Assembly (NCBI GenBank): GCA_027315345.1
Contig: DAHUYE010000041.1
Coordinates: 3,204 to 67,203, forward strand
Source: Actinomycetota bacterium
GTDB taxonomy: Bacteria; Actinomycetota; Acidimicrobiia; Acidimicrobiales; JAJPHE01
DNA: 64,000 nucleotides
Reading direction: 5' to 3'
Part shown: positions 1 to 64,000 of the stretch, one piece after another
How positions within the stretch are numbered: position 1 is the stretch's first letter
How the letters are laid out: each line of letters begins with the position of its first letter
The notes under the pieces: model-generated
Seen by the model: the letters and a program-made list of their open reading frames with translations, nothing else
What the model was told of the DNA's origin: nothing
Database searches by the model: none
Made by a program: the position numbers and the translations under genes

Positions 1-552
1 CTGGTTCTTGGACAGCTCCCGCTCCAGGCGGACGGCCACGGCCGCCTCCTTGACCTTGCGCAGGAAGGTGCGCTCCGTACCCACATAGACCTGCTTGACG
101 TACTGCTGGGCGATGGTCGATCCCCCCTGCAGGGGTTCCCCCCGCAGGTCGTCGTAGGCGGCCCGGAGGATGCCGACCGGGTCGAGGGCGCCGTGATGGA
201 AGTAGGCATGGTCCTCGGTGTCGAGGACGGCCTTGATCAGCACCGGGGGGACCTGGGAGAGCGAGACCGGGACCCGGTTCTCGCCATTGTCAATGGTGGC
301 CAGCCTGGCCCCGGTCGAGTCGGTGATGAAGGTCGTCTCCCCCTCCACCGTGGCCGGCGGCAACGGGGCCAGGAGCAGCAGGTAGGCGAATCCCGCCGCG
401 GCGGTGACGAAGAAGAAGCCGAGCAGGAACAGGAGCCGCCGCCAGCGCCAGAACCACGACGGCCGGCGCCGGGAGGCCGGGGTCCGGGTGGTGTTGCTCA
501 GCGGGCCGGCCGGGTCTTGGCCACGGGGAAGGTGCGGGAGAGGTGGTTCCAC
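1..552 (-). CDS. Class A penicillin-binding protein, N-terminal part only (gene continues past the window start)
   Basis: Absent from the ORF track because there is no stop in the window. Reverse translation gives a TM anchor (WRWRRLLFLLGFFFVTAAAGFAYLLLL). It is followed by GT51 transglycosylase motifs TEDHAYFHHGALD and GGSTIAQQYVK. The start is tentatively GTG at 552 and may lie further downstream. Position matches mycobacterial ponA1 next to DUF5318/PadR/ino1. Confidence 0.75.
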   Translation of the reverse strand, partial: MEPPLPHLPRGQDPAGPLSNTTRTPASRRRPSWFWRWRRLLFLLGFFFVTAAAGFAYLLLLAPLPPATVEGETTFITDSTGARLATIDNGENRVPVSLSQVPPVLIKAVLDTEDHAYFHHGALDPVGILRAAYDDLRGEPLQGGSTIAQQYVKQVYVGTERTFLRKVKEAAVAVRLERELSKNQ

Positions 553-911
553 CCGCAGGAGGCGCAGACCTCGACCACGTAACAGGAAAGGCTCTGCGCC
601 CGCCGGGCCATGCGGACCAGTTCCGCCTCGCTGCTCACGGTGTGGCCGCTGGCCGGCAGGCCGGTCCCGAAGACATAGCTGACGTGGACCAGGGCCCGTT
701 CCTTCTCACAGATGGGGCATGCCTCGGCCGTGGGATCCCCGACATTGCGGGCGGCCCGCAGGAGGTCGGGGTGGGCGTCGCATACGTCGTTGCGTCCGAG
801 GCGACCTTTGCGGAATTCGGAGAGCACGGCGTTGCGGGCCAGACGGAAGTCGATCTCCCCGGCCCGGCAATCCCGGGACACTCCCGCGGCGGCGTCCGAC
901 TTCTGGCGCAT
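498..911 (-). CDS. DUF5318-like conserved actinobacterial protein (Cys-rich)
   Basis: 137-aa ORF with CPIC...CASC cysteine pairs. It occupies the slot between the PBP and PadR/ino1 that the Rv0049-type protein holds in other Actinobacteria. Confidence 0.7.
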   Translation of the reverse strand: MRQKSDAAAGVSRDCRAGEIDFRLARNAVLSEFRKGRLGRNDVCDAHPDLLRAARNVGDPTAEACPICEKERALVHVSYVFGTGLPASGHTVSSEAELVRMARRAQSLSCYVVEVCASCGWNHLSRTFPVAKTRPAR

Positions 912-1003
912 CAGGCCACGGAGGTTACGCGTCCGGCGCCAAACTGCGAAGGTAGCGTCTCGATGTATCGACTCGATATATCTGAACGTGCTATTGTGTC
1001 CTC

Positions 1004-1627
1004 ATGTTGGAGCTGGCCATCCTCGGGCTTCTCAAGGAGCAGGAGCTCCACGGCTACGAGCTCAAGAAGCGCCTGAGCGACACGTTCGGGCCCATGTCCC
1101 GGGTCTCCTTCGGCTCTCTGTACCCGGCCCTGCGCCGGCTGGAGAAGGCCGGGGCGGTGGAGGTGACCGAGGCCGGCCCCTCGGCGGCCGCCGTGTCCAT
1201 CCCCACCACCGGTTCCCTGTCCGGGGAGCGGGCGGCCTACCGGGCCCGGCGGGCCGGCGGGGGCCACGACAGCCGGGGCCGCAAGGTCTACCGGATAACC
1301 CCTGAGGGCCAGGCCCTGTTCGAGAAACTGCTGGCCGCCGAGGACGCCTCCGCCGAGGACGACCGCTCCTTCCAACTCCGTCTGGCCTTCGCCCGCCATC
1401 TGGCCGCCGACCAGCGCCTCGGGTTGTTGGAGCGCAGGCGGGCCCAACTGATCGAGCGCCTGGCCCGGGCCCGGACGGCGGTGCGCGCCGGCCGGGAGCG
1501 CCTGGACAGCTACGCCCGGGCCGTGGCCGAGCACAGCACCGAGGCCACCGAACACGACATCTCCTGGATCGAGCGGCTCATCGAAGTCGAACGGTCCGAC
1601 CAACTAGAGAGGGAACTAAAGCCATGA
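1004..1627 (+). CDS. PadR family transcriptional regulator
   Basis: N-terminal winged-helix signature [21 protein letters not shown]...[15 protein letters not shown]. Its stop overlaps the ino1 start (ATGA). Confidence 0.9.
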
Positions 1628-2697
1628 GCAAGAAGATCCGGGTCGCCATAGCCGGAGTCGGCAACTGCGCCAGCTCCCTGGTCCAGGGCGTGACCTATTA
1701 CAAGGACGCCGACCCGACCGAGTCCGTCCCCGGCCTCATGCACGTGATGCTGGGCGAGTACCACGTCGGTGACGTGGAGTTCGTGGCCGCCTTCGACGTG
1801 GACGCCAACAAGGTGGGCCTGGACCTGTCGAAGGGCATCTTCGCCGGGCCCAACAACACCATCCGCTTCGCCCAGGTGCCCAACCTCGGCGTGCGGGTGC
1901 AGCGGGCCCCGACCTTTGACGGCCTGGGCAAGTACTACCGCCAGGTGGTCGAGGAGTCCCCGGAGGAGCCCGTCGACGTGGCCCAGGCTCTCCGGGACGC
2001 CAAGGCCGACGTGCTGGTGTCCTACCTGCCCGTCGGTTCCGAGGAGGCCCAGCGCTACTACGCCCAGGCCTGCCTGGATGCCAAGGTGGCCTTCGTCAAC
2101 GCCATCCCGGTGTTCATCGCCAGCGACCCGGTGTGGGCGGCCAAGTTCACCGAGGCCGGCGTGCCCATCGTGGGTGACGACATCAAGAGCCAGGTCGGGG
2201 CGACCATCGTCCACCGTCTCCTGGCCCGCCTGGCCGAGGACCGGGGCATGGTGCTCGACCGCACCTACCAGCTCAACGTGGGCGGGAACATGGACTTCAA
2301 GAACATGCTCGAGCGGGAGCGCCTGGAGTCCAAGAAGATCTCCAAGACCCAGTCCGTGACCAGCCAGATCGAGCACGGCATCTCCTCCGACAACGTCCAC
2401 ATCGGGCCCTCCGACCACGTGGCCTGGCTGGAGGACCGGAAGTGGGCCTACATCCGGATGGAGGGCCGCAACTTCGGGGACGTGCCCCTCAACATCGAGC
2501 TCAAGCTGGAGGTGTGGGACTCCCCCAACTCCGCCGGGGTGATCATCGATGCGGTGCGCTGCGCCAAGATCGCCCTCGACCGCGGCCAGGGCGGACCGGT
2601 GGAGTCGGCCTCGGCCTACTTCATGAAGTCACCTGCCAAGCAGTTCCACGATGACGAGGCCCGCCAGATGGTGGAGGACTTCGCCGCCGGTCGCTGA
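1624..2697 (+). CDS. ino1: myo-inositol-1-phosphate synthase
   Basis: 357 aa. N-terminal Rossmann motif [18 protein letters not shown], full-length similarity pattern to actinobacterial Ino1, and synteny with PadR. Confidence 0.93.
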
Positions 2698-2783
2698 TCC
2701 CGCCGGTCGCTGATCCCCCCGGAACAGGACCAGCTGAGGCCAGAACCACCGGTCCGACCTGTAGGCGTGGGAGCCTGTAGGTC

Positions 2784-3245
2784 GTGACCGACATCTTCCG
2801 CTACGTCCCCCATCCCCATATCGCCGCCCGCCAGACGTCCGGGCCGCCCAAGGTGGCCGACGCCGCCGCCGCCGTGCACGGGCCCGGCCTCTTCGGCCGG
2901 ATCAACACGGCCCTGGGGCTGCGGATCACCATCATCGTGGGCACCATGTGGGCGGCCTACGTCTTCGCCGCCATCGCCCTGATCAGCCTGCCGGACAACA
3001 TCCACTCCACCCAGAACCTGATCCTCTGGATCAGCAGCAGCTTCCTGCAGCTGGTGCTGCTGCCCATCATCATCGTGGGTCAGAACATCCAGGCCAAGGC
3101 GGCCGACGCCCGGTCCGAGGCGACCTACAACGACGCCGCCGCCGTCCTGGAGGAGGCCAAGCAGATCCAGGCCCACCTGGCCGCCCAGGACGACGCCATC
3201 TCCAAGATCCTCGATCAGCTGGCCAACGTGCCGCCGAAAGGCTGA
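2784..3245 (+). CDS. Two-TM membrane protein, DUF1003-like
   Basis: GTG start. Two hydrophobic helices are followed by the QNIQAKAADARSE motif and a coiled tail, resembling the DUF1003 layout. Family assignment is tentative. Confidence 0.55.
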   Translation: MTDIFRYVPHPHIAARQTSGPPKVADAAAAVHGPGLFGRINTALGLRITIIVGTMWAAYVFAAIALISLPDNIHSTQNLILWISSSFLQLVLLPIIIVGQNIQAKAADARSEATYNDAAAVLEEAKQIQAHLAAQDDAISKILDQLANVPPKG

Positions 3246-3246
3246 G

Positions 3247-3570
3247 ATGGGGACCATGGACAACCAACTCCCGGAGGTCACCCCGGCCCGGGCGGCCGAG
3301 ATGGTCAGCGAAGGTGCCTTCCTCCTGGATGTGAGGGAGCAGGATGAGTGGGACGCCGGCCACGCCCCGACCGCCATTCACATACCGATGGGCCAGATAG
3401 CCGCCCGGCGGGACGAGCTGCCCGAGGGCGCGGCCATCCTGTGTGTCTGTCACCTGGGCGGGCGCTCGGCGGCGGTGACCGAGGCCCTCCTCAACGCCGG
3501 CCACCAGGCCATCAACGTGGCCGGCGGCATGGAGGCCTGGGCGGGCGCCGGCCTGCCGGTGGTCAAGTGA
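3247..3570 (+). CDS. Single-domain rhodanese sulfurtransferase
   Basis: 107 aa. Active-site loop CHLGGRS, with the LLDVRE..EW..GH rhodanese signature upstream. Confidence 0.88.
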   Translation: MGTMDNQLPEVTPARAAEMVSEGAFLLDVREQDEWDAGHAPTAIHIPMGQIAARRDELPEGAAILCVCHLGGRSAAVTEALLNAGHQAINVAGGMEAWAGAGLPVVK

Positions 3571-3631
3571 GGGCCGGGCACGCGGTCCGCGCCGCCCGCC
3601 GGGTCCGGCCTCCGATCCGAGGGAGCCGGCC

Positions 3632-4318
3632 GTGACCGACCAGAACGTGGAGACCCACGTGATCCAGTACGGCCCCGAGGTGGCCACCGAGGACGAACTC
3701 CGCCTGCTCGGGGACCTCAAGGGCAAGCGGGTGGTGGAACTGGGCTGCGGGGACGCCCGCTGTTCCATCGCCTTCGCCAAACAGGGAGCCACCGCCATAG
3801 CCGTCGATTCCGACAGCGACGCCCTGGCTACGGCCCGGGTGCTGGTGGACCGGGAGGAGGTGCGGGTCGAGCTGCGCCATGGGGACCTGGCCGACCTGGC
3901 CTTCCTGCGGGCGGACTCGGTGGACCTGGTCTTCTCCGCCTTCGCCTTCGGCCAGGTGGAGGACCTCAACCGCATCCTGCGCCAGGCTCACCGGGTGCTC
4001 AAGGTGGGCGCCCCCATCGTGTTCTCCCTCCCCCACCCGGCCTACGCCATGCTGGCCGAGGACGAGGCCCAGCCCTTCCGGATCGGGAGGTCCTATTTCG
4101 ACCGCTCCCCGGTTCGTACCGCCGGGGGGGCCGACGGGGGCGAGTACCCGCACACCATCGAGGAGATATTCGCCGGGCTGGTGCGGGCCAGCTACCGGGT
4201 CGACGCCATCATCGAGCCCGAACCCAGGACCGGGGGCCCGAGGACTCCGCAGTGGCGGGAGGCCTTCCGCTTCGTGCCCCGCACCCTCATCGTCCGGGCC
4301 CGCAAGGAAGGTAATTAG
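3632..4318 (+). CDS. Class I SAM-dependent methyltransferase
   Basis: Motif I VVELGCGDARCS, followed by the acidic loop AVDSD. 228 aa. Confidence 0.85.
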   Translation: MTDQNVETHVIQYGPEVATEDELRLLGDLKGKRVVELGCGDARCSIAFAKQGATAIAVDSDSDALATARVLVDREEVRVELRHGDLADLAFLRADSVDLVFSAFAFGQVEDLNRILRQAHRVLKVGAPIVFSLPHPAYAMLAEDEAQPFRIGRSYFDRSPVRTAGGADGGEYPHTIEEIFAGLVRASYRVDAIIEPEPRTGGPRTPQWREAFRFVPRTLIVRARKEGN

Positions 4319-5901
4319 CCCGCTGATCCCTCGGCCGCCCACCAGGCCCGGAGGCGGCGGGCGGCTTCCTCCTCGCCCAGGGGACCTTCGTCCAGGCGGA
4401 GTTCCAGCAGGTAATCCAGCGCCCGGCCGACCTGGGGGCCGGGGGTCAGGCCCAGTTCGGTCATGACCTGCCGGCCGTCGAGGTCGGGGCGGATGGCGTC
4501 CAGCTCCTCCTGCTGGCGCAGCTCGGAGATGCGAACCTCGAGTTCGTCCATGCGCCGCTCCAGCTGGCGGGCCTTGGCCTCGTTGCGGGTGGTGCAGTCA
4601 CAGCGGGTCAGTTCGTTGAGCCGGTCCAGGAGGGGCCCGGCGTCGCGGACGTAACGGCGCACGGCCCGGTCGGTCCAGCCCAGCCGGTAGGTGTGGAAGC
4701 GCAGGTGGAGCTCCACCAGGGTCGAGACCAGCTCGATGTCCTCGACCGAGTAACGCAGCGCCTTCATGCGCTCCCGGGTCATCCTCGCCCCGACCACCTC
4801 ATGGTGGTGGAACGACACTCCCCCGCCGGTGAAGGCCCGGGTCTTGGGCTTGCCCACGTCGTGGAACAGGGCGGCCAGGCGCAGTAGGCGGTCGGGGCCG
4901 GTCTTGTCCACCACCGCCAGGGTGTGGGCCAGGACGTCCTTGTGGCGGTGGATGGGGTCCTGCTCCAGGGCCAGGGCCGGCAGCTCGGGCAGGAAGCGAG
5001 CGGCCAGGCCGGTGCGGACCAGGAACCACAGGCCGGGTCCGGGCACGTCCACCACCATCAACTTGTCCAGCTCGGCGCGGATCCGCTCGGCCGAGACGAT
5101 GTCGAGGCGCTCGGCCAGGTGGCCCACCGCCTCCACCAGGGCCTCGTCCGGGACCAGGTCGTAGCCGGCTATGAACCGGGCCGCCCGCATCATGCGGAGA
5201 GGGTCGTCACTGAAGGACTCCTCCGGGGACAGGGGGGTCCGCAGCCGCCGGGAGGCCAGGTCGGCCAAGCCGCCGTAGGGGTCGATCAGCTCCAGTTCGC
5301 CTTCACCGCCGAGGCGCAGGGCCATGGCGTTGACGGTGAAGTCCCGCCGGGACAGGTCGGCCTCCACCGAGGCGGAGAACTTGACCGCCGGCTTCCTGGA
5401 CTCGGGTGCATAGGCCTCGGCCCGGTGGGTGGTGACCTCATAGACCCGGTCACCTCGGCGCAGCCCGATGGTCCCGAACTCCTTACCTGTGGTCCACGTG
5501 GCGTCGGCCCAGCCCGCCACCGCCGCCTCGATCTGATCCGGCTCGGCGTCAGTGGTGAGGTCCAGGTCCTGGTCGGGACGGAGCCGGTCCAGGAAGGCGT
5601 CCCGGAGCACGCCGCCGACCAGATACAGCCGGTGGCCGGCCTGGGCGAAGCGGGCCGCCAAGGGCCCCGTCTCCCTCACCAGGGGCTCCATCCGCTCCGG
5701 AATCACGGCCGTGAGTGTACGGAACGCCCGCGCCACCCCATCCGGCCATGCGGCGATAGGTCCAAGTTCGTCCCGGTTTATCCCCCGGACTAGTCGGGTC
5801 TGGTCACCTGTAAATGATGACAACTGGTCATTCAGAGCACTGCCACGGAGGGCGAAAACATAACCACGCAAAGTACGGAAGCATCGGGGGAGGACCCACA
5901 A
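4315..5901 (-). CDS. cca: CCA tRNA nucleotidyltransferase with HD domain
   Basis: GHRLYLVGGVLRDAFLDR, DLDLTTDA, RRDFTVNA and HD motif LFHDVGKP. The true start is probably internal (for example ATG at 5691), because the 5'-most start abuts the divergent gene at 5901. Confidence 0.85.
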   Translation of the reverse strand: MWVLPRCFRTLRGYVFALRGSALNDQLSSFTGDQTRLVRGINRDELGPIAAWPDGVARAFRTLTAVIPERMEPLVRETGPLAARFAQAGHRLYLVGGVLRDAFLDRLRPDQDLDLTTDAEPDQIEAAVAGWADATWTTGKEFGTIGLRRGDRVYEVTTHRAEAYAPESRKPAVKFSASVEADLSRRDFTVNAMALRLGGEGELELIDPYGGLADLASRRLRTPLSPEESFSDDPLRMMRAARFIAGYDLVPDEALVEAVGHLAERLDIVSAERIRAELDKLMVVDVPGPGLWFLVRTGLAARFLPELPALALEQDPIHRHKDVLAHTLAVVDKTGPDRLLRLAALFHDVGKPKTRAFTGGGVSFHHHEVVGARMTRERMKALRYSVEDIELVSTLVELHLRFHTYRLGWTDRAVRRYVRDAGPLLDRLNELTRCDCTTRNEAKARQLERRMDELEVRISELRQQEELDAIRPDLDGRQVMTELGLTPGPQVGRALDYLLELRLDEGPLGEEEAARRLRAWWAAEGSAG

Positions 5902-6941
5902 TGAAGATCAAGACCCGCAGGCTGGCGGCGATGGGAGCGGCCGGAATGGTCGCCACCGCCGCCCTCGGCCTGGTGGCCGGCACCCCGGCCCGTGCGGCCA
6001 TCGTCAACCCCAGCCTGGTGATGTCCAACAACCAGTCGGCCAGCTCCAGCACCTATACCTTCACCTTCACGCCCGGCCTGACCCTGACCGAGATGCTGAC
6101 CGGGTTCAACGGCGTGCTCGGCATCCCCGGCGGCGCTACCGGCCTCGCCACCGCCCCGGTCTCGGTCTACGAGAACACCGGGAGCGGCTGGGGCTCGGCC
6201 CTGGCCTCGGTGACCAGCACGGTCAACTCGGCCAGCACCCTGGTGGGCATCGCGGTGCCTTCCACCGACTTCACCGGCCTGACCACCGTTCCCCAGCTCA
6301 AGATCGTCATCTCCAGCCTGACCAATCCCACCGTCACCGCTTCGACCACGGCCGGGGCCTGTATTGCTGACGCCACCACCGCCATCAGCGGCATCAGCGC
6401 GTCCACTTTTACCACCGGCACCTCGGGATCCACCGCCTCCTTCGACTCCACCCTGGCATCCGCGCTGGCTGACATCGGGTGCCTGACGTCGACGGTCGTG
6501 CCCATAGGCACCAACGGCGTGACCGAGCAGCTGAGCGTGGCCCCGGTGCTCAATGTGACCCTGCCTTCGACCAGCCACGCCTTCTCGGTGACTCCCACCA
6601 CCAGCGGTGTGGCGGTCAGCTTCCCGACTGACTCCATCACAGTGGCTACCAATGCCTTGACCTACACCATCGAGGGTCTCATCGGTAACAGCACCTCAGC
6701 GCTGACCTACGACGATGGCGGCAGCTACTCGCTGCCCATCACCGCCACCACGGGCACCAGCTGCAGCTCTTCGGCGCCCCTCGGTTCCAACGGCACGTAC
6801 AGCACCCTGGCCAGTTCCCTGACCGGCCTGACCAACGGCGCCATCACCTCGGTCACCTACTGCGGCAGCAGCGTCACCCTGAACTCGCCGGCGGGCACCT
6901 ACTCCGGAACCATCACCTACCTGGTTGTCCCGAGCTTCTAG
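5901..6941 (+). CDS. Secreted Ser/Thr-rich protein of unknown function
   Basis: ATG at 5901 preceded by GGGGGAGGA. Signal peptide MKIKTRRLAAMGAAGMVATAALGLVAGTPARA|AIV. The mature part is about one-third Ser/Thr. The C-terminal strand GTYSGTITYLVVPSF is reminiscent of WxL-domain or pilin C-termini. Confidence 0.7.
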   Translation: MKIKTRRLAAMGAAGMVATAALGLVAGTPARAAIVNPSLVMSNNQSASSSTYTFTFTPGLTLTEMLTGFNGVLGIPGGATGLATAPVSVYENTGSGWGSALASVTSTVNSASTLVGIAVPSTDFTGLTTVPQLKIVISSLTNPTVTASTTAGACIADATTAISGISASTFTTGTSGSTASFDSTLASALADIGCLTSTVVPIGTNGVTEQLSVAPVLNVTLPSTSHAFSVTPTTSGVAVSFPTDSITVATNALTYTIEGLIGNSTSALTYDDGGSYSLPITATTGTSCSSSAPLGSNGTYSTLASSLTGLTNGAITSVTYCGSSVTLNSPAGTYSGTITYLVVPSF

Positions 6942-7084
6942 ACCCCCGGGCAGCTTCTCCGCCGTCACCGGCGCCGGCCGGAACCAGATCCCACTAAGTC
7001 GGATGCGGCTCCTCGGAGCCGCATCCGCATTTTCCCACCCGGCAACGTCCGATCCCCGGTCCCACCGGTACTCTCCGATCTCTC

Positions 7085-8182
7085 GTGAAGGGCCACCCCA
7101 TGCCTCACCCGATCCGTCGCCTCACCGCTTCCACCCGGGCCCGCCGAGCGGCCGGATTCGCCCTGGTCGGCTGGGCCGCTGTCGGGGCCGGGGTCCTGGG
7201 GGCCGGGGTCTTGGGGGCCGGCGCCGGGGTGCCGGCCTGGGCCGCCTCGAATGGCGGCGCCGGCTTCACCGTGGCCGGGGGCCCGACCGGGGACCTCAGC
7301 CTCCCACCGGGTCAGGTGGTCCCCGTTGACTTCACCGTCATCAATTCCACCAACCAGCCCGAGCAGATCAACGTGGCCATCACGGGCCTGCACTTCAACG
7401 GCCAGACCCCCGAGTTCAACGGCTCGCCCTCCCCCGGGCTGACCGTGACGGCCAACACCACCAGCCTCACCCTGGCCGCCCAGGCCAGCCAGAGCGTGAA
7501 CCTTTCCGTGGAAGCGGCCCCCGGCAGCAAGCCCGGGGGCCTGTACGCCGGGGTGGTGTTCAAGGAGATCCCGCCGGCCTCGCAGAGCTCCACCACCGTG
7601 GAGGAGGCTCAGGCCAGGCCTCTAATCGGCCACGTGCCCGGGCCAACTACCGACACCGGCCAGATCCAGGCCTTCGCCGCGCCATCGGCGGTGGCCAAGC
7701 CGAATGGCGTCGTCTTCGACCTCACCTTCCTCGACACCGGGGACATCGACTACCGCCTGGGCGGGACCGTGGACCTGGTGACCGTCTCCGGCACCCAGGT
7801 CGGGACGGTGGCCGTGCCCCCGGACACGGTATTGCCGGGCAATCCCCGCGTCATCCCGCTGGCCTTCAACGGCACCGCTCCCAGCGGACAGCTGACCGGG
7901 CAGCTCCATCTGACCTGGGGCACCTCGGAAGAACACACCGGCACGGCCATGGCCACCGTTCTCGTTTCCGGAACCGTTGGCAGCTCGGTGGGGCCCGGGG
8001 CGGGAGGGGCCCCCAGCGCCAACCACCAGAACGTGACCATCTTTTCCCGCCACGGCGGCCACCCGGTGTCCTGGCTGTTCAAGGGCCTGGCCCTGCTCCT
8101 GCTGCTGATCATCATCGCCCTGCTGATCCGGCGCTACCTGCAGCGGCTGCACAACGAGAGGAAGCTGCGGGCTCGGAGCTGA
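7085..8182 (+). CDS. Cell-surface protein: signal peptide, two beta-sandwich-like domains, C-terminal TM anchor (DUF916/DUF3324-like)
   Basis: N-terminal hydrophobic/Ala-rich signal ending PAWAAS. C-terminal TM WLFKGLALLLLLIIIALLI plus basic tail RRYLQRLHNERKLRARS. The start is either GTG 7085 or ATG 7100. Confidence 0.7.
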   Translation: MKGHPMPHPIRRLTASTRARRAAGFALVGWAAVGAGVLGAGVLGAGAGVPAWAASNGGAGFTVAGGPTGDLSLPPGQVVPVDFTVINSTNQPEQINVAITGLHFNGQTPEFNGSPSPGLTVTANTTSLTLAAQASQSVNLSVEAAPGSKPGGLYAGVVFKEIPPASQSSTTVEEAQARPLIGHVPGPTTDTGQIQAFAAPSAVAKPNGVVFDLTFLDTGDIDYRLGGTVDLVTVSGTQVGTVAVPPDTVLPGNPRVIPLAFNGTAPSGQLTGQLHLTWGTSEEHTGTAMATVLVSGTVGSSVGPGAGGAPSANHQNVTIFSRHGGHPVSWLFKGLALLLLLIIIALLIRRYLQRLHNERKLRARS

Positions 8183-8267
8183 GACGCCGCGGCCGGGGCC
8201 CCAGGTCGGGAGGTCGGCGCCTACGGCTGGGGCATCACCTTCAGGACCGCGGCGGCGGCCGGGACTG

Positions 8268-8573
8268 TCAGGCCAGGAGGCGGGCGAGCTCGCGCTCGAG
8301 GAGGCCGGGCTCCTCCAGCATGCGGGCGAACAGCACGATCTCGGCCGAGGTGATCGGGTCCCCCACCTCACCCAGCTGGCGCAGGGCGGCGCCGTTCTCG
8401 AGCAGGACCAGCACGTGGCGGGGGCTCAGCGGCCGGCGCACCTCATCGGCGCACCGGGGGCAGTGGAACTCGTAATCCATCGGGTCGCCATCGGCCCGCC
8501 GCAGCACGGTGACCGTGGCGCACTGGATCTCGATCGTCCCGCAAGTTGGGCACTCCGTCCGTACCAACGCCAT
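8268..8573 (-). CDS. Small zinc-ribbon-like protein
   Basis: 101 aa with CPTC...CPRC cysteine pairs. GC3-rich codon usage. No family recognised. Confidence 0.5.
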   Translation of the reverse strand: MALVRTECPTCGTIEIQCATVTVLRRADGDPMDYEFHCPRCADEVRRPLSPRHVLVLLENGAALRQLGEVGDPITSAEIVLFARMLEEPGLLERELARLLA

Positions 8574-8689
8574 GCAGATACTTCGTCATTTGGGCCTGGC
8601 AGCTTGAGCGCGTTCTAACCCTCCCCGATGGCGACCGGAGCGCCGAGGGCCCAGGCCTGGCGCCCTCCCCATTACTGTCCGGGCCAGAC

Positions 8690-9463
8690 GTGAGCGCCCC
8701 TAGCCCCCAGGTCATCCGCTGGGGCGCCGAGCGTGCCCGCTGCACCCCCTGGAGGGGCGACGGGAGGCTGGCGCACCTGGCCCCCGCCAGCGACAGCCAG
8801 ATCCTGTCGACCGGCTTCGTCCGCCACTGCCTGGGCCGGCTGGCCGGCGAGGGCTACGCCGGGGTGGTCACCTCGGCCCTGGCTCCGCCAGAACAGGCCG
8901 GGTTCATCGGGGCCGGCTTCGACGTGGAACAACGCCTCCACCTCCTGGCTCACGATCTGTCCGGCCTGCCCGAGTTGAAGGCCCCGGCCGGAGTCAGGTT
9001 GCGCCGCACCCGCCCCCAGGACATGGACGCCGTCGTCCGCATCGACCGCTCGGCCTTCGACGAGTTCTGGACGATGGACGCCGCCGCCCTCGAGGACGCC
9101 ACCCAGGCCACCCCCCGGGCCCGGTTCCGCCTGGCCCTGGCCGGGGCCGGGGTATCCGGGGGCGGAGCGAGGGCCGGAGAGACCGGCGGAACGGGGGCCC
9201 AGCCGGCCGGCTACGCCATCACCGGCAAGGCCGGTAGCCGGGGCTATCTCCAGCGCCTGGCCGTCGGGCGGGAGTTGACCGGACGGGGCATCGGGAGGTT
9301 CCTGGTCGGCGACGGGCTGCGCTGGCTGAAGCGATGGGGGGCCGAGCGCTGCCTGGTCAACACCCAGGAAGGCAACCAGCGGGCCCTCGATCTCTACCAA
9401 CGGATGGGCTTCCGTCTCCAGAGTGGGGGCCTGGCCGTGCTCGGCACCCGGATCGAGCCGTGA
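8690..9463 (+). CDS. GNAT family N-acetyltransferase
   Basis: Acetyl-CoA motif LQRLAVGRELTGRGIGRFL and C-terminal NQRALDLYQRMGF. The start is set at in-frame GTG 8690, because the upstream part of the ORF overlaps the opposite-strand gene. Confidence 0.75.
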   Translation: MSAPSPQVIRWGAERARCTPWRGDGRLAHLAPASDSQILSTGFVRHCLGRLAGEGYAGVVTSALAPPEQAGFIGAGFDVEQRLHLLAHDLSGLPELKAPAGVRLRRTRPQDMDAVVRIDRSAFDEFWTMDAAALEDATQATPRARFRLALAGAGVSGGGARAGETGGTGAQPAGYAITGKAGSRGYLQRLAVGRELTGRGIGRFLVGDGLRWLKRWGAERCLVNTQEGNQRALDLYQRMGFRLQSGGLAVLGTRIEP

Positions 9464-11493
9464 GAGTACGCCTGCGGGCCGTCCTGGCCGTGGGCGCCGG
9501 TCTGGTCCTGGCCGGGCTGGGCCCCGTGCCGGCGCTGGCCGCTGGCGGCGGAAGCGGGACGACCTCGGGCCCCTCCCTGACCCTGGTCTCACAACCACTG
9601 TGGGTTACCCCGGGCCAGCCCTTTCCGATCAGGCTGGCGCTCGGAGCCACGCCCGCCGCGACGGCCAGTGACGGGGCCGAGCTCGAGGTCTCGGTGTTCC
9701 AGCGCCTGGTGACCCGGTCCGCCTTCGCCCTGTCCCAGCAGGGCCGCTCCTTCGGCCGGGCCCTGTGGAGCGACACCACCGCCCTCAGCTTCGGCGCCGC
9801 CGGGGGCCAGCCGGGCGTGTGCATCCCCGTCGACACCGGGCCCAGCCCGCTCTGCGCCGCCCCCTACGGCCTGCAGACGGGAGACGTGGCCGGGGTCTAC
9901 CCCGTCGAGGTGACCGTGCGGAATGCGGATACCGGGGAGGCCGAGGCCCGCCTGATCACCCACCTCATCATCGTGGACCCGGGCCGGGCCGCCAATCCGC
10001 TCCGCTTCGCCCTCGTGGTCCCCGTAGCCGGGACCTCCCCCCTGACCCCGGCCGGGGACCGCAGGGTCGGCACCACCGGCCTCAGCCGGCTGGGCCAGCT
10101 GGTGGGCGGCCTGGCCCTCCATGGCCCCGACGCCCTGACTCTGGCCCCCGACCCGGCCACCTTGGCCGCCCTGGCCGACACGCCGGAACCGGCGGCCCGT
10201 TCCGTCCTCTCCGGGCTGCGCCGGATGACCCCGGGCGTTCAGGTCCTGGCCCAGCCCTTCACCGACGTGGACCCGGCGGCCCTGGTCGGCTCGAGCCTCG
10301 TCTCCGAACTGGCCACCCAGACCAGCCGCGGCGCGGACATCGACGAGGCGGAACTCGGTCTGCGCCCGCCGGCGGCCACCTGGATGGTCCAGGGCCCCCT
10401 CGACCGCGACACGGTGGCGGCGCTGGCCGGCCTGGGAGCCCGGAGCCTTCTGATCCCGTCCGCCGATGCCGCCGCCGGCTCGGCCCGGCTGACCCCGGAC
10501 CAGCCCTTCCCCCTGGCCGTGGGCCAGGCCTCCTACCCGGCCCTCTCCGGAGACCCCGGGCTGGCCTCCGACCTGCAGATCAGCGATCCCATGCTGGCGG
10601 TGCACGAGCTGCTGGCCGACCTGGCCCAGGTGTACTTCGAGAACCCCAACCTCGAGTACTACCAGAACGGATCGCTGGTCCCCGAGCCCCGGGTGGTGGC
10701 CGCCGTAGCGCCCCGGTACTGGGCGCCGGACAAGGCCGCCCTGACCGAGTTGTTGGGGGGCCTGGCCACCGGGCCGTACCTCCAGACCGTCACTCTGAAC
10801 GCGGCTCTGTCCGTCCCGGCCTCCACCAGCCCGGCCACTCCCACCGGGCCGGTAACGACCCCGGCCGGTCGAAAGCTCGGGCTCGACCCAACCCGGATCC
10901 GCGCCCTGCGGACCGAGTTGGGAGCGCTGGCCGGCTCCCTGGTCCGGCCCATCCCCACCCTGTTGTCGACCTCGGACCTGATCCTCGCTTCCGAGGCGGC
11001 CGGGCTCACCCCGGCCCAACGCAGCGCCTACTTGGGCGCCGCCACCCGGCAGGTCGCCAATGTGCTCAACCAGGTCACGGTGGTGGCCTCGGCCATAACC
11101 CTCACATCACGCCAGGGCCGCATACCCCTGTCCATCGTGTCCAACCTCCCGGTGCCGGCCCGGGTCCAGGTTCAGCTGTCCAGCACCGGCCTGGGCTTCA
11201 CGGGCGGGGGCCAGGACAGCGTGTCGAGGACCTTCACCCTCAGCCTGCGCAACACCACCTGGCTGGTGCCGGTGACGGCCAGGAGGACCGGACGATTCCA
11301 GCTGGAAGTCAAGGTCTTCACCGCCGCCGGGGACCAGCCGATGTCGTCCGCCGACGTCTACATCACCTCCCGGGCCTTTTCCGGAGTTGGAGTCGTCCTG
11401 TCAGTGGGGGCCCTGCTGCTGTTGGCCTTCTGGTGGGGCCGGGCCCTCCAGAAGGGCCGGCGCAACCGCCGCCTGGTCGAGCGGGATGACTGA
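9460..11493 (+). CDS. DUF6049-like large secreted/membrane protein (Rv3909-position homologue)
   Basis: GTG 9460 overlaps the GNAT stop (GTGA). Signal-like N-terminus and a C-terminal TM (VGVVLSVGALLLLAFWW). Lies directly upstream of, and overlapping, murJ as in mycobacteria. Confidence 0.7.
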   Translation: MRVRLRAVLAVGAGLVLAGLGPVPALAAGGGSGTTSGPSLTLVSQPLWVTPGQPFPIRLALGATPAATASDGAELEVSVFQRLVTRSAFALSQQGRSFGRALWSDTTALSFGAAGGQPGVCIPVDTGPSPLCAAPYGLQTGDVAGVYPVEVTVRNADTGEAEARLITHLIIVDPGRAANPLRFALVVPVAGTSPLTPAGDRRVGTTGLSRLGQLVGGLALHGPDALTLAPDPATLAALADTPEPAARSVLSGLRRMTPGVQVLAQPFTDVDPAALVGSSLVSELATQTSRGADIDEAELGLRPPAATWMVQGPLDRDTVAALAGLGARSLLIPSADAAAGSARLTPDQPFPLAVGQASYPALSGDPGLASDLQISDPMLAVHELLADLAQVYFENPNLEYYQNGSLVPEPRVVAAVAPRYWAPDKAALTELLGGLATGPYLQTVTLNAALSVPASTSPATPTGPVTTPAGRKLGLDPTRIRALRTELGALAGSLVRPIPTLLSTSDLILASEAAGLTPAQRSAYLGAATRQVANVLNQVTVVASAITLTSRQGRIPLSIVSNLPVPARVQVQLSSTGLGFTGGGQDSVSRTFTLSLRNTTWLVPVTARRTGRFQLEVKVFTAAGDQPMSSADVYITSRAFSGVGVVLSVGALLLLAFWWGRALQKGRRNRRLVERDD

Positions 11494-13060
11494 GGCCTCC
11501 GGGGGCGAACGGACGGGGCGGGCCGCCCTGGTCATGTCGGTGGGGACCCTCTTCTCCCGCCTCACCGGCTTCGGGCGGGTGGTGGCCCTGGCCTACGCCC
11601 TGGGCCTGACCCACCGCCTCACCGACGCCTACAACCTGGCCAACACCACCCCCAACATCGTCTTCGACTTCGTCCTGGGGGGGGTGCTTTCGGCCACGCT
11701 CATCCCCGTATTCGTGGACCGCCTGGCCACCCGGGACGACGCCGAGGCCTGGAGGGCCATCTCGGCCGTGGTCAGCCTGGTCACCGTCCTGCTGGTGGTG
11801 ATGACGGCCCTGTTCGAGATCGCGTCCCCCGAGCTCATCCGGATCTACACCTTCGGCACCGCCCACTCCGCCGCCGAGGACCGGGCCGCCACCGGGCTGT
11901 TGCGCATGTTCGCCCCGCAGTTGGCCTTCTACGGCTGGATCGTGTTGAGCACGGCGCTGCTCAACACGCGGAGGCGGTTTGCCGTGCCGATGTTCACGCC
12001 GATCGCCAACAACGTCCTGGTCATCTTCGTGCTCCTGGTGGTGCGCCACGTCGCCAACGGCATGAGTGTCGACAACGTCTCCAGTCACGCCGGGGCCTAC
12101 TGGCTGCTCGGGCTCGGCACCACCGCCGGCGTAGCCGTGCAGCTCATCGGCCAGCTGCCCGCCCTGCGGCGGGCGGGGGTTCACCTGAGCTGGGTCTGGG
12201 ATCCGGGCCACGAGGTGGTCCGCCAGATGCTGCGTCTCTCGGGCTGGACGTTCGGCTTCGTGGCCGCCAATCAGGTCGCCCTGTGGGTGGTCCTGCTACT
12301 GGCCAACCGCCGGGACGGGGACGTGACGGTGTGGATGACGGCCTACACGTTCTTCCAGCTCCCCTATGGGATAGCGGCCGTGTCGCTGATGAGCGCCATC
12401 CAACCCGCCCTGGCCGACAGCTGGGCCCGCCACCGCCTGGCCGCCTTCCGGCGGCGGATGGCCGGCGGCCTGCGGGCCATGCTCTCCTTGGTCGTCCCGG
12501 CCGCAGTGGGCTACCTCCTCCTGGCCCGGCCCGCACTGGAGCTGATGCTCCGGCACGGGGCCACCACCGCCGGCGGCGCCGGCCGGGCCGCGGTAGCCAC
12601 CGCCCTGCTGGCCCTGGGCCTGCCCGGGTTCTGCGTGTTCCTACTCCTGGTCCGCAGCTACCAGGCCATGAAGGACGCCCGGACGCCGTTCCTCCTCTAC
12701 CTGCTGGAGAACGCCCTCAACATCATCGGTGCCATCGCCCTCTACCCGTCCCTCGGCGTGCGGGGCCTGGCTCTGTCGGTGTCCATCGCCTACACGGTGG
12801 CGGCCGGGGTGGCCCTGGTCAGCCTGCGCCGTCGGCTCGACGGCATCGAGGGCGGACGCCTGCTGGCCCACCTGGGCCGGGTGGGGGTGCCCACCCTGGT
12901 CATGGCCGTCGGGGTGGCCCTGGTGGGGGCGTTGATCACGGGTCAGAGCACAGCTGTCCTGGCCGGGCGGGTGGCCCTGGCCATCGCCGTCGGGGCGGCC
13001 GCCTATCTGGCCGCGGCCGGCCTGATGGCGGCGGTGCTGGCCCGGGGATCGGCCGCCTAA
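11486..13060 (+). CDS. murJ: Lipid II flippase MurJ (MviN)
   Basis: ATG 11486 overlaps the upstream stop (ATGA). N-terminal MurJ signature SVGTLFSRLTGFGRVVALAYALG. Polytopic membrane protein of 524 aa. Confidence 0.9.
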   Translation: MTEASGGERTGRAALVMSVGTLFSRLTGFGRVVALAYALGLTHRLTDAYNLANTTPNIVFDFVLGGVLSATLIPVFVDRLATRDDAEAWRAISAVVSLVTVLLVVMTALFEIASPELIRIYTFGTAHSAAEDRAATGLLRMFAPQLAFYGWIVLSTALLNTRRRFAVPMFTPIANNVLVIFVLLVVRHVANGMSVDNVSSHAGAYWLLGLGTTAGVAVQLIGQLPALRRAGVHLSWVWDPGHEVVRQMLRLSGWTFGFVAANQVALWVVLLLANRRDGDVTVWMTAYTFFQLPYGIAAVSLMSAIQPALADSWARHRLAAFRRRMAGGLRAMLSLVVPAAVGYLLLARPALELMLRHGATTAGGAGRAAVATALLALGLPGFCVFLLLVRSYQAMKDARTPFLLYLLENALNIIGAIALYPSLGVRGLALSVSIAYTVAAGVALVSLRRRLDGIEGGRLLAHLGRVGVPTLVMAVGVALVGALITGQSTAVLAGRVALAIAVGAAAYLAAAGLMAAVLARGSAA

Positions 13061-13105
13061 TCTGCCTGGGGCCGGGCCGATCGGGCCCGTCGGGGAGGGA
13101 ATTCA

Positions 13106-13942
13106 GTGGCCGGTATCAAGCTAGTGACCGACAGCGCCTGTGACCTGCCCCAGAACCTGGTCGATGAACTGGCTGTCGACATCGTCCCCCTGTCGATCCG
13201 TTTCGGGGCCGAGGAGTTCATCGACCGCCGCGACCTGACCCCGGATCAGTTCTGGTCCCGCTGCTCGGCCTCGGCCGTCCTGCCCGAGACGGCCGCCCCA
13301 TCCCCCGGGGCCTTCAAGGCCGCGTTCCAGAAGGCGGCCGAAGAAGGCTTCACCGGGGTGGTCTGCGTGAGCCTCTCCTCGGCCCTGTCGGCCACCCATC
13401 AGGCCGCCGTCAAGGGAGCCGAGGACCTCGACATCCCGGTCAGGGTCATCGACTCGACCTCCATCACCCTGGGCCAGGGGATCATGGTCCTGGCCGGGGC
13501 CCGGGCCGCGGCGGCCGGCAAGAGCCTGGAGGACGTGGCCGGAACCGTCGAGGACCTGGTCCCCCGGACCCGGGTCTTCGGGGCCCTGGACACCCTGGAG
13601 TACCTCAAGAAGGGCGGCCGGATCGGGTCGGCCCGGGCGCTCCTGGGCTCGGTGCTGTCGGTCAAGCCCATCCTGCGTATCCAGGACGGGGCCGTGGCCG
13701 AGGAATCCAAACAGCGCACCCGGGGCCGGGCCCTGGCCTACCTGGTGGACAAGGTGAAAGAGGCCGGGACCATCGAGAACCTGGGTGTGCTCAACGGCGC
13801 CGCCCCCGACCTCGAAGCCTTCCTGGACATGCTCGGCGCCCTCTACCCCCGGGAGGAGATCGTGGTGGGCGACATCGGCCCCGTCATCGGCTCCCACTGC
13901 GGACCGGGCACCATCGGGGTGACCTACCACACCGCCGTCTGA
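13106..13942 (+). CDS. DegV family fatty-acid-binding protein
   Basis: IKLVTDSACDLP N-terminus and overall DegV pattern. 278 aa. Confidence 0.85.
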   Translation: MAGIKLVTDSACDLPQNLVDELAVDIVPLSIRFGAEEFIDRRDLTPDQFWSRCSASAVLPETAAPSPGAFKAAFQKAAEEGFTGVVCVSLSSALSATHQAAVKGAEDLDIPVRVIDSTSITLGQGIMVLAGARAAAAGKSLEDVAGTVEDLVPRTRVFGALDTLEYLKKGGRIGSARALLGSVLSVKPILRIQDGAVAEESKQRTRGRALAYLVDKVKEAGTIENLGVLNGAAPDLEAFLDMLGALYPREEIVVGDIGPVIGSHCGPGTIGVTYHTAV

Positions 13943-13948
13943 GTTCCC

Positions 13949-14014
13949 GGCGGCGGGCACCCGGGTCCTTCGGACCACGCCCGCCGCTGTGCCCGGGGGC
14001 CCAACCCCGGGCGG
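13949..14014 (+). repeat. 66-nt GC-rich double-hairpin element (copy A), starting 6 nt after the degV stop; probable terminator or REP-like module
   Basis: 62/66 nt identical to the minus-strand copy at 53565-53630. Hairpin 1: GCGGCGGGC..GGTCC-TTC-GGACC..GCCCGCCGC. Hairpin 2: GCCCGGGG-GCCCAA-CCCCGGGC. Confidence 0.7.
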
Positions 14015-14053
14015 CTCTCAGTCCCTACGCCCCGCGCCCCGGTCCTCGGGGGC

Positions 14054-15013
14054 TCAGTGGGCCCGGGCCTCCAGCCAGCGCTCGGCGTCGATGGCGGCCA
14101 TACATCCGGATCCGGCGGCGGTGATGGCCTGGCGGTAGACGTGGTCCTGGACGTCCCCGCAGGCGAAGACGCCGTCCACGTTGGTCCGGGTCCCGTCGTG
14201 GGTGATCAGGTACCCGTTGTCCTCCATGTCCAGCTGACCCTTGAACAGACCGGTATTGGGGGTGTGCCCGATGGCCACGAACAAACCGGTGAAGGGCTGC
14301 TCGCTCACCTCCCCGGTGACCAGGTTGCGCACCTTGAGGCCGCTGACCGAGCCGTCCCCCAGGACCTCGTCCACGGTCGAGTCCCAGATGAAGTCGATCT
14401 TCTCGTTGCGGAAGGCCCGGTCCTGCATGATCTTGGAGGCGCGCAGCTCCTTGCGACGGTGGATGATGGTCACCTGATCGGCGAACTTGGTCAGGAAGGT
14501 CGCCTCCTCCACGGCCGAGTCCCCGCCACCGACCACCGCAATGCGGTGGCCCCGGAAGAAGAAGCCGTCGCAGGTGGCGCAGGTCGACACGCCGTGCCCG
14601 AGGAGGCGGTCCTCCCCCGGGATGCCGAGCATCAGGGACTGGGCCCCGGTGGAGACGATGACGGAACGGGCCCGGTAGGTGGGCTCGGCCGCGGTCGGAT
14701 CACCCACCCACAGCCCGAAGGGAGAGGCGGACAAATCGACCCGGGAGACCTTCTCGGTCACATATCGGGCGCCGAAGCGGGCCGCCTGGGCACGCAGGGT
14801 GGTCATCAGCTCGGGTCCCATGATCCCGTCCACGAAACCGGGGAAATTCTCCACCTCGGTGGTCAACATGAGCTGGCCCCCAGGCTGGTCCGAGGTGGAA
14901 CTGGGCTCGCCCTCGATGACCAGCGGGGCCAGATTGGCCCGGGCTGTGTATATGGCTGCGGTCAGACCGGCCGGGCCGGACCCGACTATGACGACCTCGA
15001 ACTCCTCGGCCAT
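14054..15013 (-). CDS. trxB: Thioredoxin-disulfide reductase
   Basis: VVIVGSGPAGLTAAIY (FAD), redox-active CATCDGFFF, VVGGGDSAVEEA (NADPH). Start set at MAEEFEV (15013) rather than the ORF-track maximum. Confidence 0.93.
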   Translation of the reverse strand: MAEEFEVVIVGSGPAGLTAAIYTARANLAPLVIEGEPSSTSDQPGGQLMLTTEVENFPGFVDGIMGPELMTTLRAQAARFGARYVTEKVSRVDLSASPFGLWVGDPTAAEPTYRARSVIVSTGAQSLMLGIPGEDRLLGHGVSTCATCDGFFFRGHRIAVVGGGDSAVEEATFLTKFADQVTIIHRRKELRASKIMQDRAFRNEKIDFIWDSTVDEVLGDGSVSGLKVRNLVTGEVSEQPFTGLFVAIGHTPNTGLFKGQLDMEDNGYLITHDGTRTNVDGVFACGDVQDHVYRQAITAAGSGCMAAIDAERWLEARAH

Positions 15014-15017
15014 TGCT

Positions 15018-15386
15018 CTACCTCTTGGTGGTTCCGGCGGCGGACCGTCCGCGTGAGAGCAGGAACAACCCGGCCAGGGTGAAAAGTCCCCCGATGGCAC
15101 ACAGACTGATCCAGTCCTGGAACCCGGGGATCTCGTTGAGACCCCGGACGGCGGCCACGGCGGTCAGAACCAGCGCCACCAGGCCCACGATGGCCGCCAG
15201 CGGGCCGTAGACCAGGGCCCGGGCCAGGACCGTGGCCGGCCGGACGGCCTTGTCCCGGACCAGGCCGACGGCGGCTTCGACCCCATCGGCCACCTGGGCC
15301 GGCCAGTTGGCGCCGATGGAACCCAGACCGCCGGCCGGCGGACCGGGGGCAGGCGGGCCCGGCGGGGATGTCCTGGTCGGCTCCAT
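15018..15386 (-). CDS. Small membrane protein (2 TM), unknown function
   Basis: 122 aa. Pro-rich N-terminus and two hydrophobic helices. Ends 5 nt before the trxB start, so probably co-transcribed. Confidence 0.5.
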   Translation of the reverse strand: MEPTRTSPPGPPAPGPPAGGLGSIGANWPAQVADGVEAAVGLVRDKAVRPATVLARALVYGPLAAIVGLVALVLTAVAAVRGLNEIPGFQDWISLCAIGGLFTLAGLFLLSRGRSAAGTTKR

Positions 15387-15415
15387 GGCGGGTCGGACAC
15401 TACCCTCACCTGCCG

Positions 15416-15769
15416 ATGCGCACCCCCCTGGCGCTGTTGGGCGCCGCCGCCCTCTCGGCCCTGGGCGGGGCCATCCTGGGCGAGTACAGCCTGAGCGGCA
15501 TCCTGGCCGTGGTCGCCTGCCTCCTATACGGCATCGTGATCGGCGAAGCCGTCATCGTCCTCCAGCGCCGTCCCAGCCGCCCAGGCGTGGTGGTGGCCGG
15601 GATCTTCCCTCCCATCGGGTGGGTGTGGTCCCTTTGGATCTCGACCGGCCACCACCTGCACTACGCCAGCGGCACCCAGCTGGGCGCGACCGTGGTGGCC
15701 GGCGCGGCCGGGGCGATCTGGGCCCTGACCGGGCGCCGGGCCCTGGAGCGGACCCCGCCGGGCGGCTGA
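15416..15769 (+). CDS. Membrane protein (about 4 TM), unknown function
   Basis: Start taken at ATG 15416 (MRTPLALLGAAALSALGG). Hydrophobic throughout, with GC3-rich codons. Confidence 0.5.
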   Translation: MRTPLALLGAAALSALGGAILGEYSLSGILAVVACLLYGIVIGEAVIVLQRRPSRPGVVVAGIFPPIGWVWSLWISTGHHLHYASGTQLGATVVAGAAGAIWALTGRRALERTPPGG

Positions 15770-15862
15770 GCGCCCCGGCCCGCCCAGGAATCTTCCCGGG
15801 GTGGAGATGGTTTCACCCTGCGGAGCGCCTAAATAGGGCGGAAACCGGAAAGGGTTAGGACC

Positions 15863-16189
15863 ATGTCCGCCAATCTCACCAATCTGACCGACTCGAACTT
15901 CGACGAAGAGGTGAAGTCGTCGGACGTGCCGGTCCTGGTCGACTTCTGGGCCGAATGGTGCGGCCCCTGCAAGATGGTCGCCCCCGTGCTGGAGGAAATT
16001 GCCAGCGAGAACCCCGACAAGATCCGGGTGGTCAAGCTCAACATCGATGACAACCTGGAGACGGCCCGCCGTTTCGACGTGATGAGCATCCCCACCATGA
16101 TCCTGTTCAAGGACGGTGACGCCCAGGTCCGCATCGTCGGCGCCAAGGGCAAGGGCCAGCTCCTCCAGGAGCTCGACTCCTACCTGTAA
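15863..16189 (+). CDS. trxA: Thioredoxin
   Basis: 108 aa. Active site WAEWCGPCK. RBS GGAAAGGG upstream. Confidence 0.95.
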   Translation: MSANLTNLTDSNFDEEVKSSDVPVLVDFWAEWCGPCKMVAPVLEEIASENPDKIRVVKLNIDDNLETARRFDVMSIPTMILFKDGDAQVRIVGAKGKGQLLQELDSYL

Positions 16190-16232
16190 TTGAAGTTACC
16201 CACAACTACATACACAGGTTGTGGATCTTCAA
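16190..16232 (+). terminator. Hairpin immediately after the trxA stop
   Basis: TTGAAG..CCACAAC-(11 nt)-GTTGTGG..CTTCAA imperfect inverted repeat. No U-tract. Confidence 0.4.
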
Positions 16233-16266
16233 AGCTGAAGCGGACATCGAGAGTTGTTTGGTAGAA

Positions 16267-16295
16267 CTTGCCAGCGGCCAGGGAGCGCTGGCAAG
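16267..16295. terminator. Perfect 10-bp-stem hairpin between convergent trxA and parB (possible bidirectional terminator)
   Basis: CTTGCCAGCG-gccagggag-CGCTGGCAAG, followed by TTC on both strands. Confidence 0.5.
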
Positions 16296-16336
16296 TTCGC
16301 GTCGGCCCTGCTCAGGGGCTATCTCTGACCAGTATC

Positions 16337-16354
16337 CCGGCCGATTATGGCCGG
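16337..16354 (-). terminator. Short hairpin directly after the parB stop
   Basis: CCGGCC-gattat-GGCCGG, 1-2 nt downstream of the parB stop codon (16356-16358 on the minus strand). Confidence 0.3.
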
Positions 16355-16355
16355 C

Positions 16356-17237
16356 TCAGCCCGCCACCATGCGGCGATAGATGCGCTCCAGGTCCTCCAG
16401 GTCGGCGAAGGAGACCACCAGCTTGCCCTTGCCTCGGGCCATCTCCACCTTGACCCGGGTGTCGAGGTGGGTGGCCAGCAGCTCCTCCAGCTCGGCGAAA
16501 CCCGGCTCGGGGAGGCGGCCTCTCAGCTTCTGCCTGGGATCGGTCCCCTCCGGGCCCTCGGGCCCCGCCCCTCCGGAGCGAGCCCGGACCGCTTCCTCCA
16601 CCGCCCGCACCGACAGCCCCTCAGCCACGATGCGGCGGGCCAGGGCCTCCTGGAAGGCCCGGTCGGGCGTCCCCAGCAGGGCACGGGCATGGCCGGCGCT
16701 CAGTTGGCCCTCAACCACCGCCTTCTGGATCACCGGGGGAAGCTGGAGCAGGCGGAGGGTGTTGGTGATGGACGCCCGGCTCTTTCCTACCCGGTTGCCC
16801 ACGTCCTCCTGGGTCAGCTGGAAGTCCTCGATGAGCTGCTGGTAGGCGGCCGCTTCCTCCAGAGGGTTGAGGTCCTGGCGGTGGAGGTTCTCGACCAGGG
16901 CCTGCTCCAGCGAGCCCCGGTCCTCGACCGTCTTGACCAGGGCGGGGATGCTCTGCAGGCCGGCCCGGCGGGCCGCCCGCCACCGCCTCTCCCCGGCTAT
17001 CAGCTCATAGGTCTCCAGGCCGGTGGCCCGGACCAGCACCGGCTGGAGCACCCCCAGGACCTTGATGGAGTCGGTCAGGGAGGCCAGTCCCTCCTCATCG
17101 AAGTGCGACCGGGGCTGGTGGGGGTTGGCCTGGATGCTGGCCAGGGGAATCTCCTGCAAGATGGAGCCGTTACCGGCCCGTATCTCCTGGGGAATGAGGG
17201 CGCCGAGGCCCCTACCCAATCCGCTGCGGCGCGCCAC
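16356..17237 (-). CDS. parB: Chromosome partitioning protein ParB
   Basis: N-terminal GLGRGLGALIP, ParB box LQPVLVR, HTH region. 293 aa. Confidence 0.95.
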   Translation of the reverse strand: MARRSGLGRGLGALIPQEIRAGNGSILQEIPLASIQANPHQPRSHFDEEGLASLTDSIKVLGVLQPVLVRATGLETYELIAGERRWRAARRAGLQSIPALVKTVEDRGSLEQALVENLHRQDLNPLEEAAAYQQLIEDFQLTQEDVGNRVGKSRASITNTLRLLQLPPVIQKAVVEGQLSAGHARALLGTPDRAFQEALARRIVAEGLSVRAVEEAVRARSGGAGPEGPEGTDPRQKLRGRLPEPGFAELEELLATHLDTRVKVEMARGKGKLVVSFADLEDLERIYRRMVAG

Positions 17238-18225
17238 CGGACACCTCCTTGGCTAGCTCCCGATAGGCGATTGCTCCCCTGGACGTGGGGTCGAAGACGA
17301 TGATGGGCTGGCCGAAGGAAGGGGCCTCGGACAGCCTCACAGTGCGGGGGACGATGCTCCGGCACACCTTCGGCCCGAAGTGGCTGCGCACCTCGGCGGC
17401 CACCTGCTCGGCCAGGTTGGTGCGGGCATCGAACATGGTCAGGATGATGGCTCCCAGCTCGAGGGTCGGGTTCAGGGCGCCCTGGACCAGGTTGACGTTG
17501 CGCAACAGCTGGCTCAGACCCTCCAGGGCGTAATACTCGCACTGGATCGGCACGATCACTTCGGTGGCGGCGGCCAGCCCGTTTACGGTCAGCAAGCCCA
17601 GGGATGGGGGACAGTCGATCAGGACGAAGTCGAAGTCCTCCAGCACCCTCTCCAGGCCCTTGCGCAGGCGCAGCTCCCGGCTGAACATCGGGACCAGCTC
17701 GATTTCGGCCCCGGCCAGGTCGATGGTGGCGGGGCAGACGAAGAGATTCCGGAGGCTGGTGGGCTCGATACAGTCCTCCAGCGGTGTATCTCGCATTAAT
17801 ACGTCATATATGGATGTATCCAGCCCACGAGCGTTGATCCCGAGGCCGGTGGTGGCGTTACCCTGGGGGTCCAGGTCAACCACCAGGGTCCGATAACCCA
17901 GCTCGGCCAGGGCGGCCCCCAGGTTGACGGCGGTGGTCGTCTTGCCCACCCCGCCCTTCTGGTTGGCGATAGCCATAACCCGGGGCAGCGGCCTGGGCCC
18001 CACCCCCGCCATCGGAACGAGAGGAGCTTCGACCGGCGGTGTCTCCGGTTCAGGGGCGGCCGCTTCCACTACCGGGTCGGGATCAACGACGTATTCTTCT
18101 TCTGGGACGGCCGTACCCTCGGAGGGCTCGTCCGGTGGCACAAAAGCGTGTCCGGGTTCTTGCCAGTCGCTTCCCCACTGCGTCACCCACCCATCCTGGT
18201 CTGCAGAACAGGCCAGGTCAAGCAT
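17212..18225 (-). CDS. parA: Chromosome partitioning ATPase ParA/Soj with acidic Pro-rich N-terminal extension
   Basis: Deviant Walker A IANQKGGVGKTTTAVNLGAAL. About 80 aa of low-complexity sequence precede the ATPase core, so the start may be internal. Confidence 0.92.
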   Translation of the reverse strand: MLDLACSADQDGWVTQWGSDWQEPGHAFVPPDEPSEGTAVPEEEYVVDPDPVVEAAAPEPETPPVEAPLVPMAGVGPRPLPRVMAIANQKGGVGKTTTAVNLGAALAELGYRTLVVDLDPQGNATTGLGINARGLDTSIYDVLMRDTPLEDCIEPTSLRNLFVCPATIDLAGAEIELVPMFSRELRLRKGLERVLEDFDFVLIDCPPSLGLLTVNGLAAATEVIVPIQCEYYALEGLSQLLRNVNLVQGALNPTLELGAIILTMFDARTNLAEQVAAEVRSHFGPKVCRSIVPRTVRLSEAPSFGQPIIVFDPTSRGAIAYRELAKEVSGGAPQRIG

Positions 18226-18239
18226 TACTCCGGTATTGA

Positions 18240-18255
18240 CGTTTCACGTGGAACG
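18240..18255. other. parS site 1
   Basis: CGTTTCACGTGGAACG. The 14-nt core matches the GTTTCACGTGAAAC consensus with one mismatch. Lies 15 nt upstream of the parA start. Confidence 0.8.
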
Positions 18256-18286
18256 TCTGTCACGATCGCAACACGCCAGAAGCCGA

Positions 18287-18302
18287 CGTTCCACGTGAAA
18301 CC
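18287..18302. other. parS site 2
   Basis: CGTTCCACGTGAAACC. Its core is the exact reverse complement of the site 1 core. Confidence 0.8.
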
Positions 18303-18322
18303 TGCCCCATCGAGCCGTGGAG

Positions 18323-18868
18323 TCAGAACAAGGGGCGCTTGGCCGGAATCCCGGTTCGACGTGGGAAGCGCTCCGGGCACGGGCCTCCTTGGCGTAGAGC
18401 CACGAAGTGATAGCCGCCGGAGTCCTGCGGGCTGGCGGGCTCCAAGCCAAGCTGGGCCAGGGGAGCGGCCGGCCAACGATCGATCGGGGAAGGTGGCTCC
18501 GAGACCAGCAGCGTACCTCCTACGGCCAAGAGTGGAGCGGCGCACTCGGCCGTTACAGCCGGAGCCCCGAAGGATCGGGCCGTGACCAGGTCGAACCGCT
18601 GACGCCAAGCCGGGTCTCGTCCCACCTCCTCGGCCCGGGCCTCCATTACCTGAGCACGGCCGGACCAGCCCAGCTCGGCCAGCCCATCCCTTAGGAAGGC
18701 AGCCCGGCGCTGGCCGACCTCTATCAGCACGGCACTGGCGTCGGGCCAGAGCCCGAGCAGCGCCAGAGCGGGGACACCCCCACCCGAGCCGAGGTCGGCG
18801 AATCTTCCGGGGCCATGCCCCTGAGCCACTCCAGCCATGGCTCGGGCATGGGCTATGTGATCCTCCAC
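18323..18868 (-). CDS. rsmG: 16S rRNA (guanine527-N7)-methyltransferase RsmG/GidB
   Basis: SAM motif FADLGSGGGVPALAL, and position between jag and parA. The frame stays open upstream to the jag stop without a canonical start, so the N-terminus is uncertain. Confidence 0.85.
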   Translation of the reverse strand: MEDHIAHARAMAGVAQGHGPGRFADLGSGGGVPALALLGLWPDASAVLIEVGQRRAAFLRDGLAELGWSGRAQVMEARAEEVGRDPAWRQRFDLVTARSFGAPAVTAECAAPLLAVGGTLLVSEPPSPIDRWPAAPLAQLGLEPASPQDSGGYHFVALRQGGPCPERFPRRTGIPAKRPLF

Positions 18869-18975
18869 CGGCCCGCGACCCAGGAAGCCCAGGCTGCGGG
18901 CCTCTTCGAAGATGGCAACCAGCCGGCCTTCGCCTGGTCCGGTCCCAGCCTGGGCAGAGGGGGAGTCGGTTATGG

Positions 18976-19809
18976 CTAGGACTGGGGGAGGATGACCACC
19001 CGGCGCCGGGGCTCCTCGCCCTCCGACACGGTGGAGACGCCCTCGATGGCGTTGGCCGTGTCGTGGACGATCTTGCGATCGGCGGCAGACATGGGCTCGA
19101 GCAGCCGGCGCTGGCCGCTGGACAGGACCTGGTCGGCCACGTCCTTGGTGAAGCGCTCCAGCGCCACCTTGCGCTTCTGGCGATACCCCGAAACGTCGAC
19201 CAGCAGCCGGCCGTTGTGGGCGTTGAGCTTGCGCTGCACCACCGTCCTGGTCAGCTCCTGCACGGCTGACAGGGTCACGCCCTTGGGCCCGATGAGCAGG
19301 CCGAGGTCTCCCCCGTCGATGCGGATTTCGAAGTTGTCCTCGTCCAGGATTTCGCTCGTCACGCCTCCATCCAGCCCGAAGCGGTCGACCAGGCCCTTCA
19401 GGAACTCCTCGGCCTCCTGGGCCTGGGTGGTCAGGGGCACCGGTTCATCCATGTTGTTTCCCTTTTCACGGGGGCGGCTGGCGCCCGATCCATTGCGGCT
19501 CCGCGGGCTCTCGGCCCCGTCTCGGCGACTGGCAGTCCGGGGCCCATCCGGGTGGTCCGCAGGCGCCGCCTCCTCGGACGACTCTCCCGCCGGACGCCGC
19601 CGGCGCTCCCGGCGGTCTTCCTTCGGCCGGGGCTGGGTCGGGCGGACCCGGACCCGGACCCTGGCCTCGCCCCTCATTCTCCCGAACAGGCCGGGCTTGG
19701 GCTCCTCCAGAATCTCAACCTCAGCGTCATCTTCGGCCACGCCGAGCTGATCCAGGGCGGCGTCAACCGCCTCATCGACGGACTTACCGGTCGTTTCGAC
19801 CCATTCCAT
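18976..19809 (-). CDS. jag: Jag/KhpB RNA-binding protein (Jag_N, KH, R3H)
   Basis: N-terminus MEWVETTGKSVDEAVDAALDQLGV. C-terminal R3H region LEPMSAADRKIVHD. Synteny downstream of yidC. Confidence 0.9.
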   Translation of the reverse strand: MEWVETTGKSVDEAVDAALDQLGVAEDDAEVEILEEPKPGLFGRMRGEARVRVRVRPTQPRPKEDRRERRRRPAGESSEEAAPADHPDGPRTASRRDGAESPRSRNGSGASRPREKGNNMDEPVPLTTQAQEAEEFLKGLVDRFGLDGGVTSEILDEDNFEIRIDGGDLGLLIGPKGVTLSAVQELTRTVVQRKLNAHNGRLLVDVSGYRQKRKVALERFTKDVADQVLSSGQRRLLEPMSAADRKIVHDTANAIEGVSTVSEGEEPRRRVVILPQS

Positions 19810-19824
19810 AGCTTTGAATCCTTC

Positions 19825-21135
19825 CTAGCGGGACCGGCGACGCTTCGCCTTGGAGCGGTTGCGGTCCTGGTGCTTGGCTGAGGGGCCGGCCGGCCCGCCC
19901 CGGCGGCGGGACTGGCCCGGGCCGTTGGAGGCAGGGTCGCCGGCGGGACTGTTCCCGTTGGCCGTCCCGTTGTTGGTGGACTTGGCGCCGGTGTTCCTAC
20001 CGTTGCCGTTGCTTGAACCCCCCAAGGTGCCCTTGGCACCTCCGGAGGACCCGATGAAGCGATCCAGGTTGCCCCGGCCCGGACTTGACCCAGATGGTCC
20101 CCGGCCGGAGACGCCCGGCGTCGGATCAGGATCGGCCAGTCCCAGCAGGCGGGCGATGCCCCCGCTGCCCCGGCGTCCGCCCGGGCCGGCGCCGGCGGGG
20201 CCGGGTTCGTTTCCGGTCTGGCCGGAGCCCGACCCACCCAGCTGACGGGAGGAGCGGGGGGGTAGATCCACCGGCTTTCCGGTGCGGGCGGCCAGCAGCT
20301 GTCGGCGGAGCACCGGGTCGTATTTGAACATCAGGCTCTGCTGGGCGATCCGGCACAGGGCCGAAACCAGGAAGTAGACGTTGACGCCGGCCTGGATATT
20401 GATGGAGATGAAGCCGAAGAACAGCGGGAAGATCCGCTGCATCATCTGGGCCTGCGGGTTGGCGGAAGCGCCTTGGTTGCGCCGGTTCACCTGCCGGGTC
20501 TGCCAGTACTGGGCCGCCACCACCAGGGCCACCAGGATCAGACAGCCGATCAGGGCGCTGCCGTGGGCGGTCCTGACCCCCAGGGTGAGGTCGAAGCCGA
20601 ACACCTTCATGTGGCCGCCGGCTACTACCAGATTCTGGTAAAGGAGGGTGTGGGTACCCAGGTTGGTCGGGGCTGAGCAGGAGTACTTGCCGCCGGCCAG
20701 GACGATCTGGGCCGTTCCCCCCGTCGGGGTGGGACAGGACGACGACGCCAGGGCATGGGTGGCGAAGGTCAGCCGGTGGGAGAGGTTGGCGATGGTGTGG
20801 TAGAGGACGTAGAAGACCACCATCTGGGGAACGAGCGGGAGGCACCCCGAGAGAGGGTTGATCCCCGCCTCCCGGTAGAGCTTGGTCATCTCCTCGTTCA
20901 TGGCGACCCGGTCGCCTTTGTATTTGGCCTGGATCTTTTTCATCTCAGGCTGCAGGGCCTGCATGGCGATCATGCCCCGGCTGCTCTTCCAGGTGAGCGG
21001 GGTGGTGACGGCCACCGTGGCCAGGGTCATCAGGGCGATGGCCAGGGCGTAGTCGTGGGTGACGGCGTAGCAGCCGCTCATCAGATCCGCCATCAGGCGG
21101 TACAAGGAGCTCAGGCTGACAGCACTCAGGGTCAT
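19825..21135 (-). CDS. yidC: Membrane protein insertase YidC with a 152-aa Gly/Ser/Asn/Pro-rich basic C-terminal tail
   Basis: YidC core motifs (NPLSGCLPLVPQMVVFYVLY, QQSLMFKY). Synteny with yidD-rnpA-rpmH. Confidence 0.92.
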   Translation of the reverse strand: MTLSAVSLSSLYRLMADLMSGCYAVTHDYALAIALMTLATVAVTTPLTWKSSRGMIAMQALQPEMKKIQAKYKGDRVAMNEEMTKLYREAGINPLSGCLPLVPQMVVFYVLYHTIANLSHRLTFATHALASSSCPTPTGGTAQIVLAGGKYSCSAPTNLGTHTLLYQNLVVAGGHMKVFGFDLTLGVRTAHGSALIGCLILVALVVAAQYWQTRQVNRRNQGASANPQAQMMQRIFPLFFGFISINIQAGVNVYFLVSALCRIAQQSLMFKYDPVLRRQLLAARTGKPVDLPPRSSRQLGGSGSGQTGNEPGPAGAGPGGRRGSGGIARLLGLADPDPTPGVSGRGPSGSSPGRGNLDRFIGSSGGAKGTLGGSSNGNGRNTGAKSTNNGTANGNSPAGDPASNGPGQSRRRGGPAGPSAKHQDRNRSKAKRRRSR

Positions 21136-21142
21136 CAGATCC

Positions 21143-21430
21143 TCACTCTGGGACTAAATCCACGCCGTGGCCGCCCCAGGGGTGGCACCGGGCCACCCGC
21201 CGAGCCGCCAGCCAGGCACCGCGCCCGGCGCCGTGACGCTCCAGGGCCTCGACGGCGTAGGCGGAACAGGAAGGCAGGTAACGACAGCGCGAGGGACGGC
21301 CGGCCGCCACCGCCTGGTAGATCCGGATGAGCCCGAGGAGCACCTGCACCGCCCAACCCGGCCGGCGGGCGGCGGAGCCTGCCTCGGAGGGGGCGGGCGG
21401 CCGCCGGACGGCGTCAGCAGTGGTCGTCAT
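21143..21430 (-). CDS. yidD: Membrane protein insertion efficiency factor YidD
   Basis: RIYQ....[22 protein letters not shown] signature. Confidence 0.9.
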
Positions 21431-21783
21431 CGGGGATCGGCCGCCATGGACACCGCTCGGCTCAACAATGATCTCAACTCTCCATAGCCCAGCGCCACGG
21501 CCGGGGCCGACGCGCTGACCAGGTAGACCCCCGGGCTCATCCCGGGCGCCAATTCGGCCACCACCGCCCGCAGGCGGCGACGCAGCCGGTTGCGCACCAC
21601 GGCCCCCCCCACCCTGCGCCCGATGGCGTAGGCAACTCTGGGCGGTCCGTCGACACCGGCTGGGAGGAAGGTTACCGAAAGCGGGCCGCGTCGCACCCGC
21701 CGCCCCTGGCGGCGTAGCTGATCGAAGCTCGATCGGGAGGAAACCCTCCAGACGGTTCCGGGCGAGGCGGGCACCGGAGACAC
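21427..21783 (-). CDS. rnpA: Ribonuclease P protein component
   Basis: 118 aa, basic. RNR-like motif [12 protein letters not shown]. Overlaps the yidD start. Follows rpmH. Confidence 0.9.
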
Positions 21784-21806
21784 CGGCCGGCCCTGGGCCC
21801 GGTCGA

Positions 21807-21941
21807 TCAGGCCGAAAGCCGGTGGCGGCCCTTGAGGCGGCGCGCCTTCAGGACGGCCCGGCCGGCCCGGGTGGACATGCGGTGCCGGAAACCGTGGTTC
21901 TTGGCCCGCTTCCGGTTGTTGGGCTGGTACGTACGCTTCAC
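21807..21941 (-). CDS. rpmH: 50S ribosomal protein L34
   Basis: [47 protein letters not shown] start at 21941 (the ORF-track start at 21998 is too long). Confidence 0.95.
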
Positions 21942-22184
21942 TTGGATGCTCCTGGAGTTCCCGACAAGGTTAGAGGCTCGGCGGCCACCCACGCACACCC
22001 GGGAAATTGCTGCGAGCCCCGTGGGCGCCTCCGGGCCGATGGCGGCTCTGGGCCGGTGCCGGCTCTGGACAGTGGTGGTAGGTTCGCTGTCCGGTTCTCC
22101 CTGAACCGCAACTTGGTTCAGGCCCTCCTTCCCCGGGGTCTGTTGGTATCCCTCTGAGGGACGGGGCAGGTGGCTTTGAAGGGT

Positions 22185-22216
22185 TATCCACAGAGTGTGG
22201 ACCGGCTTGTGGATTC
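22185..22216. promoter_or_regulatory. DnaA-box cluster in the dnaA upstream region (autoregulation/left part of origin)
   Basis: Perfect TTATCCACA (22185-22193), then TGTGGACC (22197-22204) and TTGTGGATT (22208-22216), 10 nt before the dnaA start. Confidence 0.75.
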
Positions 22217-22225
22217 GGCGGCGCA

Positions 22226-23644
22226 GTGGAGGCGGACATCCTGGTGACCGACGCAGCTGAGCTGTGGACAGCCTGTTCGGACCTGCTGCGCCAGCAGGTC
22301 TCGGACGCCACCTGGCTGACCTGGTTCCAGGCCATCCAGCCGGTTCAGGTCAGTTCCGAGGCTTTGGTACTGGCTGTCCCGAATTCTCTGGTCAAGGAAC
22401 GGATCGAGGGTAGGTACCTGACCATGGTCCGCGACGCCATTTTCGACGTCTCCGGGAACGACACGCCCATACAGCTGGAGGTGCGCACCTCGGCTGGGGA
22501 GGATTCCGGGGCCGGCCAGGCCAGCCTGTTGTCGGAGGCGGCGTGGAACCGTCCGGTCATCGCACCCCCTGTGGCCGGGGAAGCGGTGGGCACGGTGACG
22601 ATGACCGGCCAGGACGAGCTGCCCCTCAACCCCATGTACACCTTCGACCGGTTTGTCATCGGGGCCTCCAACCGCTTCGCCCACGCCGCCGCCCTCTCGG
22701 TGGCCGAGACCCCGGCCAAGTCCTACAACCCGCTGTTCATCCACGGCGGGGCCGGACTGGGCAAGACCCACCTCCTGCACGCCATCGGTAACTACGTGAG
22801 GGAGAACTTCCCCACCCGCCACGTGCGCTACGTGTCGACCGAGACCTTCATGAACGAGTTCGTCGACGCCATCCGGACCAACGCCACCACCGCCTTCAAG
22901 CGCCGCTACCGGGTATGTGACGTCCTTCTGGTCGATGACATCCAGTTCATGGAGAACAAGGAGGCCCTCCAGGAGGAGTTCTTCCACACTTTCAACACCC
23001 TCCACGAGGCCTCCAAGCAGATCGTCATCAGCTCCGACCGCCCGCCCCGCTCCCTGGCCACCCTGGAGGACCGGCTGCGCAGCCGGTTCCTCATGGGACT
23101 GACCACCGACGTCCAGCCCCCCGAGCTGGAGACCCGCCTGGCCATCCTGCGCAAGAAGGCCGGGGCCGAGCGGGTCGACGTCTCCGATGACGTCCTGGAG
23201 TTCATCGCCACCCACGTCAAGGACAACATCCGCGAGCTGGAGGGGGCCCTCATCCGGGTGTCGGCCTACACCAGCCTCAACCGCCACCCCCTCACCCGGG
23301 AGATGGCCGAGCGGGTCCTCTCCGACATCGTCACCGGTGACCAGCCCCGCCAGATCACCCCCCAGGTCATCCTGGACGCCACGGCCAAGACCTTCGGCTT
23401 CAGCGTGGAGGAGATCTGCGGTACCAGCCGCCGGCGGCCGCTGGTGACGGCCCGCCAGGTCGGTATGTACGTATTCAGGGAATTGACCGATTTCAGCTAC
23501 CCGGCCATCGCTCGGGAGTTCGGGGGCCGGGACCACACCACCGTCATCCACGCCGTGGAGAAGATCACCGGGCTCATGGGCGAGCGCCGCCAGATCTTCA
23601 ACCAGGTCACCGATCTGATCCACCAGATCCGCTCGGATGGCTGA
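22226..23644 (+). CDS. dnaA: Chromosomal replication initiator DnaA
   Basis: GTG start. Walker [22 protein letters not shown]+ core, C-terminal DNA-binding domain ([11 protein letters not shown]). Confidence 0.97.
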
Positions 23645-23884
23645 TCCGACCGGCGGGCCAACGGGGAGGCCCTGTGGACAAGCGCAACCGGACTGGGGAC
23701 GGAAGGGGTCCACGGCGCGGGTATCACCGGCTGGTGTCGCAGCCCTGTGGAATCCTCCAAGGACCTGGGGACGGCCAAACCGGCTCCCACCAGCACCGGG
23801 ACCGGGTTGTCCACAATCCACAGCTGTTACTACTTCCATTAATCATCTTTTAGATAAAGAACCAATAAGACGGGAAGGGAAACT
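23645..23884. other. oriC (dnaA-dnaN spacer): DnaA boxes plus AT-rich unwinding element
   Basis: Boxes TGTGGACAA (23673-81), TGTGGAATC (23746-54), TTGTCCACA (23807-15) and AATCCACAG (23815-23). They are followed by the only AT-rich stretch of the region (23826-23870, ttactacttccattaatcatcttttagataaagaaccaataaga). Confidence 0.85.
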
Positions 23885-24985
23885 GTGAAGCTTCGCTGCG
23901 AGCGGGACACCCTGGTGGAGGCTCTGGCCACAGCCAGCCGGGCCACAGCCAGTCGGGGCGGAGCCCTTCCGGTCCTGTCCGGGGTGCGCCTGGAGGTCAA
24001 GGGCGATCAACTTCTGGTGGCCGGTTCCGATCTGGACCTGACCATCGAGACCTCGGTGGGGATCAGCAACGGGGTCGACGGCGTGGCCGTGGCCCCCGGG
24101 CGCCTGGCGGTGGACATCGTCCGCTCCCTGGAGCCCGGGGCGGTGTCCTTCGAGGCCGATGAGGACAAACTCCAGATTTCCTCGGGCCGGGCCCACTTCT
24201 CGGTGATGCTCTACGCCTCGGATGACTTCCCCCGCCTGCCGGTGCGATCCGGGGAGGCGGTCTCGGTGGGGGTGGCGGAGTTTGCCGAAGCCGTCCGCCA
24301 GGTGGTGCCGGCGGCGGCGGGGGATGACACCCGGCCCATGCTGACCGGTGTTCTTCTCACCTCCGAGTCCGGGACCGGGCTGCGCATGGTGGCCACCGAC
24401 AGCTACCGCCTGGCCAAGCGGGAGCTGCCCGGCACCAGCGTCTTGTCCGAGGGCCAAAAGGTCCTGCTGCCGGCCCGGGCTCTCACCGAGTTGCAGAGGA
24501 TCCTGTCCTCCGCCGATGAGCTGACCGTTCGCCTGGGCGCCGCCGACGCCGGCTTCGAGGTCGGCCATGTGGTTCTGACCACCCGGCTCATCGAGGGCGA
24601 CTACCCGAACTACAACCAGCTCATCCCGGCTCACTACCCCAACCGGCTGACCATCGGGCGGGAGCCGCTGGTCGAGGCCGTGCGCCGGGTCCGGCTGCTG
24701 GTGAAAGACGCCACCACCCCGGTGCGGATGGCCCTGCGCCCCTCCGGGGCCGAGCTGTCGGTCAACAGCCAGGAGGTCGGCCAGGCCACCGAGGAGCTGG
24801 ACGGAAAGTACGAGGGGACCGAGGGCCTGACCCTGGGGTTCAACCCCGCCTATCTGATCGACGGGCTGGAGGCAGCCGGGGGTGAGGAGATCACCCTGGA
24901 GGTGCTCGACGCCCTCAAGCCGGCCACCATCCGCCCGGCCGGCAACGAGGATTACCTGTATCTCCTCATGCCTGTGCGCCTGTGA
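23885..24985 (+). CDS. dnaN: DNA polymerase III beta sliding clamp
   Basis: 366 aa, GTG start after GGGAAGGGAAA. Typical N-terminus MKLRCERDTL..AL. Synteny. Confidence 0.95.
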   Translation: MKLRCERDTLVEALATASRATASRGGALPVLSGVRLEVKGDQLLVAGSDLDLTIETSVGISNGVDGVAVAPGRLAVDIVRSLEPGAVSFEADEDKLQISSGRAHFSVMLYASDDFPRLPVRSGEAVSVGVAEFAEAVRQVVPAAAGDDTRPMLTGVLLTSESGTGLRMVATDSYRLAKRELPGTSVLSEGQKVLLPARALTELQRILSSADELTVRLGAADAGFEVGHVVLTTRLIEGDYPNYNQLIPAHYPNRLTIGREPLVEAVRRVRLLVKDATTPVRMALRPSGAELSVNSQEVGQATEELDGKYEGTEGLTLGFNPAYLIDGLEAAGGEEITLEVLDALKPATIRPAGNEDYLYLLMPVRL

Positions 24986-24999
24986 GCCAGTGACCACCG

Positions 25000-26079
25000 G
25001 TGCGGCTGGATCATCTATGGCTGACGGATTTCCGTAACTACACCATGGCCGAGCTGGCGCCGGACCCGGACGGACTCACCGTCATCCGGGGCACCAACGG
25101 CCAGGGCAAGACCAACCTGTTGGAGGCCGTGTCCTACCTGGCCACCCTGGAGTCCTTCCGGGGCGCTCCTCGGGAGGCCCTGGTCCGGCGGGGTTCGGAA
25201 CGGGCCGTGGTGCGGGCCGAGGCCAGCCGCGACGGCCGCTCACTGTTGCTCGAGGCCGAACTCCCCCTCAACGGCCGGGACCGTTACCTGCTCAACCGCC
25301 AGCCGCTCCGCCGGGGCCGGGATCTGCTGGGGGCCCTGCGGGTGAGCATCTTCGCCCCCGAAGATCTGCACCTGGTCCAAGCCGGCCCGGCCGGCCGGCG
25401 GGATCTGCTCGATGGCGCCCTGGTCGCCCTCCACCCCCGCAACGACGCCCTGCGTTCCGATCTGGAGCGGGTCCTGCGTCAGCGGGGCGCCCTGCTCCGC
25501 CAGTGCGACGGCCGTCTCGACACCGATGCTGAGTCCACCCTGGATGTGTGGGATTCCAAGCTGGACGAGTTGGGATCGCGCTGGGCCGACCTGAGAGAGG
25601 AAGTGACCGGCTCCCTGGGCCCCTTGGTCTCGGACTACTTCGCCGAATTGACCTCCGCCCCCGCTCATCTCTCCCTCACCTACAGACGTTCCTGGGAGGG
25701 TCGCCTGGCCGATGCGCTCCTGGCTTCGCGGCGGGAGGATGTGCGCCGGGGTGTCACCACCATCGGGCCCCACCGGGACGAGCTCGACATCCAACTGGCC
25801 GAGATGCCGGCCCGGACGCACGCCTCCCAGGGCGAACAACGGGGCGTGGCTCTGGCCCTCCGCCTGGGGGTCCACTCCCTGGTGGGCACGGTGGTCGGAA
25901 GCGCCCCCGTGCTGCTCCTCGATGATGTCTTCTCCGAGTTGGACCCCGCCCGGTCGGCCGCTCTCATCCGGCTGCTGCCCCCGGGTCAGTCGCTGCTGAC
26001 CACGGCCGGGCCCCTGCCCGATGGCCCCGTGCCGGCTCTGGTGGTCTCGGTCGGAGCCGGAGAGGTCCGGGCCGCGTGA
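25000..26079 (+). CDS. recF: DNA replication and repair protein RecF
   Basis: Walker A GTNGQGKTNLLEA, signature SQGEQRGVALALRL, Walker B VLLLDDVFSELD. Confidence 0.95.
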   Translation: MRLDHLWLTDFRNYTMAELAPDPDGLTVIRGTNGQGKTNLLEAVSYLATLESFRGAPREALVRRGSERAVVRAEASRDGRSLLLEAELPLNGRDRYLLNRQPLRRGRDLLGALRVSIFAPEDLHLVQAGPAGRRDLLDGALVALHPRNDALRSDLERVLRQRGALLRQCDGRLDTDAESTLDVWDSKLDELGSRWADLREEVTGSLGPLVSDYFAELTSAPAHLSLTYRRSWEGRLADALLASRREDVRRGVTTIGPHRDELDIQLAEMPARTHASQGEQRGVALALRLGVHSLVGTVVGSAPVLLLDDVFSELDPARSAALIRLLPPGQSLLTTAGPLPDGPVPALVVSVGAGEVRAA

Positions 26080-26163
26080 GTACGCCGCCGCCGGAGGCCC
26101 CGATGAGTACGCCGCCGCCGGAGGCCCCGATGAGTACGCCGCCGCCGGAGGCGGCATGAGTAC
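26076..26163 (+). repeat. Tandem 27-bp repeat (3.3 copies) spanning the recF stop and the dciA start
   Basis: GTGAGTACGCCGCCGCCGGAGGCCCCG / ATGAGTACGCCGCCGCCGGAGGCCCCG / ATGAGTACGCCGCCGCCGGAGGCGGC (26 nt) / ATGAGTAC. Confidence 0.9.
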
Positions 26164-26494
26164 ATGGCGTCCGTTCGGCCGTGGCGACGACGGGATGCCC
26201 CGGACGCTGGCGGAGTCCCTGGACCGGGTGGCCCGGGCCATCGGGGGACGGGATTCATCGGTGATGGCGGTGGTTTTCCGCCACTGGGAGGCGGCGGTAG
26301 GGCCCTCGGTGGCCGACCACGCCCGGCCTCTCAGCCTGCGGGACGGGGTGCTGGTGGTGGGGGTGACCGAGCCGGCCTGGGCCACCCAACTGCGGTTCCT
26401 CTCCGCCGACATCCTGGCCAATCTGGAAGCGGCGGCAGGCACCCCGGTGGCCGAGCGTCTGGAGGTCCGCATACGGCCTTCCAGGAGTCGCTAG
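26156..26494 (+). CDS. dciA: DUF721 protein (DciA-type helicase operator, Rv0004 position)
   Basis: 112 aa from ATG 26156. DUF721-like core VFRHWEAAVGPSVADHARPLSLRDGVLVVGV..AWATQLRF. Lies between recF and gyrB as in other Actinobacteria. Confidence 0.8.
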   Translation: MSTWRPFGRGDDGMPRTLAESLDRVARAIGGRDSSVMAVVFRHWEAAVGPSVADHARPLSLRDGVLVVGVTEPAWATQLRFLSADILANLEAAAGTPVAERLEVRIRPSRSR

Positions 26495-26495
26495 C

Positions 26496-26504
26496 TGGTA
26501 GAAT
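26496..26504 (+). promoter_or_regulatory. Candidate extended -10 promoter for gyrB-gyrA
   Basis: TGGTAGAAT (TGn + TAGAAT), about 108 nt upstream of the gyrB start. No clear -35. Confidence 0.3.
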
Positions 26505-26611
26505 TACACCTATCGAACGGCCGGGTCCGATCCCGCACAAGCGGGTCCCGAGCAGTTCCTCCCGCCGTCATCCAGAGGCCGGCTCGGGGCCGGCAACGAA
26601 AGGTCGCGCCC

Positions 26612-28585
26612 GTGGCGTTGGAAGCAGCTGACGAAGGAACCGAGGAGACACCGCGGCCGCGCAGCGCCGCCACCAGTGGCTCCTACACCTCCAAGGACAT
26701 CACCGTTCTGGAGGGACTGGATCCGGTCCGCAAGCGCCCCGGCATGTACATCGGATCCACCGGCCCGTCCGGGCTGCACCATCTGGTCTGGGAGGTGGTG
26801 GACAACTCGGTGGACGAGGCCATGGCCGGCCACTGCACGCGCATCGACGTGACCCTTTTGGCCGACGGGGGCTGCCGGGTGGTCGATGACGGCCGCGGCA
26901 TTCCCACCGACCCCCATCCCCAACACAAGGGCAAGACCGGGGTGGAGATCGCCCTCACCATCCTCCACGCCGGCGGAAAGTTCGGCGGCGGCGGCTACAA
27001 GGTCTCCGGCGGCCTGCACGGCGTGGGGATCTCCGTCGTCAACGCCCTGTCCAGCCGCTTGATCGTCGAGGTCGACCAGAATGGAAAGCACCATCGGCTC
27101 GAATACGCCAACGGCGGTAAGCCCAAGGGCAAGCTGGAGGTCACCGGTGACGCTCCCCGGGGCCGGACCGGCACCACCGTCAGCTTCTGGCCCGACGCCA
27201 CCATCTTCGATGAGGTCGAGTTCCGGGCCCAGACCATTCTCGAGCGCCTCCAGATGTACGCCTTCTTGAACCGGGGCCTGGAGATCCGGTTCCGTGACGA
27301 GCGCAGCCCGGAGCGGTCCGACACCACCTTCAAGTACACCAACGGCATCGTCGACTTCGTCCGGCACCTGAACACGGCCAAGGAGGCTCTGTTCAGGAAG
27401 CCGGGCTACTTCGACCAGGCCGAGGAGACCCAGGAGGTCGAGGTCGCCTTCCAGTGGAACACCGGTTACAACGAAGGCATCCACTCCTTCGCCAACGGCA
27501 TCGCCACCACCGAGGGCGGCATGCACGAAGAGGGATTCAAGAAGGCCCTCACCAACGCCCTCAACAAGTACTCCCGGGGCAAGGGCCTGCTCAAGGAGAA
27601 GGATGAGAACCTGGCCGGTGAGGACATCCGCGAGGGCCTGACCGCCATCATCTCCGTGCGGCTGGCCGAGCCCCAGTTCGAGGGCCAGACCAAGACCAAG
27701 CTCGGCAATGTCTCCATGCGTTCGCTCTGTGAGCGGGCCACCAACGAAAAGCTGGGCGACTGGCTGGAAGAGCATCCCACCGAGGCCCGCCAGATCGTCC
27801 AGAAGGGCATCCAGGCGGCCCGGGCCCGCTCCGCCGCCCGCCAAGCCCGTGATCTGATCCGGCGCAAATCCTCCCTGGAGGGCGCCGGCATGCCCGAGAA
27901 GCTGCGGGACTGCTCCACCCGGGACCGGGACCAGGCCGAGCTGTTCATCGTGGAGGGGGACTCGGCCGGCGGCTCGGCGGTCAAGGCCCGTAACCCCGAG
28001 ACCCAGGCCATCCTGTCCATCCGGGGCAAGATCCTCAACGTCGAGCGGGCCCGCATCGACCGCATGCTCAAGAACAACGAGATCCAGAGCCTCATCGGCG
28101 CTATCGGGGCCGGGGTGGGCGAAGAGTTCGATGTGGACAAGATCCGCTACAACAAGGTGATCCTGCTCTGCGACGCCGACGTCGACGGCAGCCACATCCG
28201 GACCCTTCTGCTCACCTTCTTCTTCCGCCAGATGCGGCCCCTGGTCGAGTTGGGCCATGTGTACATCGCCCAGCCCCCGCTCTATTCGACCGTGGTGTCC
28301 CGGGAGAAGGTGTACCTGAAGGACGACGTGGCCCGGGAGCGGTTCCTGGCCGAACAGGCGCCCCGGAAGTTCGAGTTCCAGCGCCTGAAGGGACTGGGCG
28401 AGATGGACTTCGATGAGCTGGGCGAGACCACCATGGACGCGTCCCGCCGGACCCTGCTCCAGGTGTCCATCGAAGAGGCCGCCACCGCCGACCTGGTCTG
28501 CGCCGTGTTGATGGGAGATGACGTCGAGGTGCGCAAGCACTTCATCCAGACCAACGCCAAGGACGTGAGGTTCCTCGACATATGA
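26612..28585 (+). CDS. gyrB: DNA gyrase subunit B
   Basis: GHKL ATPase motifs (GLHHLVWEVVDNSVDEA, GGLHGVG), Toprim EGDSAGGS, RGKILNVE, PLKGL-like C-terminus. 657 aa. Confidence 0.97.
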   Translation: MALEAADEGTEETPRPRSAATSGSYTSKDITVLEGLDPVRKRPGMYIGSTGPSGLHHLVWEVVDNSVDEAMAGHCTRIDVTLLADGGCRVVDDGRGIPTDPHPQHKGKTGVEIALTILHAGGKFGGGGYKVSGGLHGVGISVVNALSSRLIVEVDQNGKHHRLEYANGGKPKGKLEVTGDAPRGRTGTTVSFWPDATIFDEVEFRAQTILERLQMYAFLNRGLEIRFRDERSPERSDTTFKYTNGIVDFVRHLNTAKEALFRKPGYFDQAEETQEVEVAFQWNTGYNEGIHSFANGIATTEGGMHEEGFKKALTNALNKYSRGKGLLKEKDENLAGEDIREGLTAIISVRLAEPQFEGQTKTKLGNVSMRSLCERATNEKLGDWLEEHPTEARQIVQKGIQAARARSAARQARDLIRRKSSLEGAGMPEKLRDCSTRDRDQAELFIVEGDSAGGSAVKARNPETQAILSIRGKILNVERARIDRMLKNNEIQSLIGAIGAGVGEEFDVDKIRYNKVILLCDADVDGSHIRTLLLTFFFRQMRPLVELGHVYIAQPPLYSTVVSREKVYLKDDVARERFLAEQAPRKFEFQRLKGLGEMDFDELGETTMDASRRTLLQVSIEEAATADLVCAVLMGDDVEVRKHFIQTNAKDVRFLDI

Positions 28586-31500
28586 CCGATGTAGTGGCCG
28601 GGGGGTCGGGCGGAAGCGATGATGACGGTGGTGACAACGGGGATGTGACCTTCGGCTCCATCGAGCCGATCGAGATCCAGGAGGAGATGGAACGCTCCTT
28701 CCTCGAATACGCCATGTCGGTGATCACCGGCCGGGCCCTGCCCGACGTGCGGGACGGGCTCAAGCCGGTCCAGCGCCGGATCCTCTACGGGATGTACGAC
28801 GTCGGTGTCGGTCCCAACCGGGCCCACATGAAGTGCGCCCGCATCAGTGGCGACGTGATGGGCCGGTTCCATCCCCATGGGGACTCCGCCATCTACGACG
28901 CTCTGGCCCGCATGGCCCAGGACTTCTCCCTGCGCCATCCGCTCATCGACGGGCACGGAAACTTTGGATCGCCTGACGATCCGCCGGCCGCAGCCAGATA
29001 CTGCGTGACCGCCGATACGCGGGTTCGTCTCCCGGGGGGAGCGAGCTACCGGATCGGGGAACTTGTCGGTCTGCCTGCCAACAGCGAGGCGGAAGCAGAC
29101 TTTGAGGTTCTCGACCGGGACGGTAAGGCGGTCCGGGTCACCAAGGTCTTCAACTCGGGCGTTCATCCGACCCGCCGGGTCGTCACCGACGAGGGCTTCG
29201 AGATCCGCGGCTCGCACAATCACCCCCTTCTCTGCCTGGTTCCCATGGCCGGGGTGCCCATGTTCCAGTGGTTGCAGTTGGATGAGATCACCCCGGGGAC
29301 CGTTGTCTGCATCGCCCGCAACGCCTGGAAGCAGGTGGTGCCCACCTCCCGCGAGTACAACCTCGGAGTTCTGCTGGGTGCCTGGGTGTCTGAGGGCTGG
29401 GTTTCTGAAGACAGGGCCGGCTTCAACAACGCCGACAACCATTTCTTCAACGAGGTGTTGCACGCCTACGACTCCATCATCGGACGCCACCGGTACGTCT
29501 CTTCCCGGCAGACCCGCCGGGACCGAAAGCGCATCTTCGAGATAGACGTCCAGAACATCGGAATGGTCGAGCTGCTGGCCGGGCCGCTGGTCGAGCTTTT
29601 GGGCAAGCGGGCTGCGGCCAAGGTGGTGCCCGAGGCGGTTTGGACCGGCGGCTGGGGCGTCAAGCGGGCCTTTCTGATGGCCTTGTTCGAGGGTGACGGA
29701 TGTGCGAGGAAGGCCATCGATGGCTTCACAATCCAGTACACCAGTTACAGCGAGACCTTGGCCCGACAGGTTCAGGAGTTGCTGGCGGAGTTCGGGATCA
29801 TCGCCACCCACAAGTCCTATGTCCGAGCCAGTGGGAACCGTGAGCACCGGCTGTTGATATCCGGGCTCCGCAATGTCCGGGCCTTTGCCGAGCGGGTCGG
29901 GTTCCTCAAGACCAAGCAGGCGATTCTGGAGGATCTGCTGGTCCGCTCTCCACTCCGCCCCCACCGCCTGAGCCGGGATCACTTTCCCTACGTGGCCGAA
30001 TACGTTCGGTCCAGCTTGGAGCCCGGCCGGCGGGGCACCGGCAAGGACTGGCTGGAGCGCCATAATTTCGACCGGGTTGAACGGTGGGAGACCGAGAGGC
30101 TCCGCATCATCGACCGGATCAAGGACGTGGAGACCCTTCAGGTCATCCTCCCCATCATGGACTCCGGCTACCGCTTCGCAACGGTGGCAGTGGTAGAGGA
30201 GGCCGGCCCTGCAGAGGTGTTCTCTCTCAAGGTTGATAGCGAGGACCACTCCTTCCTGGCCGGCGGGTTCGTCAACCACAACACGGAGTGCCGGTTGGCG
30301 CCGCTGGCCATGCAGATGCTGGCCGGCATCGATGAGGACACGGTCGACTTCGCCGACAACTACTCGGGGGAGATGCAGGAGCCCCTGGTGCTCCCGTCCC
30401 GGTTCCCCAACCTGCTGGTCAACGGCAGCCAGGGCATCGCGGTGGGGATGGCCACCAACATCCCGCCCCACAACCTGGGTGAGGTCATCGATGCCGTCGT
30501 GCATCTGATCGACCATCCCGAAGCGACCCCGGATGAGCTCATGCAGTTCGTCAAGGGCCCCGACTTCCCCACTGGTGGGTTGATCCTGGGCCGTTCCGGG
30601 ATCATGGACGCCTTCCGCACCGGCCGGGGGTCTATCCGGATGCGGGCCAAGGCCGAGATCGAGGAGACCAAGCGGGGCACGGCCATCGTGGTCACCGAGC
30701 TGCCCTACCAGACCAGCGCCGGCTCCATCGCCGCCAAGATCCGGGACCTGGTCGACAGCCGGGATCTCGACGGGGTGCGGGATGTCAACGATGAGTCGGC
30801 CCAGGGCCGGACCCGTCTGGTGGTCCACGTCAAGCGGGACGCCAACGCCAACGTGCTGTTGAACAACCTCTACAAGCACACGCCGTTGCAGACCAGTTTC
30901 GGGGTCAACACCGTCGCCCTGGTGGACGGCATTCCTCGCACCTTGAACCTGCGCGATGCGCTGCTGGCCTACGTCGAGCACCAGGTCGAGGTCATCCGCC
31001 GCCGGTCCGAGTTCAGGCTGGCCAAAGCCCGGGCCCGGGCCCACATCGTCGAAGGGCTGCTCAAGGCCCTCGACATGATCGACGCCATAATCGTCCTGAT
31101 CCGCGGTTCCGAGGACCGCTCGGCCGCCCGGGACGGGCTCATGGCCGCCCCCTTCGAGTTCAGCGAGATCCAGGCCAACCACATCCTGGACATGACCCTG
31201 GGCCGGCTCACCCGCCTGGGCCGTTCTGAGCTGGATGCCGAGATGGCCGAACTGCGCGAGACCATGGCCGACCTGGAGGCCATCCTGGGTGACGAGGGCC
31301 GGTTGCGCAGCGTCATCAAGGAAGAGATCGGGGAGATCAAAGAGAAGTTCGCCACGCCCCGCCTCTCCCAGATCGTTTTCGACCCGGGTGAACTCGGGGT
31401 CGAGGACCTGATCGAGGACGAGGAGCTGGTGGTCACCATGACCCGGGCCGGCTACATCAAGGCCGTCCAGGCCGGCGCCTTCCGCACCCAGGGCCGGGGT

Positions 31501-32352
31501 GGGCGCGGCGTGCAGGGGGCCCGCCTGCGGGAGGAGGATCTGGTGAGCCAGATCCTGCACACCACCGCCCATACCTACCTGCTGTTCTTCTCCAACACCG
31601 GCCGGGTCTACCGCCTCAAGGCCCATGAGATTCCCATCAAGGAGCGCACGGCCCGCGGGACGGCCGTGGTCAACCTGCTCCCCCTCGCCCCGGGCGAGAC
31701 GGTGCAGGCCATCGTGGCCACCCGGGACTACCCCGAGGACCGCTTTCTCTTCTTCGCCACCCGGAAGGGTCAGGTCAAGAAGACGGCCTTCTCCGAATAC
31801 GACAAGTCCCGCCGCGAGGGCTTCATCGCCATCAACCTCCGGGAGGACGACCAGCTGGTCCGGGTGGTCCAGACCGGCGGCCAGGACGACATCTTCATGG
31901 TCAGCCGGGCCGGGATGACCATCCGTTTCAACGAGGAGGAAGTCCGGCCCATGGGCCGGGACGCGGCCGGGGTGCGAGGCATGCGCCTGCGGGCCGATGA
32001 CGAAGTGGTCTCCATCGACGTGGCCGCCGATGAGAGCGACATCCTGATCGTCACCGACGCCGGCTACGGAAAGCGGACCAAGCTGGAGCGCTTCAACCGG
32101 CAGGGCCGGGGCGGCCAGGGGGTCCGGGGAATCCGCCTCACCGCCCGCCGGGGATTCGTGGTGGCCGCCTTCATGGTCGGCCTGGACGATGAGATCTTCC
32201 TCATCTCCTCGGGGGGAGTGACCATCCGGACCGAGGTCCGCCAGATCTCCTCCCAGGGCCGCGACGCCACCGGGGTCCGGGTCATGCAGCTGGACTCGGA
32301 TCAGACGGTGGCCTCGGTGGCGCCCATTCTCTCCCTGGACGAGGAGGAGTAG
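28582..32352 (+). CDS. gyrA: DNA gyrase subunit A precursor containing an intein
   Basis: 1256 aa in total, 829 aa after removal of the 427-aa insert. Motifs AMSVITGRALPDVRDGLKPVQRRILY and HPHGD. The active-site sequence ...PPAAARY|C...HN|TECRLAPLA is interrupted. Confidence 0.97.
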   Translation: MTDVVAGGSGGSDDDGGDNGDVTFGSIEPIEIQEEMERSFLEYAMSVITGRALPDVRDGLKPVQRRILYGMYDVGVGPNRAHMKCARISGDVMGRFHPHGDSAIYDALARMAQDFSLRHPLIDGHGNFGSPDDPPAAARYCVTADTRVRLPGGASYRIGELVGLPANSEAEADFEVLDRDGKAVRVTKVFNSGVHPTRRVVTDEGFEIRGSHNHPLLCLVPMAGVPMFQWLQLDEITPGTVVCIARNAWKQVVPTSREYNLGVLLGAWVSEGWVSEDRAGFNNADNHFFNEVLHAYDSIIGRHRYVSSRQTRRDRKRIFEIDVQNIGMVELLAGPLVELLGKRAAAKVVPEAVWTGGWGVKRAFLMALFEGDGCARKAIDGFTIQYTSYSETLARQVQELLAEFGIIATHKSYVRASGNREHRLLISGLRNVRAFAERVGFLKTKQAILEDLLVRSPLRPHRLSRDHFPYVAEYVRSSLEPGRRGTGKDWLERHNFDRVERWETERLRIIDRIKDVETLQVILPIMDSGYRFATVAVVEEAGPAEVFSLKVDSEDHSFLAGGFVNHNTECRLAPLAMQMLAGIDEDTVDFADNYSGEMQEPLVLPSRFPNLLVNGSQGIAVGMATNIPPHNLGEVIDAVVHLIDHPEATPDELMQFVKGPDFPTGGLILGRSGIMDAFRTGRGSIRMRAKAEIEETKRGTAIVVTELPYQTSAGSIAAKIRDLVDSRDLDGVRDVNDESAQGRTRLVVHVKRDANANVLLNNLYKHTPLQTSFGVNTVALVDGIPRTLNLRDALLAYVEHQVEVIRRRSEFRLAKARARAHIVEGLLKALDMIDAIIVLIRGSEDRSAARDGLMAAPFEFSEIQANHILDMTLGRLTRLGRSELDAEMAELRETMADLEAILGDEGRLRSVIKEEIGEIKEKFATPRLSQIVFDPGELGVEDLIEDEELVVTMTRAGYIKAVQAGAFRTQGRGGRGVQGARLREEDLVSQILHTTAHTYLLFFSNTGRVYRLKAHEIPIKERTARGTAVVNLLPLAPGETVQAIVATRDYPEDRFLFFATRKGQVKKTAFSEYDKSRREGFIAINLREDDQLVRVVQTGGQDDIFMVSRAGMTIRFNEEEVRPMGRDAAGVRGMRLRADDEVVSIDVAADESDILIVTDAGYGKRTKLERFNRQGRGGQGVRGIRLTARRGFVVAAFMVGLDDEIFLISSGGVTIRTEVRQISSQGRDATGVRVMQLDSDQTVASVAPILSLDEEE
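29002..30282 (+). mobile_element. GyrA intein (427 aa) with LAGLIDADG homing-endonuclease domain, inserted directly after the catalytic Tyr
   Basis: Starts with Cys (CVTADTRV) and ends FVNHN, with +1 Thr. Block B is IRGSHNHPLL. LAGLIDADG motifs are LGVLLGAWVSEGW and FLMALFEGDGCA. Flanking exteins rejoin to the canonical ...AARY-TECRL gyrase motif. Confidence 0.93.
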
Positions 32353-32357
32353 CCGGC

Positions 32358-32798
32358 GTGGCGGCGGCGCCGGCCCGCCGGGGCGAGGGGAGACCGGTGC
32401 TGACCACCGTCATCCCGGCCCGGGGCCAGGCCGGCCACGTCCTGCGCCAGCTGGATGTCCGGTCCGTGGCCCGGTTCTCGCTGTTGTTCTACCTGACCAT
32501 GGTGGCGGTGTTCCTGGTCATGGCCGTCGTCCTCTACGCCCTGGCCGCCGCCGCCGGACTGATCACCGGCTTCGAGCGCTTCATCCAGAGCCTGTTCGGA
32601 TTCACCTACTTCCGTTTCGCCCCGGTGAGGTTGTTCCTCGGGGTACTCATCACCGGGGTGGCCCTGAGCCTGCTGGGGACCCTGTTCAACGTGGTGGCCG
32701 CCGTCATCTACAACCTGATCTCCGACGTCAGCGGAGGAATCGCGGTGCGCATCGAGGACCGCCATGGCCCCGGAGGTCCTCTGCGCCCGCGGGTCTGA
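32358..32798 (+). CDS. DUF3566 membrane protein (Rv0007 position)
   Basis: GTG start. LRQLDVRSVARFSLLFYL... then two TM helices and the FNVVAAVIYNLISDVSGG tail, typical of the protein downstream of actinobacterial gyrA. Confidence 0.8.
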   Translation: MAAAPARRGEGRPVLTTVIPARGQAGHVLRQLDVRSVARFSLLFYLTMVAVFLVMAVVLYALAAAAGLITGFERFIQSLFGFTYFRFAPVRLFLGVLITGVALSLLGTLFNVVAAVIYNLISDVSGGIAVRIEDRHGPGGPLRPRV

Positions 32799-32857
32799 GC
32801 CTCCTGGGCAACCGGGCCATGGTGGAAGGTTGGCGGCTGGTCCTCTAGAAACTATCG

Positions 32858-33658
32858 ATGCTCAGACTCCCAGGCCGCGGCCGAACCCGGTGGCGCGACG
32901 AGGTTGCGGTCGTTACCGGCGCCTCCTCGGGACTGGGCCGGCGCCTGGCCCTGGACCTGGCCACCTCCGGGGCCACCGTGGTGGGCCTGGCCAGGCGCTC
33001 ATCTCTGCTCGACACCTTGGCCGAGGAGATGAGGCGAACCAGCCCAAACTCCTCCTGCCGGGTGGTCGACGTCTCCGATGTGGAGGGCTACCTCAGGCAT
33101 CTGGGTGAGATCGAAGCCGAGCACGGACGGATCGATCTCCTATTGAACGTGGCCGGCCACGGTGGGCTGCGCCGGTCCGAGTGGCCGGAGATGCGCCCGG
33201 TCAGGAAGGTCATGGAGATCAACTTCTTTGCCCCCTACGCCTCCTTGTTGGCGGTCGTCCCCGGCATGCGGGCCCGTGGGCATGGAATCGTGGCCAATGT
33301 GGTCAGCGACGATGTCCGGGCCCCCGGGCCCGGCCCCGGTGACTACGAAGCCTCCAAGGCGGCCCTCGCCGCCGCTACCGAGAGCCTCTCCTATGTGGCC
33401 GGCCGCGACGGCGTCCACCTTCATGTCGTCTATCCGGCCTGGATGCCCACGGCCATGGGCCGGGCGGCGGTCTCCAAGGGCGGCGTCCCCGTGCCCCCCC
33501 GGGCCGCCCGCCGGAGCGAGGAGCACGTCTCGGGGGTCATCCTGAGGCGCCTGGGTGGGGAACGGATCGAGATCAACGGAGCGGCCCTGCCCCTCCTGGC
33601 CCCGTTGGCCCGAGTGGTCGTACCCCGCCTTTACCACCGCCTCCGCCCCCACTTCTAG
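32858..33658 (+). CDS. SDR family oxidoreductase
   Basis: VAVVTGASSGLGRRLA (TGxxxGxG) and YEASKAAL (YxxxK). Confidence 0.88.
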   Translation: MLRLPGRGRTRWRDEVAVVTGASSGLGRRLALDLATSGATVVGLARRSSLLDTLAEEMRRTSPNSSCRVVDVSDVEGYLRHLGEIEAEHGRIDLLLNVAGHGGLRRSEWPEMRPVRKVMEINFFAPYASLLAVVPGMRARGHGIVANVVSDDVRAPGPGPGDYEASKAALAAATESLSYVAGRDGVHLHVVYPAWMPTAMGRAAVSKGGVPVPPRAARRSEEHVSGVILRRLGGERIEINGAALPLLAPLARVVVPRLYHRLRPHF

Positions 33659-33825
33659 GCCAGATCGACCCGGGGCCGCCGCCGCCGAGCGGATGCGGTC
33701 ACATGTGGCCAGTGCCGGGGTGCCCCTCTATTACGCTGTCGGTGGCGAACCTGGGAAGGGTGACGACGACCGCCGAGGAGTGTCAAGCAGCGAGGTCGCA
33801 AGGTCAGACGCACCACTCCTGTTCC

Positions 33826-33899
33826 GGGGCTATAGCTCAGTTGGTTAGAGCGCAGCACTGATAATGCTGAGGTCCGTGGTTCGAATCCACGTAGCCCCA
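33826..33899 (+). tRNA. tRNA-Ile (anticodon GAT)
   Basis: Cloverleaf folded by hand. Acceptor GGGGCTA/TAGCCCC, anticodon loop CTGATAA, T-loop GGTTCGAATCC. CCA is not encoded. Confidence 0.93.
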
Positions 33900-33925
33900 C
33901 CGTCGCCGAGTCGTAACCTCGGGAA

Positions 33926-34570
33926 ATGACACAGACACCCGGCTCCGATGGCCAACTAGCGGAGCACTGGGATGCGGCTTACGGTGCCGCTGGGGCCACC
34001 GCCGTGAGTTGGTTCGAGCCTGGGGCCGCCACGTCTATCGAGTTGATCGAGCGGCTGGCGATTCCCAGGACTGCCGCCGTGATCGACATCGGCGGGGGAG
34101 CCTCGGCGTTGGTCGATGGTCTGGTCGAACGGGGCTATACCGACATCTCGGTACTGGATGTATCCAAGACGGCCCTGGCGGAGGTCCGGCACCGCTTGGC
34201 GCCGGACGCCCCGGTATCGCTGCTCGAGGGTGACTTCTTCGCCTGGCGTCCGGAGCGTCAGTACGACCTGTGGCACGACCGGGCCCTGTTCCACTTCCTG
34301 GTCGACGAGGGCCGGATCGGGGCCTATCTCAGGACCCTGCGGTCGGCCCTGCGTCCGGATGGCCACGTCATCATGGCGACCTTCGCCCCGGATGGCCCCG
34401 AGTACTGCTCGGGCCTGCCTGTATCGCGATACTCGGCCTCCGCTGTGGCCGAGAGATTGGGTTCGGGCTTCGACCTGGTGGAAACGTGCCGGGCAGAGCA
34501 CGTGACCCCGGCTGGTGTCGTCCAACCCTTCACCTGGGTGGTGGCCCGGCACATCGGCGGCGGCGGCTAA
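33926..34570 (+). CDS. Class I SAM-dependent methyltransferase
   Basis: Motif I VIDIGGGASALV and acidic VLDVS. 214 aa. Substrate unknown. Confidence 0.8.
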   Translation: MTQTPGSDGQLAEHWDAAYGAAGATAVSWFEPGAATSIELIERLAIPRTAAVIDIGGGASALVDGLVERGYTDISVLDVSKTALAEVRHRLAPDAPVSLLEGDFFAWRPERQYDLWHDRALFHFLVDEGRIGAYLRTLRSALRPDGHVIMATFAPDGPEYCSGLPVSRYSASAVAERLGSGFDLVETCRAEHVTPAGVVQPFTWVVARHIGGGG

Positions 34571-34574
34571 GGCG

Positions 34575-35978
34575 TCAGACCGGCGCCGAGCCGTTGGCGG
34601 TCGCCCAGGCGCCGAACCCGCCGAGCAGATCGGACACGTCGGTGAACCCGTTCGCCTCCATCAGGCTGGACGCGGCGATGGAGCGGTAGCCGCCGGCGCA
34701 GTAGACGAGCACCGGTCGCTCCGGATCGAGTTGGCCGATGTCACCGAGGAGTCGGGGCAGGGGCAGGTTGACCGAACCGGGCAGAGCCCCCTCGGCCGAC
34801 TCCCCCGGGTTGCGGACGTCAACCACCTGGATGTCGGCCAGGCCGCGGATGTGGCGGTCCACCTGGCCGGCGTCCAGGCGGCTGCTCGAAGCGACCAGGG
34901 CCGGGTCGTCCACCAGGGCCCCGGGTTCGGTCACGGCGCCGGTGACGGAGTCCACCCCGACCCGGGCCAGGCGCAGCCGAGCCTCCTCGACCTGCTCGGG
35001 GGTCCCGAAGAGGATCACCTCCTGACCGGGGGTGTGCACGGCGGCGGCGTATTCGGCAAAGCGCCCCGACAGCCCGACGTTCACCGCCCCCCGGAGATGG
35101 CCGGCGGCAAAAGACTGGTCGTCGCGGACGTCGAGAAGTAGAGCGGCCTGGGACGCCCGCCGGACCGCCTCGGCCGGTGTGACGCCGGGTACCGGGGTGG
35201 CCGGGTCGAAGGGCAGGTGGCCGGCCCGGTTGAGCGCCACGTCCTCGCTGAAGTAGGCCGGGGGCTCGGCCAGGCCCTGGGTCACGGCGGCCACGAACTC
35301 CTCCTCGCTCATCGGAGCCAGTGCGTAGTTCGACCGGCGCTGCTGGCCGAGGGTCGAGAAGGTCTCCGAGGACAGGGCCTTGCCACACGCACTGCCGGCG
35401 CCGTGGCCGGGGTAGACCAGGACGTCGTCGGGCAAAGGGAGGATCTTCGCCCGCAGGGACCGGTACAGCTCGGCTGCCATCTGCTGGGCGGTCCGGCCGC
35501 TGGCACCGAGCAGGTCGGGCCGGCCCACGTCCCCGATGAAGAGGGTGTCCCCGGTGAGCAGGGCGTGGGGGGCGGCATCCGAGCCGTGCTCGAAGACGGC
35601 TATGGAGATCGACTCCGGGGTGTGGCCGGGCGTGGCCATCACCTCCAGCACGACTCCGGAGCCGGGGTCACCGAGGGCCAGGCGTTCACCGTCGGCCAGG
35701 CGGTGAACCGGAAAGGAGACCGGGGCCGCCTCACCCATGGCCACCTGGGCCCCGGTGGCGGCGGCCAACTCGGTGTGACCCGGGACGAAGTCGGCGTGGA
35801 CGTGGGTGAGCAGGATCCATTTGATGACCAGTCCGTGATCGGCGGCGTAGCTCAGGTACTCATCCACGTCCCGCCTCGGGTCGATGACGGCGGCCTGACC
35901 CGTTGCCTCGTCGGCTACGACATAGGAAGCCTGCGAAAGACAGCCGAGGTAAATCTGCTCGATGATCACGGTGCGCAC
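34575..35978 (-). CDS. CstB-like persulfide dioxygenase-sulfurtransferase fusion (MBL + non-catalytic rhodanese-homology domain + catalytic rhodanese)
   Basis: MBL metal motif LLTHVHADFVPG and YPGHGAGSACG. The middle rhodanese-like domain lacks Cys in its loop (ILFGTPEQ). The C-terminal rhodanese has the active loop YCAGGYRS. Confidence 0.8.
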   Translation of the reverse strand: MRTVIIEQIYLGCLSQASYVVADEATGQAAVIDPRRDVDEYLSYAADHGLVIKWILLTHVHADFVPGHTELAAATGAQVAMGEAAPVSFPVHRLADGERLALGDPGSGVVLEVMATPGHTPESISIAVFEHGSDAAPHALLTGDTLFIGDVGRPDLLGASGRTAQQMAAELYRSLRAKILPLPDDVLVYPGHGAGSACGKALSSETFSTLGQQRRSNYALAPMSEEEFVAAVTQGLAEPPAYFSEDVALNRAGHLPFDPATPVPGVTPAEAVRRASQAALLLDVRDDQSFAAGHLRGAVNVGLSGRFAEYAAAVHTPGQEVILFGTPEQVEEARLRLARVGVDSVTGAVTEPGALVDDPALVASSSRLDAGQVDRHIRGLADIQVVDVRNPGESAEGALPGSVNLPLPRLLGDIGQLDPERPVLVYCAGGYRSIAASSLMEANGFTDVSDLLGGFGAWATANGSAPV

Positions 35979-35994
35979 TTTCCTCTCTGGGCGG

Positions 35995-36222
35995 TCAGCC
36001 CTTGCGGATCAGGTATCTGTAGCCACCATCCAATAGGTCCGTGCCGATCAAGTCGTGGCCCATGTCCCGGGCCCACGCCGGGATGTCGCGGCAGCTGCCT
36101 GGATCGGTGGCCTCCAGGGCCATCAGCTGGCCCGACTCGATGTTGGCCATGCCCTTGCGGGCCATGACGACCGGCATCGGACAACTCTTACCCTTGGCGT
36201 CGACGACTATGTCTGGGTCCAC
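35995..36222 (-). CDS. tusA: TusA-family sulfur carrier
   Basis: 75 aa. Signature DAKGKSCPMPVV (CPxP). Confidence 0.88.
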   Translation of the reverse strand: MDPDIVVDAKGKSCPMPVVMARKGMANIESGQLMALEATDPGSCRDIPAWARDMGHDLIGTDLLDGGYRYLIRKG

Positions 36223-36257
36223 GTGGACTTCCTTTCCCCTTGGCTACCAGGGCCAGA

Positions 36258-36758
36258 TCAGATGAACAGGTTGATGGATGACCGCTGCATCTCCGACAGG
36301 GCACTGGCGGCGCCGACCGGCTCACCTACGCCGTCGACCAGGTCCTTGGTGGTGAGGCCCAGGAGGTCCATGGTCATCTGGCAGGGCCACAGGTTCACAT
36401 CCAGGTCGCGGCAGACCTGAAGCAACTCGGTCGGGCTGGCCACCTGATGACGTTCGGCCAGCGCCTTCATCATCCTGGGTCCGGCCCCGCCCATGTTGAG
36501 CTTGGAGAGCTTGCTGCGGGAGAGGCCGGGTGCGTTCATGGTGGACAAGGCCTTGGTCATCCAGTCGCTGCCGGTGATCCTCCTTTCCTCCTTCACCAGA
36601 CTGAACAGACCCCAGAAGGTGAAGAAGATGGTCACCTCCATGTCGTAGGCCGCCGCCGTGCTGGCCAGTATCAGCTGGGGCCACACCCGGTCGAGGTCCC
36701 CGCTCCAGGCCACCAGCGTCATGCGCTGGACCTGGTCGGTCTTGGAGAGTTCTTCCAT
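36258..36758 (-). CDS. DsrE/DsrF-like sulfur-relay family protein
   Basis: 166 aa. The VTIFFTFWGL...VNLWPCQMTMDL pattern matches the soluble DsrE-like proteins that partner with TusA. Confidence 0.75.
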   Translation of the reverse strand: MEELSKTDQVQRMTLVAWSGDLDRVWPQLILASTAAAYDMEVTIFFTFWGLFSLVKEERRITGSDWMTKALSTMNAPGLSRSKLSKLNMGGAGPRMMKALAERHQVASPTELLQVCRDLDVNLWPCQMTMDLLGLTTKDLVDGVGEPVGAASALSEMQRSSINLFI

Positions 36759-36795
36759 CGAGTTCCTCCCTGGGCGCCGGCACCACCTTTACCGG

Positions 36796-36841
36796 ATATG
36801 CAGATATGAGCATACACTCTGAGACAGACGTCACATCTGTC
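36796..36841. promoter_or_regulatory. Two short inverted repeats in the divergent dsrE / rhodanese-MBL promoter region (candidate operator of the adjacent ArsR-family regulator)
   Basis: TATGC-(8)-GCATA at 36797-36814 and GACAGA-(7)-TCTGTC at 36823-36841, in a locally AT-richer patch. Confidence 0.3.
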
Positions 36842-36872
36842 GGGGGAGGGCCAGGCGACATGCCGGTACGAA

Positions 36873-38000
36873 ATGGTTGACACGATTAGAGGTCTCGAGC
36901 TCTGGGAGGGCCTGAGGACAGGGTCCATCCCCCGGGTGGTGGACATGCGCAACGAGGATGACATCCGCGCCGCGCCCTTCGACGGCCCACCCGGGACCAT
37001 GGTCGATTCAATCCCCATCTGGCGGGCGCTGGACGAGCCGGAGCAACTGGCCGGGGCCATCGAGGACGGCACCGCCCTGGTCTGCGCCCTGGGCCACGGG
37101 GCCGAGATGGTGGTCGACATGCTGGCTGAGTCAGGCCGGCGGACGGTGGCCCTCGAAGGCGGGATGGCGGCCTGGGCCCGCCTGCTGGTGGCGGTGGAGA
37201 TCGGGCTTCCCCCCGGCGCCGGGATCAGGGTCTGGCAGGTGCTGCGCCCGGCCAAGGGCTGTCTCTCCTACGTGATCGGTGTTCCCGGCCGCGGGGCGGT
37301 GGTGGTGGATCCGGCGCGCTTCGTGGCGCCGTATCTGGAACTGGTCGAGTCGGCCGGGATGCAGCTGGTGGCGGTGGTGGACACCCACCTTCACGCCGAT
37401 CACATCAGCGGTGGAGCCGAGCTGGCCCGGACCGCCGGGGTCCCCTACCTGCTACCGGCCGGTGATTGTCCGGAGGGGACCTTCCCCGGGGGGGACCCGG
37501 CGTCGCTGGAACTCGACCCGGAGCGCCGGGCCGAGATCATCCGCCTGCACCTCCCCGGTCACACGCCCGGCTCCACGGCGGTGTCGGTACCGGGGGTGCT
37601 GTTGGCGGCCGGGGACACCCTTTTCCCCCACGGAGTCGGCCGGCCGGACCTGACCGGCCAGGCCGAGGTGTTGGCCCGCCAGCTCCACGCCAGCATCCAC
37701 GACCGCCTGGCCGGGATACCGGCCGACACCCGTCTGCTGGCGGCGCACTGGTCCCGGCCCGAGGACATCGGGGCCGACGGGACCGTCGTCAGCCGGCTGG
37801 GCGACGTACTGGGCGCCGATCATCTGACCGGCCTGGACGTCGACCGCTTCGTGGAACAGGTCGCCGCGACGCTGGCTCCGGCCCCCCCGTCCTACGATCG
37901 GATCCGTGAGATAAACGCCGGCGCCGAGGCCGGGGAGGAGGAGCTCGAGATCCTCGAGGTCGGGCGCAACCAGTGCTCGGCTGGCATGAGGCCGAGCTAG
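36873..38000 (+). CDS. Rhodanese-like domain fused to an MBL-fold (persulfide-dioxygenase-like) hydrolase
   Basis: N-terminal rhodanese-homology fold (VVDMRNEDD...VCALGHGA...GGMAAW), then VVDTHLHADHISGG and LPGHTPGS metal motifs. Confidence 0.78.
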   Translation: MVDTIRGLELWEGLRTGSIPRVVDMRNEDDIRAAPFDGPPGTMVDSIPIWRALDEPEQLAGAIEDGTALVCALGHGAEMVVDMLAESGRRTVALEGGMAAWARLLVAVEIGLPPGAGIRVWQVLRPAKGCLSYVIGVPGRGAVVVDPARFVAPYLELVESAGMQLVAVVDTHLHADHISGGAELARTAGVPYLLPAGDCPEGTFPGGDPASLELDPERRAEIIRLHLPGHTPGSTAVSVPGVLLAAGDTLFPHGVGRPDLTGQAEVLARQLHASIHDRLAGIPADTRLLAAHWSRPEDIGADGTVVSRLGDVLGADHLTGLDVDRFVEQVAATLAPAPPSYDRIREINAGAEAGEEELEILEVGRNQCSAGMRPS

Positions 38001-38087
38001 ACACCCGGGCTTCAGCCCAGCCCGCTCACTGGTTCCGGGCGGCGGAACCGGGAAGAATGGTGGGCTCAATCGAGGAAGGACGCCACC

Positions 38088-38405
38088 GTGGAGGAAACGC
38101 AGCGAGCCGAGGTGATGGCCCTGCATGCCAGGCTTTGCCAAGCCCTGGCCGATCCGAAGCGGCTGCTGCTCATCTACGAGCTCGACGCCGGGCCTCGGAG
38201 CGTGGGCGAACTGTGCGCCACCCTCGGCATTCCTCAATCCAACGTCAGCCAGCACCTGTCCATCCTGCGTGACCGGGGCATTGTCACCGCCTCGCGTTCG
38301 GGCGGCCGAATCGAGTACCGCCTGCGCGGTGAGAAGGTGGTTCAAGCTCTGGATTTGCTGCGTGAGTTCATGAGGGAGCAGGCCACCACGGCCCTCCTTC
38401 ACTGA
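38088..38405 (+). CDS. ArsR/SmtB family transcriptional regulator
   Basis: LADPKRLLLIYEL...VGELCATLGIPQSNVSQHLSILRDRGIV winged HTH. Two Cys residues (in RLCQAL and ELCATL). Confidence 0.88.
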   Translation: MEETQRAEVMALHARLCQALADPKRLLLIYELDAGPRSVGELCATLGIPQSNVSQHLSILRDRGIVTASRSGGRIEYRLRGEKVVQALDLLREFMREQATTALLH

Positions 38406-38413
38406 GCAGGCCC

Positions 38414-38455
<42 letters not shown>

Positions 38456-38456
38456 C

Positions 38457-38663
38457 TCAGCCCACCCGTCGCCGCAGCAGGCGGCTGAGCACGGAGGAAC
38501 CCGATCCCGACGCTTCAGGAGCGTGCCCCTGGCAGCGGTCCGCCTTGGGAACACCGGCCAGAACCTGGTCCACATGGCGGCCGCAGCCGGCCCAGGTCGT
38601 CTTGGAGCACTTCTTGCACCTCACTGCACGACACATGGCAGACGACGTCCTTTCGTCTTTCAT
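38457..38663 (-). CDS. Small cysteine-rich protein (CxxC...WAGCGxH...C)
   Basis: 68 aa from ATG 38663: MKDERTSSAMCRAVRCKKCSKTTWAGCGRHVDQVLAGVPKADRCQGH. An alternative start lies at MCRAV. Confidence 0.55.
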   Translation of the reverse strand: MKDERTSSAMCRAVRCKKCSKTTWAGCGRHVDQVLAGVPKADRCQGHAPEASGSGSSVLSRLLRRRVG

Positions 38664-38798
38664 CCGGATGGTCCGGACCTTCGACTTATACCCTATGGGG
38701 TACTCGGACCGAACGGACGGGCTCCCAAGCAGAGCTTTGGGATACCCAAGGTGGAAGGTGCTACCGGCGGACCGCACCCGTCGTTACCATCGCCCCTG

Positions 38799-40373
38799 AT
38801 GACCATGACGGACGGCCGGCCCTCCGAGCCGGCGGCGCCCCGGTGGGTCAAGGTTCTCGATCAGACCAGGTGCATCGGCTGCCACGCCTGCACCACCGCC
38901 TGCAAGAGCGAGAACTCGGTGCCTCTGGGCGTCACCCGCACCTACGTCAAGTCGGTGGAGGTGGGGACCTACCCACAGGTCCGGCGCAACTTCCAGGTGA
39001 CCCGCTGCAACCAGTGCTCCGACGCCCCCTGCGTGGCCGCCTGTCCGACCCGGGCCATGTACCGCCGTCCGGACGGCATCGTCGATTTCGATAAGTCGAT
39101 ATGCATCGGCTGCAAGGCGTGTATGGCCGCCTGTCCCTACGACGCCATCTTCATCAACCCCGAGGACCACTCGGCCGAAAAGTGCAACCTCTGCGCCCAC
39201 CGGCTCGAGATCGGCCTGGAGCCGGCCTGCGTGTCGGTCTGCCCGACCGAGGCCATCCTGGTGGGCGACCTCAACGACCCGACCTCCAAGGTGGCGAGGA
39301 TCGTGCAGCGCGAGCCGGTCACGGTGCGCCGCCCGGAGAAGGAGACCCGGCCCGGGCTGTTCTACAAGGGAGCCCACCAAGCCACCCTCGACCCACTGGC
39401 GGCCCGCCGCCCCGACGGCGGCCTGTACGCCTGGTCGACCCAGGGCGATCCCTCCAACCCGCAGCTGGTGGCCGCCGGTCACCCCTCGCACCACAACTCC
39501 TCGGCCGCCGCCCTGGTCTCCTACGACGTGCCCCACCTGGCCCCCTGGGGGTGGCGGGTGAGCCTGTACACCTGGACCAAGGGCCTGGCGGCGGGCGCCC
39601 TGGCGGTGGCGGTCGTGCTCGCCTATCTGGGGCGGCTCGGATTCTCCAGCTCGATCCTGCGCTACGCCGCCCCCTCCCTGGCCCTGGCCTTCCTGGCCGT
39701 GACCGGGGGACTGCTCATCTGGGACCTCAAGCACCCCTTCCGCTTCTACCTCATCTTCACCCGGCACCACTGGGGCTCATGGCTGGTGCGGGGCTCGTTC
39801 ATAATCGGCGCCTACGGTGCTGCCGCCAGCGCCTTTCTCCTGGTCGGGATTCTGGCCGGGACCGGGGCGGTGGCCGAGTCGGTGGCCGTGACGGCCATGA
39901 AGGTGATCGGTGGCCTGGCCGTGGCCGGGGCGGTGGGCACGGCCTGTTACACGGCTTTCCTCTTCGCCCAGGCCAAGGCCCGGGACCTGTGGCAGAGCCC
40001 CCTCCTGCCCCCCCACCTGGCGGTGCAGGCGGCCCTGGCCGGCTCGGCGGCGCTGATCCCCTTCGCCTACGGCAGCGGACTGCACCCGGCCCGCGCCGCC
40101 CTGGAGGTCACCCTGGCCCTGGCCGCCGGGCTGCACCTGCTCCTGGTCCTGGGTGAGCTGACCCTGACCCATCCGACCGCCCACGCCCACCTGGCCGCGG
40201 CGGAGATGTGGAGGGGCCGCTACGCCCGGTTCTTCTGGCCCGGCCTGCTGCTGATCGGCGTCGGAGTGGCCGCCCCCTGGATCGGGTGGGTGGCCGTCCC
40301 CTGCGCCCTGGCCGGTCTGCTGGCCCATGAGCATTCCTACGTCCAGGCCGGCCAGTCCGTCCCGCTGGCCTGA
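38799..40373 (+). CDS. Fused 4Fe-4S ferredoxin subunit + NrfD/PsrC-type membrane anchor of a Mo-bisPGD oxidoreductase
   Basis: N-terminal half has four Cys groups (CIGCHACTTAC, CNQCSDAPCVAAC, CIGCKACMAAC, CNLC..C..C). The C-terminal half has about 8 TM helices. No signal peptide or TM precedes the FeS domain. Start at ATG 38799. Confidence 0.85.
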   Translation: MTMTDGRPSEPAAPRWVKVLDQTRCIGCHACTTACKSENSVPLGVTRTYVKSVEVGTYPQVRRNFQVTRCNQCSDAPCVAACPTRAMYRRPDGIVDFDKSICIGCKACMAACPYDAIFINPEDHSAEKCNLCAHRLEIGLEPACVSVCPTEAILVGDLNDPTSKVARIVQREPVTVRRPEKETRPGLFYKGAHQATLDPLAARRPDGGLYAWSTQGDPSNPQLVAAGHPSHHNSSAAALVSYDVPHLAPWGWRVSLYTWTKGLAAGALAVAVVLAYLGRLGFSSSILRYAAPSLALAFLAVTGGLLIWDLKHPFRFYLIFTRHHWGSWLVRGSFIIGAYGAAASAFLLVGILAGTGAVAESVAVTAMKVIGGLAVAGAVGTACYTAFLFAQAKARDLWQSPLLPPHLAVQAALAGSAALIPFAYGSGLHPARAALEVTLALAAGLHLLLVLGELTLTHPTAHAHLAAAEMWRGRYARFFWPGLLLIGVGVAAPWIGWVAVPCALAGLLAHEHSYVQAGQSVPLA

Positions 40374-40412
40374 CCAGGGCACAGAGCCCGATAAGAAGGC
40401 GGTAACCGACCA

Positions 40413-43364
40413 ATGGCTGACCCCGACGAGAAGACCCCCGATCTGGCCGCTCTGGGAGCCCGGGTGTCGGCGGCCCGAGCGGCCACCGAGGCCCGGGGCG
40501 AGACCTTCTATCAGGGAGCCTCCCGGACTGTGCTGGCCGGCTTCCCGCCCATCGAGAGGTGGGACGACTGGGTGGAGCTGGACTCCCGGGCGTGGCCGAA
40601 GAGGGTCGAGCACCACTCGATGCTGGTGCCGACCACCTGCTTCAACTGCGAGTCGGCCTGTGGGCTTCTCGCCTACGTCGACCGTGAGACGCTGACCGTG
40701 CGCAAGTTCGAGGGGAACCCGGAGCATCCCGGCTCCCGGGGCCGGAACTGCGCCAAGGGCCCCTCCACCCTCAACCAGGTGACCGATCCCGACCGCATCC
40801 TGTATCCCCTGCGCCGGGCCGGACGCCGGGGCGAGGGCAAATGGGAGCGGGCCAGCTGGGACGAGGCTCTCGACGCCATCGGGTCCCGGTTGCGGGCGGC
40901 CATCGTGGAGGGTCGCCAGAACGAGATCATGATCCACATCGGCCGTCCCGGTGAGGACGGCTTCACCGAGCGGGTCCTGGCCAGCTGGGGGGTCGACGGC
41001 CACAACAGCCACACCAACGTGTGCTCCTCGGGGGGCCGCACCGGTTTCCAGTTCTGGACCGGGATCGACCGGCCCAGCCCCGACTATGCCAACGCCAAGG
41101 TCATCTTCCTCATCAGCGCCCATCTCGAGACCGGCCACTACTTCAATCCCCACGCCCAGCGGATCACCGAGGCCCGGGCCAGCGGGGCGAAGGTCATCGT
41201 CGTCGACACCCGACTGTCCAACACGGCCACCCACGCCGACTACTGGCTGTCGCCCCGCCCGGGTAGTGAAGCGGCCATCAACCTGGCCATCGCCCGCCAC
41301 ATCATCGGTTCGGGCCGGGCCAACTGGGACTTCATCCGCGACTGGTGGAACTGGCAGGAGTACCTGAGGGACTGCCGGCCTGAGGGCCCTCAGACCTTCG
41401 AGGCGTTCCAGGCCGCCCTGGGCGAGATCTACGACGGCTACACCTTCGAATACGCCGCCGCCGAGTCCGGGCTCGACGCCACCGTCATTGCCGAGATCGC
41501 CGAGGTGGTGGCCGGGGCCGGCACAGCCTTTTCGTGCCATTCGTGGCGCTCGGCGGCGGCCGGAAACCTGGGGGGCTGGCAGGTCTCACGCACGCTGTTC
41601 TTCCTGGCCGCCATCCTGGGGGCGGTCGCCACCCCAGGGGGCACCTTCCCCAACTGGTACAACAAATACGTCCCGAAGCCCATCTACACGCCTCCGCACC
41701 CCCAGGTGTGGCAGGAGCTGTCGTGGCCGCTGGAGTACCCGCTGGCCCAGAACGAGCTGAGCTTTCTCCTGCCGCACTTCCTCAAGGACGGCCGGGGCCG
41801 TCTGGACACCTATTTCACCCGGGTCTACAACCCGGTTTGGACCAACCCTGACGGACTGTCGTGGATGGAGGTCCTCACCGATGAGGACAAGGTGGGCTGT
41901 TACGTAGCCCTGACCCCGACCTGGAACGAGTCGGCCTACTACGCCGACTGGATCCTGCCCATGGGTCACGCCTCGGAGCGCCACGACACCCACTCCTACG
42001 AGCAGTACGACGGCCAATGGGTGGGCTTCCGCCAGCCGGTGCTGCGGGCGGCCCGGGAGCGCCTCGGGGAGGACATCACCGACACCCGCCAGGTCAACCC
42101 GGGCGCGGTGTGGGAGGAGAACGAGTTCTACATCGAGCTGTCGTGGCGGATCGACCCGGATGGATCCCTCGGCATCCGCTCCTTCTACGAATCCAGGGCC
42201 CGGCCCGGAGAGAAGTTGTCCGTCGACGAGTACTACGGCTGGATGTTCGAGAACTCCGTCCCCGGCCTGCCGGAGAGGGCTGCGGGAGAGGGCCTGACCC
42301 CGCTCCAGTACATGCGCCGCTACGGGGCGTTCGAGATCACCCGGGGTCGTGGGGCGATCTACTCCGAGGACATCCCCGGTGATGAGCTGGCTGACGTGGC
42401 CGTGACCGACATCGGACGGGTGTACTCCGCCACCCCCAAGCCGGACTCGCCCAACTTGGCACCCCAGGGGGCGCCGGAACCCGATGATCAGGGCCGTCGG
42501 GCGGTCGGGGTCATGGTGGACGGCAGCGTGCGGAGGGGCTTCCCGACGCCGTCGGGACGCTTGGAGTTCTACTCGTCCACGCTGGCCGGTTGGGGCTGGC
42601 CGGAACACGCCCTGCCCGGTTACATCAAGAGCCACGTCCACCCGGACAACATGGCGGCCGACCAGATGGTCCTGCTCTCCACCTTCCGCCTTCCTACCCA
42701 GATCCACACCCGCTCGGCCAACAGCAAGTGGCTTGATGAGCTCTCCCACACCAACCCGGTGTGGATCCACCCCTCCGACGCCGGCCGGCTCGGGGTGGCC
42801 CGGACCGGTGACCTGGTCCGGGTCGAGACCGAGATCGGCTACTTCGTGGCCAAGGCCTGGATCACCGAGGGGATTCGCCCCGGAGTCGTGGCCTGCAGCC
42901 ATCACATGGGCCGCTGGAAGCTGGTCGGCCATGACGCAGTCGGCAGCGGCGGGATGATGGCGACCGTTGCTCTCGACCGCGACCGCGAAGGCTGGACGTT
43001 GCACCCCCGTCAGCGGGTCAAGCCCTACCCCTCCAGCGACCCTGACACCCAGCGAATCTGGTGGTCCGATACCGGTGTACACCAGAACCTCACCTTCCCG
43101 GTACACCCCGATCCGATCTCGGGCATGCACTGTTGGCACCAGGCTGTCCGGGTGCGCCCGGCCGGGCCGGGGGATGCCCACGGAGACGTTTGGGTGGATA
43201 CCGCCAAGGCCCATGAGGTCTATGACCGGTGGCTGGCGATGACCCGGCCGGCGGGGACCTTTTCGCCCGACGGCAACCGCCGGCCCACGTGGCTCATGCG
43301 ACCCCTCAAGCCGGCAGCCCGGACCTTCAAGCTCGACGCCGCCGCTCCGGCCGGCGGGTCGTAG
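40413..43364 (+). CDS. Molybdopterin (bis-PGD) oxidoreductase catalytic subunit, no Tat signal
   Basis: 983 aa. N-terminal FeS motif CFNCESAC...C(AKG), candidate Mo-ligand region HTNVCSSGG, MopB-type core and C-terminal barrel. An in-frame TAA 21 nt upstream of the ATG excludes a longer N-terminus. Confidence 0.88.
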   Translation: MADPDEKTPDLAALGARVSAARAATEARGETFYQGASRTVLAGFPPIERWDDWVELDSRAWPKRVEHHSMLVPTTCFNCESACGLLAYVDRETLTVRKFEGNPEHPGSRGRNCAKGPSTLNQVTDPDRILYPLRRAGRRGEGKWERASWDEALDAIGSRLRAAIVEGRQNEIMIHIGRPGEDGFTERVLASWGVDGHNSHTNVCSSGGRTGFQFWTGIDRPSPDYANAKVIFLISAHLETGHYFNPHAQRITEARASGAKVIVVDTRLSNTATHADYWLSPRPGSEAAINLAIARHIIGSGRANWDFIRDWWNWQEYLRDCRPEGPQTFEAFQAALGEIYDGYTFEYAAAESGLDATVIAEIAEVVAGAGTAFSCHSWRSAAAGNLGGWQVSRTLFFLAAILGAVATPGGTFPNWYNKYVPKPIYTPPHPQVWQELSWPLEYPLAQNELSFLLPHFLKDGRGRLDTYFTRVYNPVWTNPDGLSWMEVLTDEDKVGCYVALTPTWNESAYYADWILPMGHASERHDTHSYEQYDGQWVGFRQPVLRAARERLGEDITDTRQVNPGAVWEENEFYIELSWRIDPDGSLGIRSFYESRARPGEKLSVDEYYGWMFENSVPGLPERAAGEGLTPLQYMRRYGAFEITRGRGAIYSEDIPGDELADVAVTDIGRVYSATPKPDSPNLAPQGAPEPDDQGRRAVGVMVDGSVRRGFPTPSGRLEFYSSTLAGWGWPEHALPGYIKSHVHPDNMAADQMVLLSTFRLPTQIHTRSANSKWLDELSHTNPVWIHPSDAGRLGVARTGDLVRVETEIGYFVAKAWITEGIRPGVVACSHHMGRWKLVGHDAVGSGGMMATVALDRDREGWTLHPRQRVKPYPSSDPDTQRIWWSDTGVHQNLTFPVHPDPISGMHCWHQAVRVRPAGPGDAHGDVWVDTAKAHEVYDRWLAMTRPAGTFSPDGNRRPTWLMRPLKPAARTFKLDAAAPAGGS

Positions 43365-44296
43365 TGGCCCGAGCGGCGGTGACGGGGCCCGCCGCGGACA
43401 CGGTCGGCCCGGCCCGGTCCGCAACCGGGCGGGCCCGGATGGCGGCTGGCGACCGTTGGGAACTGCTCCGGGCCCTTGGCGCTCTGATCCTGGACGACCC
43501 GACTGTCACCCCGGCGTTGAGCCGGGCCCTGGGTCTGCCGGAGTGGAGCCGGGCCGACCACACCGGCATATTCGTCCTCGACCTGCCTCCCTACGCCTCG
43601 ATCCACCTCGGCCCGGAGGGCAAGTTGGGAGGCGAGGGGGGCGATCGGGTGGCCGGATTCTGGCGCACCCTGGACCTGGATCCGCCCTCCGACGCCGATC
43701 ACCTGTGCTCCCTCCTGGCGCTCTACGCCGAGTTGGGGACGGCGGCCCAGGAGTGCGTCACCGCCGCCGCCGCCGCCCGTCTGGACCACGCCCGGGCGGT
43801 CCTTCTGTGGGAGCACCTCTGGTCGTGGGTCCCGGGATACCTGGCCGCGGTAGCCCAGGACCCGGCCGGGAAGGCCTGGGCAGAGCTGACCGGCCAGGCC
43901 CTGCGAGCCGAGGCGGAGGCCACCCCCGAGCCGCCCGAACTGCCCGCGGCCCTGCGTCACGCCCCCGAGCCCCTCGATCCTGGATGCGACCTGGCGGAGC
44001 TGTTGGACGGGTTCACCGCCCCTGTCCGGGCCGGCTTCGTGCTCACTTACCGGGACCTGCTACGGGCCGGCGCCGAGATCGGCGTGGGGGTCCGGCGGGG
44101 GGAGAGGCGTTTCGCCCTGCGCTCGATGATGGAGCAGGACCCGGTCGCCACGCTGCGCTGGTCGGCCGGCCACGCCCGCCGATGGGCCCGGATCCACGGG
44201 GACCAGCCCGACCACGGCGCCGGTACCGGCCGATGGTGGGCACAGCGGGCCGCCGCCACCGCCTCCTGCCTGGACGAGATGCGCGCCGGGCGCTGA
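43364..44296 (+). CDS. TorD/NarJ-family redox-enzyme maturation chaperone
   Basis: Core LPPYASIHLGPEGKLGGE....DADHLCSLLALYAEL matches the TorD/DmsD/NarJ pattern. The start is either GTG 43364 (overlapping the upstream stop) or ATG 43439. Confidence 0.65.
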   Translation: MARAAVTGPAADTVGPARSATGRARMAAGDRWELLRALGALILDDPTVTPALSRALGLPEWSRADHTGIFVLDLPPYASIHLGPEGKLGGEGGDRVAGFWRTLDLDPPSDADHLCSLLALYAELGTAAQECVTAAAAARLDHARAVLLWEHLWSWVPGYLAAVAQDPAGKAWAELTGQALRAEAEATPEPPELPAALRHAPEPLDPGCDLAELLDGFTAPVRAGFVLTYRDLLRAGAEIGVGVRRGERRFALRSMMEQDPVATLRWSAGHARRWARIHGDQPDHGAGTGRWWAQRAAATASCLDEMRAGR

Positions 44297-44343
44297 CACC
44301 CGACCGGACTCTGCCGGGGGCGCCCAGGGCTACGGTCACGCCG

Positions 44344-45261
44344 GTGGCCTCACTGGAGAGCGTCGAGCTGTTCGAGTTGCGCCTGCTGCACGCCGTGGCC
44401 GAAACCGGCAGCCTGGGCCAGGTCGCCCTGCGCTACAACGTTTCCCAGCCGGCGGTCAGCATGCGCATGAGTCAGCTGGAGCGCCGGCTCGGGCTTCGCC
44501 TCCTACGGAGGGACCCATCCGGGACCCGGCTGACCTCGGCGGGCGAGGAGCTCCTCGTGGCAGCCCGCCCCATGCTCAACTCCGCCGACGCCCTGCTGCG
44601 GGTGGTGGACCGGCTCCGGGCGGAGGCTGCCGGCCGGTTGCGGGTGGCGGCGTCCTTCACCGTGGCCGAGTACCTGGCTCCGGCCTGGATCGAGACCGTC
44701 CGCTCCGAGGCGCCGGAGGCGTCGCTGGCCCTGGAGGTCCTCAACTCATCCCAGGTGATCGTGGCCGTCGAGGAGCGCCGGGTCGACGTGGGTTTCGTGG
44801 AGGGGGCCGAGCGGACCCTGCCCACTCTCACCACCCAGATGGTGGCCACCGACGAGCTGGTGGTGGTGGTCGCCCCCTCCGTGCCGCTGGCCCGCCGGCG
44901 TAAGCCCCTCGGCCCGGCCGAGCTGGCCGGGCTGGACCTGATCGTGCGGGAGCCGGGGTCCGGTACCCGGGAGATCCTCGACCGGGCCCTCGAGGCGTGG
45001 GGAGGCCCCTCGTCGCGTCTGGAGCTGGGTTCGTCCGAGGCGCTTCTGGCCGCCGCCCGCCGTGGGGAAGGCCCGGCCGTGCTCAGCCGTCTGGCGGCCG
45101 CTGACGACCTGGAGAGCGGCCGGCTGGTGGTCGTGCCCGTCAGCGGTGTCGACCTGACTCGGACCATCCGGGCTGTGTGGGCCGCGGACACCGTGCCCGG
45201 CCCTCTGGCCCGCCGCCTGCTGCGGGCCGCCGTCCACCCCGAGGGCCCCCGAGGGCCCTGA
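44344..45261 (+). CDS. LysR family transcriptional regulator
   Basis: HTH LRLLHAVAETGSLGQVALRYNVSQPAVSMRMSQLERRLGLRLL plus a LysR substrate-binding domain. Only the last third of the 601-aa track ORF is this gene. Confidence 0.88.
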   Translation: MASLESVELFELRLLHAVAETGSLGQVALRYNVSQPAVSMRMSQLERRLGLRLLRRDPSGTRLTSAGEELLVAARPMLNSADALLRVVDRLRAEAAGRLRVAASFTVAEYLAPAWIETVRSEAPEASLALEVLNSSQVIVAVEERRVDVGFVEGAERTLPTLTTQMVATDELVVVVAPSVPLARRRKPLGPAELAGLDLIVREPGSGTREILDRALEAWGGPSSRLELGSSEALLAAARRGEGPAVLSRLAAADDLESGRLVVVPVSGVDLTRTIRAVWAADTVPGPLARRLLRAAVHPEGPRGP

Positions 45262-45301
45262 GGGGTCCGTGGTCCCGTCGCCACCCCTATAGTCGGCGTG
45301 C

Positions 45302-45442
45302 GTGCGCGCCCTGGGTCGAGCAGCGGTGGCCCTGGGCGTGGCCGGGGCGGTGGCATCGGCGCTGCGCCTGTTCGTCACCCGGCGTCCGGTGTCCGAGCAG
45401 GGCGGAGGTTGGCGGGAGCTGACCGGGCCCGAGATGGAGTAG
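45302..45442 (+). CDS. Possible 46-aa single-TM peptide
   Basis: Below the track size cut-off. VRALGRAAVALGVAGAVASALRLFVTRRP..., strongly GC3-biased, ending 4 nt before the next gene start. Weak evidence only. Confidence 0.25.
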   Translation: MRALGRAAVALGVAGAVASALRLFVTRRPVSEQGGGWRELTGPEME

Positions 45443-45445
45443 GTC

Positions 45446-46456
45446 TTGGCCCGCTATGTGGTGGCCGGCCTGGGGGCGGTGGGGGCACGTGCCGCCCGCC
45501 AAGTCCATTCCCTCGGGAACGTGGATGCGCTCTGGCTGGTCGGAGCTGACCGGGCCCGGGCCCAGGAGATTGCCGGGGCCATCGGTGGCCCGGCCCGGCC
45601 CGGCGCCTGGGAGGCGGCCCTGGCTGATTCTCCCGACGCCGTCGTGTTCTGCGGCGCGGCGGGGCAGCTGATCCGAGCCGACCGGGTGGTCGAGCGGGCC
45701 TCGGCGGCGCTGGACGCCGGCGCCAGCGTGGTTTCCACCGCCGACGGGCTGGAGGAGATGGACGGGCTGCTGGCTCTGGACGCCCGGGCCCGCGACGGGG
45801 GCCGCCACGTGGTGGTCGGGGCCGGCTTCTGTCCCGGCCTCAGTTGCATTCTGGCCGTCCATGCCGCCGCCCGGATGGCCGAGGTGGCCGAGGTCAGGGT
45901 GGCCGCCTCGGGAGCGGGTGGGCCGGCCTGCCGGCGAAGTTACCTGCGCTCTCTCCGGGGTCCCACTCACGAGTGGGAGTCAGGCACGTGGGTATCCCAC
46001 CCGGCCGGCTCGGGCCGTGAGCTGTGCTGGTTCCCCGATCCCGAGGGGGCCCGGGACTGCTACCGGGCCGACTTCGCCGCCACCCAGTTGCTGTTGTCCG
46101 CCTTCCCCTCGGCCCAGCGCATCAGTGCCCGGCGGGCCGGCTCCCCCCGGGAGCGGATGGGCCTGGGCCAACGCCTGGTGCACCGGCACTCGGAGGGATC
46201 GTCGGGCGCCGTCCGGGTCGAGGTGGTCGGACGCCAGGACGGAGCAGTGGTCTCCAGGGTGCTGGGGGCCTACGACCGGCCGGCTCTGGCCGCCGGAGCC
46301 GTGGCCGCCCTGGCGGCGCACTGGGCGGTGGAACACCGGCTGGCCCGCACCGGCGCCGGCGGGATGGGGGAACTGGTCAAGGACAGCGCCGGGTTCCTGG
46401 CCCAGCTGGCTGAGCGAGGCGTGAAGGCGGCGGTCTTCACTGGCAATGATGGCTGA
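45446..46456 (+). CDS. Saccharopine-dehydrogenase-like NAD(P)-binding protein
   Basis: TTG start. Rossmann N-terminus YVVAGLGAVGARAA, and GAGFCPGLS typical of the Sacchrp_dh family. Confidence 0.65.
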   Translation: MARYVVAGLGAVGARAARQVHSLGNVDALWLVGADRARAQEIAGAIGGPARPGAWEAALADSPDAVVFCGAAGQLIRADRVVERASAALDAGASVVSTADGLEEMDGLLALDARARDGGRHVVVGAGFCPGLSCILAVHAAARMAEVAEVRVAASGAGGPACRRSYLRSLRGPTHEWESGTWVSHPAGSGRELCWFPDPEGARDCYRADFAATQLLLSAFPSAQRISARRAGSPRERMGLGQRLVHRHSEGSSGAVRVEVVGRQDGAVVSRVLGAYDRPALAAGAVAALAAHWAVEHRLARTGAGGMGELVKDSAGFLAQLAERGVKAAVFTGNDG

Positions 46457-46883
46457 GCCGGGCCTGAGCCGGGGACGCCGGCCGCGCCGCAGGGCCGGCG
46501 GTGCCGGGCCGACTTTGAGTGGCCTGGCCGGTCTGGTCGCGGCCGGCCTGGTCCTGGCCGGCTGCGCGGCCGGTAACCAAGCCGGGGCCCTGCAGGCGCC
46601 GGCGCCGGTGTCGGGGGTGGTGACGGCCCGACCTCCATGCGCATCGGGACAGGCCTGTTCGTTCCTGGTCGCCCTGGTTCCCGGTGCCCTGGTGGTGGCC
46701 AACGGTAAGGACGGCACCCACGAGGTCCGGGCCGACGGGCACGGGCGCTACCGGATCTTCCTGCTGGAAGGGGTGTGGACCCTCCAAGCCGCCCGTAACC
46801 CCAACTCTCCCATGGGCCGACCGGTCCGGGTCGACCTCACTGCCGGGCGGGCGGTCACGGTGAATCTGTCGGCCGGCTCCTGA
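46446..46883 (+). CDS. Lipoprotein with carboxypeptidase-regulatory-like beta-sandwich
   Basis: Lipobox LVLAGC. ...ADGHGRYRIFLLEGVWTL resembles CarboxypepD_reg repeats. Confidence 0.6.
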   Translation: MMAEPGLSRGRRPRRRAGGAGPTLSGLAGLVAAGLVLAGCAAGNQAGALQAPAPVSGVVTARPPCASGQACSFLVALVPGALVVANGKDGTHEVRADGHGRYRIFLLEGVWTLQAARNPNSPMGRPVRVDLTAGRAVTVNLSAGS

Positions 46884-46907
46884 GCCGCCGGCCGCCACGC
46901 CGCCGGG

Positions 46908-47492
46908 TCAGCTGACCCGGCGCACGTCGAGGTACTGAACCCCGAACTGCTTGCAGTCCTCATAGGTCGGTTCCCACACGTCGATGTGGCGGCCCCGCAC
47001 GGCGCCGCCGGTGTCATCGGCCACCCGGTAGCCCACGCCCTGGATCCACAGGCGGGTGCCGAGCGGGATGACGGAGGGATCGACGGCCACGCTGTCGGGA
47101 CCGGCTTCGTCTCCGTTGGCGGTTTGGCCGTGGATGTCGTAGCAGGTGGCCATGAACTGGCCCAGGTCGGTGCCGCCCGGGCCGTTGGTCTCCGCCTTGG
47201 CGGTGACGACCGGGGCGGCGGTGGTCGTGGTGGTGGTCGGAGCGGTGGTGGTGGTGCTGGATGTGGTGGTCGTGGTGGGGGCCGGCTCCACCAGGGCGGC
47301 CAGGTCGGCCTCGACGCCGTTGTTGGCCGGTCCGGACAGCTCGGCGTGGTGGGCGCCGGTCGGGCCGGGCGAGTCCTCGGCCCCCACGGCCAGGGAGTGG
47401 GCCGGGGTGAAGACCAGGACGTTGGCTCCCGCTCCGGCGGCCAGGGCCAGGGCCAGGCGGCGACGTCTACGGCGGGGAAGGGGTACGGACAT
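46908..47492 (-). CDS. Secreted 3D-domain (RlpA/MltA-like double-psi barrel) cell-wall protein with poly-Thr linker
   Basis: Signal peptide with RRRRRR n-region, T-rich linker ([20 protein letters not shown]). C-terminal motif [39 protein letters not shown] has the three conserved Asp context. Confidence 0.8.
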
Positions 47493-47650
47493 GCAGGGGT
47501 CCTTTCTGACGGGGGGTGACGCGCGCCCGGGACTGGTGGGTCCCCGGCGCCAGGTCCCTCGAGTCTTTGGAGGGCTCCGGCAGGTACCGAAGGAGCTACC
47601 CCGGAGGGCTGCCCCGATCGCTCGGCACCACGCGACCGCTGCTTGCTGTA
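47493..47650 (-). promoter_or_regulatory. Long GC-rich structured 5' leader of the 3D-domain gene (candidate cyclic-di-AMP/ydaO-type riboswitch), with putative promoter at 47657-47685
   Basis: On the minus strand: -35 GTGACT, 17-nt spacer, extended -10 TGCTAAAGT. The leader contains GAGCGATCGGGGCAGCCC, GCCGGGGACCCACC and CCCCGTCAG just before the RBS AAAGGA. This is only a partial match to remembered ydaO hallmarks. Confidence 0.3.
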
Positions 47651-47778
47651 GTTAGCACTTTAGCACAGGTGGCCTGACTAGTCACGGATGGGCGGCCCGC
47701 CGGCTCTACCCGAGGCCGCTCCATACCCGTATCGGGCCGGCTCTATGCATGCCGATACGCCGCCCTTAGGGTTGGGCG

Positions 47779-48933
47779 ATGGTGGTCCGGTGGGTGGCTA
47801 TGGCGGCAGGTTTCGGGCTGCTGGTCCTGGGGGCCACCTCCATCGTCTTCACCCTGGTCCTGCCCCGGGCCCATCCCTCCCGGTTGCCGGATCTGGTGCT
47901 GCGGGGCCTGCACGGATTGAGCCGCCACGCCGCCGACCGGGTCGACACCTACGAGGGTAAGGACCGGCTCATGGCCTTTGCCGGGCCGCTCGCCCTCATG
48001 GGGCTGTTCCTGGTGTGGCTGACCGTGTTCTTTGCCGGGTACTCGCTGGTTCTCTGGCCCCTGGTGCCCGGGTCCCTGCTGGGGTCACTGGCCGCCGCCC
48101 TCAAGGCGGCCGGCTCGGCGCTGTTCACCCTGGGGCTGGCCGGCCAGCCGGCGGGTCCGGCCATAGCCGCCTCCTACGCCGCCGCCGCCACCGGACTGGT
48201 GGCGGTGGCCCTGGAGATCGCCTACCTGCCCACCATCTACTCGGCCTTCAACCGGCGCGAGACGCTGGTGACCCTGCTGCAGAGCCGGGCCGGCGCCCCG
48301 GCCTGGGGCCCGGAGATCCTGGCCCGCCACCAGCTGGTCGGCATCACCGACCGACTCCCCGACTTCTACGAAGCCTGGGAGCAGTGGTCGGCCGAGCTGG
48401 CCGAGACCCACACCACCTATCCCGTGCTCGTCCTGTTCCGATCCCCCCATCCGCTCCGGTCCTGGATCGTGGCCCTGGTGTCGGTGCTCGACTCGGCCGC
48501 CCTGTACATGAGCCTGTGCCCCCGCAGCGCTCCCACCTCGGCCCGGCTCTGCCTGCGCATGGGTTTCGTCTGCCTGCGGGAGATCGCCCCGGAGTGGGGC
48601 TTCCACCCCGACCCCGACCCCCTGCCGGACGGTCCCGTCGAACTCTCCTACGAGGAGTTCCTGGAGGGGGTGGCCCGCATGGAGGGGGCCGGCGTGGTGC
48701 TCGAACGCAGCCCGGCCGAGGCCTGGCCGCACTTCCGGGGGTGGCGGGTCAACTACGAGTCGACGGTGTACTTCCTGACCGAGTTGACCAGCGCCGTGCC
48801 CGCCCCCTGGTCCGGGCCCCGCCGGCGCCTGGCCCCCATCTCGCCCACCCGTCCCAAGGATCGCACCCCCGAGGATCCCCAGGCGGCCCGCCAGCCCGAG
48901 GGTCGTTGGAGCGGACCGACGCCCTACCCCTAA
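47779..48933 (+). CDS. Polytopic membrane protein, unknown function
   Basis: 384 aa. Several TM helices in the first 170 aa, then a soluble C-terminal half. GC3-rich codons. Confidence 0.6.
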   Translation: MVVRWVAMAAGFGLLVLGATSIVFTLVLPRAHPSRLPDLVLRGLHGLSRHAADRVDTYEGKDRLMAFAGPLALMGLFLVWLTVFFAGYSLVLWPLVPGSLLGSLAAALKAAGSALFTLGLAGQPAGPAIAASYAAAATGLVAVALEIAYLPTIYSAFNRRETLVTLLQSRAGAPAWGPEILARHQLVGITDRLPDFYEAWEQWSAELAETHTTYPVLVLFRSPHPLRSWIVALVSVLDSAALYMSLCPRSAPTSARLCLRMGFVCLREIAPEWGFHPDPDPLPDGPVELSYEEFLEGVARMEGAGVVLERSPAEAWPHFRGWRVNYESTVYFLTELTSAVPAPWSGPRRRLAPISPTRPKDRTPEDPQAARQPEGRWSGPTPYP

Positions 48934-48945
48934 CCTCCCCGCTTC

Positions 48946-50079
48946 GTGAAGGTGGGCATCCCGACAGAGACACAGCCCGGTGAGAACCGGGTGGCCATGG
49001 TGCCGGCCGTGGCCGGCTCCGTCATAGCCGCCGGTCACCAGCTGGTGGTCCAGTCGGGGGCGGGGACGGCGTCCGGATATCCCGATGCCGACTACCAGGC
49101 CGCCGGGGCCACCGTGGTCCCGTCGGGGGCCGAGGTCCTGGGCGGCTCGGACATGATCCTCAAGGTCCAGGTCCCCAGCATGGCCGAGGCGGGCGCCCTG
49201 CGAGAGGGCGCCGCCCTCATCGCCCTGTTCAGCCCGGGTCGGCGCCTGGACGAGGTCCGGGCCCTGGCCGGACGACGGGTCACGTCCTTCAGCCTGGAGC
49301 TGCTGCCCCGCACCACCCGGGCCCAGAGCATGGACGCCCTGTCCTCCCAGTCGACCGTGGCCGGCTACCGGGGCGTGCTCATAGCCGCCAACCGCCTGCC
49401 CCGCTTCCTGCCCATGTTCATGACCGCGGCCGGAACGGTGGCCCCGGCCAAGTTCCTGATCCTGGGGGCGGGAGTGGCCGGCCTACAGGCCATCTCCACG
49501 GCCAGGCGGCTGGGGGCGGTGGTGTCCGCCTACGACGTGCGGGCCGCCTCCAAGGGGGAGGTGGAGAGCCTGGGGGCCAAATTCGTGGATCTGCAGCTGG
49601 GCACGGCCGAGGGCGCCGGGGGTTACGCCGCCGAGCAGGCCGAGGAGACCCAGCGCCGCCAGCGGGAGGCCTTGGCCCCCTTCGTGGCCGCCTCCGACGT
49701 GGTCATCACCACCGCCCAGATCCCGGGCCGGCCCGCCCCGGTGCTGGTGACGGCCGAGATGATGAAAGGCATGCGGGCCGGTTCGGTGGTGGTGGACCTC
49801 GCCTCCGACACCGGCGGCAACGTCGAGGTGTCCCGGCCCGGGGAGGAGGTCGACCATGACGGGGTGGCCGTCATCGGCGTGTCCAACCCGGCCTCGGCGC
49901 TGCCGACCCACGCCAGCCAGCTCTACGCCCGCAACCTGGCCAACCTTCTGGCCCTCATGACCAAGGACGGAGCCTTCGTGCCCGACTACGAGGACGACAT
50001 CGTGGCCGCCACCGTGGTCACCCGAGATGGTGAGGTCGTGCACGGCCCGACCCGGGAGCTGGCCGGAGCGGCGTGGTGA
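48946..50079 (+). CDS. pntAA: NAD(P) transhydrogenase subunit alpha part 1
   Basis: VKVGIPTE..GENRVA N-terminus and Rossmann ILGAGVAGLQAI. 377 aa. Confidence 0.93.
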   Translation: MKVGIPTETQPGENRVAMVPAVAGSVIAAGHQLVVQSGAGTASGYPDADYQAAGATVVPSGAEVLGGSDMILKVQVPSMAEAGALREGAALIALFSPGRRLDEVRALAGRRVTSFSLELLPRTTRAQSMDALSSQSTVAGYRGVLIAANRLPRFLPMFMTAAGTVAPAKFLILGAGVAGLQAISTARRLGAVVSAYDVRAASKGEVESLGAKFVDLQLGTAEGAGGYAAEQAEETQRRQREALAPFVAASDVVITTAQIPGRPAPVLVTAEMMKGMRAGSVVVDLASDTGGNVEVSRPGEEVDHDGVAVIGVSNPASALPTHASQLYARNLANLLALMTKDGAFVPDYEDDIVAATVVTRDGEVVHGPTRELAGAAW

Positions 50080-50423
50080 CCGACTTCCTGACGCTTTTCA
50101 CCATCTTCGTGCTGTCGATCTTCCTCGGCATCGAGGTCATCTCCAAGGTGCCGAGCATTCTGCACACGCCCCTCATGTCCGGCACCAACGCCATCCACGG
50201 GATCATCCTGGTCGGGGCCATCGCCATCCTGGCCTCGGCCGACACCACCACCCTGCGGGTCATCGGCTTCCTGGCCGTGGTCCTGGCCACCCTCAACGTC
50301 ATCGGCGGCTTCGTGGTCACCGACCGGATGCTGGAGATGTTCAAGGGCCGGGGCCAGCGGGGCCGCCGGGACCAGGGGGCGGCGGCCTCGGCGGTCACCC
50401 CGCCGGCCGAGCCGGCCCAGTGA
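50073..50423 (+). CDS. pntAB: NAD(P) transhydrogenase subunit alpha part 2 (membrane)
   Basis: 116 aa, TM-rich. PLMSGTNAIHGIILVGA motif. Confidence 0.9.
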   Translation: MVTDFLTLFTIFVLSIFLGIEVISKVPSILHTPLMSGTNAIHGIILVGAIAILASADTTTLRVIGFLAVVLATLNVIGGFVVTDRMLEMFKGRGQRGRRDQGAAASAVTPPAEPAQ

Positions 50424-50436
50424 TCGGGACCCGACC

Positions 50437-51819
50437 GTGACCGCCGCCCTCCACTGGTCCTATCTGGCCGCCGCCGTCTGCTTCATCCTGGCCCTGCGCG
50501 GCCTGTCCGGGCCCCGCACCGCCCGGCCGGGCAACCTCATCGGCGCTTTCGGTATGGCCCTCGCTCTGGCCCTGACCCTGTCGGCCACCCACCTGTCCAA
50601 CCTGGTGCTCCTGATCGTGGCCATGGCCGTGGGCGTGGCCATCGGCGTGCCCGTGGCTCGCATGGTCCGCATGACGGCCATGCCCCAGATGGTGGCCGCC
50701 TTCAACGGCGTGGGGGGCGGGGCGGCCGCCCTGGTGGCCCTGGCCGACTACATCCGCAGCAGCAATGGGGTGGCCCTGTCCACCGGTAACCGGCTGGCCG
50801 TGATGCTGGGGGTGGTCATCGGCTGTATCTCCTTTGCCGGGTCGGTGGTGGCCTTCGCCAAGCTGCAGGAGCTGATCACCGGACGGCCCATCGTCTATCC
50901 GGGCCAGCAGGTGGTCAACGGTGTCATGGGGGCGGCCGCCCTGGCCCTCACCGTCACCGCCATCATCGGCCCCCACGTCGGACTGGTGGCCATCGTCGGG
51001 CTCATCGCCCTGGGCCTGGGCGTGGCCGTGGTCATGCCCATCGGCGGCGCCGACGTGCCGGTGGTCATCTCGCTGCTCAACTCCCTCACCGGCCTGGCCG
51101 TGGCCGCCTCCGGCTTCGTGCTGCACAACGTGGTGCTGATCGTGGCCGGCACCCTGGTCGGCGCGTCGGGAACCCTGCTGACCCGCATGATGAGCCAGGC
51201 CATGGGTCGCTCCCTGGCCAACATCATCTTCGGCGCCTTCGGATCGGTGTCGGCGGTGGCCGGGGCCGATGGAGCCGGCGGTGAGCGCACCGTCCGCTCC
51301 GGTACGGCCGATGACATCGGGACCCTCCTGGCCTACTCCAACCGGGTCATCGTGGTCCCCGGTTACGGCTTGGCCGTGGCCCAGGCCCAGCACACCATCC
51401 GGGAGCTGGCCGATCTGCTGGAGTCCCGTGGCGTGGAGGTCATCTACGCCATCCACCCGGTGGCCGGACGCATGCCCGGGCACATGAACGTGCTCCTGGC
51501 CGAGGCCGATGTCCCCTACGAGCAGTTGAAGGAGATGGACGAGGCCAACCCGCTCCTGCCCAGCACCGACGTGGCCCTGGTGGTAGGGGCCAACGATGTG
51601 GTCAACCCGGCCGCCCGGGACTCTCCGGGGAGTCCCATCTACGGGATGCCCATCATCAACGTGGACGAGGCGGGCAACATCATCTTCCTCAAGCGCTCGA
51701 TGCGGCCGGGCTTCGCCGGCATCGACAACGAGCTGCTCTACAACCCCAAGACGACCCTGCTCTTCGGGGATGCCAAGGACAGCCTCTCCAAGCTGGTGGC
51801 GGCGGTCAAGACGGCGTGA
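50437..51819 (+). CDS. pntB: NAD(P) transhydrogenase subunit beta
   Basis: 460 aa. Membrane domain plus dIII NADP(H) site VPGYGLAVAQAQH...IHPVAGRMPGHMNVLLAEA. Confidence 0.93.
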   Translation: MTAALHWSYLAAAVCFILALRGLSGPRTARPGNLIGAFGMALALALTLSATHLSNLVLLIVAMAVGVAIGVPVARMVRMTAMPQMVAAFNGVGGGAAALVALADYIRSSNGVALSTGNRLAVMLGVVIGCISFAGSVVAFAKLQELITGRPIVYPGQQVVNGVMGAAALALTVTAIIGPHVGLVAIVGLIALGLGVAVVMPIGGADVPVVISLLNSLTGLAVAASGFVLHNVVLIVAGTLVGASGTLLTRMMSQAMGRSLANIIFGAFGSVSAVAGADGAGGERTVRSGTADDIGTLLAYSNRVIVVPGYGLAVAQAQHTIRELADLLESRGVEVIYAIHPVAGRMPGHMNVLLAEADVPYEQLKEMDEANPLLPSTDVALVVGANDVVNPAARDSPGSPIYGMPIINVDEAGNIIFLKRSMRPGFAGIDNELLYNPKTTLLFGDAKDSLSKLVAAVKTA

Positions 51820-51856
51820 GCGTGCCGGGGCGGCGCCGGCGTGAGAGCCTGAGGCG

Positions 51857-52918
51857 GTGACCACCACCGAGCCCTTCGTCATTTCCGGGACCGTCCAGAA
51901 GCAGGCCTGGGAAGACGGGATCATGCCCCCGGTCGAGAACCTGGGCGGCGGGCTGTGGTCCATCCCGGTCCCGATGCCGCAGAGCTCGCTGCGCTACGTC
52001 ATCGTCTACGCCCTGGAGCTGACCGATGGGGTGGCCATCATCGACGCCGGCTGGGACACCGACGCCGCCTGGGCCGCCCTCAACGCCGGGTTGGGCACCG
52101 CCGGCTACCAAATGGCCGACGTCAAGGCCGCCCTCATCACCCATATCCACCCGGACCACTATGGCCTGGCCGGCCGGGTCCGGGAGGCCTCCGGGGCCTG
52201 GATCGCCCTCCACCCGGCCGACGCCGCCGCCCTCTCCCAGCGCTACGTGGACATGGACGACCTGTTCGTCAAGATGCGGGCGCATCTGGCCGACTGCGGT
52301 GTGCCGCCCGAGACCACCGATGACATGCGGGGGGCGTCGATGGGGGTGCGGCCCTTCGTCAGCTTCGCCGAGCCCGACGTGCTCCTGGAGGACGGGGACA
52401 GTCCCGATACCCCGGGCTGGGACCTGCGGGCCATCTGGACCCCGGGCCATTCCCCGGGCCATCTCTGTTTCTACGCCCCGGAGCGCAAGCTGCTCATGTC
52501 CGGGGACCATGTGCTGCCCCGCATCACCCCCAACATCTCCTTCCACCCCCAGCAATCGGCCAGCCCTCTGGCCGATTTCATCGAGTCCCTGGCCAAGGTG
52601 GCCCTGTTGGAGACCGATGAGGTCCTGCCCGCCCACGAGTACCGCTTCCGGGGCCTGGCCGCCCGGGTGACCCAGCTGCGGGACCACCACGAGGAGCGCT
52701 TCGGGGAGATCCTGGCCACGGTGTCGGCCCGGCCCGGCTGCACGGCCTGGGAGGTGGCCACCACCCTGACCTGGAGTCGGCCCTGGGACCAGATCGAGTC
52801 CTGGATGCGCCGGGCCGCCCTGGGCGAGACGCTGGCCCACATGATGGTGCTCGAGACCCGGGGACAGTTGCGCCGGGAGGGCCGCTCCCCGGAGCGGTGG
52901 GAGACGACGGGGCGCTAG
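51857..52918 (+). CDS. MBL-fold metallo-hydrolase
   Basis: ITHIHPDHYG (HxHxDH), TPGHSPGH, SGDHV. 353 aa. Confidence 0.85.
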   Translation: MTTTEPFVISGTVQKQAWEDGIMPPVENLGGGLWSIPVPMPQSSLRYVIVYALELTDGVAIIDAGWDTDAAWAALNAGLGTAGYQMADVKAALITHIHPDHYGLAGRVREASGAWIALHPADAAALSQRYVDMDDLFVKMRAHLADCGVPPETTDDMRGASMGVRPFVSFAEPDVLLEDGDSPDTPGWDLRAIWTPGHSPGHLCFYAPERKLLMSGDHVLPRITPNISFHPQQSASPLADFIESLAKVALLETDEVLPAHEYRFRGLAARVTQLRDHHEERFGEILATVSARPGCTAWEVATTLTWSRPWDQIESWMRRAALGETLAHMMVLETRGQLRREGRSPERWETTGR

Positions 52919-52974
52919 CGCTAGCGGCCCGGGCGCCGGCCGGCGCCACTCGTGCAGGCGCCCCAGCCGCTGGT

Positions 52975-53448
52975 TCAGGCGTCGCCCAGCGGGCGGCCGA
53001 TGGCAACTTCCCGCATGGTGGTGAGGGCGTAGACGGCCATTTCGCCGTCCTGGAGGAAGCGGGTGGTGACGAAGCGGGTCCGGGCCCGGGCCTTCTCCAG
53101 CCGGCTCTCGATTTCGAAGCGGGGACCGAGGATGGGCTCGAAGTAGTCGATGCGCATGTTGGTGGTGGCCAGCCAGTTGCGGGGGCCGTTCGTCCACTCC
53201 TGACGCCGGCCGGCCCTGACCGTCTGCAGGGCGACCATGTCCACGTAGGTGGGCGTGAAGCCCCCGAAGAGCTGGCCCCGGGGGTTTCGGACCTGGGTCG
53301 GCAGGTGGCAGGACACCCGGAGCAGGCCCGGGCCCTCCTCCAGCAGATCCCACTGGTGGGCCTCCAGGAAGTCTCCGGCCGGGTGGCCCCGCCCCATGAG
53401 GCGGCCGGGCTCGGGTGCGGTCCAGGCCCGGACCGAGCCGGGGTCCAT
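52975..53448 (-). CDS. PaaI/hotdog-fold thioesterase
   Basis: Core NPRGQLFGGFTPTYVDMVA. Start taken at ATG 53448 (MDPGSV), because the longer track ORF runs into the repeat region. Confidence 0.6.
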   Translation of the reverse strand: MDPGSVRAWTAPEPGRLMGRGHPAGDFLEAHQWDLLEEGPGLLRVSCHLPTQVRNPRGQLFGGFTPTYVDMVALQTVRAGRRQEWTNGPRNWLATTNMRIDYFEPILGPRFEIESRLEKARARTRFVTTRFLQDGEMAVYALTTMREVAIGRPLGDA

Positions 53449-53497
53449 GGGGGCAGCGGGCGGTGGGCGGCTGGGGTCGGACACGGCGGCATCCTGC

Positions 53498-53523
53498 CAC
53501 CCGGGTGCCCGCCGCCAATCAAC
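53498..53523 (-). repeat. 26-nt direct repeat (partial copy of the 5' edge of element copy B)
   Basis: CACCCGGGTGCCCGCCGCCAATCAAC is identical to 53612-53637, 114 nt away. Confidence 0.9.
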
Positions 53524-53564
53524 AGGGAGGAGGATGGGAACGCACAGACGCAACCATGGAGGGC

Positions 53565-53630
53565 CCGCCCGGGGTTGGGCCCCCGGGCACCGCGGGGGGC
53601 GTGGTGCGAAGCACCCGGGTGCCCGCCGCC
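53565..53630 (-). repeat. 66-nt GC-rich double-hairpin element (copy B), starting 2 nt after the citrate synthase stop
   Basis: The reverse complement is 62/66 identical to 13949-14014. The inner hairpin differs by a compensatory pair (GGTGC-TTC-GCACC versus GGTCC-TTC-GGACC). Confidence 0.7.
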
Positions 53631-53632
53631 AA

Positions 53633-54988
53633 TCAACGCGGCAGGGGCTGGGGCGGGGGAGGCCCGACGTAGCGGGCGCTGGGGCGGATGATGCGGTTGT
53701 CCCGGGCCTGTTCGAGGATGTGGGCGGACCAGCCGACCACCCGGGCGGCGGCGAAGGTGGGCGTGAACAGCGTCCGGTCCAGCCCGGCCAGTTCCATCAC
53801 GACTCCGGCGTAGTACTCGACGTTGGTGTGCAGTTCCTGATCGGGCTTGAGCTCGGCCAGGGTGGAGAGGATGGTGGCTTCGACCTGCTGGGCGAAGTCC
53901 ACCAGCGGGCCGCCCATCTCCCTGGCGATGTCCCGGAGCATGGCCGAGCGGGGGTCATAGGTCTTGTAGACGGGATGGCCGAAGCCCATGATCCGCTCGC
54001 CCCGGGCGATGGCGTCGCGCACCCACGCCTCGGTGCGCTCGGGCGTGCCGATGGCGTCGAGGGTGTCGAGGGCCCGGCTGGGGGCGCCGCCGTGCAGCGG
54101 CCCGGACAGCGAGCCGAGGGCGGCCACGACCGCCGAGCCCAGGTCGGCCCCGGTGGAGGTGACCACCCGGGCGGTGAAGGTGGAGGCGTTGAAGCCGTGC
54201 TCGATGGTCGAGGTCATGTAGGCCTCCACCGCCCGCAGGGCCATGGGCTCGGGCTCGGCCCCGTGGAGCATGTAGAGGTAGTTGGCCACGTGGCCGAGGT
54301 CCTCCCTCGGCTCGAGGGGGGCCATCCCGTGGGCCAGCCGGTGCAGGGCGGCCACCAGGGTCGGCACCGCCGCCCCCAGCCGCAGCCCGTCGGCCCGGAG
54401 CCGCTCCGGGCTCACGTCCAGGCTGGGGCGGAAGCCCTCGGCCAGGGCCAGCAGGGACACGGCCGTCCGGAGCGCGTCCAGCGAGCCGGCTCCCCCCGGC
54501 GCCGCCAGCCCGGCCCGGGCGATGGCCGGCAGCACCTCGGCCACCGGCTCGGGCAGGCGGCGGAGGGGGGCCAACTCGGCCCGGAAAGTGGCCGCCTCAT
54601 CGGCGTCGGGGAGGTGGCCGTCGACCAATAGGGCCCAGGCGTCCTCGAAGCCGTAGTGGGTGCAGACGTCCACGGCCGAGTACTGGCGGTAGTGGTAGAA
54701 GCCCTCCAGGCCCCGTACCTCCCCGATCTCGGTCTCGGCCACGATGACACCCTTGAGCCCCCGCGGCACATCGGTGAAGGCACCCTCCACCGGGCGGAGC
54801 TGGGCCACCCCCATCAGGTCCCGCTCGGTCAGTATCCCCACCGGTCGATTGGCCTCGGCCACGACCACCGAACCCACGCCGGCCTCGGCCATGCGCCGGG
54901 CGGCAACCTCCAGGGTCTCCGCCGGGCCGGCGGTCACCGCCGGGCTGGTCATCAGGTCGGCCACCGTCCGCACTGTCGCTGTCATCAC
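53633..54988 (-). CDS. Citrate synthase family enzyme with an N-terminal CBS module
   Basis: aa 1-70: CBS-like VADLMTSPAVTAGPAETLEVAARRMAEAGVGSVVVAEANRPVGILTERDL. The rest is a citrate synthase fold with IEHGFNASTF, GFGHPVYKTYDPRS and NVEYYAGVV. Confidence 0.85.
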   Translation of the reverse strand: MMTATVRTVADLMTSPAVTAGPAETLEVAARRMAEAGVGSVVVAEANRPVGILTERDLMGVAQLRPVEGAFTDVPRGLKGVIVAETEIGEVRGLEGFYHYRQYSAVDVCTHYGFEDAWALLVDGHLPDADEAATFRAELAPLRRLPEPVAEVLPAIARAGLAAPGGAGSLDALRTAVSLLALAEGFRPSLDVSPERLRADGLRLGAAVPTLVAALHRLAHGMAPLEPREDLGHVANYLYMLHGAEPEPMALRAVEAYMTSTIEHGFNASTFTARVVTSTGADLGSAVVAALGSLSGPLHGGAPSRALDTLDAIGTPERTEAWVRDAIARGERIMGFGHPVYKTYDPRSAMLRDIAREMGGPLVDFAQQVEATILSTLAELKPDQELHTNVEYYAGVVMELAGLDRTLFTPTFAAARVVGWSAHILEQARDNRIIRPSARYVGPPPPQPLPR

Positions 54989-55043
54989 TGGCTCCTCTGA
55001 GCGTCGTCGGTTCTCTTGGTGGCTCTGATCCTCACCTTTCGGA

Positions 55044-55092
55044 CTTATATTGTCAATATTGATTGAATCAACATTGATTTAGGAATCAAGTC
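55044..55092. promoter_or_regulatory. AT-rich array of overlapping palindromes between the divergent citrate-synthase paralogues (candidate operator/promoters)
   Basis: TCAATATTGA (55053-62), TTGATTGAATCAA (55059-71) and TTGATT-tagg-AATCAA (55074-89). It is one of the most AT-rich stretches seen in the window. Confidence 0.55.
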
Positions 55093-55107
55093 AGGTAGGG
55101 TGGGGAC

Positions 55108-56364
55108 ATGTCAGGGGTGGAAGGTGGGTCGGGTGTGGAGTCCTGGCTCAGTGCTTCGGAGGCAGCCGCCCGTCTGGGGGTCCAGCCCCAGACGCTCTAC
55201 GCCTACGTCAGCCGGGGCCTGTTGAGCAGCCACCCGGTCCCGGGCCGGCGGGCCAGTCGCTACTCCCGCTCCGAGGTGGAGCGCCTGGCGGCCCGCACCC
55301 GATCCGGAGGCCGGCCGGAGCGCTCCGGGGGGCTGGAGATCGTGGTCGATACCAACCTGACCCTGCTGGACCCGGCCGGCCACCTCTACTACCGGGGCTG
55401 GGACGTGACCGAGGCGGCCCGGACGGCCAGCTACGAGCGGGTGGCGGAGTGGCTGTGGTCCGGCCAGGACGAGGGTGAGCCGGCGGCGTGGAACTCTCGC
55501 CCGGAGGCGCTGGGCGCGGTCAGCCAGGCCGTCGCCGGCCTCGCTGGCGGCGCGACGTTGGTGGACAGGATGCGGATCGGCACTGCCGTGGCGGCTACCA
55601 CCGATCCCATGCGCCACGACCTGCGGCCCCCGGCCGTGGCGGCCCTGGGCCGTGCCCTGGTGTCCACATTGGTTGACAGCCTGCCTCCTGCCGGTGACCA
55701 AGAGCCGGGCACGGGCCACGGCCCCGGGGTGGCGGCCCGCCTATGGCCGGCGTTGTCCCCCAGGGATCCGAGTCCGGCCGAGTTGGGGGTCCTGAACGCC
55801 GCCCTGGTCCTGCTGGCCGACCATGAACTGGCCGCCTCCACACTGGGAGCCCGGGTGGCCGCCAGCACCTGGGCCGACCCCTACCTGGTGGTTCAGGCCG
55901 GTCTGGGGGTGCTGGGCGGTCCGCTCCACGGTGGGGCCACCGAGGCGGTGCGGGACTTCCTCGGCCCGGTGGCCGAGGGCCGGGTCGGGCCGGCCCAGGC
56001 CGTGGGAGAGCAGCTGCGGACCGGCCGGATCCCCGGCCTGGGCCACGCCGTGTACGAGGGCCCGGACCCCCGGGCCGCCGCCCTGCTCAGGGCTCTCGAG
56101 TCGGCCGAGCCGCCCGAGGCGGCCTGGGCCGGGGTCTGCGGAGTGCTGGGTCTCCTGGAGGAGCGGGATCTCCCCCTGCCCAACATCGACATGGCCATGG
56201 GCGCCATGGCCGTGTGCCTGGGGCTGGCGCCGGGGTCGGGAGAGGCCATTTTCGCCCTGGCCCGGATGGCCGGCTGGTTGGCCCACGCCATGGAGGAGTA
56301 CCAGCACCGGCTGCGGTTCCGGCCTCGGGCCGTCTACCTGGGCCCGCCGCCCCGGCACGCTTAA
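55108..56364 (+). CDS. Citrate-synthase-like protein with an N-terminal MerR/excisionase-type HTH
   Basis: aa 10-60: WLSASEAAARLGVQPQTLYAYVSRGLL (HTH_17-like). Then a citrate synthase fold with LADHELAAST, GLGHAVYEGPDPRA and PNIDMAMG. Confidence 0.8.
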   Translation: MSGVEGGSGVESWLSASEAAARLGVQPQTLYAYVSRGLLSSHPVPGRRASRYSRSEVERLAARTRSGGRPERSGGLEIVVDTNLTLLDPAGHLYYRGWDVTEAARTASYERVAEWLWSGQDEGEPAAWNSRPEALGAVSQAVAGLAGGATLVDRMRIGTAVAATTDPMRHDLRPPAVAALGRALVSTLVDSLPPAGDQEPGTGHGPGVAARLWPALSPRDPSPAELGVLNAALVLLADHELAASTLGARVAASTWADPYLVVQAGLGVLGGPLHGGATEAVRDFLGPVAEGRVGPAQAVGEQLRTGRIPGLGHAVYEGPDPRAAALLRALESAEPPEAAWAGVCGVLGLLEERDLPLPNIDMAMGAMAVCLGLAPGSGEAIFALARMAGWLAHAMEEYQHRLRFRPRAVYLGPPPRHA

Positions 56365-56548
56365 ACCACGGTTCAGCCCGGTTGAATCCTCCCGCGGGCC
56401 CCGGCCCGGCCCGGTGGCTGGGTCCGGCGGAATTGGCCGGCAGACCGGAGTATCAGCCCCTCGGCACCTCAGGTGAACCAGGCTGCGGTCGAAAGACACC
56501 ACCGACGACGGAGGCGGCCGGTCGCTGACCCAGGCGTGGCGCGTCCCG

Positions 56549-58507
56549 TTGCCCCTTCTCCCGATGCCACCGACCCCTCCTGCGCCCGCCCCCGGCCCTG
56601 ATCGCTGCCGGTTCGGAGGCGCCGCGGCGATAGCCGTGGAGGACGGCCGGGCGGAGGCCTCCCGGGCGGAACGGGAGGTGGGGGTCCTGGCCGTTGCCAT
56701 CTGCCTCCTCCTGGTGGTCGCTCTGGTAGCCGTACTCGGTCTCAGGGGCCTGGGTGGGGCCGCGGGCTCCCGGGCGGCCGAACCCCGGATCGGAGTCGCC
56801 CGGGCCGGCGGTGCCGGCGCCGGCCATGGGTCCGCCCCGGTGAAGCCCCCCGCCCACACCCGGGCCGGGTTCCTCCCGCCGTCCCGCCACGCCGCCACCA
56901 ACAGCCCGGGCCGCTCCGTCCGGGCCGCCGGGAAGGCCGGGAAAGCCGGGAGTGCCCGACGGGGTCAGGCCCGCTCCGCCTCGGCCGCCGCTCATGTCAG
57001 CCCCCTGTGGGGACCCGGCTACCGGCTGGCCGCCGCCGACGGGGGGGTGTTCAGCTTCGGAAATGCCCGATTCCTGGGCAGCATGGGATCCGAAGCTCTG
57101 GCGGCTCCGGTGGTGGCCCTGGCCACCACTCCCGACGGCCTGGGCTACTGGGAGGCCGCCGCCGACGGAGGGGTCTTCGCCTTCGGGGACGCCCGCTACA
57201 TGGGCGGAATGGGCGGCCACCCGATCTCGGCTCCGGTGGTGGCGATGGCGGCCGTCCCCAACGGATCGGGGTACTGGTTGGCCGCCGCCGACGGTGGGAT
57301 ATTCACCTACGGAACTGCGCCTTTCCTGGGCTCGCTGGCCAGTAAGGAGCTGCATGCCCCGGTTGTGGGCATGGCCGCCACCCCGGATGGCCGGGGCTAC
57401 TGGCTGGTGGCCGCCGACGGCGGGGTCTTCGCATTCGGGGACGCCCGCTACTACGGGGGCATGGCCGGCTACGGGATAGCCGCACCCATCGTGGGTATGG
57501 CCTCCACCCCGGACGGGACCGGCTACTGGCTGGTAGCCGCCGACGGGGGTGTCTTCACCTACGGGACGGCCCGCTACTACGGGGGCATGGGAGGCCATCT
57601 CCTGGCGGCGCCGGTGGTGGGCATGGCCGCCGAGCCGGACGGCAGCGGCTACTGGCTGGCCGCCGCCGATGGCGGCATCTTCACCTACGGGGCGGCCGGC
57701 TTCTGGGGCGGCCCGGGCGGCTACAGCCTGTATCGGCCGGTCACGGCCGTGGCCGCCGGCCTGAATCCCGCCTACCGGGCTGACCCTCAGGTTGAGGTGG
57801 ATGGCCGCTACGGCTTCGATGTGTCCTGGCCCCAGTGTGACGACCGGGGCCTGCCGAGTGGGCATGCCTTTGCGGTGCTGGGGATCACCGACGGGAAGGC
57901 CTTCACCCGCAACCCCTGCCTGGGCTCCCAGTGGGCTTGGGCCACAGCCGCCGCCGGGGCCGGGGGTCTCTACGTCAACCTGAATGAGCCCGCGGCCGGT
58001 TCCCGGTCCGACTTCGGCCCGGCCGGGCGCTGTAAGCGAGGGGATCTGGCCTGCCCCGCCTACAACTACGGCTCCAACGCCGTCGATCATGCCCTCTCCT
58101 ATGCCCGCTCCCAGGGCGCCACCGCCCCCATGATCTGGCTGGACGTGGAGACGGGGAACTCCTGGACTCCCTACGGGGACGTCAACGCCCTGGTCGTCAA
58201 GGGGGCCATCGATCAGCTCCACCGCCGGGGGCTCGGGGCCGGGATTTACTCCACCCCCCTGCAGTGGGACCAGATCACCGGGGGGGCTGATTTCGGTGTG
58301 CCGGTCTGGGTGGCGGGCTCCCCGGACCTCAACTCGGCCCCTTCCTATTGTTCCGACGGTTTCAACGGGGGCCAGGTGTGGATGGTCCAGACCATGCTCG
58401 ATTACGACGTCAACTACCTCTGCCGGCAGGCCTACGCCGCCAGCGCCTTCGGGGTCCACCCCCTCCCCGTCGCCCCGGCCTTCCCCCTCGATCGGCCCCG
58501 GCCCTAG
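56549..58507 (+). CDS. Membrane-anchored protein: six ~47-aa beta-propeller-type repeats + C-terminal glycoside-hydrolase-like (GH25/DUF1906-like) domain
   Basis: TM VGVLAVAICLLLVVALVAVLGL. Repeats follow the consensus PVVGMAxTPDGxGYWLxAADGGVFxFGDARYYGGMGG. C-terminus has GFDVSWPQC...NPCLGSQWAW...IWLDVE. The start is uncertain (TTG 56549, ATG 56564). Confidence 0.75.
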   Translation: MPLLPMPPTPPAPAPGPDRCRFGGAAAIAVEDGRAEASRAEREVGVLAVAICLLLVVALVAVLGLRGLGGAAGSRAAEPRIGVARAGGAGAGHGSAPVKPPAHTRAGFLPPSRHAATNSPGRSVRAAGKAGKAGSARRGQARSASAAAHVSPLWGPGYRLAAADGGVFSFGNARFLGSMGSEALAAPVVALATTPDGLGYWEAAADGGVFAFGDARYMGGMGGHPISAPVVAMAAVPNGSGYWLAAADGGIFTYGTAPFLGSLASKELHAPVVGMAATPDGRGYWLVAADGGVFAFGDARYYGGMAGYGIAAPIVGMASTPDGTGYWLVAADGGVFTYGTARYYGGMGGHLLAAPVVGMAAEPDGSGYWLAAADGGIFTYGAAGFWGGPGGYSLYRPVTAVAAGLNPAYRADPQVEVDGRYGFDVSWPQCDDRGLPSGHAFAVLGITDGKAFTRNPCLGSQWAWATAAAGAGGLYVNLNEPAAGSRSDFGPAGRCKRGDLACPAYNYGSNAVDHALSYARSQGATAPMIWLDVETGNSWTPYGDVNALVVKGAIDQLHRRGLGAGIYSTPLQWDQITGGADFGVPVWVAGSPDLNSAPSYCSDGFNGGQVWMVQTMLDYDVNYLCRQAYAASAFGVHPLPVAPAFPLDRPRP

Positions 58508-58590
58508 GGCGCCGGCGGGTGGGCCCGGACCCGGGCCGGGCCGGCCTGGACAGCAACGCGGGTGGACGTCGGCTAAGGTTCCGGCCGACC

Positions 58591-59760
58591 ATGCGGCGGA
58601 CCTCTGGGCTTGGCCCGGCCCACCGCGGACGTCGGCTGTTGAAGTTGATGGCAGCCGTCACCGCTTCCATCAGCGCCTCGGCGCTGATCTCTTCAGCGAC
58701 GGCGCGAGCGGACAGCCTCAGTTCGGCCCGGGCCGAAGCGGCCCAGATCACGGCTCAGCTGAGCCAGCTGAACCAGGCGGAGGCTGCGGCTGACGAGCGC
58801 TACAACCAGGCTCAGATAGCCCTTTCCGCCGACCAGAGCCGCCAAACCGCGGCCCGGGAGGCCGAACGGGCCGCCGCTTCCGCCGTGGCCGCCAAGCGGT
58901 CGATCCTCCAGCAGGCTGCCGTCAACGCCTACGTGGACGGCGGGCAGGGCAACTCGATCTCCGAGTTGATCCAGTCCAACGCCGCCGATGTGGGAGCGGC
59001 CGAGAGCTACCTCAACAGCATGGTGGACACCCAGCAGAGCGCCGTGGACGGATTCCGGGCTGCGGAGGCGACCCTGGCCCAGCAGGAGTCGGTCCTGGCC
59101 AAGGCCACCAAGGCAGCCGCCGCCCAGGTCGGCCAGATAGCTGCCATCCGCCAGAACCTCAACGCCACCGCCACCCAGGAATCCACGACCCTCAACCAGG
59201 TCAAGGGCAAGATCGCCCAGATCGTGGCCGCCGATGAGGCCGCCGCCGCGGCCGCCGCCGCCGCCCGGGCCAAGGCGGCCTACGAGGCCCAGCAGGCGGC
59301 GCTGGCCGCCCAGGCCCAGGCTCAAGCCCAAGCCCAAGCCAACCAGGGCGACAGCGGCGGGCTGGGGAACTACAACTCGAATCTGGGCAACGGGCTGCCG
59401 CCGGCGCTCAATGGCAATGCTCAAGCAGCCGTCAACTACGCCCTGGCCCAGTTGGGCAAGCCCTACCAGTACGGGGCGTCCGGTCCGGACAGCTTCGACT
59501 GTTCCGGTCTGACCATGGAGGCCTGGGCCGCCGCCGGGGTGGGCCTGCCCCACTCCGCCGCCGGGCAGTGGGACGACACCGTCCGGGTCAGCTACGCCCA
59601 ACTTCAACCCGGTGACCTGGTCTTCTTCTACCAGCCGGTGGATCACGTGGGCATCTACGTGGGCAACGGGACCATGATCGATGCCCCCCACACCGGGGCC
59701 AACGTCGAGTACGACTCCATCTGGTGGTCGGGCCTGGACGGCTTCGGTCGGGTCACCTAG
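58591..59760 (+). CDS. RipA-like peptidoglycan endopeptidase (coiled-coil + NlpC/P60)
   Basis: Signal peptide, long Ala/Gln-rich coiled-coil. C-terminal NlpC/P60 with catalytic FDCSGL...DHVGIYVGNGTMIDAPHTG. Confidence 0.88.
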   Translation: MRRTSGLGPAHRGRRLLKLMAAVTASISASALISSATARADSLSSARAEAAQITAQLSQLNQAEAAADERYNQAQIALSADQSRQTAAREAERAAASAVAAKRSILQQAAVNAYVDGGQGNSISELIQSNAADVGAAESYLNSMVDTQQSAVDGFRAAEATLAQQESVLAKATKAAAAQVGQIAAIRQNLNATATQESTTLNQVKGKIAQIVAADEAAAAAAAAARAKAAYEAQQAALAAQAQAQAQAQANQGDSGGLGNYNSNLGNGLPPALNGNAQAAVNYALAQLGKPYQYGASGPDSFDCSGLTMEAWAAAGVGLPHSAAGQWDDTVRVSYAQLQPGDLVFFYQPVDHVGIYVGNGTMIDAPHTGANVEYDSIWWSGLDGFGRVT

Positions 59761-59909
59761 GACCACGAACGGTGAGAAAAACCTTACCTTAATCACCCAT
59801 TGCGTTCGTTTCGACCCCGGCGTACTGTCAGGCCTGCTCGGCCCGTGGGGTGCCGGGGCCGGCTCTGGGGGCCGTTGACGCGAAAGGGGAGTCATTGCTG
59901 GGGAGCAAT

Positions 59910-60647
59910 GTGGACACCGGTCGGCCGCCGGCCGGCCCCGCGCCGGCGCTGGAGCGACCCAGGGCCCGCCGAGGGCGGGTAGGCGGCCGGCTCAGCCTCG
60001 GCCACGTGCTGCCGCTGGCGTTGGCGGTGCTGGCGGGTCTTCTGGTTTTGGCCGGGCTCAAGGACCGATCGGCCACCGAGACGGTGGCGGTGGCGGCCCA
60101 TCCGGTCTCAGCCGGCCAGACCCTGACGACGGCTGACCTCCGGTGGGTGAGCGTCCACCGTTCGGATCAACCGGTGATGGCCGGGTTGCTGAGTCCCTCC
60201 GACGGGCCCGGCCCCTGGGTGGCCGCCGTCGACATTCCCGCCGGCGCTCCGGTGGCTCTGGGCGAGCTGACCGGGTCGTCTCCCGTCTCGGGACTGGGCT
60301 CCATGAGCATCCAGGTGCCGCCGTCCCACGCCGACGGTGGGGCGCTGCAGCCGGGCGACCGGGTCGATGTCATCTCGGCCGCCTCCGGGCAAGCCGTCTA
60401 CCTGGCCACCGATCTGGTCGTGCTGGCCGTCGACCAGGCCCAGCGCGGCGTCCTCGGCAGCGTCCAGGACGGGAGCTACTTCGTCACCGTGGCCGTGGAT
60501 CGCACCACCGCCTTGAGGTTGGCGGCCGCGCTCGGAACATCCACCTCGGGCGGTAACAACACCCTCGAGTTGGTCGGATCCACCGGGGAGGGGCCCGACC
60601 CCGGGGCGGTATATCGGGGCCCGACCCCGGCCGGAGGACGCGGGTGA
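59910..60647 (+). CDS. cpaB: Flp/Tad pilus assembly protein CpaB/RcpC (SAF domain)
   Basis: N-terminal TM LPLALAVLAGLLVLAGL, SAF-like VAVAAHPVSAGQTLTTADL, and RcpC-like GDRVDVI...VLAVD. Start GTG 59910 is tentative. Confidence 0.7.
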   Translation: MDTGRPPAGPAPALERPRARRGRVGGRLSLGHVLPLALAVLAGLLVLAGLKDRSATETVAVAAHPVSAGQTLTTADLRWVSVHRSDQPVMAGLLSPSDGPGPWVAAVDIPAGAPVALGELTGSSPVSGLGSMSIQVPPSHADGGALQPGDRVDVISAASGQAVYLATDLVVLAVDQAQRGVLGSVQDGSYFVTVAVDRTTALRLAAALGTSTSGGNNTLELVGSTGEGPDPGAVYRGPTPAGGRG

Positions 60648-61930
60648 CACCGGCGGTGCTCCGGATCGGAATAGCCGCCACCCCGGCACCCTGGTCCAAG
60701 AACTTCCGCAACTACGCCCGCGATCATGCTGCCGGCGTCGAGGTGGAGACACTCCTCGATCCCCGCCAGCTCCGCCGGCCCGGCCGGTCACCTTTCAACG
60801 TCCTGCTGGTGGACGACACGGCTCGGACCTTCACGGCCGCGGCCATCGCCGACGCCGTGGGTAGCGGCACATTCGTGGTTGGGCTCTTCGACGAGGCCAC
60901 CGGCATGGGCAAGGCGTTCCTCGAGCGCCTCGGCGTCCAGCTGATCCTGCCGGCCGCCTCCGAACCGGACGAGTTGATCCAGGCGCTGCAGCGGCTGACG
61001 CCCGTCCCGTATGCACCGCCATCCCAACCCGGGGACGAGGACCGGGCGGGGGCACGGACAACGACCGACCCCGGGCGGCCCCGGGCGGGCCGGAGCGGAG
61101 GCAGGGTCAGCGCCTGGTACGCGGTCACGGGTGGATGCGGGCTGACCGAGACGGTCATCGGGGTGGCCGAGTCGCTGGCCGCCCGGGACCGCGTCCTGGT
61201 GGTGGAGGCCGAACCACTCTCCTCCTCGATGGCAGCCCGTCTGTCCCGCTCTCCGGCCGTCGGGTTGTCCTGGACGCTGGGACGAATTGCCCACGGCCAG
61301 CCGGCGCTGCCGGACGGCTTGGCCGGAGCCCGGGACGACGGGGCCCGCCCCCTTGGGCGGTTCGATCTGGTCGCCCAGACTTCGATGCCGGAGGGCCCGC
61401 CGCCGGTGGACTCCGGGGCCATGCTCGGTCTGATCTCCGAGGCCCGGGACTGTTACGACCATGTGCTGGTCAGTGTCGGGCCCCTGGTGGGGGCGCCGGC
61501 CTCCCAAGGGAGGGACAGATTCGCCGGTGGCCGCGCCCTCTTGGGTGAGGCGGAGGTGGCTGTGGCCGTGGCGACGGCGGACCCGTTGGGGGCGGTGGAA
61601 CTTGGCTCCTGGAGGGCGGCGGCGTCCGAGATGGGTGTGAGGGGGCCGGCCTGGGGGGTCCTGGGCCGGGGCGGACGAGCCCGCTTCCAAGAGACTCAAC
61701 TGGCTGATCTGGTCGGCGCCGCTACCGCCCTGCGCCCCTTCCAGCGCCTGTGGTTCCTGCCCGAGGACGAGGCGGTGAGCCTGGCCCGGTGGAACTCGCA
61801 CCTGGTGGCGAGGGGGCGTTGGCACAGCTGTATCCGGCGCCTGGCCGCGGGCCTGTCCGCGGTCGAGCCCATTCCGGCCGCCGGCACTCCTGGTCGAAAT
61901 GAGGCCTGGGGCCTGGTGGGGTCGCGGTGA
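60644..61930 (+). CDS. TadZ/CpaE-like protein: pseudo-receiver N-domain + ParA/MinD-like domain with degenerate P-loop
   Basis: The position expected for KGGVGKTT reads TGGCGLTET (Lys replaced by Leu). Gene order is cpaB-this-tadA. Overlaps neighbours by 4 nt upstream. Confidence 0.6.
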   Translation: MTPAVLRIGIAATPAPWSKNFRNYARDHAAGVEVETLLDPRQLRRPGRSPFNVLLVDDTARTFTAAAIADAVGSGTFVVGLFDEATGMGKAFLERLGVQLILPAASEPDELIQALQRLTPVPYAPPSQPGDEDRAGARTTTDPGRPRAGRSGGRVSAWYAVTGGCGLTETVIGVAESLAARDRVLVVEAEPLSSSMAARLSRSPAVGLSWTLGRIAHGQPALPDGLAGARDDGARPLGRFDLVAQTSMPEGPPPVDSGAMLGLISEARDCYDHVLVSVGPLVGAPASQGRDRFAGGRALLGEAEVAVAVATADPLGAVELGSWRAAASEMGVRGPAWGVLGRGGRARFQETQLADLVGAATALRPFQRLWFLPEDEAVSLARWNSHLVARGRWHSCIRRLAAGLSAVEPIPAAGTPGRNEAWGLVGSR

Positions 61931-61937
61931 ACCGGTC

Positions 61938-63215
61938 GTGACCACCGCCTACGAGGCCCTCCGGGAACGCCTTCACGCCATGGTGGCCGAACGGGATCTG
62001 GACGTCGTCACGGCCGGCACCGAGGTGCGCCGGATGGTCGAGAGCGAACTCGAGCGGTTCCAGCGCGACGCCATGCGGGGGGCGGGCGGATTCGAACCCT
62101 TCGCCCGTCCCGATGACGTCCTGGGCCGGCTGGTCCGCGATCTGGAAGGCCTGGGATCCCAGCTCGAGGCGCTGATCGCCGATCCCGACGTCGAGGAGAT
62201 CTACGGAATCGACGGTGAGCTCACCTATCGCACCGTCAGCGGGGACACCTTTGCCGTTGAGCCACCCCTGCCGGCGTCGGCGGTCTTCAACGTCGTCCAG
62301 CGCTGGGTAGCCGGGGCCGGAGACCAGTTGGATGGATCGCACCCCAAGGTCGACGGAATCCGGGTGACCCTGCCCGGGCCTCGCCAGGCTCGCCTGCAGG
62401 CGTCGATCGCGCCGCGCATCGATGGCACCATCGCCTTCACCCTGCGGCTGCCCCAGAAGCGCAACACCACGCTGGACGACCTGATCGTGTTCGACTCCCT
62501 GTCCCGGGAGGCGGCGTCCTTCCTCACCGTGCTCATGTCGGCATCCCGGGTCAAGGTGCTGGTGGTGGGCCCTCCGGGGGCGGGCAAGACGACCATCATC
62601 GAGGCGCTCCTCCGAGCCGTGCCCGCCTGGCGCCGGACGATCGTGGCGGAAGAGAACCGGGAGCTGTCCGCCCCCCTTCTCAACGGGGAGTACTGGCAGA
62701 CCTCGAAAGTGGAGTCGCTCTATGACCTGATCCGTTCGGCCCGGGTCGCCAGTCCGGATCTGATCGTGCTGGGGGAGCTCAAAGGCACCGAGGCCTGGGA
62801 GCTGGCCATGGCCGCCAACCTGGGCACCGGATGTGTGGCGGCGGTACACGCCGACACCTGCTCGGAGGCCTTCGATGCGCTGGCCGTGGCCGCCTCGGCC
62901 GCCGTCCCGGCCATGGGGCGCTCGGAGTTGCGGAGTCTCTTTGCCGAGATGTTCGACGTGGTCATCTTCGCCGACAAGGACGATTCCGGATCCCAGACCC
63001 TGCGCCAGGTCACCGAGATAGCCGTGGTGCCTCCCCAACTTGGCCATGGCGGGATAGCCGTCAACCCGATCTTCGCCCGGTCCGAGATCGGGGCACCCAT
63101 GGAGTTGGTCTCCTCCGCCGTGGGCGAGGCCCTGGAGCGCAAGTGCAACCGGGTCCTGCGTCACAGCCGGGTGCGCCTCCACGACGTTCTGAGTGGCTCC
63201 GAGGTCGGCCTGTGA
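61938..63215 (+). CDS. tadA: Tad/Flp pilus secretion ATPase TadA/CpaF
   Basis: Walker A VGPPGAGKTTIIEALL, Walker B DLIVLGELKG, His box region. GTG 61938. Confidence 0.88.
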   Translation: MTTAYEALRERLHAMVAERDLDVVTAGTEVRRMVESELERFQRDAMRGAGGFEPFARPDDVLGRLVRDLEGLGSQLEALIADPDVEEIYGIDGELTYRTVSGDTFAVEPPLPASAVFNVVQRWVAGAGDQLDGSHPKVDGIRVTLPGPRQARLQASIAPRIDGTIAFTLRLPQKRNTTLDDLIVFDSLSREAASFLTVLMSASRVKVLVVGPPGAGKTTIIEALLRAVPAWRRTIVAEENRELSAPLLNGEYWQTSKVESLYDLIRSARVASPDLIVLGELKGTEAWELAMAANLGTGCVAAVHADTCSEAFDALAVAASAAVPAMGRSELRSLFAEMFDVVIFADKDDSGSQTLRQVTEIAVVPPQLGHGGIAVNPIFARSEIGAPMELVSSAVGEALERKCNRVLRHSRVRLHDVLSGSEVGL

Positions 63216-64000
63216 ACGCTTGGGCCGCCCTCTGCGCCGCCGCCGCCGTCTGGTCGGGCGTCGAGTGGTTCCGGGGTGGCGATGGGCTGAGGTGGGCCGG
63301 AACCCCATGGCTTCGGCGGACCGCCGGCTCGGGCAAGGTCTCTCGCCAGGTCTGGCTGTCCCAAGCTGGAGCGGCGGTAACGCCCCGTCAGTTCTGGGCG
63401 GTTTCGGCGGTAGTGGCGGTGGTGGCCGTCGGCGTTCTCTTCCTGGTGGACCACACCGTGGTGGTGGCCGTCATACCGGCGGTGGGGGCGGGGTCGGCGC
63501 CCTACGCCTACTGGTCCGCCCAGCGACGCCGTCGGGCCAACGCCAGGCTCGAGGCGTGGCCGGAGGCCCTGCGCCAGGTGATCGGACAACTCGAGTCGGG
63601 AGCCTCGACCCTGCACGACGCACTCGAGAGCCTGGCCGTGGCCGGCCCCCCGGCCCTCATGGCTCCGATGGGCCGTTATGTCCGGCTGGCCGGGCGGGTG
63701 GGCTATCGCCAAGCCCTGGAGGCGGTGCGGATGGAGCTGGCCGACCCCATCTCCGACCCGGTGCTGTTGACCTTCGCCATGGCAGTGGAGGAAGGGACCG
63801 ACCAGGTCCTTCGCATCCTGTCCAGCCTGATCCACCAGATCGAGGGCGATCTGCAGCTGGCCGAACGGATCAGGACGGTCCAGACGCAGTCTCGGATCGC
63901 CACCTGGGCGGTCTTCGCCGTTCCTTACGTCCTGTTGGTGTTCCTGTGTGCCACCCAGTCGTTCTACCGGCGGTTCTTCTCTGAACCGGTGGGTCTGGCC
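63212..64000 (+). CDS. tadB: TadB-type (T2SS F-family) pilus membrane platform protein, 5' part (runs off the window)
   Basis: Not in the track (no stop). GTG 63212 overlaps the tadA stop (GTGA). Translation VNAWAALCAAAAVWSG...WPEALRQVIGQLESGASTLHDALESLA...ADPISDPVLLTFAMAVEEG...IRTVQTQSRIATWAVFAVPYVLL fits T2SSF. The track ORF 63193-63984 is in a different, Arg-rich frame. Confidence 0.75.
   Translation, partial: MNAWAALCAAAAVWSGVEWFRGGDGLRWAGTPWLRRTAGSGKVSRQVWLSQAGAAVTPRQFWAVSAVVAVVAVGVLFLVDHTVVVAVIPAVGAGSAPYAYWSAQRRRRANARLEAWPEALRQVIGQLESGASTLHDALESLAVAGPPALMAPMGRYVRLAGRVGYRQALEAVRMELADPISDPVLLTFAMAVEEGTDQVLRILSSLIHQIEGDLQLAERIRTVQTQSRIATWAVFAVPYVLLVFLCATQSFYRRFFSEPVGLA

What the first reader, a model, noticed from the sequence alone, without database searches (positions are those of the whole stretch)
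38799..44296. Cytoplasm-facing Psr/Soe-type molybdoenzyme with fused FeS-NrfD subunit: candidate actinobacterial SoeABC-like sulfite dehydrogenase
Seen in sequence. The gene order is [4x FeS-cluster ferredoxin fused to an ~8-TM NrfD/PsrC anchor], then a 983-aa bis-PGD catalytic subunit, a TorD/NarJ-like chaperone and a LysR regulator. The catalytic subunit starts MADPDEKTPDL... with no RRxF(L/I)K motif. An in-frame TAA 21 nt upstream of its ATG excludes a hidden Tat signal. The FeS domain sits at the extreme N-terminus of the fusion with no signal peptide or TM before it, so it must remain cytoplasmic. Established knowledge: PsrABC, PhsABC and TtrABC relatives export A and B by Tat to the periplasm. 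The characterised cytoplasm-oriented member of this three-subunit family is SoeABC sulfite:quinone oxidoreductase of purple sulfur bacteria, which has a large signal-less A subunit. Inference: the neighbouring genes (persulfide dioxygenase-rhodanese fusions that produce sulfite, TusA, DsrE) would supply sulfite in the cytoplasm, giving a coherent persulfide to sulfite to sulfate route. I do not know of a described B-C fusion or a BC-A-chaperone gene order for this enzyme class.
Basis: partly seen in the sequence, partly recalled or inferred. Interest (0 to 1): 0.7.

Follow-up and report, generated by a model that had tools for sequence, protein, structure and literature searches.

The report
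Inward-facing molybdoenzyme with fused anchor
This is a membrane-bound molybdenum enzyme whose iron-sulfur subunit is fused to its membrane anchor so that it faces the cell interior; it belongs to a large, unnamed family found in many soil phyla and in haloarchaea, and it most likely oxidises sulfite made inside the cell, although nobody has tested this.

Summary
38799-40373 encodes one 524-aa protein with a 16-Cys (4x[4Fe-4S]) domain followed by an 8-helix NrfD/PsrC domain. 40413-43364 encodes a 983-aa bis-PGD subunit with no Tat signal and an in-frame TAA 21 nt upstream. A TorD/NarJ-like gene and a LysR gene (44338-45261) follow. Charge bias in the membrane loops is the reverse of E. coli NrfD, which supports a cytoplasmic orientation.

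The feature is not an actinobacterial oddity. The B-C fusion and the signal-less A subunit recur in every family locus examined, across about ten bacterial phyla and haloarchaeal plasmids (A 41-86% identical). Forty-one of 93 loci carry sulfur-linked neighbours: PDO-rhodanese, TusA, DsrE2, SulP sulfate permease, TauE/SafE, YeeE and a CstR-like regulator. Tight DsrE2-PDO-TusA-BC-A operons occur in Vicinamibacteria and Rhodococcus.

Sulfite:menaquinone oxidoreduction is the best-supported function (about 0.5). Membership of canonical SoeABC could not be tested, because no SoeA reference sequence was obtainable. The nearest relatives outside the family that I could identify are Tat-exported enzymes with separate B and C genes in the same B-C-A-chaperone order. 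I rate it a new variant of a known kind, of moderate-to-good interest.

The parts
38799..40373 (+). BC fusion protein of 524 aa. The N-terminal 4x[4Fe-4S] ferredoxin domain covers aa 1-205 (nt 38799-39413). A low-complexity linker covers aa 206-249. The NrfD/PsrC-type 8-helix quinone-interacting anchor covers aa 250-524 (nt 39546-40373).
   Evidence: Pfam Fer4_11 plus NrfD. PsrB 2vpw_B by sequence, E 1e-49. Model and fold match to PsrB, PsrC and ActC. Sixteen invariant Cys. B and C lie in one ORF in 66 of 67 loci; the 67th (L001) differs only in the computed ORF start.
40392..40394 (+). In-frame TAA 21 nt upstream of the A start codon, which rules out a hidden N-terminal extension or Tat signal.
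   Evidence: Read directly from the sequence.
40413..43364 (+). Catalytic A subunit, 983 aa, a Mo/W-bisPGD enzyme. The FS0 cysteines C76, C79, C83 and C113 lie at nt 40638-40751. The predicted Mo ligand C204 lies at nt 41022-41024. There is no Tat signal.
   Evidence: Pfam. Nearest solved structures are ArrA and PsrA. C204 aligns with PsrA Cys173. Invariant columns.
40443..40493 (+). N-terminal amphipathic helix of A (aa 11-27, LAALGARVSAARAATEA). It is a candidate docking peptide for the TorD/NarJ-like chaperone and may be a vestige of a Tat signal.
   Evidence: Helix 11-27 in the model. The motif R[VLI]S[AVT][ATS][RK] co-occurs with a downstream chaperone gene in 36 of 37 loci against 4 of 45, although this pattern is clade-structured. 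The role is inferred.
43436..44296 (+). TorD/NarJ-family maturation chaperone, 286 aa.
   Evidence: PF02613, E 8e-10. A homologue is found just downstream of A in 40 of 82 family loci with enough downstream sequence. A 286-aa orthologue occurs in nearest-relative contigs.
44338..45261 (+). LysR-family regulator of about 307 aa. The start is inferred from the orthologue length.
   Evidence: tblastn gives 60% identity to the LysR beside the Aciditerrimonas operon. Synteny in L087 and L088 with HTH_1 plus LysR_substrate. NCBIfam LysR models.
34575..35978 (-). MBL-fold (ETHE1/GloB-like) plus two rhodanese domains. This is a CstB-like candidate persulfide dioxygenase-sulfurtransferase.
   Evidence: Pfam Lactamase_B plus 2x Rhodanese. 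NCBIfam gives partial Blh and GloB matches below cut-off. The PDO activity is inferred.
35995..36243 (-). TusA sulfur carrier.
   Evidence: PF01206, E 6e-21. NF001423 scores 71 bits against a cut-off of 78.
36258..36758 (-). DsrE2-type sulfur carrier.
   Evidence: PF13686, E 1e-45. NF047629 DsrE2 matches below cut-off.
36873..38000 (+). Second MBL-fold protein (375 aa) on the same strand as BC-A. Its orthologue in Vicinamibacteria L001 carries an N-terminal rhodanese-like region and sits between DsrE2 and TusA in a BC-A operon.
38689..38702 (.). Palindrome TACCCTATGGGGTA about 95 nt upstream of BC. It resembles CsoR/CstR operators. This is a lead only.
   Evidence: It is the only copy in the window, but that is not significant: about 0.9 matches are expected with one mismatch allowed. 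Similar sites occur in the RHA1 locus. No CsoR-family gene is present in the window.

Best explanation
The four genes BC, A, chaperone and LysR encode a complex iron-sulfur molybdoenzyme that is anchored in the membrane and faces the cytoplasm.

Shown by sequence:
- A has all the cysteines needed for the FS0 cluster and the Cys ligand for Mo-bisPGD.
- The B domain has four cubane-cluster motifs.
- The C domain is a haem-less 8-helix PsrC-type quinone module.
- B is covalently joined to the N-terminus of C, and nothing in A or BC can direct export. The fully cofactor-loaded B domain therefore has to stay inside, and C inserts with its N-terminus in, which is the reverse of PsrC and NrfD.

Inferred:
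- The TorD/NarJ-like protein holds apo-A by its N-terminal helix until Mo-bisPGD is inserted, as NarJ does for NarG.
- A then docks on the B domain.
- The substrate is sulfite produced in the cytoplasm by the neighbouring MBL-rhodanese persulfide dioxygenases, which are fed by TusA and DsrE2.
- Two electrons pass from Mo through FS0 and the four B clusters to menaquinone bound at the cytoplasmic side of C.
- Sulfate leaves through an anion transporter: SulP, CLC or TauE family in other members, and not identified in this window.
- The step itself would be electroneutral. Energy would be conserved downstream by the menaquinol oxidases.

By architecture this is a functional analogue of SoeABC. 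By sequence it belongs to a separate, widespread fused-BC clade.
For: Domains and cofactor ligands.

Orientation:
- No Tat signal in 80 of 80 family A proteins.
- Fusion in all loci examined.
- Positive-inside bias opposite to E. coli and Sulfurovum NrfD.
- 8-TM PsrC fold.

Sulfur and oxyanion context:
- The window itself.
- Vicinamibacteria L001, with DsrE2-MBL-TusA-BC-A on one strand.
- R. jostii RHA1 pRHL3, with DsrE-TusA-BC-A-Mrp plus three MBL genes.
- Aciditerrimonas, with SQR-like and PDO-Rhd genes.
- Myxococcota UBA796, with PDO-Rhd and two YeeE/Sulf_transp genes directly upstream.
- T. roseum, with a two-Cys CsoR-family regulator directly upstream.
- A SulP sulfate permease downstream in 28 loci.
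- Halomicrococcus, with rhodanese-TauE/SafE-BC-A-MobA-anion permease.
- Overall, 41 of 93 loci have a sulfur-linked neighbour, and no other recurrent theme appeared in the neighbour clustering.

Phylogeny: A groups with Psr/Phs-like sequences and away from E. coli DmsA, NapA and NarG. The family plus three Tat-bearing relatives form a clade with 98% NJ bootstrap support.

Chaperone and N-terminal helix co-occurrence.
Against: - There is no biochemical or genetic data for any member of the family.
- No canonical SoeA sequence could be obtained, so kinship is untested.
- 52 of 93 loci show no sulfur gene within the 4-10 kb inspected. In Mycolicibacterium and Gordonia the partners are Mrp/NBP35 and a CLC channel only.
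- CstB-type PDO-rhodanese fusions are known to make thiosulfate rather than release sulfite (my own knowledge of S. aureus CstB).
- A signal-less 'Soe-like' cluster 2 in Thioalkalivibrio is induced by arsenite and has no assigned substrate (PMC6620896). Orientation alone therefore does not fix the substrate.
- The topology evidence rests on charge statistics and a structure model, not on a dedicated predictor or an experiment.
Confidence: 0.5

Rival explanations
1. The architecture and orientation are the same, but the substrate is another sulfur species. Candidates are thiosulfate (the product of CstB-type enzymes), polysulfide, protein-bound persulfide delivered by TusA/DsrE2, or tetrathionate. 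The enzyme might run reductively with menaquinol.
For: - The best partial NCBIfam matches include PhsA (167 bits), and the nearest solved structures are ArrA and PsrA.
- TusA lies immediately upstream of BC in two phyla.
- YeeE/Sulf_transp genes, a family linked to thiosulfate uptake (my own knowledge), lie upstream in UBA796.
- The Aquifex enzyme now called SoeABC was first described as a sulfur reductase (PMC10100899).
Against: - SulP, TauE and anion-permease neighbours fit an oxyanion product that must leave the cell.
- Persulfide dioxygenases generate sulfite, which is toxic and needs a sink.
- Reducing sulfur species in aerobes that already oxidise them would be futile.
Confidence: 0.22
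2. It is a true orthologue of SoeABC, that is, a member of the bSreA/SoeA lineage whose soeB and soeC genes have merely fused and moved ahead of soeA.
For: - It has the same subunit chemistry, the same missing signal, and a similar A length. My recollection is that A. vinosum SoeA is about 109 kDa.
- Wells et al. report that the bSreA/SoeA lineage is large (1,354 GTDB hits) and collapses at 50% identity (PMC10100899). The present family behaves similarly, with 53-86% identity across phyla in its core.
Against: - SoeC was found only in Proteobacteria, Clostridia and Aquificae in KEGG genomes (PMC8076601).
- IMG gives the family COG names, not the soeA KO name.
- In the exhaustive representative search, every signal-less full-length hit that I looked up carries the fusion, and the closest unfused relatives have Tat signals.
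- Gene order and fusion differ from soeA-soeB-soeC.
Confidence: 0.2
3. It oxidises or reduces a non-sulfur substrate in the cytoplasm, for example arsenite or thioarsenate, selenite, or formate.
For: - ArrA is the top structural and sequence match.
- Ars genes lie 3-6 kb upstream in Gordonia.
- A Soe-like enzyme in Thioalkalivibrio is induced by arsenite.
- Calisto and Pereira tentatively call an uncharacterised NrfD group from Actinobacteria, Chlorobi, Chloroflexi and Deltaproteobacteria a formate:quinone oxidoreductase. Whether that group is this family is unknown.
Against: - No recurrent arsenic, selenium or formate genes appear across the 93 loci, whereas sulfur genes recur.
- All matches to ArrA, Fdh and Nar models are far below their cut-offs.
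- A scores only 67 bits against the actinobacterial formate dehydrogenase model, whose cut-off is 1400.
Confidence: 0.08
4. The enzyme faces outward after all, exported by an unrecognised route or by a start codon upstream of the ones chosen.
For: The BC frame is open to a GTG at 38523, and the extension contains an RRR stretch.
Against: - The extension has no hydrophobic region after the arginines and overlaps a minus-strand ORF.
- Homologues start at the proposed ATG.
- A has a stop codon 21 nt upstream of its start.
- Charge bias is inverted relative to exported systems.
- No signal was seen in 80 loci.
Confidence: 0.03

Closest known systems
SoeABC sulfite:quinone oxidoreductase (Allochromatium vinosum Alvin_2491-2489; Aquifex aeolicus aq_1234/1232/1231; EC 1.8.5.6)
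   Same: - A Mo-bisPGD subunit with an FS0 cluster, a four-cluster FeS subunit, and a haem-less 8-TM NrfD-type anchor.
- No Tat signal, and a predicted cytoplasmic orientation with an inverted anchor (PMC8076601).
- Association with cytoplasmic sulfur-oxidation genes.
   Different: - B and C are one polypeptide here.
- Gene order is BC-A-chaperone rather than A-B-C.
- A TorD/NarJ-like chaperone is encoded alongside.
- The partners are PDO, TusA and DsrE2 rather than Dsr or sHdr.
- The taxonomic range is different (Actinomycetota, Acidobacteriota, Gemmatimonadota, Planctomycetota, haloarchaea and others).
- Sequence kinship is untested, and the indirect evidence points to a separate clade.
PsrABC / PhsABC polysulfide and thiosulfate reductases (T. 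thermophilus 2VPZ)
   Same: - This is the nearest solved architecture: PsrB 41% identity, PsrC fold TM 0.70, and PsrA E 7e-30.
- The Cys ligand to Mo is equivalent.
   Different: - Psr and Phs are Tat-exported and periplasmic, with separate subunits and an A of about 760 aa.
- A here is 983 aa with extra insertions and an N-terminal extension (PPxERW motif).
- Orientation is reversed.
Uncharacterised Tat-exported relatives with B-C-A-TorD order (metagenomic P0245 locus L093; Azoarcus sp. KH32C pAZKH AZKH_RS23105-23120)
   Same: - P0245 is the closest Tat-exported, unfused relative of A that I identified (45-48% identity), inside the same 98% NJ clade. The Azoarcus A subunit is more distant (33% identity) and was not included in the tree.
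- Both have the same gene order, B, C, A, TorD-like.
   Different: - They carry RRTFLK Tat signals.
- B and C are separate genes.
- An extra cytochrome c or Fer4 protein is encoded.
- Their function is unknown.
NarGHI-NarJ respiratory nitrate reductase
   Same: - A cytoplasm-facing CISM.
- Its catalytic subunit keeps a non-functional N-terminal signal remnant that is bound by a TorD-family chaperone (established knowledge).
   Different: - Nar uses an Asp ligand and a dihaem NarI anchor.
- NarG scores only 27 bits here and is the outgroup in the tree.
PSRLC3 of green sulfur bacteria (proposed cytoplasmic sulfite-oxidising Psr-like complex, Frigaard and Dahl 2008)
   Same: It is a signal-less Psr-like complex proposed, without experiment, to oxidise sulfite (mentioned in PMC6338057).
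   Different: No sequence was available to compare. Whether it is related to this family, or has fused subunits, is not known to me.

Membership tests
SoeABC (sulfite dehydrogenase, quinone) | Mo-bisPGD A subunit with an N-terminal [4Fe-4S] site, a 4x[4Fe-4S] B module, and a haem-less NrfD-type C module. | tested here: met
SoeABC (sulfite dehydrogenase, quinone) | No Tat or Sec signal on A or B, so A and B lie on the cytoplasmic side. | tested here: met
   Stop codon 21 nt upstream of A. No signal in 80 family loci. Charge bias inverted relative to NrfD. This is sequence-level evidence only.
SoeABC (sulfite dehydrogenase, quinone) | Three separate genes in the order soeA-soeB-soeC. | tested here: not met
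   B and C form one ORF placed before A, here and in every locus examined. The canonical order is A, B, C, as in TPY_0113-0115.
SoeABC (sulfite dehydrogenase, quinone) | The A subunit clusters with characterised SoeA (Alvin_2491, aq_1234) in a phylogeny. | not testable with these tools
   No reference sequence was obtainable: the homologue and genome scans were exhausted, the AFDB library was absent, and the papers are not held. Indirect evidence is negative.
SoeABC (sulfite dehydrogenase, quinone) | Sulfite-dependent quinone reduction. | not testable with these tools
   This needs membranes or purified enzyme.
Psr/Phs/Ttr/Arr periplasmic CISM enzymes | A twin-arginine signal on the catalytic subunit, with export of A and B. 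| tested here: not met
   Tat-bearing relatives are clearly recognisable by comparison.
Psr/Phs/Ttr/Arr periplasmic CISM enzymes | A score above the curated equivalog cut-off (PhsA 694, TtrA 1750, ArrA 1600 bits). | tested here: not met
   The scores are 167, 97 and 107 bits.
NrfD/PsrC membrane anchor family (PF03916) | An 8-helix, cofactor-less quinone module. | tested here: met
   Pfam scores 62.9 bits against a cut-off of 25.8. Fold match to 2vpw_C and ActC.
TorD/NarJ redox-enzyme maturation proteins (PF02613) | The Nitrate_red_del domain, encoded next to its client molybdoenzyme. | tested here: met
   39.4 bits against a cut-off of 22.2. Syntenic just downstream of A in 40 of 82 family loci with enough downstream sequence.

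The most novel reading that the evidence does not exclude
The fused-BC, signal-less enzymes are a separate lineage that turned a periplasmic B-C-A-TorD molybdoenzyme inward. It did so by losing the Tat signal, keeping a vestige as the chaperone handle, and welding B to an inverted C. On this reading it arose independently of proteobacterial SoeABC. It would then be the main cytoplasmic sulfite:menaquinone oxidoreductase of aerobic soil phyla (Actinomycetota, Acidobacteriota, Gemmatimonadota, Planctomycetota, Chloroflexota) and of haloarchaea. Such a step is missed by current sulfur-cycle annotation, which gives these proteins no KO or NCBIfam name.
Probability: 0.3. Interest if true: 0.72.

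Novelty: new variant of a known kind. Interest (0 to 1): 0.56.

Why it matters
- If the enzyme oxidises sulfite, many abundant heterotrophs in soil and sediment would have an unannotated route from persulfide or organosulfur-derived sulfite to sulfate that feeds electrons into the quinone pool. Metagenomic sulfur budgets based on soeABC, sorAB or aprAB would miss it.
- The family is a natural experiment in membrane-protein topology. The same PsrC-type module is used in both orientations, with a gene fusion that fixes the inverted form.
- Tractable hosts carry it (Rhodococcus jostii RHA1 on pRHL3, Mycolicibacterium, Gordonia, Thermomicrobium roseum), so the hypothesis can be tested directly.

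Tried and rejected
Attempts to obtain a canonical SoeA reference, all unsuccessful:
- The exhaustive representative search returned unnamed sequences.
- The genome-contig scan with P0242 returned only the fused family.
- The third homologue search used a contig labelled 'Luminiphilus' (L065) in the hope that it was a proteobacterial SoeA. Its named relatives were all Planctomycetota, so it probably belongs to the planctomycete sub-clade.
- tblastn against plasmids found no unfused signal-less operon.
- The AFDB fold libraries were unavailable.
- Dahl 2013, Boughanemi 2020 and Gregersen 2011 are not held.
- Supplements of three papers held no sequences.

Other dead ends:
- One literature search was badly framed and gave nothing.
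- I first tested the wrong minus-strand ORF for LysR and wrongly noted it absent. This was corrected by tblastn and synteny.
- A CsoR/CstR operator was considered. The palindrome at 38689 is not significant on its own, is not conserved upstream of BC in other loci, and the window holds no CsoR gene.
- The Rfam scan of 33000-47000 found no Moco riboswitch or other cis-RNA upstream of the operon.
- The sigma-70 promoter scan found nothing.
- The first NJ bootstrap run timed out, and the second gave meaningless support values because the replicates were not rooted. This was fixed.
- The C domain has no sequence-level PDB match. The fold search was needed.


Full report
**What is there**

The window is high-GC (about 70%), so I chose ORFs by third-position GC and by homology.
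- 38799-40373 (+) encodes a 524-aa protein.
  - Its first 205 residues carry four complete Cys motifs (16 Cys) of a PsrB/NrfC-type four-cluster ferredoxin (Fer4_11, E 2e-24; PsrB 2vpw_B, E 1e-49).
  - Its last 275 residues are an NrfD/PsrC domain (PF03916, E 5e-17).
- Forty nucleotides downstream, 40413-43364 encodes a 983-aa bis-PGD protein with Molybdop_Fe4S4, Molybdopterin and Molydop_binding domains.
  - It starts MADPDEKTPDL, and TAA lies in frame 21 nt upstream.
- 43436-44296 encodes a TorD/NarJ-family protein (PF02613).
- A LysR regulator follows on the same strand at about 44338-45261.
  - I first missed it by testing a spurious minus-strand ORF.
  - tblastn with the LysR that flanks the Aciditerrimonas operon gave 60% identity.
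  - The two contigs that encode the closest relative of A (95% identity) show the same order, BC-A-chaperone-LysR.
- Upstream lie an MBL plus 2x rhodanese gene, TusA and DsrE2 on the minus strand, and a second MBL gene on the plus strand.

**Cofactor competence**

I aligned 43 homologues spanning 54-94% identity.
- The four FS0 cysteines (C76, C79, C83, C113) and C204 are invariant.
- C204 aligns with Cys173, the molybdenum ligand of T. thermophilus PsrA.
- All 16 cysteines of the B domain are invariant in 39 homologues.
- This is therefore an active-type enzyme, not a cofactor-less relic such as QrcB or ActB.
- The AlphaFold model of A (pLDDT 78, pTM 0.83) matches ArrA and PsrA best.
- No NCBIfam equivalog comes near its cut-off: PhsA scores 167 against 694, ArrA 107 against 1600, TtrA 97 against 1750, and NarG 27.

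**Orientation**

Four lines of evidence point to a cytoplasmic orientation.
- A has no room for a signal.
- In 80 related loci, no A protein carries a twin-arginine motif followed by a hydrophobic stretch. The single flagged case was a read-through artefact.
- The B domain is the extreme N-terminus of the fusion, and no hydrophobic segment precedes residue 255. A domain that binds four FeS clusters cannot be threaded through Sec.
- The model of the fusion gives eight confident helices (250-520), and its C domain superposes on PsrC (TM 0.70) and on ActC.

The positive-inside rule agrees.
- Over 39 family members, the loops on the N-terminal side (2-3, 4-5, 6-7) hold 3.9, 2.0 and 2.7 K+R on average.
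- The loops on the other side hold 1.0, 0.2 and 0.5.
- As controls I took E. coli NrfD and the NrfD beside a related A gene in Sulfurovum. Both show the opposite bias, with K/R in loops 1-2, 3-4 and 5-6.
- The anchor is therefore predicted to be inverted relative to exported systems. The same has been proposed, also without experiment, for SoeC (PMC8076601).

**It is a family, not an oddity**

- Homologues of A at 78-95% identity occur in Conexibacter, Acidimicrobiales, Aciditerrimonas and Streptosporangiaceae.
- The fusion protein occurs in Mycolicibacterium, Gordonia, Friedmanniella, Jatrophihabitans and a Dormibacteraeota MAG.
- The window itself is probably from an Acidimicrobiales bacterium, because BC is 95% identical to a MAG of that order.
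- A scan of one genome per GTDB species returned 80 loci. They come from Actinomycetota, Acidobacteriota, Gemmatimonadota, Myxococcota, Planctomycetota, Binatia, Deinococcales, Chloroflexota, Rokubacteria and SAR324. A identities to the window range from 50% to 85% in these loci.
- B and C fall in one ORF placed before A in 66 of 67 loci. The 67th (L001) differs only in the computed ORF start.
- Plasmid-borne copies exist:
  - R. jostii RHA1 pRHL3 (58% identity);
  - the T. roseum megaplasmid (62%);
  - five haloarchaeal plasmids (49-53%).
- The family is highly conserved for its breadth.

**Neighbours**

A census of 93 family loci by tblastn with 21 query proteins found a sulfur-linked neighbour in 41. 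The counts were:

| Neighbour | Loci |
|---|---|
| MBL/PDO-rhodanese | 12 |
| SulP sulfate permease (Pfam-confirmed) | 28 |
| DsrE | 5 |
| TusA | 3 |
| YeeE | 2 |
| SQR-like | 2 |
| TauE/SafE | 1 |
| CsoR-family regulator | 1 |

The most telling arrangements are single-strand operons or directly adjacent genes:
- DsrE2-MBL-TusA-BC-A in a Vicinamibacteria MAG.
- DsrE-TusA-BC-A-Mrp in RHA1.
- PDO-Rhd-YeeE-YeeE-BC-A in Myxococcota UBA796, the most divergent signal-less member at 46% identity.
- Rhodanese-TauE/SafE-BC-A-MobA-anion permease in Halomicrococcus.
- A two-Cys (CstR-like) CsoR-family gene directly before BC in T. roseum.

Unsupervised clustering of all flanking ORFs found no competing functional theme. 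In Mycobacteriales the operon continues with Mrp/NBP35 and a CLC channel and has no sulfur genes nearby.

**Relation to known enzymes**

I could not obtain a characterised SoeA sequence by any route (see the tried-and-rejected section), so the key membership test is open. Five pieces of indirect evidence argue against simple orthology.
- HMMER read one representative of every 50% cluster of about 15 billion proteins. Among the 150 best, the signal-less full-length proteins I looked up (P0241, P0242, P0247, P0252) all have a fused BC gene upstream.
- The closest unfused relatives are Tat-exported.
  - P0245 (45-48% identity, RRTFLK) sits in a locus with cytochrome c, B, C, A, a TorD-like gene and a Fer4 gene.
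  - Azoarcus pAZKH has B, C, A (TRRTFLK) and TorD.
- In an NJ tree (923 columns, 200 bootstraps), the fused family plus P0245, P0270 and P0308 form a 98% clade. This clade is distinct from Psr/Phs-like Tat proteins and from E. coli DmsA, NapA and NarG.
- A survey of KEGG genomes found SoeC only in Proteobacteria, three Clostridia and Aquificae.
- IMG names these proteins from COGs rather than from the soeA KO, whereas it does use KO names for Psr/Phs relatives.

Against this, Wells et al. describe bSreA/SoeA as a large lineage that collapses at 50% identity. That would also describe this family. I therefore leave orthology at about 0.2.

What is distinctive is the fusion together with the loss of the signal.

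**Chaperone and N-terminus**

- A begins with a predicted amphipathic helix (residues 11-27) in the position that the signal peptide occupies in the Tat-bearing relatives. In Gemmatimonadota this helix reads LNRRVSAAR.
- Across the family, the motif R[VLI]S[AVT][ATS][RK] co-occurs with the downstream TorD-like gene. It is present with the gene in 36 of 37 loci that have the motif, against 4 of 45 that lack it (Fisher 2e-17).
- At least three of the four exceptions carry variant helices (RLRARR in L029; RVRAAR in L040 and L048).
- The association is clade-structured and so is not independent evidence in the statistical sense.
- It does fit the NarG/NarJ precedent, in which a vestigial signal is kept as the chaperone handle. 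This is inference.

**Mechanism and confidence**

- I regard the architecture and the inward orientation as well supported (about 0.85).
- Electron flow from Mo through FS0 and four clusters to menaquinone follows from the family.
- The substrate is inferred from context. Sulfite is the best candidate, for three reasons:
  - the recurrent partners make sulfite or persulfide in the cytoplasm;
  - sulfate, sulfite and anion transporters recur next to the operon;
  - the one characterised inward-facing enzyme of this architecture is a sulfite dehydrogenase.
- I put the sulfite function at about 0.5, another sulfur substrate at about 0.2, and a non-sulfur substrate below 0.1. The arsenite-induced Soe-like enzyme of Thioalkalivibrio shows that such enzymes need not act on sulfite.

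**Verdict**

- The object is a new variant of a known kind. It is a widespread, unnamed, fused-anchor, cytoplasm-facing CISM family with a coherent and directly testable link to sulfur oxidation.

Noticed in passing
window 28582-32352 (+): GyrA (1256 aa) is interrupted by an intein with a LAGLIDADG homing-endonuclease domain (PF14528, PF14890), lying between the topoisomerase IV domain segments.
   Followed up: no
window 38414-38458: A GCTCCG hexamer tandem array of 7.7 copies (95% match) lies immediately 3' of a small minus-strand ORF, in the 800-nt gap before the BC gene.
   Followed up: partly
window 38457-38666 (-): A 69-aa Cys-rich ORF (MKDERTSSAMCRAVRCKKCSKTTWAGCGRHVDQ...) lies divergent from BC and has no Pfam match. 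Its conservation was not examined.
   Followed up: no
window 38689-38702; L081 1711, 1731, 11616: A CsoR/CstR-operator-like palindrome, TACCC-N3-GGGGTA, lies about 95 nt upstream of BC. Three similar sites occur in the R. jostii pRHL3 sulfur locus. The window site is not significant on its own, and the window holds no CsoR gene.
   Followed up: partly
L093 (metagenome contig, P0245); L103 (Azoarcus sp. KH32C pAZKH 59931-65091): Uncharacterised Tat-exported relatives have separate B and NrfD genes, the same B-C-A-TorD order, and an extra cytochrome c or 360-aa Fer4 protein. Their substrate is unknown.
   Followed up: partly
L002, L065, L076, L079: These loci carry 'orphan' A genes of the family with no BC gene within the flanks. 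In L076 the downstream genes are a radical-SAM protein and a glycosyltransferase. The contig labelled Luminiphilus (L065) groups with Planctomycetota sequences and may be misbinned.
   Followed up: partly
L081 (RHA1 pRHL3), L082 (T. roseum megaplasmid), L091 and L092 (haloarchaeal plasmids): Family copies sit on plasmids and megaplasmids. The RHA1 copy (59% identity) is far more divergent from the window than other Actinomycetota copies (77-86%), which suggests horizontal transfer.
   Followed up: no
L084 and L089 (Mycolicibacterium chlorophenolicum, Gordonia sp.): In Mycobacteriales the operon is BC-A-chaperone-Mrp/NBP35-CLC channel. Mrp/NBP35 also follows A in RHA1 and in Natrinema. This may be a dedicated FeS-cluster delivery factor.
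   Followed up: no
window 48946-52918: This region holds PntA/PntB transhydrogenase genes and a third MBL-fold gene (Strvi_7410 family, 282 bits, below cut-off). Any link to the sulfur cluster is unknown.
   Followed up: no
window 33826-33899 (+): A tRNA gene (Rfam, 77.8 bits) lies between the SDR and methyltransferase genes, upstream of the sulfur cluster.
   Followed up: no
window 45446-46456 (+): A 336-aa ORF with coding-like GC3 has no Pfam match but is conserved next to LysR in the nearest-relative contig (L087 6120-7130).
   Followed up: no

What the first reader, a model, noticed from the sequence alone, without database searches (positions are those of the whole stretch)
53633..56364. 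Divergent pair of citrate-synthase paralogues carrying different N-terminal sensor/regulator modules (CBS versus HTH)
Seen in sequence. The minus-strand gene encodes a ~60-aa CBS-type module fused to a complete citrate synthase fold (IEHGFNASTF, GFGHPVYKTYDPRS, NVEYYAG). The plus-strand gene encodes a MerR/excisionase-like helix-turn-helix (ASEAAARLGVQPQTLYAYVSRGLL) fused to a second citrate-synthase fold (LADHELAAST, GLGHAVYEGPDPRA, PNIDMAMG). Both keep the two catalytic His positions and an acidic residue at the Asp position, so neither is obviously dead. Inference: the HTH fusion could be a one-component regulator that uses a citrate-synthase fold as a ligand sensor (oxaloacetate, acyl-CoA or citrate). 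It could alternatively be a moonlighting enzyme that autoregulates the divergent CBS-gated enzyme. CBS modules normally act in pairs, so a single copy suggests dimer-dependent nucleotide sensing. I am not aware of a functional description of either architecture.
Basis: partly seen in the sequence, partly recalled or inferred. Interest (0 to 1): 0.6.

Follow-up and report, generated by a model that had tools for sequence, protein, structure and literature searches.

The report
Citrate synthase fused to DNA-binding regulator
Two back-to-back citrate synthase genes, one fused to a DNA-binding domain, flank a DNA palindrome conserved across several bacterial phyla, which suggests that a copy of a central metabolic enzyme has become the switch controlling its neighbour, an idea I found no published test of.

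Summary
Window 53633-54985 (-) encodes one CBS motif plus a CitA-type citrate synthase (CS1). Window 55108-56364 (+) encodes a MerR/HTH_17 winged helix plus a second citrate synthase fold (HTH-CS). All catalytic and oxaloacetate-binding residues are kept.

- **The single CBS is a remnant.** Relatives carry a CBS pair. The window lost 186 bp (62 codons) in frame at a short repeat, and a sister genome has a larger, independent deletion.
- **The pair is a conserved module.** 61 of 80 species genomes with HTH-CS have CS1 divergent upstream. This includes Streptomycetaceae loci whose spacer matches S. coelicolor SCO5831/SCO5832.
- **The spacer holds an AT-rich operator.** Its core is RTCAAYRTTGAY. 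It is about 290-fold enriched upstream of HTH-CS and is nearly absent upstream of citrate synthases that lack an adjacent HTH-CS (10/11 against 2/56). It also sits upstream of unlinked targets. In Streptosporangiales-type genomes it precedes a non-homologous homocitrate-synthase-like gene that takes the place of CS1.

Best explanation: HTH-CS is an enzyme-derived, autoregulated transcription factor, comparable to PutA or BirA. It controls a second acyl-CoA:oxoacid synthase in response to ligands in its citrate synthase site. DNA binding, ligand and sign are inferred. I found no published description.

The parts
53633..54985 (-). CS1: a CitA-type (small, type I) citrate synthase with an N-terminal single CBS motif. 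The ORF extends to a GTG at 54988, but the ATG at 54985 is the likely start.
   Evidence: P0121 is 100% identical and 450 aa. A GAGGAG site lies 6 nt upstream of the ATG.
53678..54760 (-). Citrate synthase domain of CS1 (residues 77-437). Both His and the Arg residues are conserved, and Glu occupies the catalytic acid position.
   Evidence: Pfam E 4e-107. Alignment to 2c6x. Invariant columns in A5.
54809..54964 (-). Single CBS motif. It is a chimera of CBS1 with the last helix of CBS2.
   Evidence: Pfam CBS E 1.6e-12. AlphaFold2 beta-alpha-beta-beta-alpha with 10-residue block means of pLDDT 60-86. Protein alignment A2.
54815..54823 (-). Junction of the 186-bp (62-codon) in-frame deletion, at the codons for Arg-Asp-Leu. 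These codons occur in both CBS motifs of the relatives.
   Evidence: DNA alignment A3 against L082/L083, which carry the full CBS pair. Protein alignment A2.
54986..55107 (.). Divergent intergenic region. GC falls to 32-34% at 55025-55099 against about 72% in the surrounding genome.
55052..55063 (.). Operator copy 1, GTCAATATTGAT (core RTCAAYRTTGAY).
55067..55078 (.). Operator copy 2, ATCAACATTGAT, centred 15 bp from copy 1. Together the two copies form a 21-bp dyad, AATATTGATTGAATCAACATT, at 55055-55075.
   Evidence: The block is conserved in close relatives.
55085..55089 (.). Additional ATCAA half-site, 19 nt before the HTH-CS start codon.
   Evidence: Recurrent downstream ATCAA in other loci.
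55028..55056 (-). Candidate CS1 promoter read by eye: -35 TTGACA (55056-55051), a 17-nt spacer, and -10 GAGGAT (55033-55028). The -35 is the left half of operator copy 1.
   Evidence: Direct reading. GAGGATC is invariant in four close relatives. The consensus scan found nothing, so this is inference.
55108..56364 (+). HTH-CS: a MerR/HTH_17-type winged helix fused to a citrate synthase fold.
55144..55305 (+). Winged helix-turn-helix (residues 13-66). The recognition helix TLYAYVSRG is nearly invariant across the family.
   Evidence: Pfam. AlphaFold2 topology. Invariant columns in A1 and A4. Weak match to the SoxR DNA-binding domain.
55342..56328 (+). Citrate synthase domain of HTH-CS (residues 79-407). 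H239, H274, H313, R322, D361, R386 and R405/R407 are invariant in 99 sequences.
   Evidence: Foldseek TM about 0.7-0.77 to PrpC and citrate synthase structures.

Best explanation
The locus is a conserved two-gene regulatory module.

HTH-CS is a citrate synthase paralogue that acquired an N-terminal MerR-type winged helix. Citrate synthases are obligate dimers, so it would present two DNA-binding domains. These would bind the AT-rich dyad operator (core RTCAAYRTTGAY, two copies at 55052-55078) in the 122-bp spacer. The operator overlaps the candidate -35 of the CS1 promoter and ends 19 nt before the HTH-CS start codon, so occupancy would control both genes (autoregulation plus control of CS1).

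I propose that binding is gated by what sits in the citrate synthase active site (oxaloacetate, acetyl-CoA or citrate) through the open/closed domain movement of that fold. The most likely logic is repression relieved by substrate.

The catalytic triad and all oxaloacetate-binding residues are invariant family-wide. HTH-CS is therefore probably still an enzyme, that is, a trigger enzyme like PutA or BirA, rather than a dead sensor.

CS1 is the regulated output: a CitA-type secondary citrate synthase. Its ancestral Bateman (CBS-pair) module, probably an adenine-nucleotide sensor, has been cut to one motif here by a deletion.

Shown: architectures, conservation, gene linkage, the operator and its association with HTH-CS and with target genes.
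Inferred: that HTH-CS is the protein that binds the operator, the ligand, the sign of regulation, and enzymatic activity.
For: - **Domains and folds:**
- **Family size:** the N-terminal 130 aa match 1021 representatives of 50%-identity clusters at E<=1e-10.
- **Linkage:** 61 of 80 genomes have CS1 divergent immediately upstream, one more is cut by a contig end, and one is co-directional.
- **Operator:**
  - Core positions are 86-98% conserved across Actinomycetota, Binatia, Thermoanaerobaculia, Anaerolineae and Dormibacterota.
  - AAYNTTGAT occurs at 4.07 per kb in the 310 bp upstream of HTH-CS against 0.014 per kb elsewhere in the same loci. It is present in 74 of 80 loci.
  - In the 64-kb window, all 3 near-matches fall inside this spacer, against 0.52 expected.
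- **Control:** among metagenomic small citrate synthases, the motif is upstream in 10 of 11 with a divergent HTH-CS and in 2 of 56 without (Fisher p = 2.8e-9).
- **The operator follows the regulon, not the position:**
  - 13 of 18 loci without CS1 carry a conserved 412-aa HMGL-like/HCS_D2 synthase, and 10 of these are divergent from HTH-CS with the same operator.
  - Where that gene or CS1 is not adjacent (L032, L064, L037, L042), it has its own operator about 35 bp upstream.
- **Co-conservation:** the recognition helix TLYAYVSRG is near-invariant alongside the invariant TTGAT half-site.
- **Catalytic residues** are invariant in 99 sequences.
- **A natural tandem fusion:** a 792-aa HTH-CS-HTH-CS protein exists (P0316), which fits a dimeric working unit.
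Against: - No experiment links HTH-CS to this DNA.
- The left half of the palindrome coincides with a plausible -35 box, so part of the conservation could reflect promoter function.
- The spacing between the core palindrome and the further ATCAA half-sites varies (3-10 bp), which is unusual for a rigid dimer.
- A 12-bp palindrome has half-sites closer together than in classical MerR operators. The classical MerR coiled-coil dimerisation helix is also absent.
- In S. coelicolor a different regulator, MtrA, binds the homologous spacer in EMSA (PMC12323332), so other factors act there.
- Two positions that the characterised citrate synthases I compared conserve are changed family-wide in HTH-CS: Asn of HExNAST becomes Ala, and Lys of GHxVYK becomes variable. 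Activity or substrate may therefore differ.
- The HTH-only sequence search of the PDB was not significant (SoxR, E = 0.32).
Confidence: 0.6

Rival explanations
1. HTH-CS is a pure ligand sensor. The citrate synthase fold only binds a metabolite (oxaloacetate, citrate or an acyl-CoA), no longer turns over substrate, and serves as the effector domain of a one-component regulator.
For: - The citrate synthase domain is much more divergent than CS1 (Pfam 178 against 359 bits).
- There are family-wide substitutions at normally conserved positions: HExNAST becomes DHELAAST, and GHxVYK becomes GHxVYx.
- A conventional citrate synthase sits next door in most genomes.
Against: The catalytic base Asp361, His274 and His313 are invariant in 99 sequences at 51-85% identity to the window protein. 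That is hard to explain by ligand binding alone.
Confidence: 0.25
2. The conserved AT-rich block is not an HTH-CS site. It would be a pair of back-to-back -35 promoter boxes and/or the site of an unlinked regulator, and the HTH of HTH-CS would do something else.
For: - TTGACA/TTGATY halves resemble -35 hexamers, and the left half fits a -35/-10 pair for CS1.
- MtrA binds the S. coelicolor spacer (PMC12323332).
Against: - The motif is almost absent from the other roughly 928 kb of the same loci (0.014 per kb). Of the 13 hits outside the HTH-CS upstream windows, 8 lie directly upstream of CS1 or the HMGL-like target gene where that gene is not adjacent, and 5 look like chance.
- It persists as a palindrome where no divergent gene exists (L042, L069, L064).
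- It is absent upstream of 54 of 56 citrate synthase genes without an adjacent HTH-CS.
- The MtrA site predicted in the paper is a different sequence, seen beside the palindrome in L015, L023 and L044.
Confidence: 0.12
3. The single CBS motif of the window CS1 is functional. Two copies, one from each subunit of the citrate synthase dimer, pair into a Bateman-like nucleotide sensor.
For: - The deletion leaves a complete beta-alpha-beta-beta-alpha motif with the conserved G-I-L-T-E-R-D ribose-phosphate-type motif.
- It is in frame.
- AlphaFold2 folds it with moderate confidence.
Against: - It is derived from a CBS pair by microhomology deletion.
- The closest sister genome lost nearly the whole module independently, and several relatives lack it. 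This points to relaxed selection in this lineage.
- The linker to the enzyme is low confidence.
Confidence: 0.25
4. The two genes are simply isozymes from a duplication with no regulatory relationship, or they form CS1/HTH-CS heterodimers.
For: - Both have complete citrate synthase folds.
- The citrate synthase active site is built across the dimer interface (own knowledge).
Against: - The partner can be a non-homologous HMGL-type enzyme or be unlinked while the operator is retained. Heterodimerisation therefore cannot be the general logic.
- The conserved operator argues for regulation.
Confidence: 0.05

Closest known systems
PutA (proline utilisation A) and BirA: trigger enzymes with a fused DNA-binding domain (own knowledge; the concept appears in PMC3901225 and PMC7083601)
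   Same: An enzyme carries an N-terminal DNA-binding domain. Operators lie in the spacer of a divergent gene pair (putA-putP). Catalytic residues are retained. Enzyme ligands are expected to gate DNA binding.
   Different: The enzyme fold (citrate synthase) and the DNA-binding fold (MerR/HTH_17 rather than ribbon-helix-helix or BirA winged helix) both differ. The regulated neighbour is a paralogue or an analogue of the regulator's own enzyme domain. Nothing has been tested experimentally.
MerR-family regulators (SoxR, HspR)
   Same: The winged-helix sequence signature matches (Pfam MerR_1 above cutoff; best PDB sequence match is the SoxR DNA-binding domain; NCBIfam HspR E 0.0026). The dyad operators contain TTGA/TCAA half-sites, as in the SoxR box and the HspR HAIR element (own knowledge).
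   Different: There is no coiled-coil dimerisation helix and no small effector domain; dimerisation would come from the citrate synthase fold. The operator core is a 12-bp palindrome, not a dyad inside a 19-20-bp promoter spacer.
M. tuberculosis CitA (Rv0889c; PDB 6wgy, 8glb) and B. subtilis CitA (PDB 2c6x)
   Same: CS1 belongs to the same small citrate synthase subfamily (NF009005 above cutoff; 2c6x E 5.5e-87, M. tuberculosis CitA E about 1e-64). It shares Glu at the catalytic acid position with 2c6x.
   Different: CS1 relatives in Acidimicrobiia carry an N-terminal CBS pair, and the solved enzymes have none. From memory, B. subtilis citA is divergent from a LysR-type regulator, citR. Here the divergent regulator is itself a citrate synthase paralogue.
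S. coelicolor SCO5831 (citA3) / SCO5832 (citA4)
   Same: This is a divergent pair of putative citrate synthases. The published intergenic MtrA site TTGACTTAACTGTCCA matches TTGACTTGACTGTCCA next to the palindrome in the Streptomycetaceae loci L015, L023 and L044 (PMC12323332), so it is most likely the same module.
   Different: There is no CBS on the Streptomyces partner (L035). The papers treat both genes as putative citrate synthases and do not mention the HTH or the palindrome. I did not read the S. coelicolor sequences themselves.
Caulobacter crescentus CitA (PMC7083601)
   Same: A citrate synthase paralogue with a regulatory role that does not depend on catalysis.
   Different: It has no DNA-binding domain, acts on the cell cycle through other means, and belongs to a different lineage.
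Bateman-module enzymes (IMP dehydrogenase, CBS-pyrophosphatase)
   Same: An N-terminal or inserted CBS pair sits on a metabolic enzyme and is presumed to sense adenine nucleotides. Weak NCBIfam hits to GuaB1 and CBS-PPase CBS regions support the resemblance.
   Different: I found no description of a fusion to citrate synthase. In this window the pair is reduced to one motif.

Membership tests
Citrate synthase superfamily (PF00285), small dimeric type | Full-length citrate synthase fold | tested here: met
   Pfam covers model positions 1-357 (CS1) and 7-357 (HTH-CS). AlphaFold2 pLDDT is 83 and 90. Foldseek TM is about 0.7-0.77 to citrate synthase and PrpC structures.
Citrate synthase superfamily (PF00285), small dimeric type | Catalytic His/His/acid triad and oxaloacetate-binding His and Arg residues | tested here: met
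   HTH-CS: H239, H274, H313, R322, D361, R386 and R405/R407 are invariant in 99 sequences. CS1: the equivalents are invariant, with Glu at the acid position as in 2c6x.
Citrate synthase superfamily (PF00285), small dimeric type | Citrate or 2-methylcitrate synthase activity | not testable with these tools
   HTH-CS has family-wide changes: HExNAST becomes DHELAAST, and the Lys of GHxVYK is not conserved. The effect is unknown.
MerR / HTH_17 winged-helix DNA-binding domain | Sequence profile above the curated threshold | tested here: met
   HTH_17 scores 36.1 bits (cutoff 27) and MerR_1 scores 26.9 bits (cutoff 21.6).
MerR / HTH_17 winged-helix DNA-binding domain | beta-alpha-alpha-beta-beta-alpha topology | tested here: met
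   AlphaFold2 elements: E13-15, H16-23, H27-35, E41-43, E50-53, H54-66. The 10-residue blocks covering residues 11-60 average pLDDT 84-95.
MerR family transcription factors (full-length) | C-terminal antiparallel coiled-coil dimerisation helix followed by an effector domain | tested here: not met
   A low-confidence linker (residues 67-80) runs straight into the citrate synthase fold.
MerR family transcription factors (full-length) | Dyad operator inside an over-long (19-20 bp) -35/-10 spacer | tested here: inconclusive
   The consensus scan found no promoter. The hand-read CS1 promoter has a 17-nt spacer, with the operator over the -35.
Trigger enzyme / enzyme-fused autoregulator (PutA, BirA type) | DNA-binding domain and a catalytically equipped enzyme domain in one chain | tested here: met
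Trigger enzyme / enzyme-fused autoregulator (PutA, BirA type) | Specific operator in its own promoter region and at target genes | tested here: met
   In silico only.
Trigger enzyme / enzyme-fused autoregulator (PutA, BirA type) | Ligand- or catalysis-dependent DNA binding | not testable with these tools
   Needs EMSA or footprinting with oxaloacetate, acetyl-CoA, citrate and CoA.
Bateman module (CBS pair) | Two tandem CBS motifs | tested here: not met
   The window has one stretch (48 bits). The relative P0122 has two (94 bits). The deletion is mapped.
Bateman module (CBS pair) | Adenosyl-ligand binding that changes enzyme activity | not testable with these tools
   The G-h-h-T-x-x-D motif is retained (GILTERD).

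The most novel reading that the evidence does not exclude
HTH-CS is a flux-sensing trigger enzyme. It would be a still-active citrate synthase whose open/closed catalytic cycle directly gates a MerR-type DNA-binding domain. That would set the expression of a second, interchangeable acetyl-CoA:oxoacid condensing enzyme (CitA-type citrate synthase, with or without a Bateman module, or an unrelated HMGL-type synthase). This would hold in more than 600 species across at least five phyla, including Streptomyces.
Probability: 0.3. Interest if true: 0.8.

Novelty: new variant of a known kind. Interest (0 to 1): 0.62.

Why it matters
Control of entry into the TCA cycle in Actinomycetota is only partly understood, and secondary citrate synthases such as M. 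tuberculosis CitA or S. coelicolor citA3/citA4 have no clear role.

If the reading is correct, it would add a large, unstudied family to the short list of trigger enzymes: about 1000 clusters at 50% identity and more than 600 species. It would be a widespread citrate synthase paralogue that reads the oxaloacetate or acetyl-CoA state directly and turns it into transcription.

It would also give a defined operator, RTCAAYRTTGAY, for regulon prediction, and a compact metabolite-responsive switch for engineering Streptomyces.

The replacement of the target by a non-homologous synthase at the same operator hints that the regulated function is what is conserved, not the protein. The specificity of that synthase is unknown, so this remains a lead.

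All of this is directly testable with EMSA, an enzyme assay and one knockout.

Tried and rejected
- **Literature:** I searched for HTH-citrate synthase, CBS-citrate synthase, SCO5831/5832, trigger enzyme, excisionase, and the operator sequences as text. No description of either architecture or of the motif turned up. The sequence-string hits were primers and CpG oligonucleotides.
- **Promoter and terminator scan of the spacer:** nothing found. The promoter proposal is therefore by eye only.
- **PDB sequence search with the HTH alone:** only SoxR at E 0.32. I use it as a lead, not as evidence.
- **Foldseek against afdb50:** the library was unavailable.
- **Conservation of flanking genes:** the 192-aa weak 4HBT-like ORF, the metallo-beta-lactamase-fold gene and the 652-aa repeat protein are not conserved with the pair across loci. 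I rejected the idea of a larger operon.
- **Specificity of the HMGL-like partner:** NCBIfam and PDB place it in the isopropylmalate/homocitrate synthase family, below every equivalog cutoff. A paper search on Re-citrate synthase did not settle it. I do not call it a Re-citrate synthase.
- **A frame error:** my first BLAST with the HMGL gene used a wrong frame. It was redone correctly.
- **The deletion as an assembly artefact:** I considered this unlikely. The two CBS motifs share only a 10-bp imperfect repeat, and a sister genome has a different deletion.


Full report
**1. What is in the sequence**

The two ORFs are real.

The minus-strand gene is 53633-54988, with a likely start at the ATG at 54985.
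- It has a GAGGAG ribosome-binding site 6 nt upstream.
- The identical NCBI protein P0121 is 450 aa.
- It has one Pfam CBS stretch (residues 9-60, E 1.6e-12) and a full citrate synthase domain (E 4e-107).
- It passes the NCBIfam NF009005 citrate synthase cutoff (338.7 against 332 bits).
- Its best solved relatives are B. subtilis CitA (2c6x, E 5.5e-87) and, further down, M. tuberculosis CitA (E about 1e-64).

The plus-strand gene is 55108-56364.
- It has HTH_17 and MerR_1 above their cutoffs at residues 13-63, plus a more divergent citrate synthase domain (E 3e-52).
- AlphaFold2 on a 99-sequence alignment gives mean pLDDT 90.4.
- The model shows a beta-alpha-alpha-beta-beta-alpha winged helix at 13-66, a floppy linker at 67-80 and a citrate synthase fold.
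- That fold superposes on PrpC and citrate synthase structures at TM about 0.7-0.77.

The organism is an Acidimicrobiales MAG (source names), with GC about 70%. The two citrate synthase domains are 31% identical.

**2. Catalytic equipment**

In 99 HTH-CS sequences at 51-85% identity to the window protein, these residues are invariant: H239, H274, H313, R322, D361, R386, R405 and R407. From my own knowledge of the pig enzyme, they correspond to H238, H274, H320, R329, D375, R401 and R421.

CS1 keeps the same set but has Glu at the acid position (NVEYYAG), as does 2c6x.

Two family-wide departures in HTH-CS deserve note. The Asn of HExNAST is Ala (DHELAAST), and the Lys of GHxVYK is not conserved. 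I cannot say what these do.

**3. The single CBS is a remnant**

- Most homologues of CS1 are 505-530 aa and carry CBS. P0122 has two CBS stretches totalling 94 bits.
- The protein alignment shows the window protein joining GILTE of CBS1 directly to RDLMGVAQ at the end of CBS2, with 62 residues missing.
- The DNA alignment with L082 and L083 (94% identical protein, full pair) places the 186-bp deletion between the imperfect repeats GCGGGACCTG and GCGAGACCTC.
- The syntenic sister genome L084 has a different, larger deletion that removes almost the whole module.
- What is left is a complete single motif that AlphaFold2 folds with moderate confidence.
- The pattern is one of loss in this small clade, not of a designed single-CBS sensor.

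**4. The pair is a conserved module**

- Taxa within Actinomycetota include Acidimicrobiia, Streptomyces, Actinomadura, Nonomuraea, Solirubrobacter, Rubrobacteraceae, Actinomycetospora and Nocardia.
- MAGs labelled Binatia, Thermoanaerobaculia, Gemmatimonadota, Dormibacterota and Anaerolineae were also returned.
- ORF calling plus BLAST showed a CS1-type gene divergent immediately upstream in 61 of 80 loci. One more is cut by a contig end and one is co-directional.
- 21 partners carry a CBS pair by BLAST. L077 adds one more by Pfam.
- Flanking genes are not conserved with the pair.
- The N-terminal 130 aa of HTH-CS match 1021 representatives of 50%-identity clusters at E<=1e-10.

**5. The operator**

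The spacer of the window drops to 32-34% GC. It contains GTCAATATTGAT (55052-55063), ATCAACATTGAT (55067-55078) and a further ATCAA (55085-55089).

The same element appears in nearly every locus.
- A position matrix gives the core RTCAAYRTTGAY, with 86-98% conservation at the defined positions.
- Further ATCAA or full copies follow at variable spacing.
- AAYNTTGAT occurs at 4.07 per kb in the 310 bp upstream of HTH-CS against 0.014 per kb in the other 928 kb of the same loci, and in 74 of 80 loci.
- In the 64-kb window, the only three near-matches are in this spacer, against 0.52 expected and no shuffle reaching three.

As a control I fetched 80 metagenomic loci of small citrate synthases. The motif is upstream of the citrate synthase in 10 of 11 loci with a divergent HTH-CS and in 2 of 56 without (Fisher p = 2.8e-9).

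**6. The operator follows the regulon**

- Of the 18 loci without a CS1 neighbour, 13 carry a highly conserved 412-aa gene (77-93% identical among genera).
- That gene has HMGL-like and HCS_D2 domains and belongs to the isopropylmalate/homocitrate synthase family. It falls below every equivalog cutoff.
- In 10 of them this gene sits divergent to HTH-CS with the same operator.
- In L032 and L064 it lies kilobases away and has its own operator copy about 35 bp upstream, while HTH-CS keeps another.
- In L037 (CS1 1.3 kb away) and L042 (co-directional), CS1 likewise has its own copy.
- Of the 13 motif hits outside the HTH-CS upstream windows, 8 are of this kind.

So the element marks HTH-CS and an acyl-CoA:oxoacid condensing enzyme whatever their arrangement. 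The condensing enzyme can be replaced by a non-homologous one.

**7. Mechanism proposed**

The recognition helix TLYAYVSRG is nearly invariant, which matches an invariant TTGAT half-site. The motif upstream of the regulator gene itself is the usual signature of autoregulation.

Citrate synthases are dimers (own knowledge), which would supply two HTH domains for a dyad. A natural 792-aa tandem HTH-CS-HTH-CS protein (P0316) fits that picture.

By eye, the left operator half is the -35 (TTGACA) of a CS1 promoter with a 17-nt spacer and a GAGGAT -10 that is invariant in four close relatives. The operator block ends 19 nt before the HTH-CS start.

I therefore favour a repressor of both promoters that is released, or re-positioned, by ligands of the citrate synthase site. 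The invariant catalytic base argues that the protein is still an enzyme.

Every step after "conserved operator associated with HTH-CS" is inference.

**8. Rivals**

- **Back-to-back -35 boxes or another regulator.** The specificity figures argue against this, as does the persistence of the palindrome where there is no divergent gene. MtrA does bind the S. coelicolor spacer, at a different sequence (PMC12323332).
- **A catalytically silent sensor.** This remains quite possible.
- **A functional one-CBS sensor.** This cannot be excluded, but the deletions make it less likely.

**9. Comparison with what is known**

- The logic resembles PutA and BirA.
- The DNA-binding domain is MerR-type but lacks the MerR coiled coil, so this is not a MerR-family regulator in the full sense.
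- CS1 is a CitA-type enzyme.
- S. coelicolor SCO5831/SCO5832 (citA3/citA4) is most likely the same module. Its published intergenic MtrA site matches sequences beside the palindrome in the Streptomycetaceae loci L015, L023 and L044.
- The papers I read describe both genes only as putative citrate synthases.
- I found no paper on the HTH fusion, the CBS fusion or the motif.
- The library does not cover most subscription journals, so a prior description cannot be excluded.

**10. Verdict**

The regulatory idea gains strong comparative support; the CBS idea does not.

The kind of system, an enzyme fused to a DNA-binding domain, is known. This family, its operator and its interchangeable target appear to be undescribed.

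Noticed in passing
L009 4677-5915 (-); also L010, L012, L014, L016, L028, L030, L053, L074, L076; L032 11230-12480; L064 2885-4141: In Streptosporangiales, Micromonosporales and related genomes, the partner of HTH-CS is not a citrate synthase. It is a very conserved 412-aa HMGL-like/HCS_D2 enzyme of the isopropylmalate/homocitrate synthase family, which from memory also contains Re-citrate synthase. It has the same operator upstream, even when unlinked. Its substrate is unknown.
   Followed up: partly
window 56549-58507 (+), repeats at 57010-57757: A 652-aa ORF directly downstream of HTH-CS contains about five copies of a 126-bp (42-aa) tandem repeat (GYWL.AADGGVF.FG.A.F.G). It has no Pfam match. 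A related repeat protein occurs in L079, and an unannotated 536-aa gene occupies the same position in the sister genome L084 (I did not compare the sequences).
   Followed up: partly
window 52975-53553 (-): A 192-aa ORF 80 bp downstream of CS1 on the same strand has a sub-threshold hit to the 4HBT hotdog thioesterase family (E 0.0013, 19.4 against 20.6 bits). ORFs of 162-169 aa with no Pfam annotation occupy the same position in L082 and L084, but homologues were not found next to the pair in the 80 genome loci.
   Followed up: partly
window 48946-51819 (+): A three-gene proton-translocating NAD(P) transhydrogenase cluster (AlaDh_PNT_N/C, then a small membrane subunit, then PNTB by synteny with L084) lies upstream. 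A metallo-beta-lactamase-fold gene follows at 51857-52918.
   Followed up: no
P0316 (792 aa): A protein with two HTH and two citrate synthase stretches in one chain, that is, a tandem HTH-CS-HTH-CS fusion that would form a covalent dimer.
   Followed up: partly
L015, L023, L044 (Streptomycetaceae spacers): Beside the palindrome there is a second conserved element, TTGACTTGACTGTCCATG. It corresponds to the MtrA site reported between S. coelicolor SCO5831 and SCO5832, so at least two regulators may act on this spacer in Streptomyces.
   Followed up: partly
L091 and L144 (metagenome loci): Two small citrate synthase genes have the operator motif upstream without a detectable adjacent HTH-CS. They may be unlinked regulon members or truncated contigs.
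   Followed up: no
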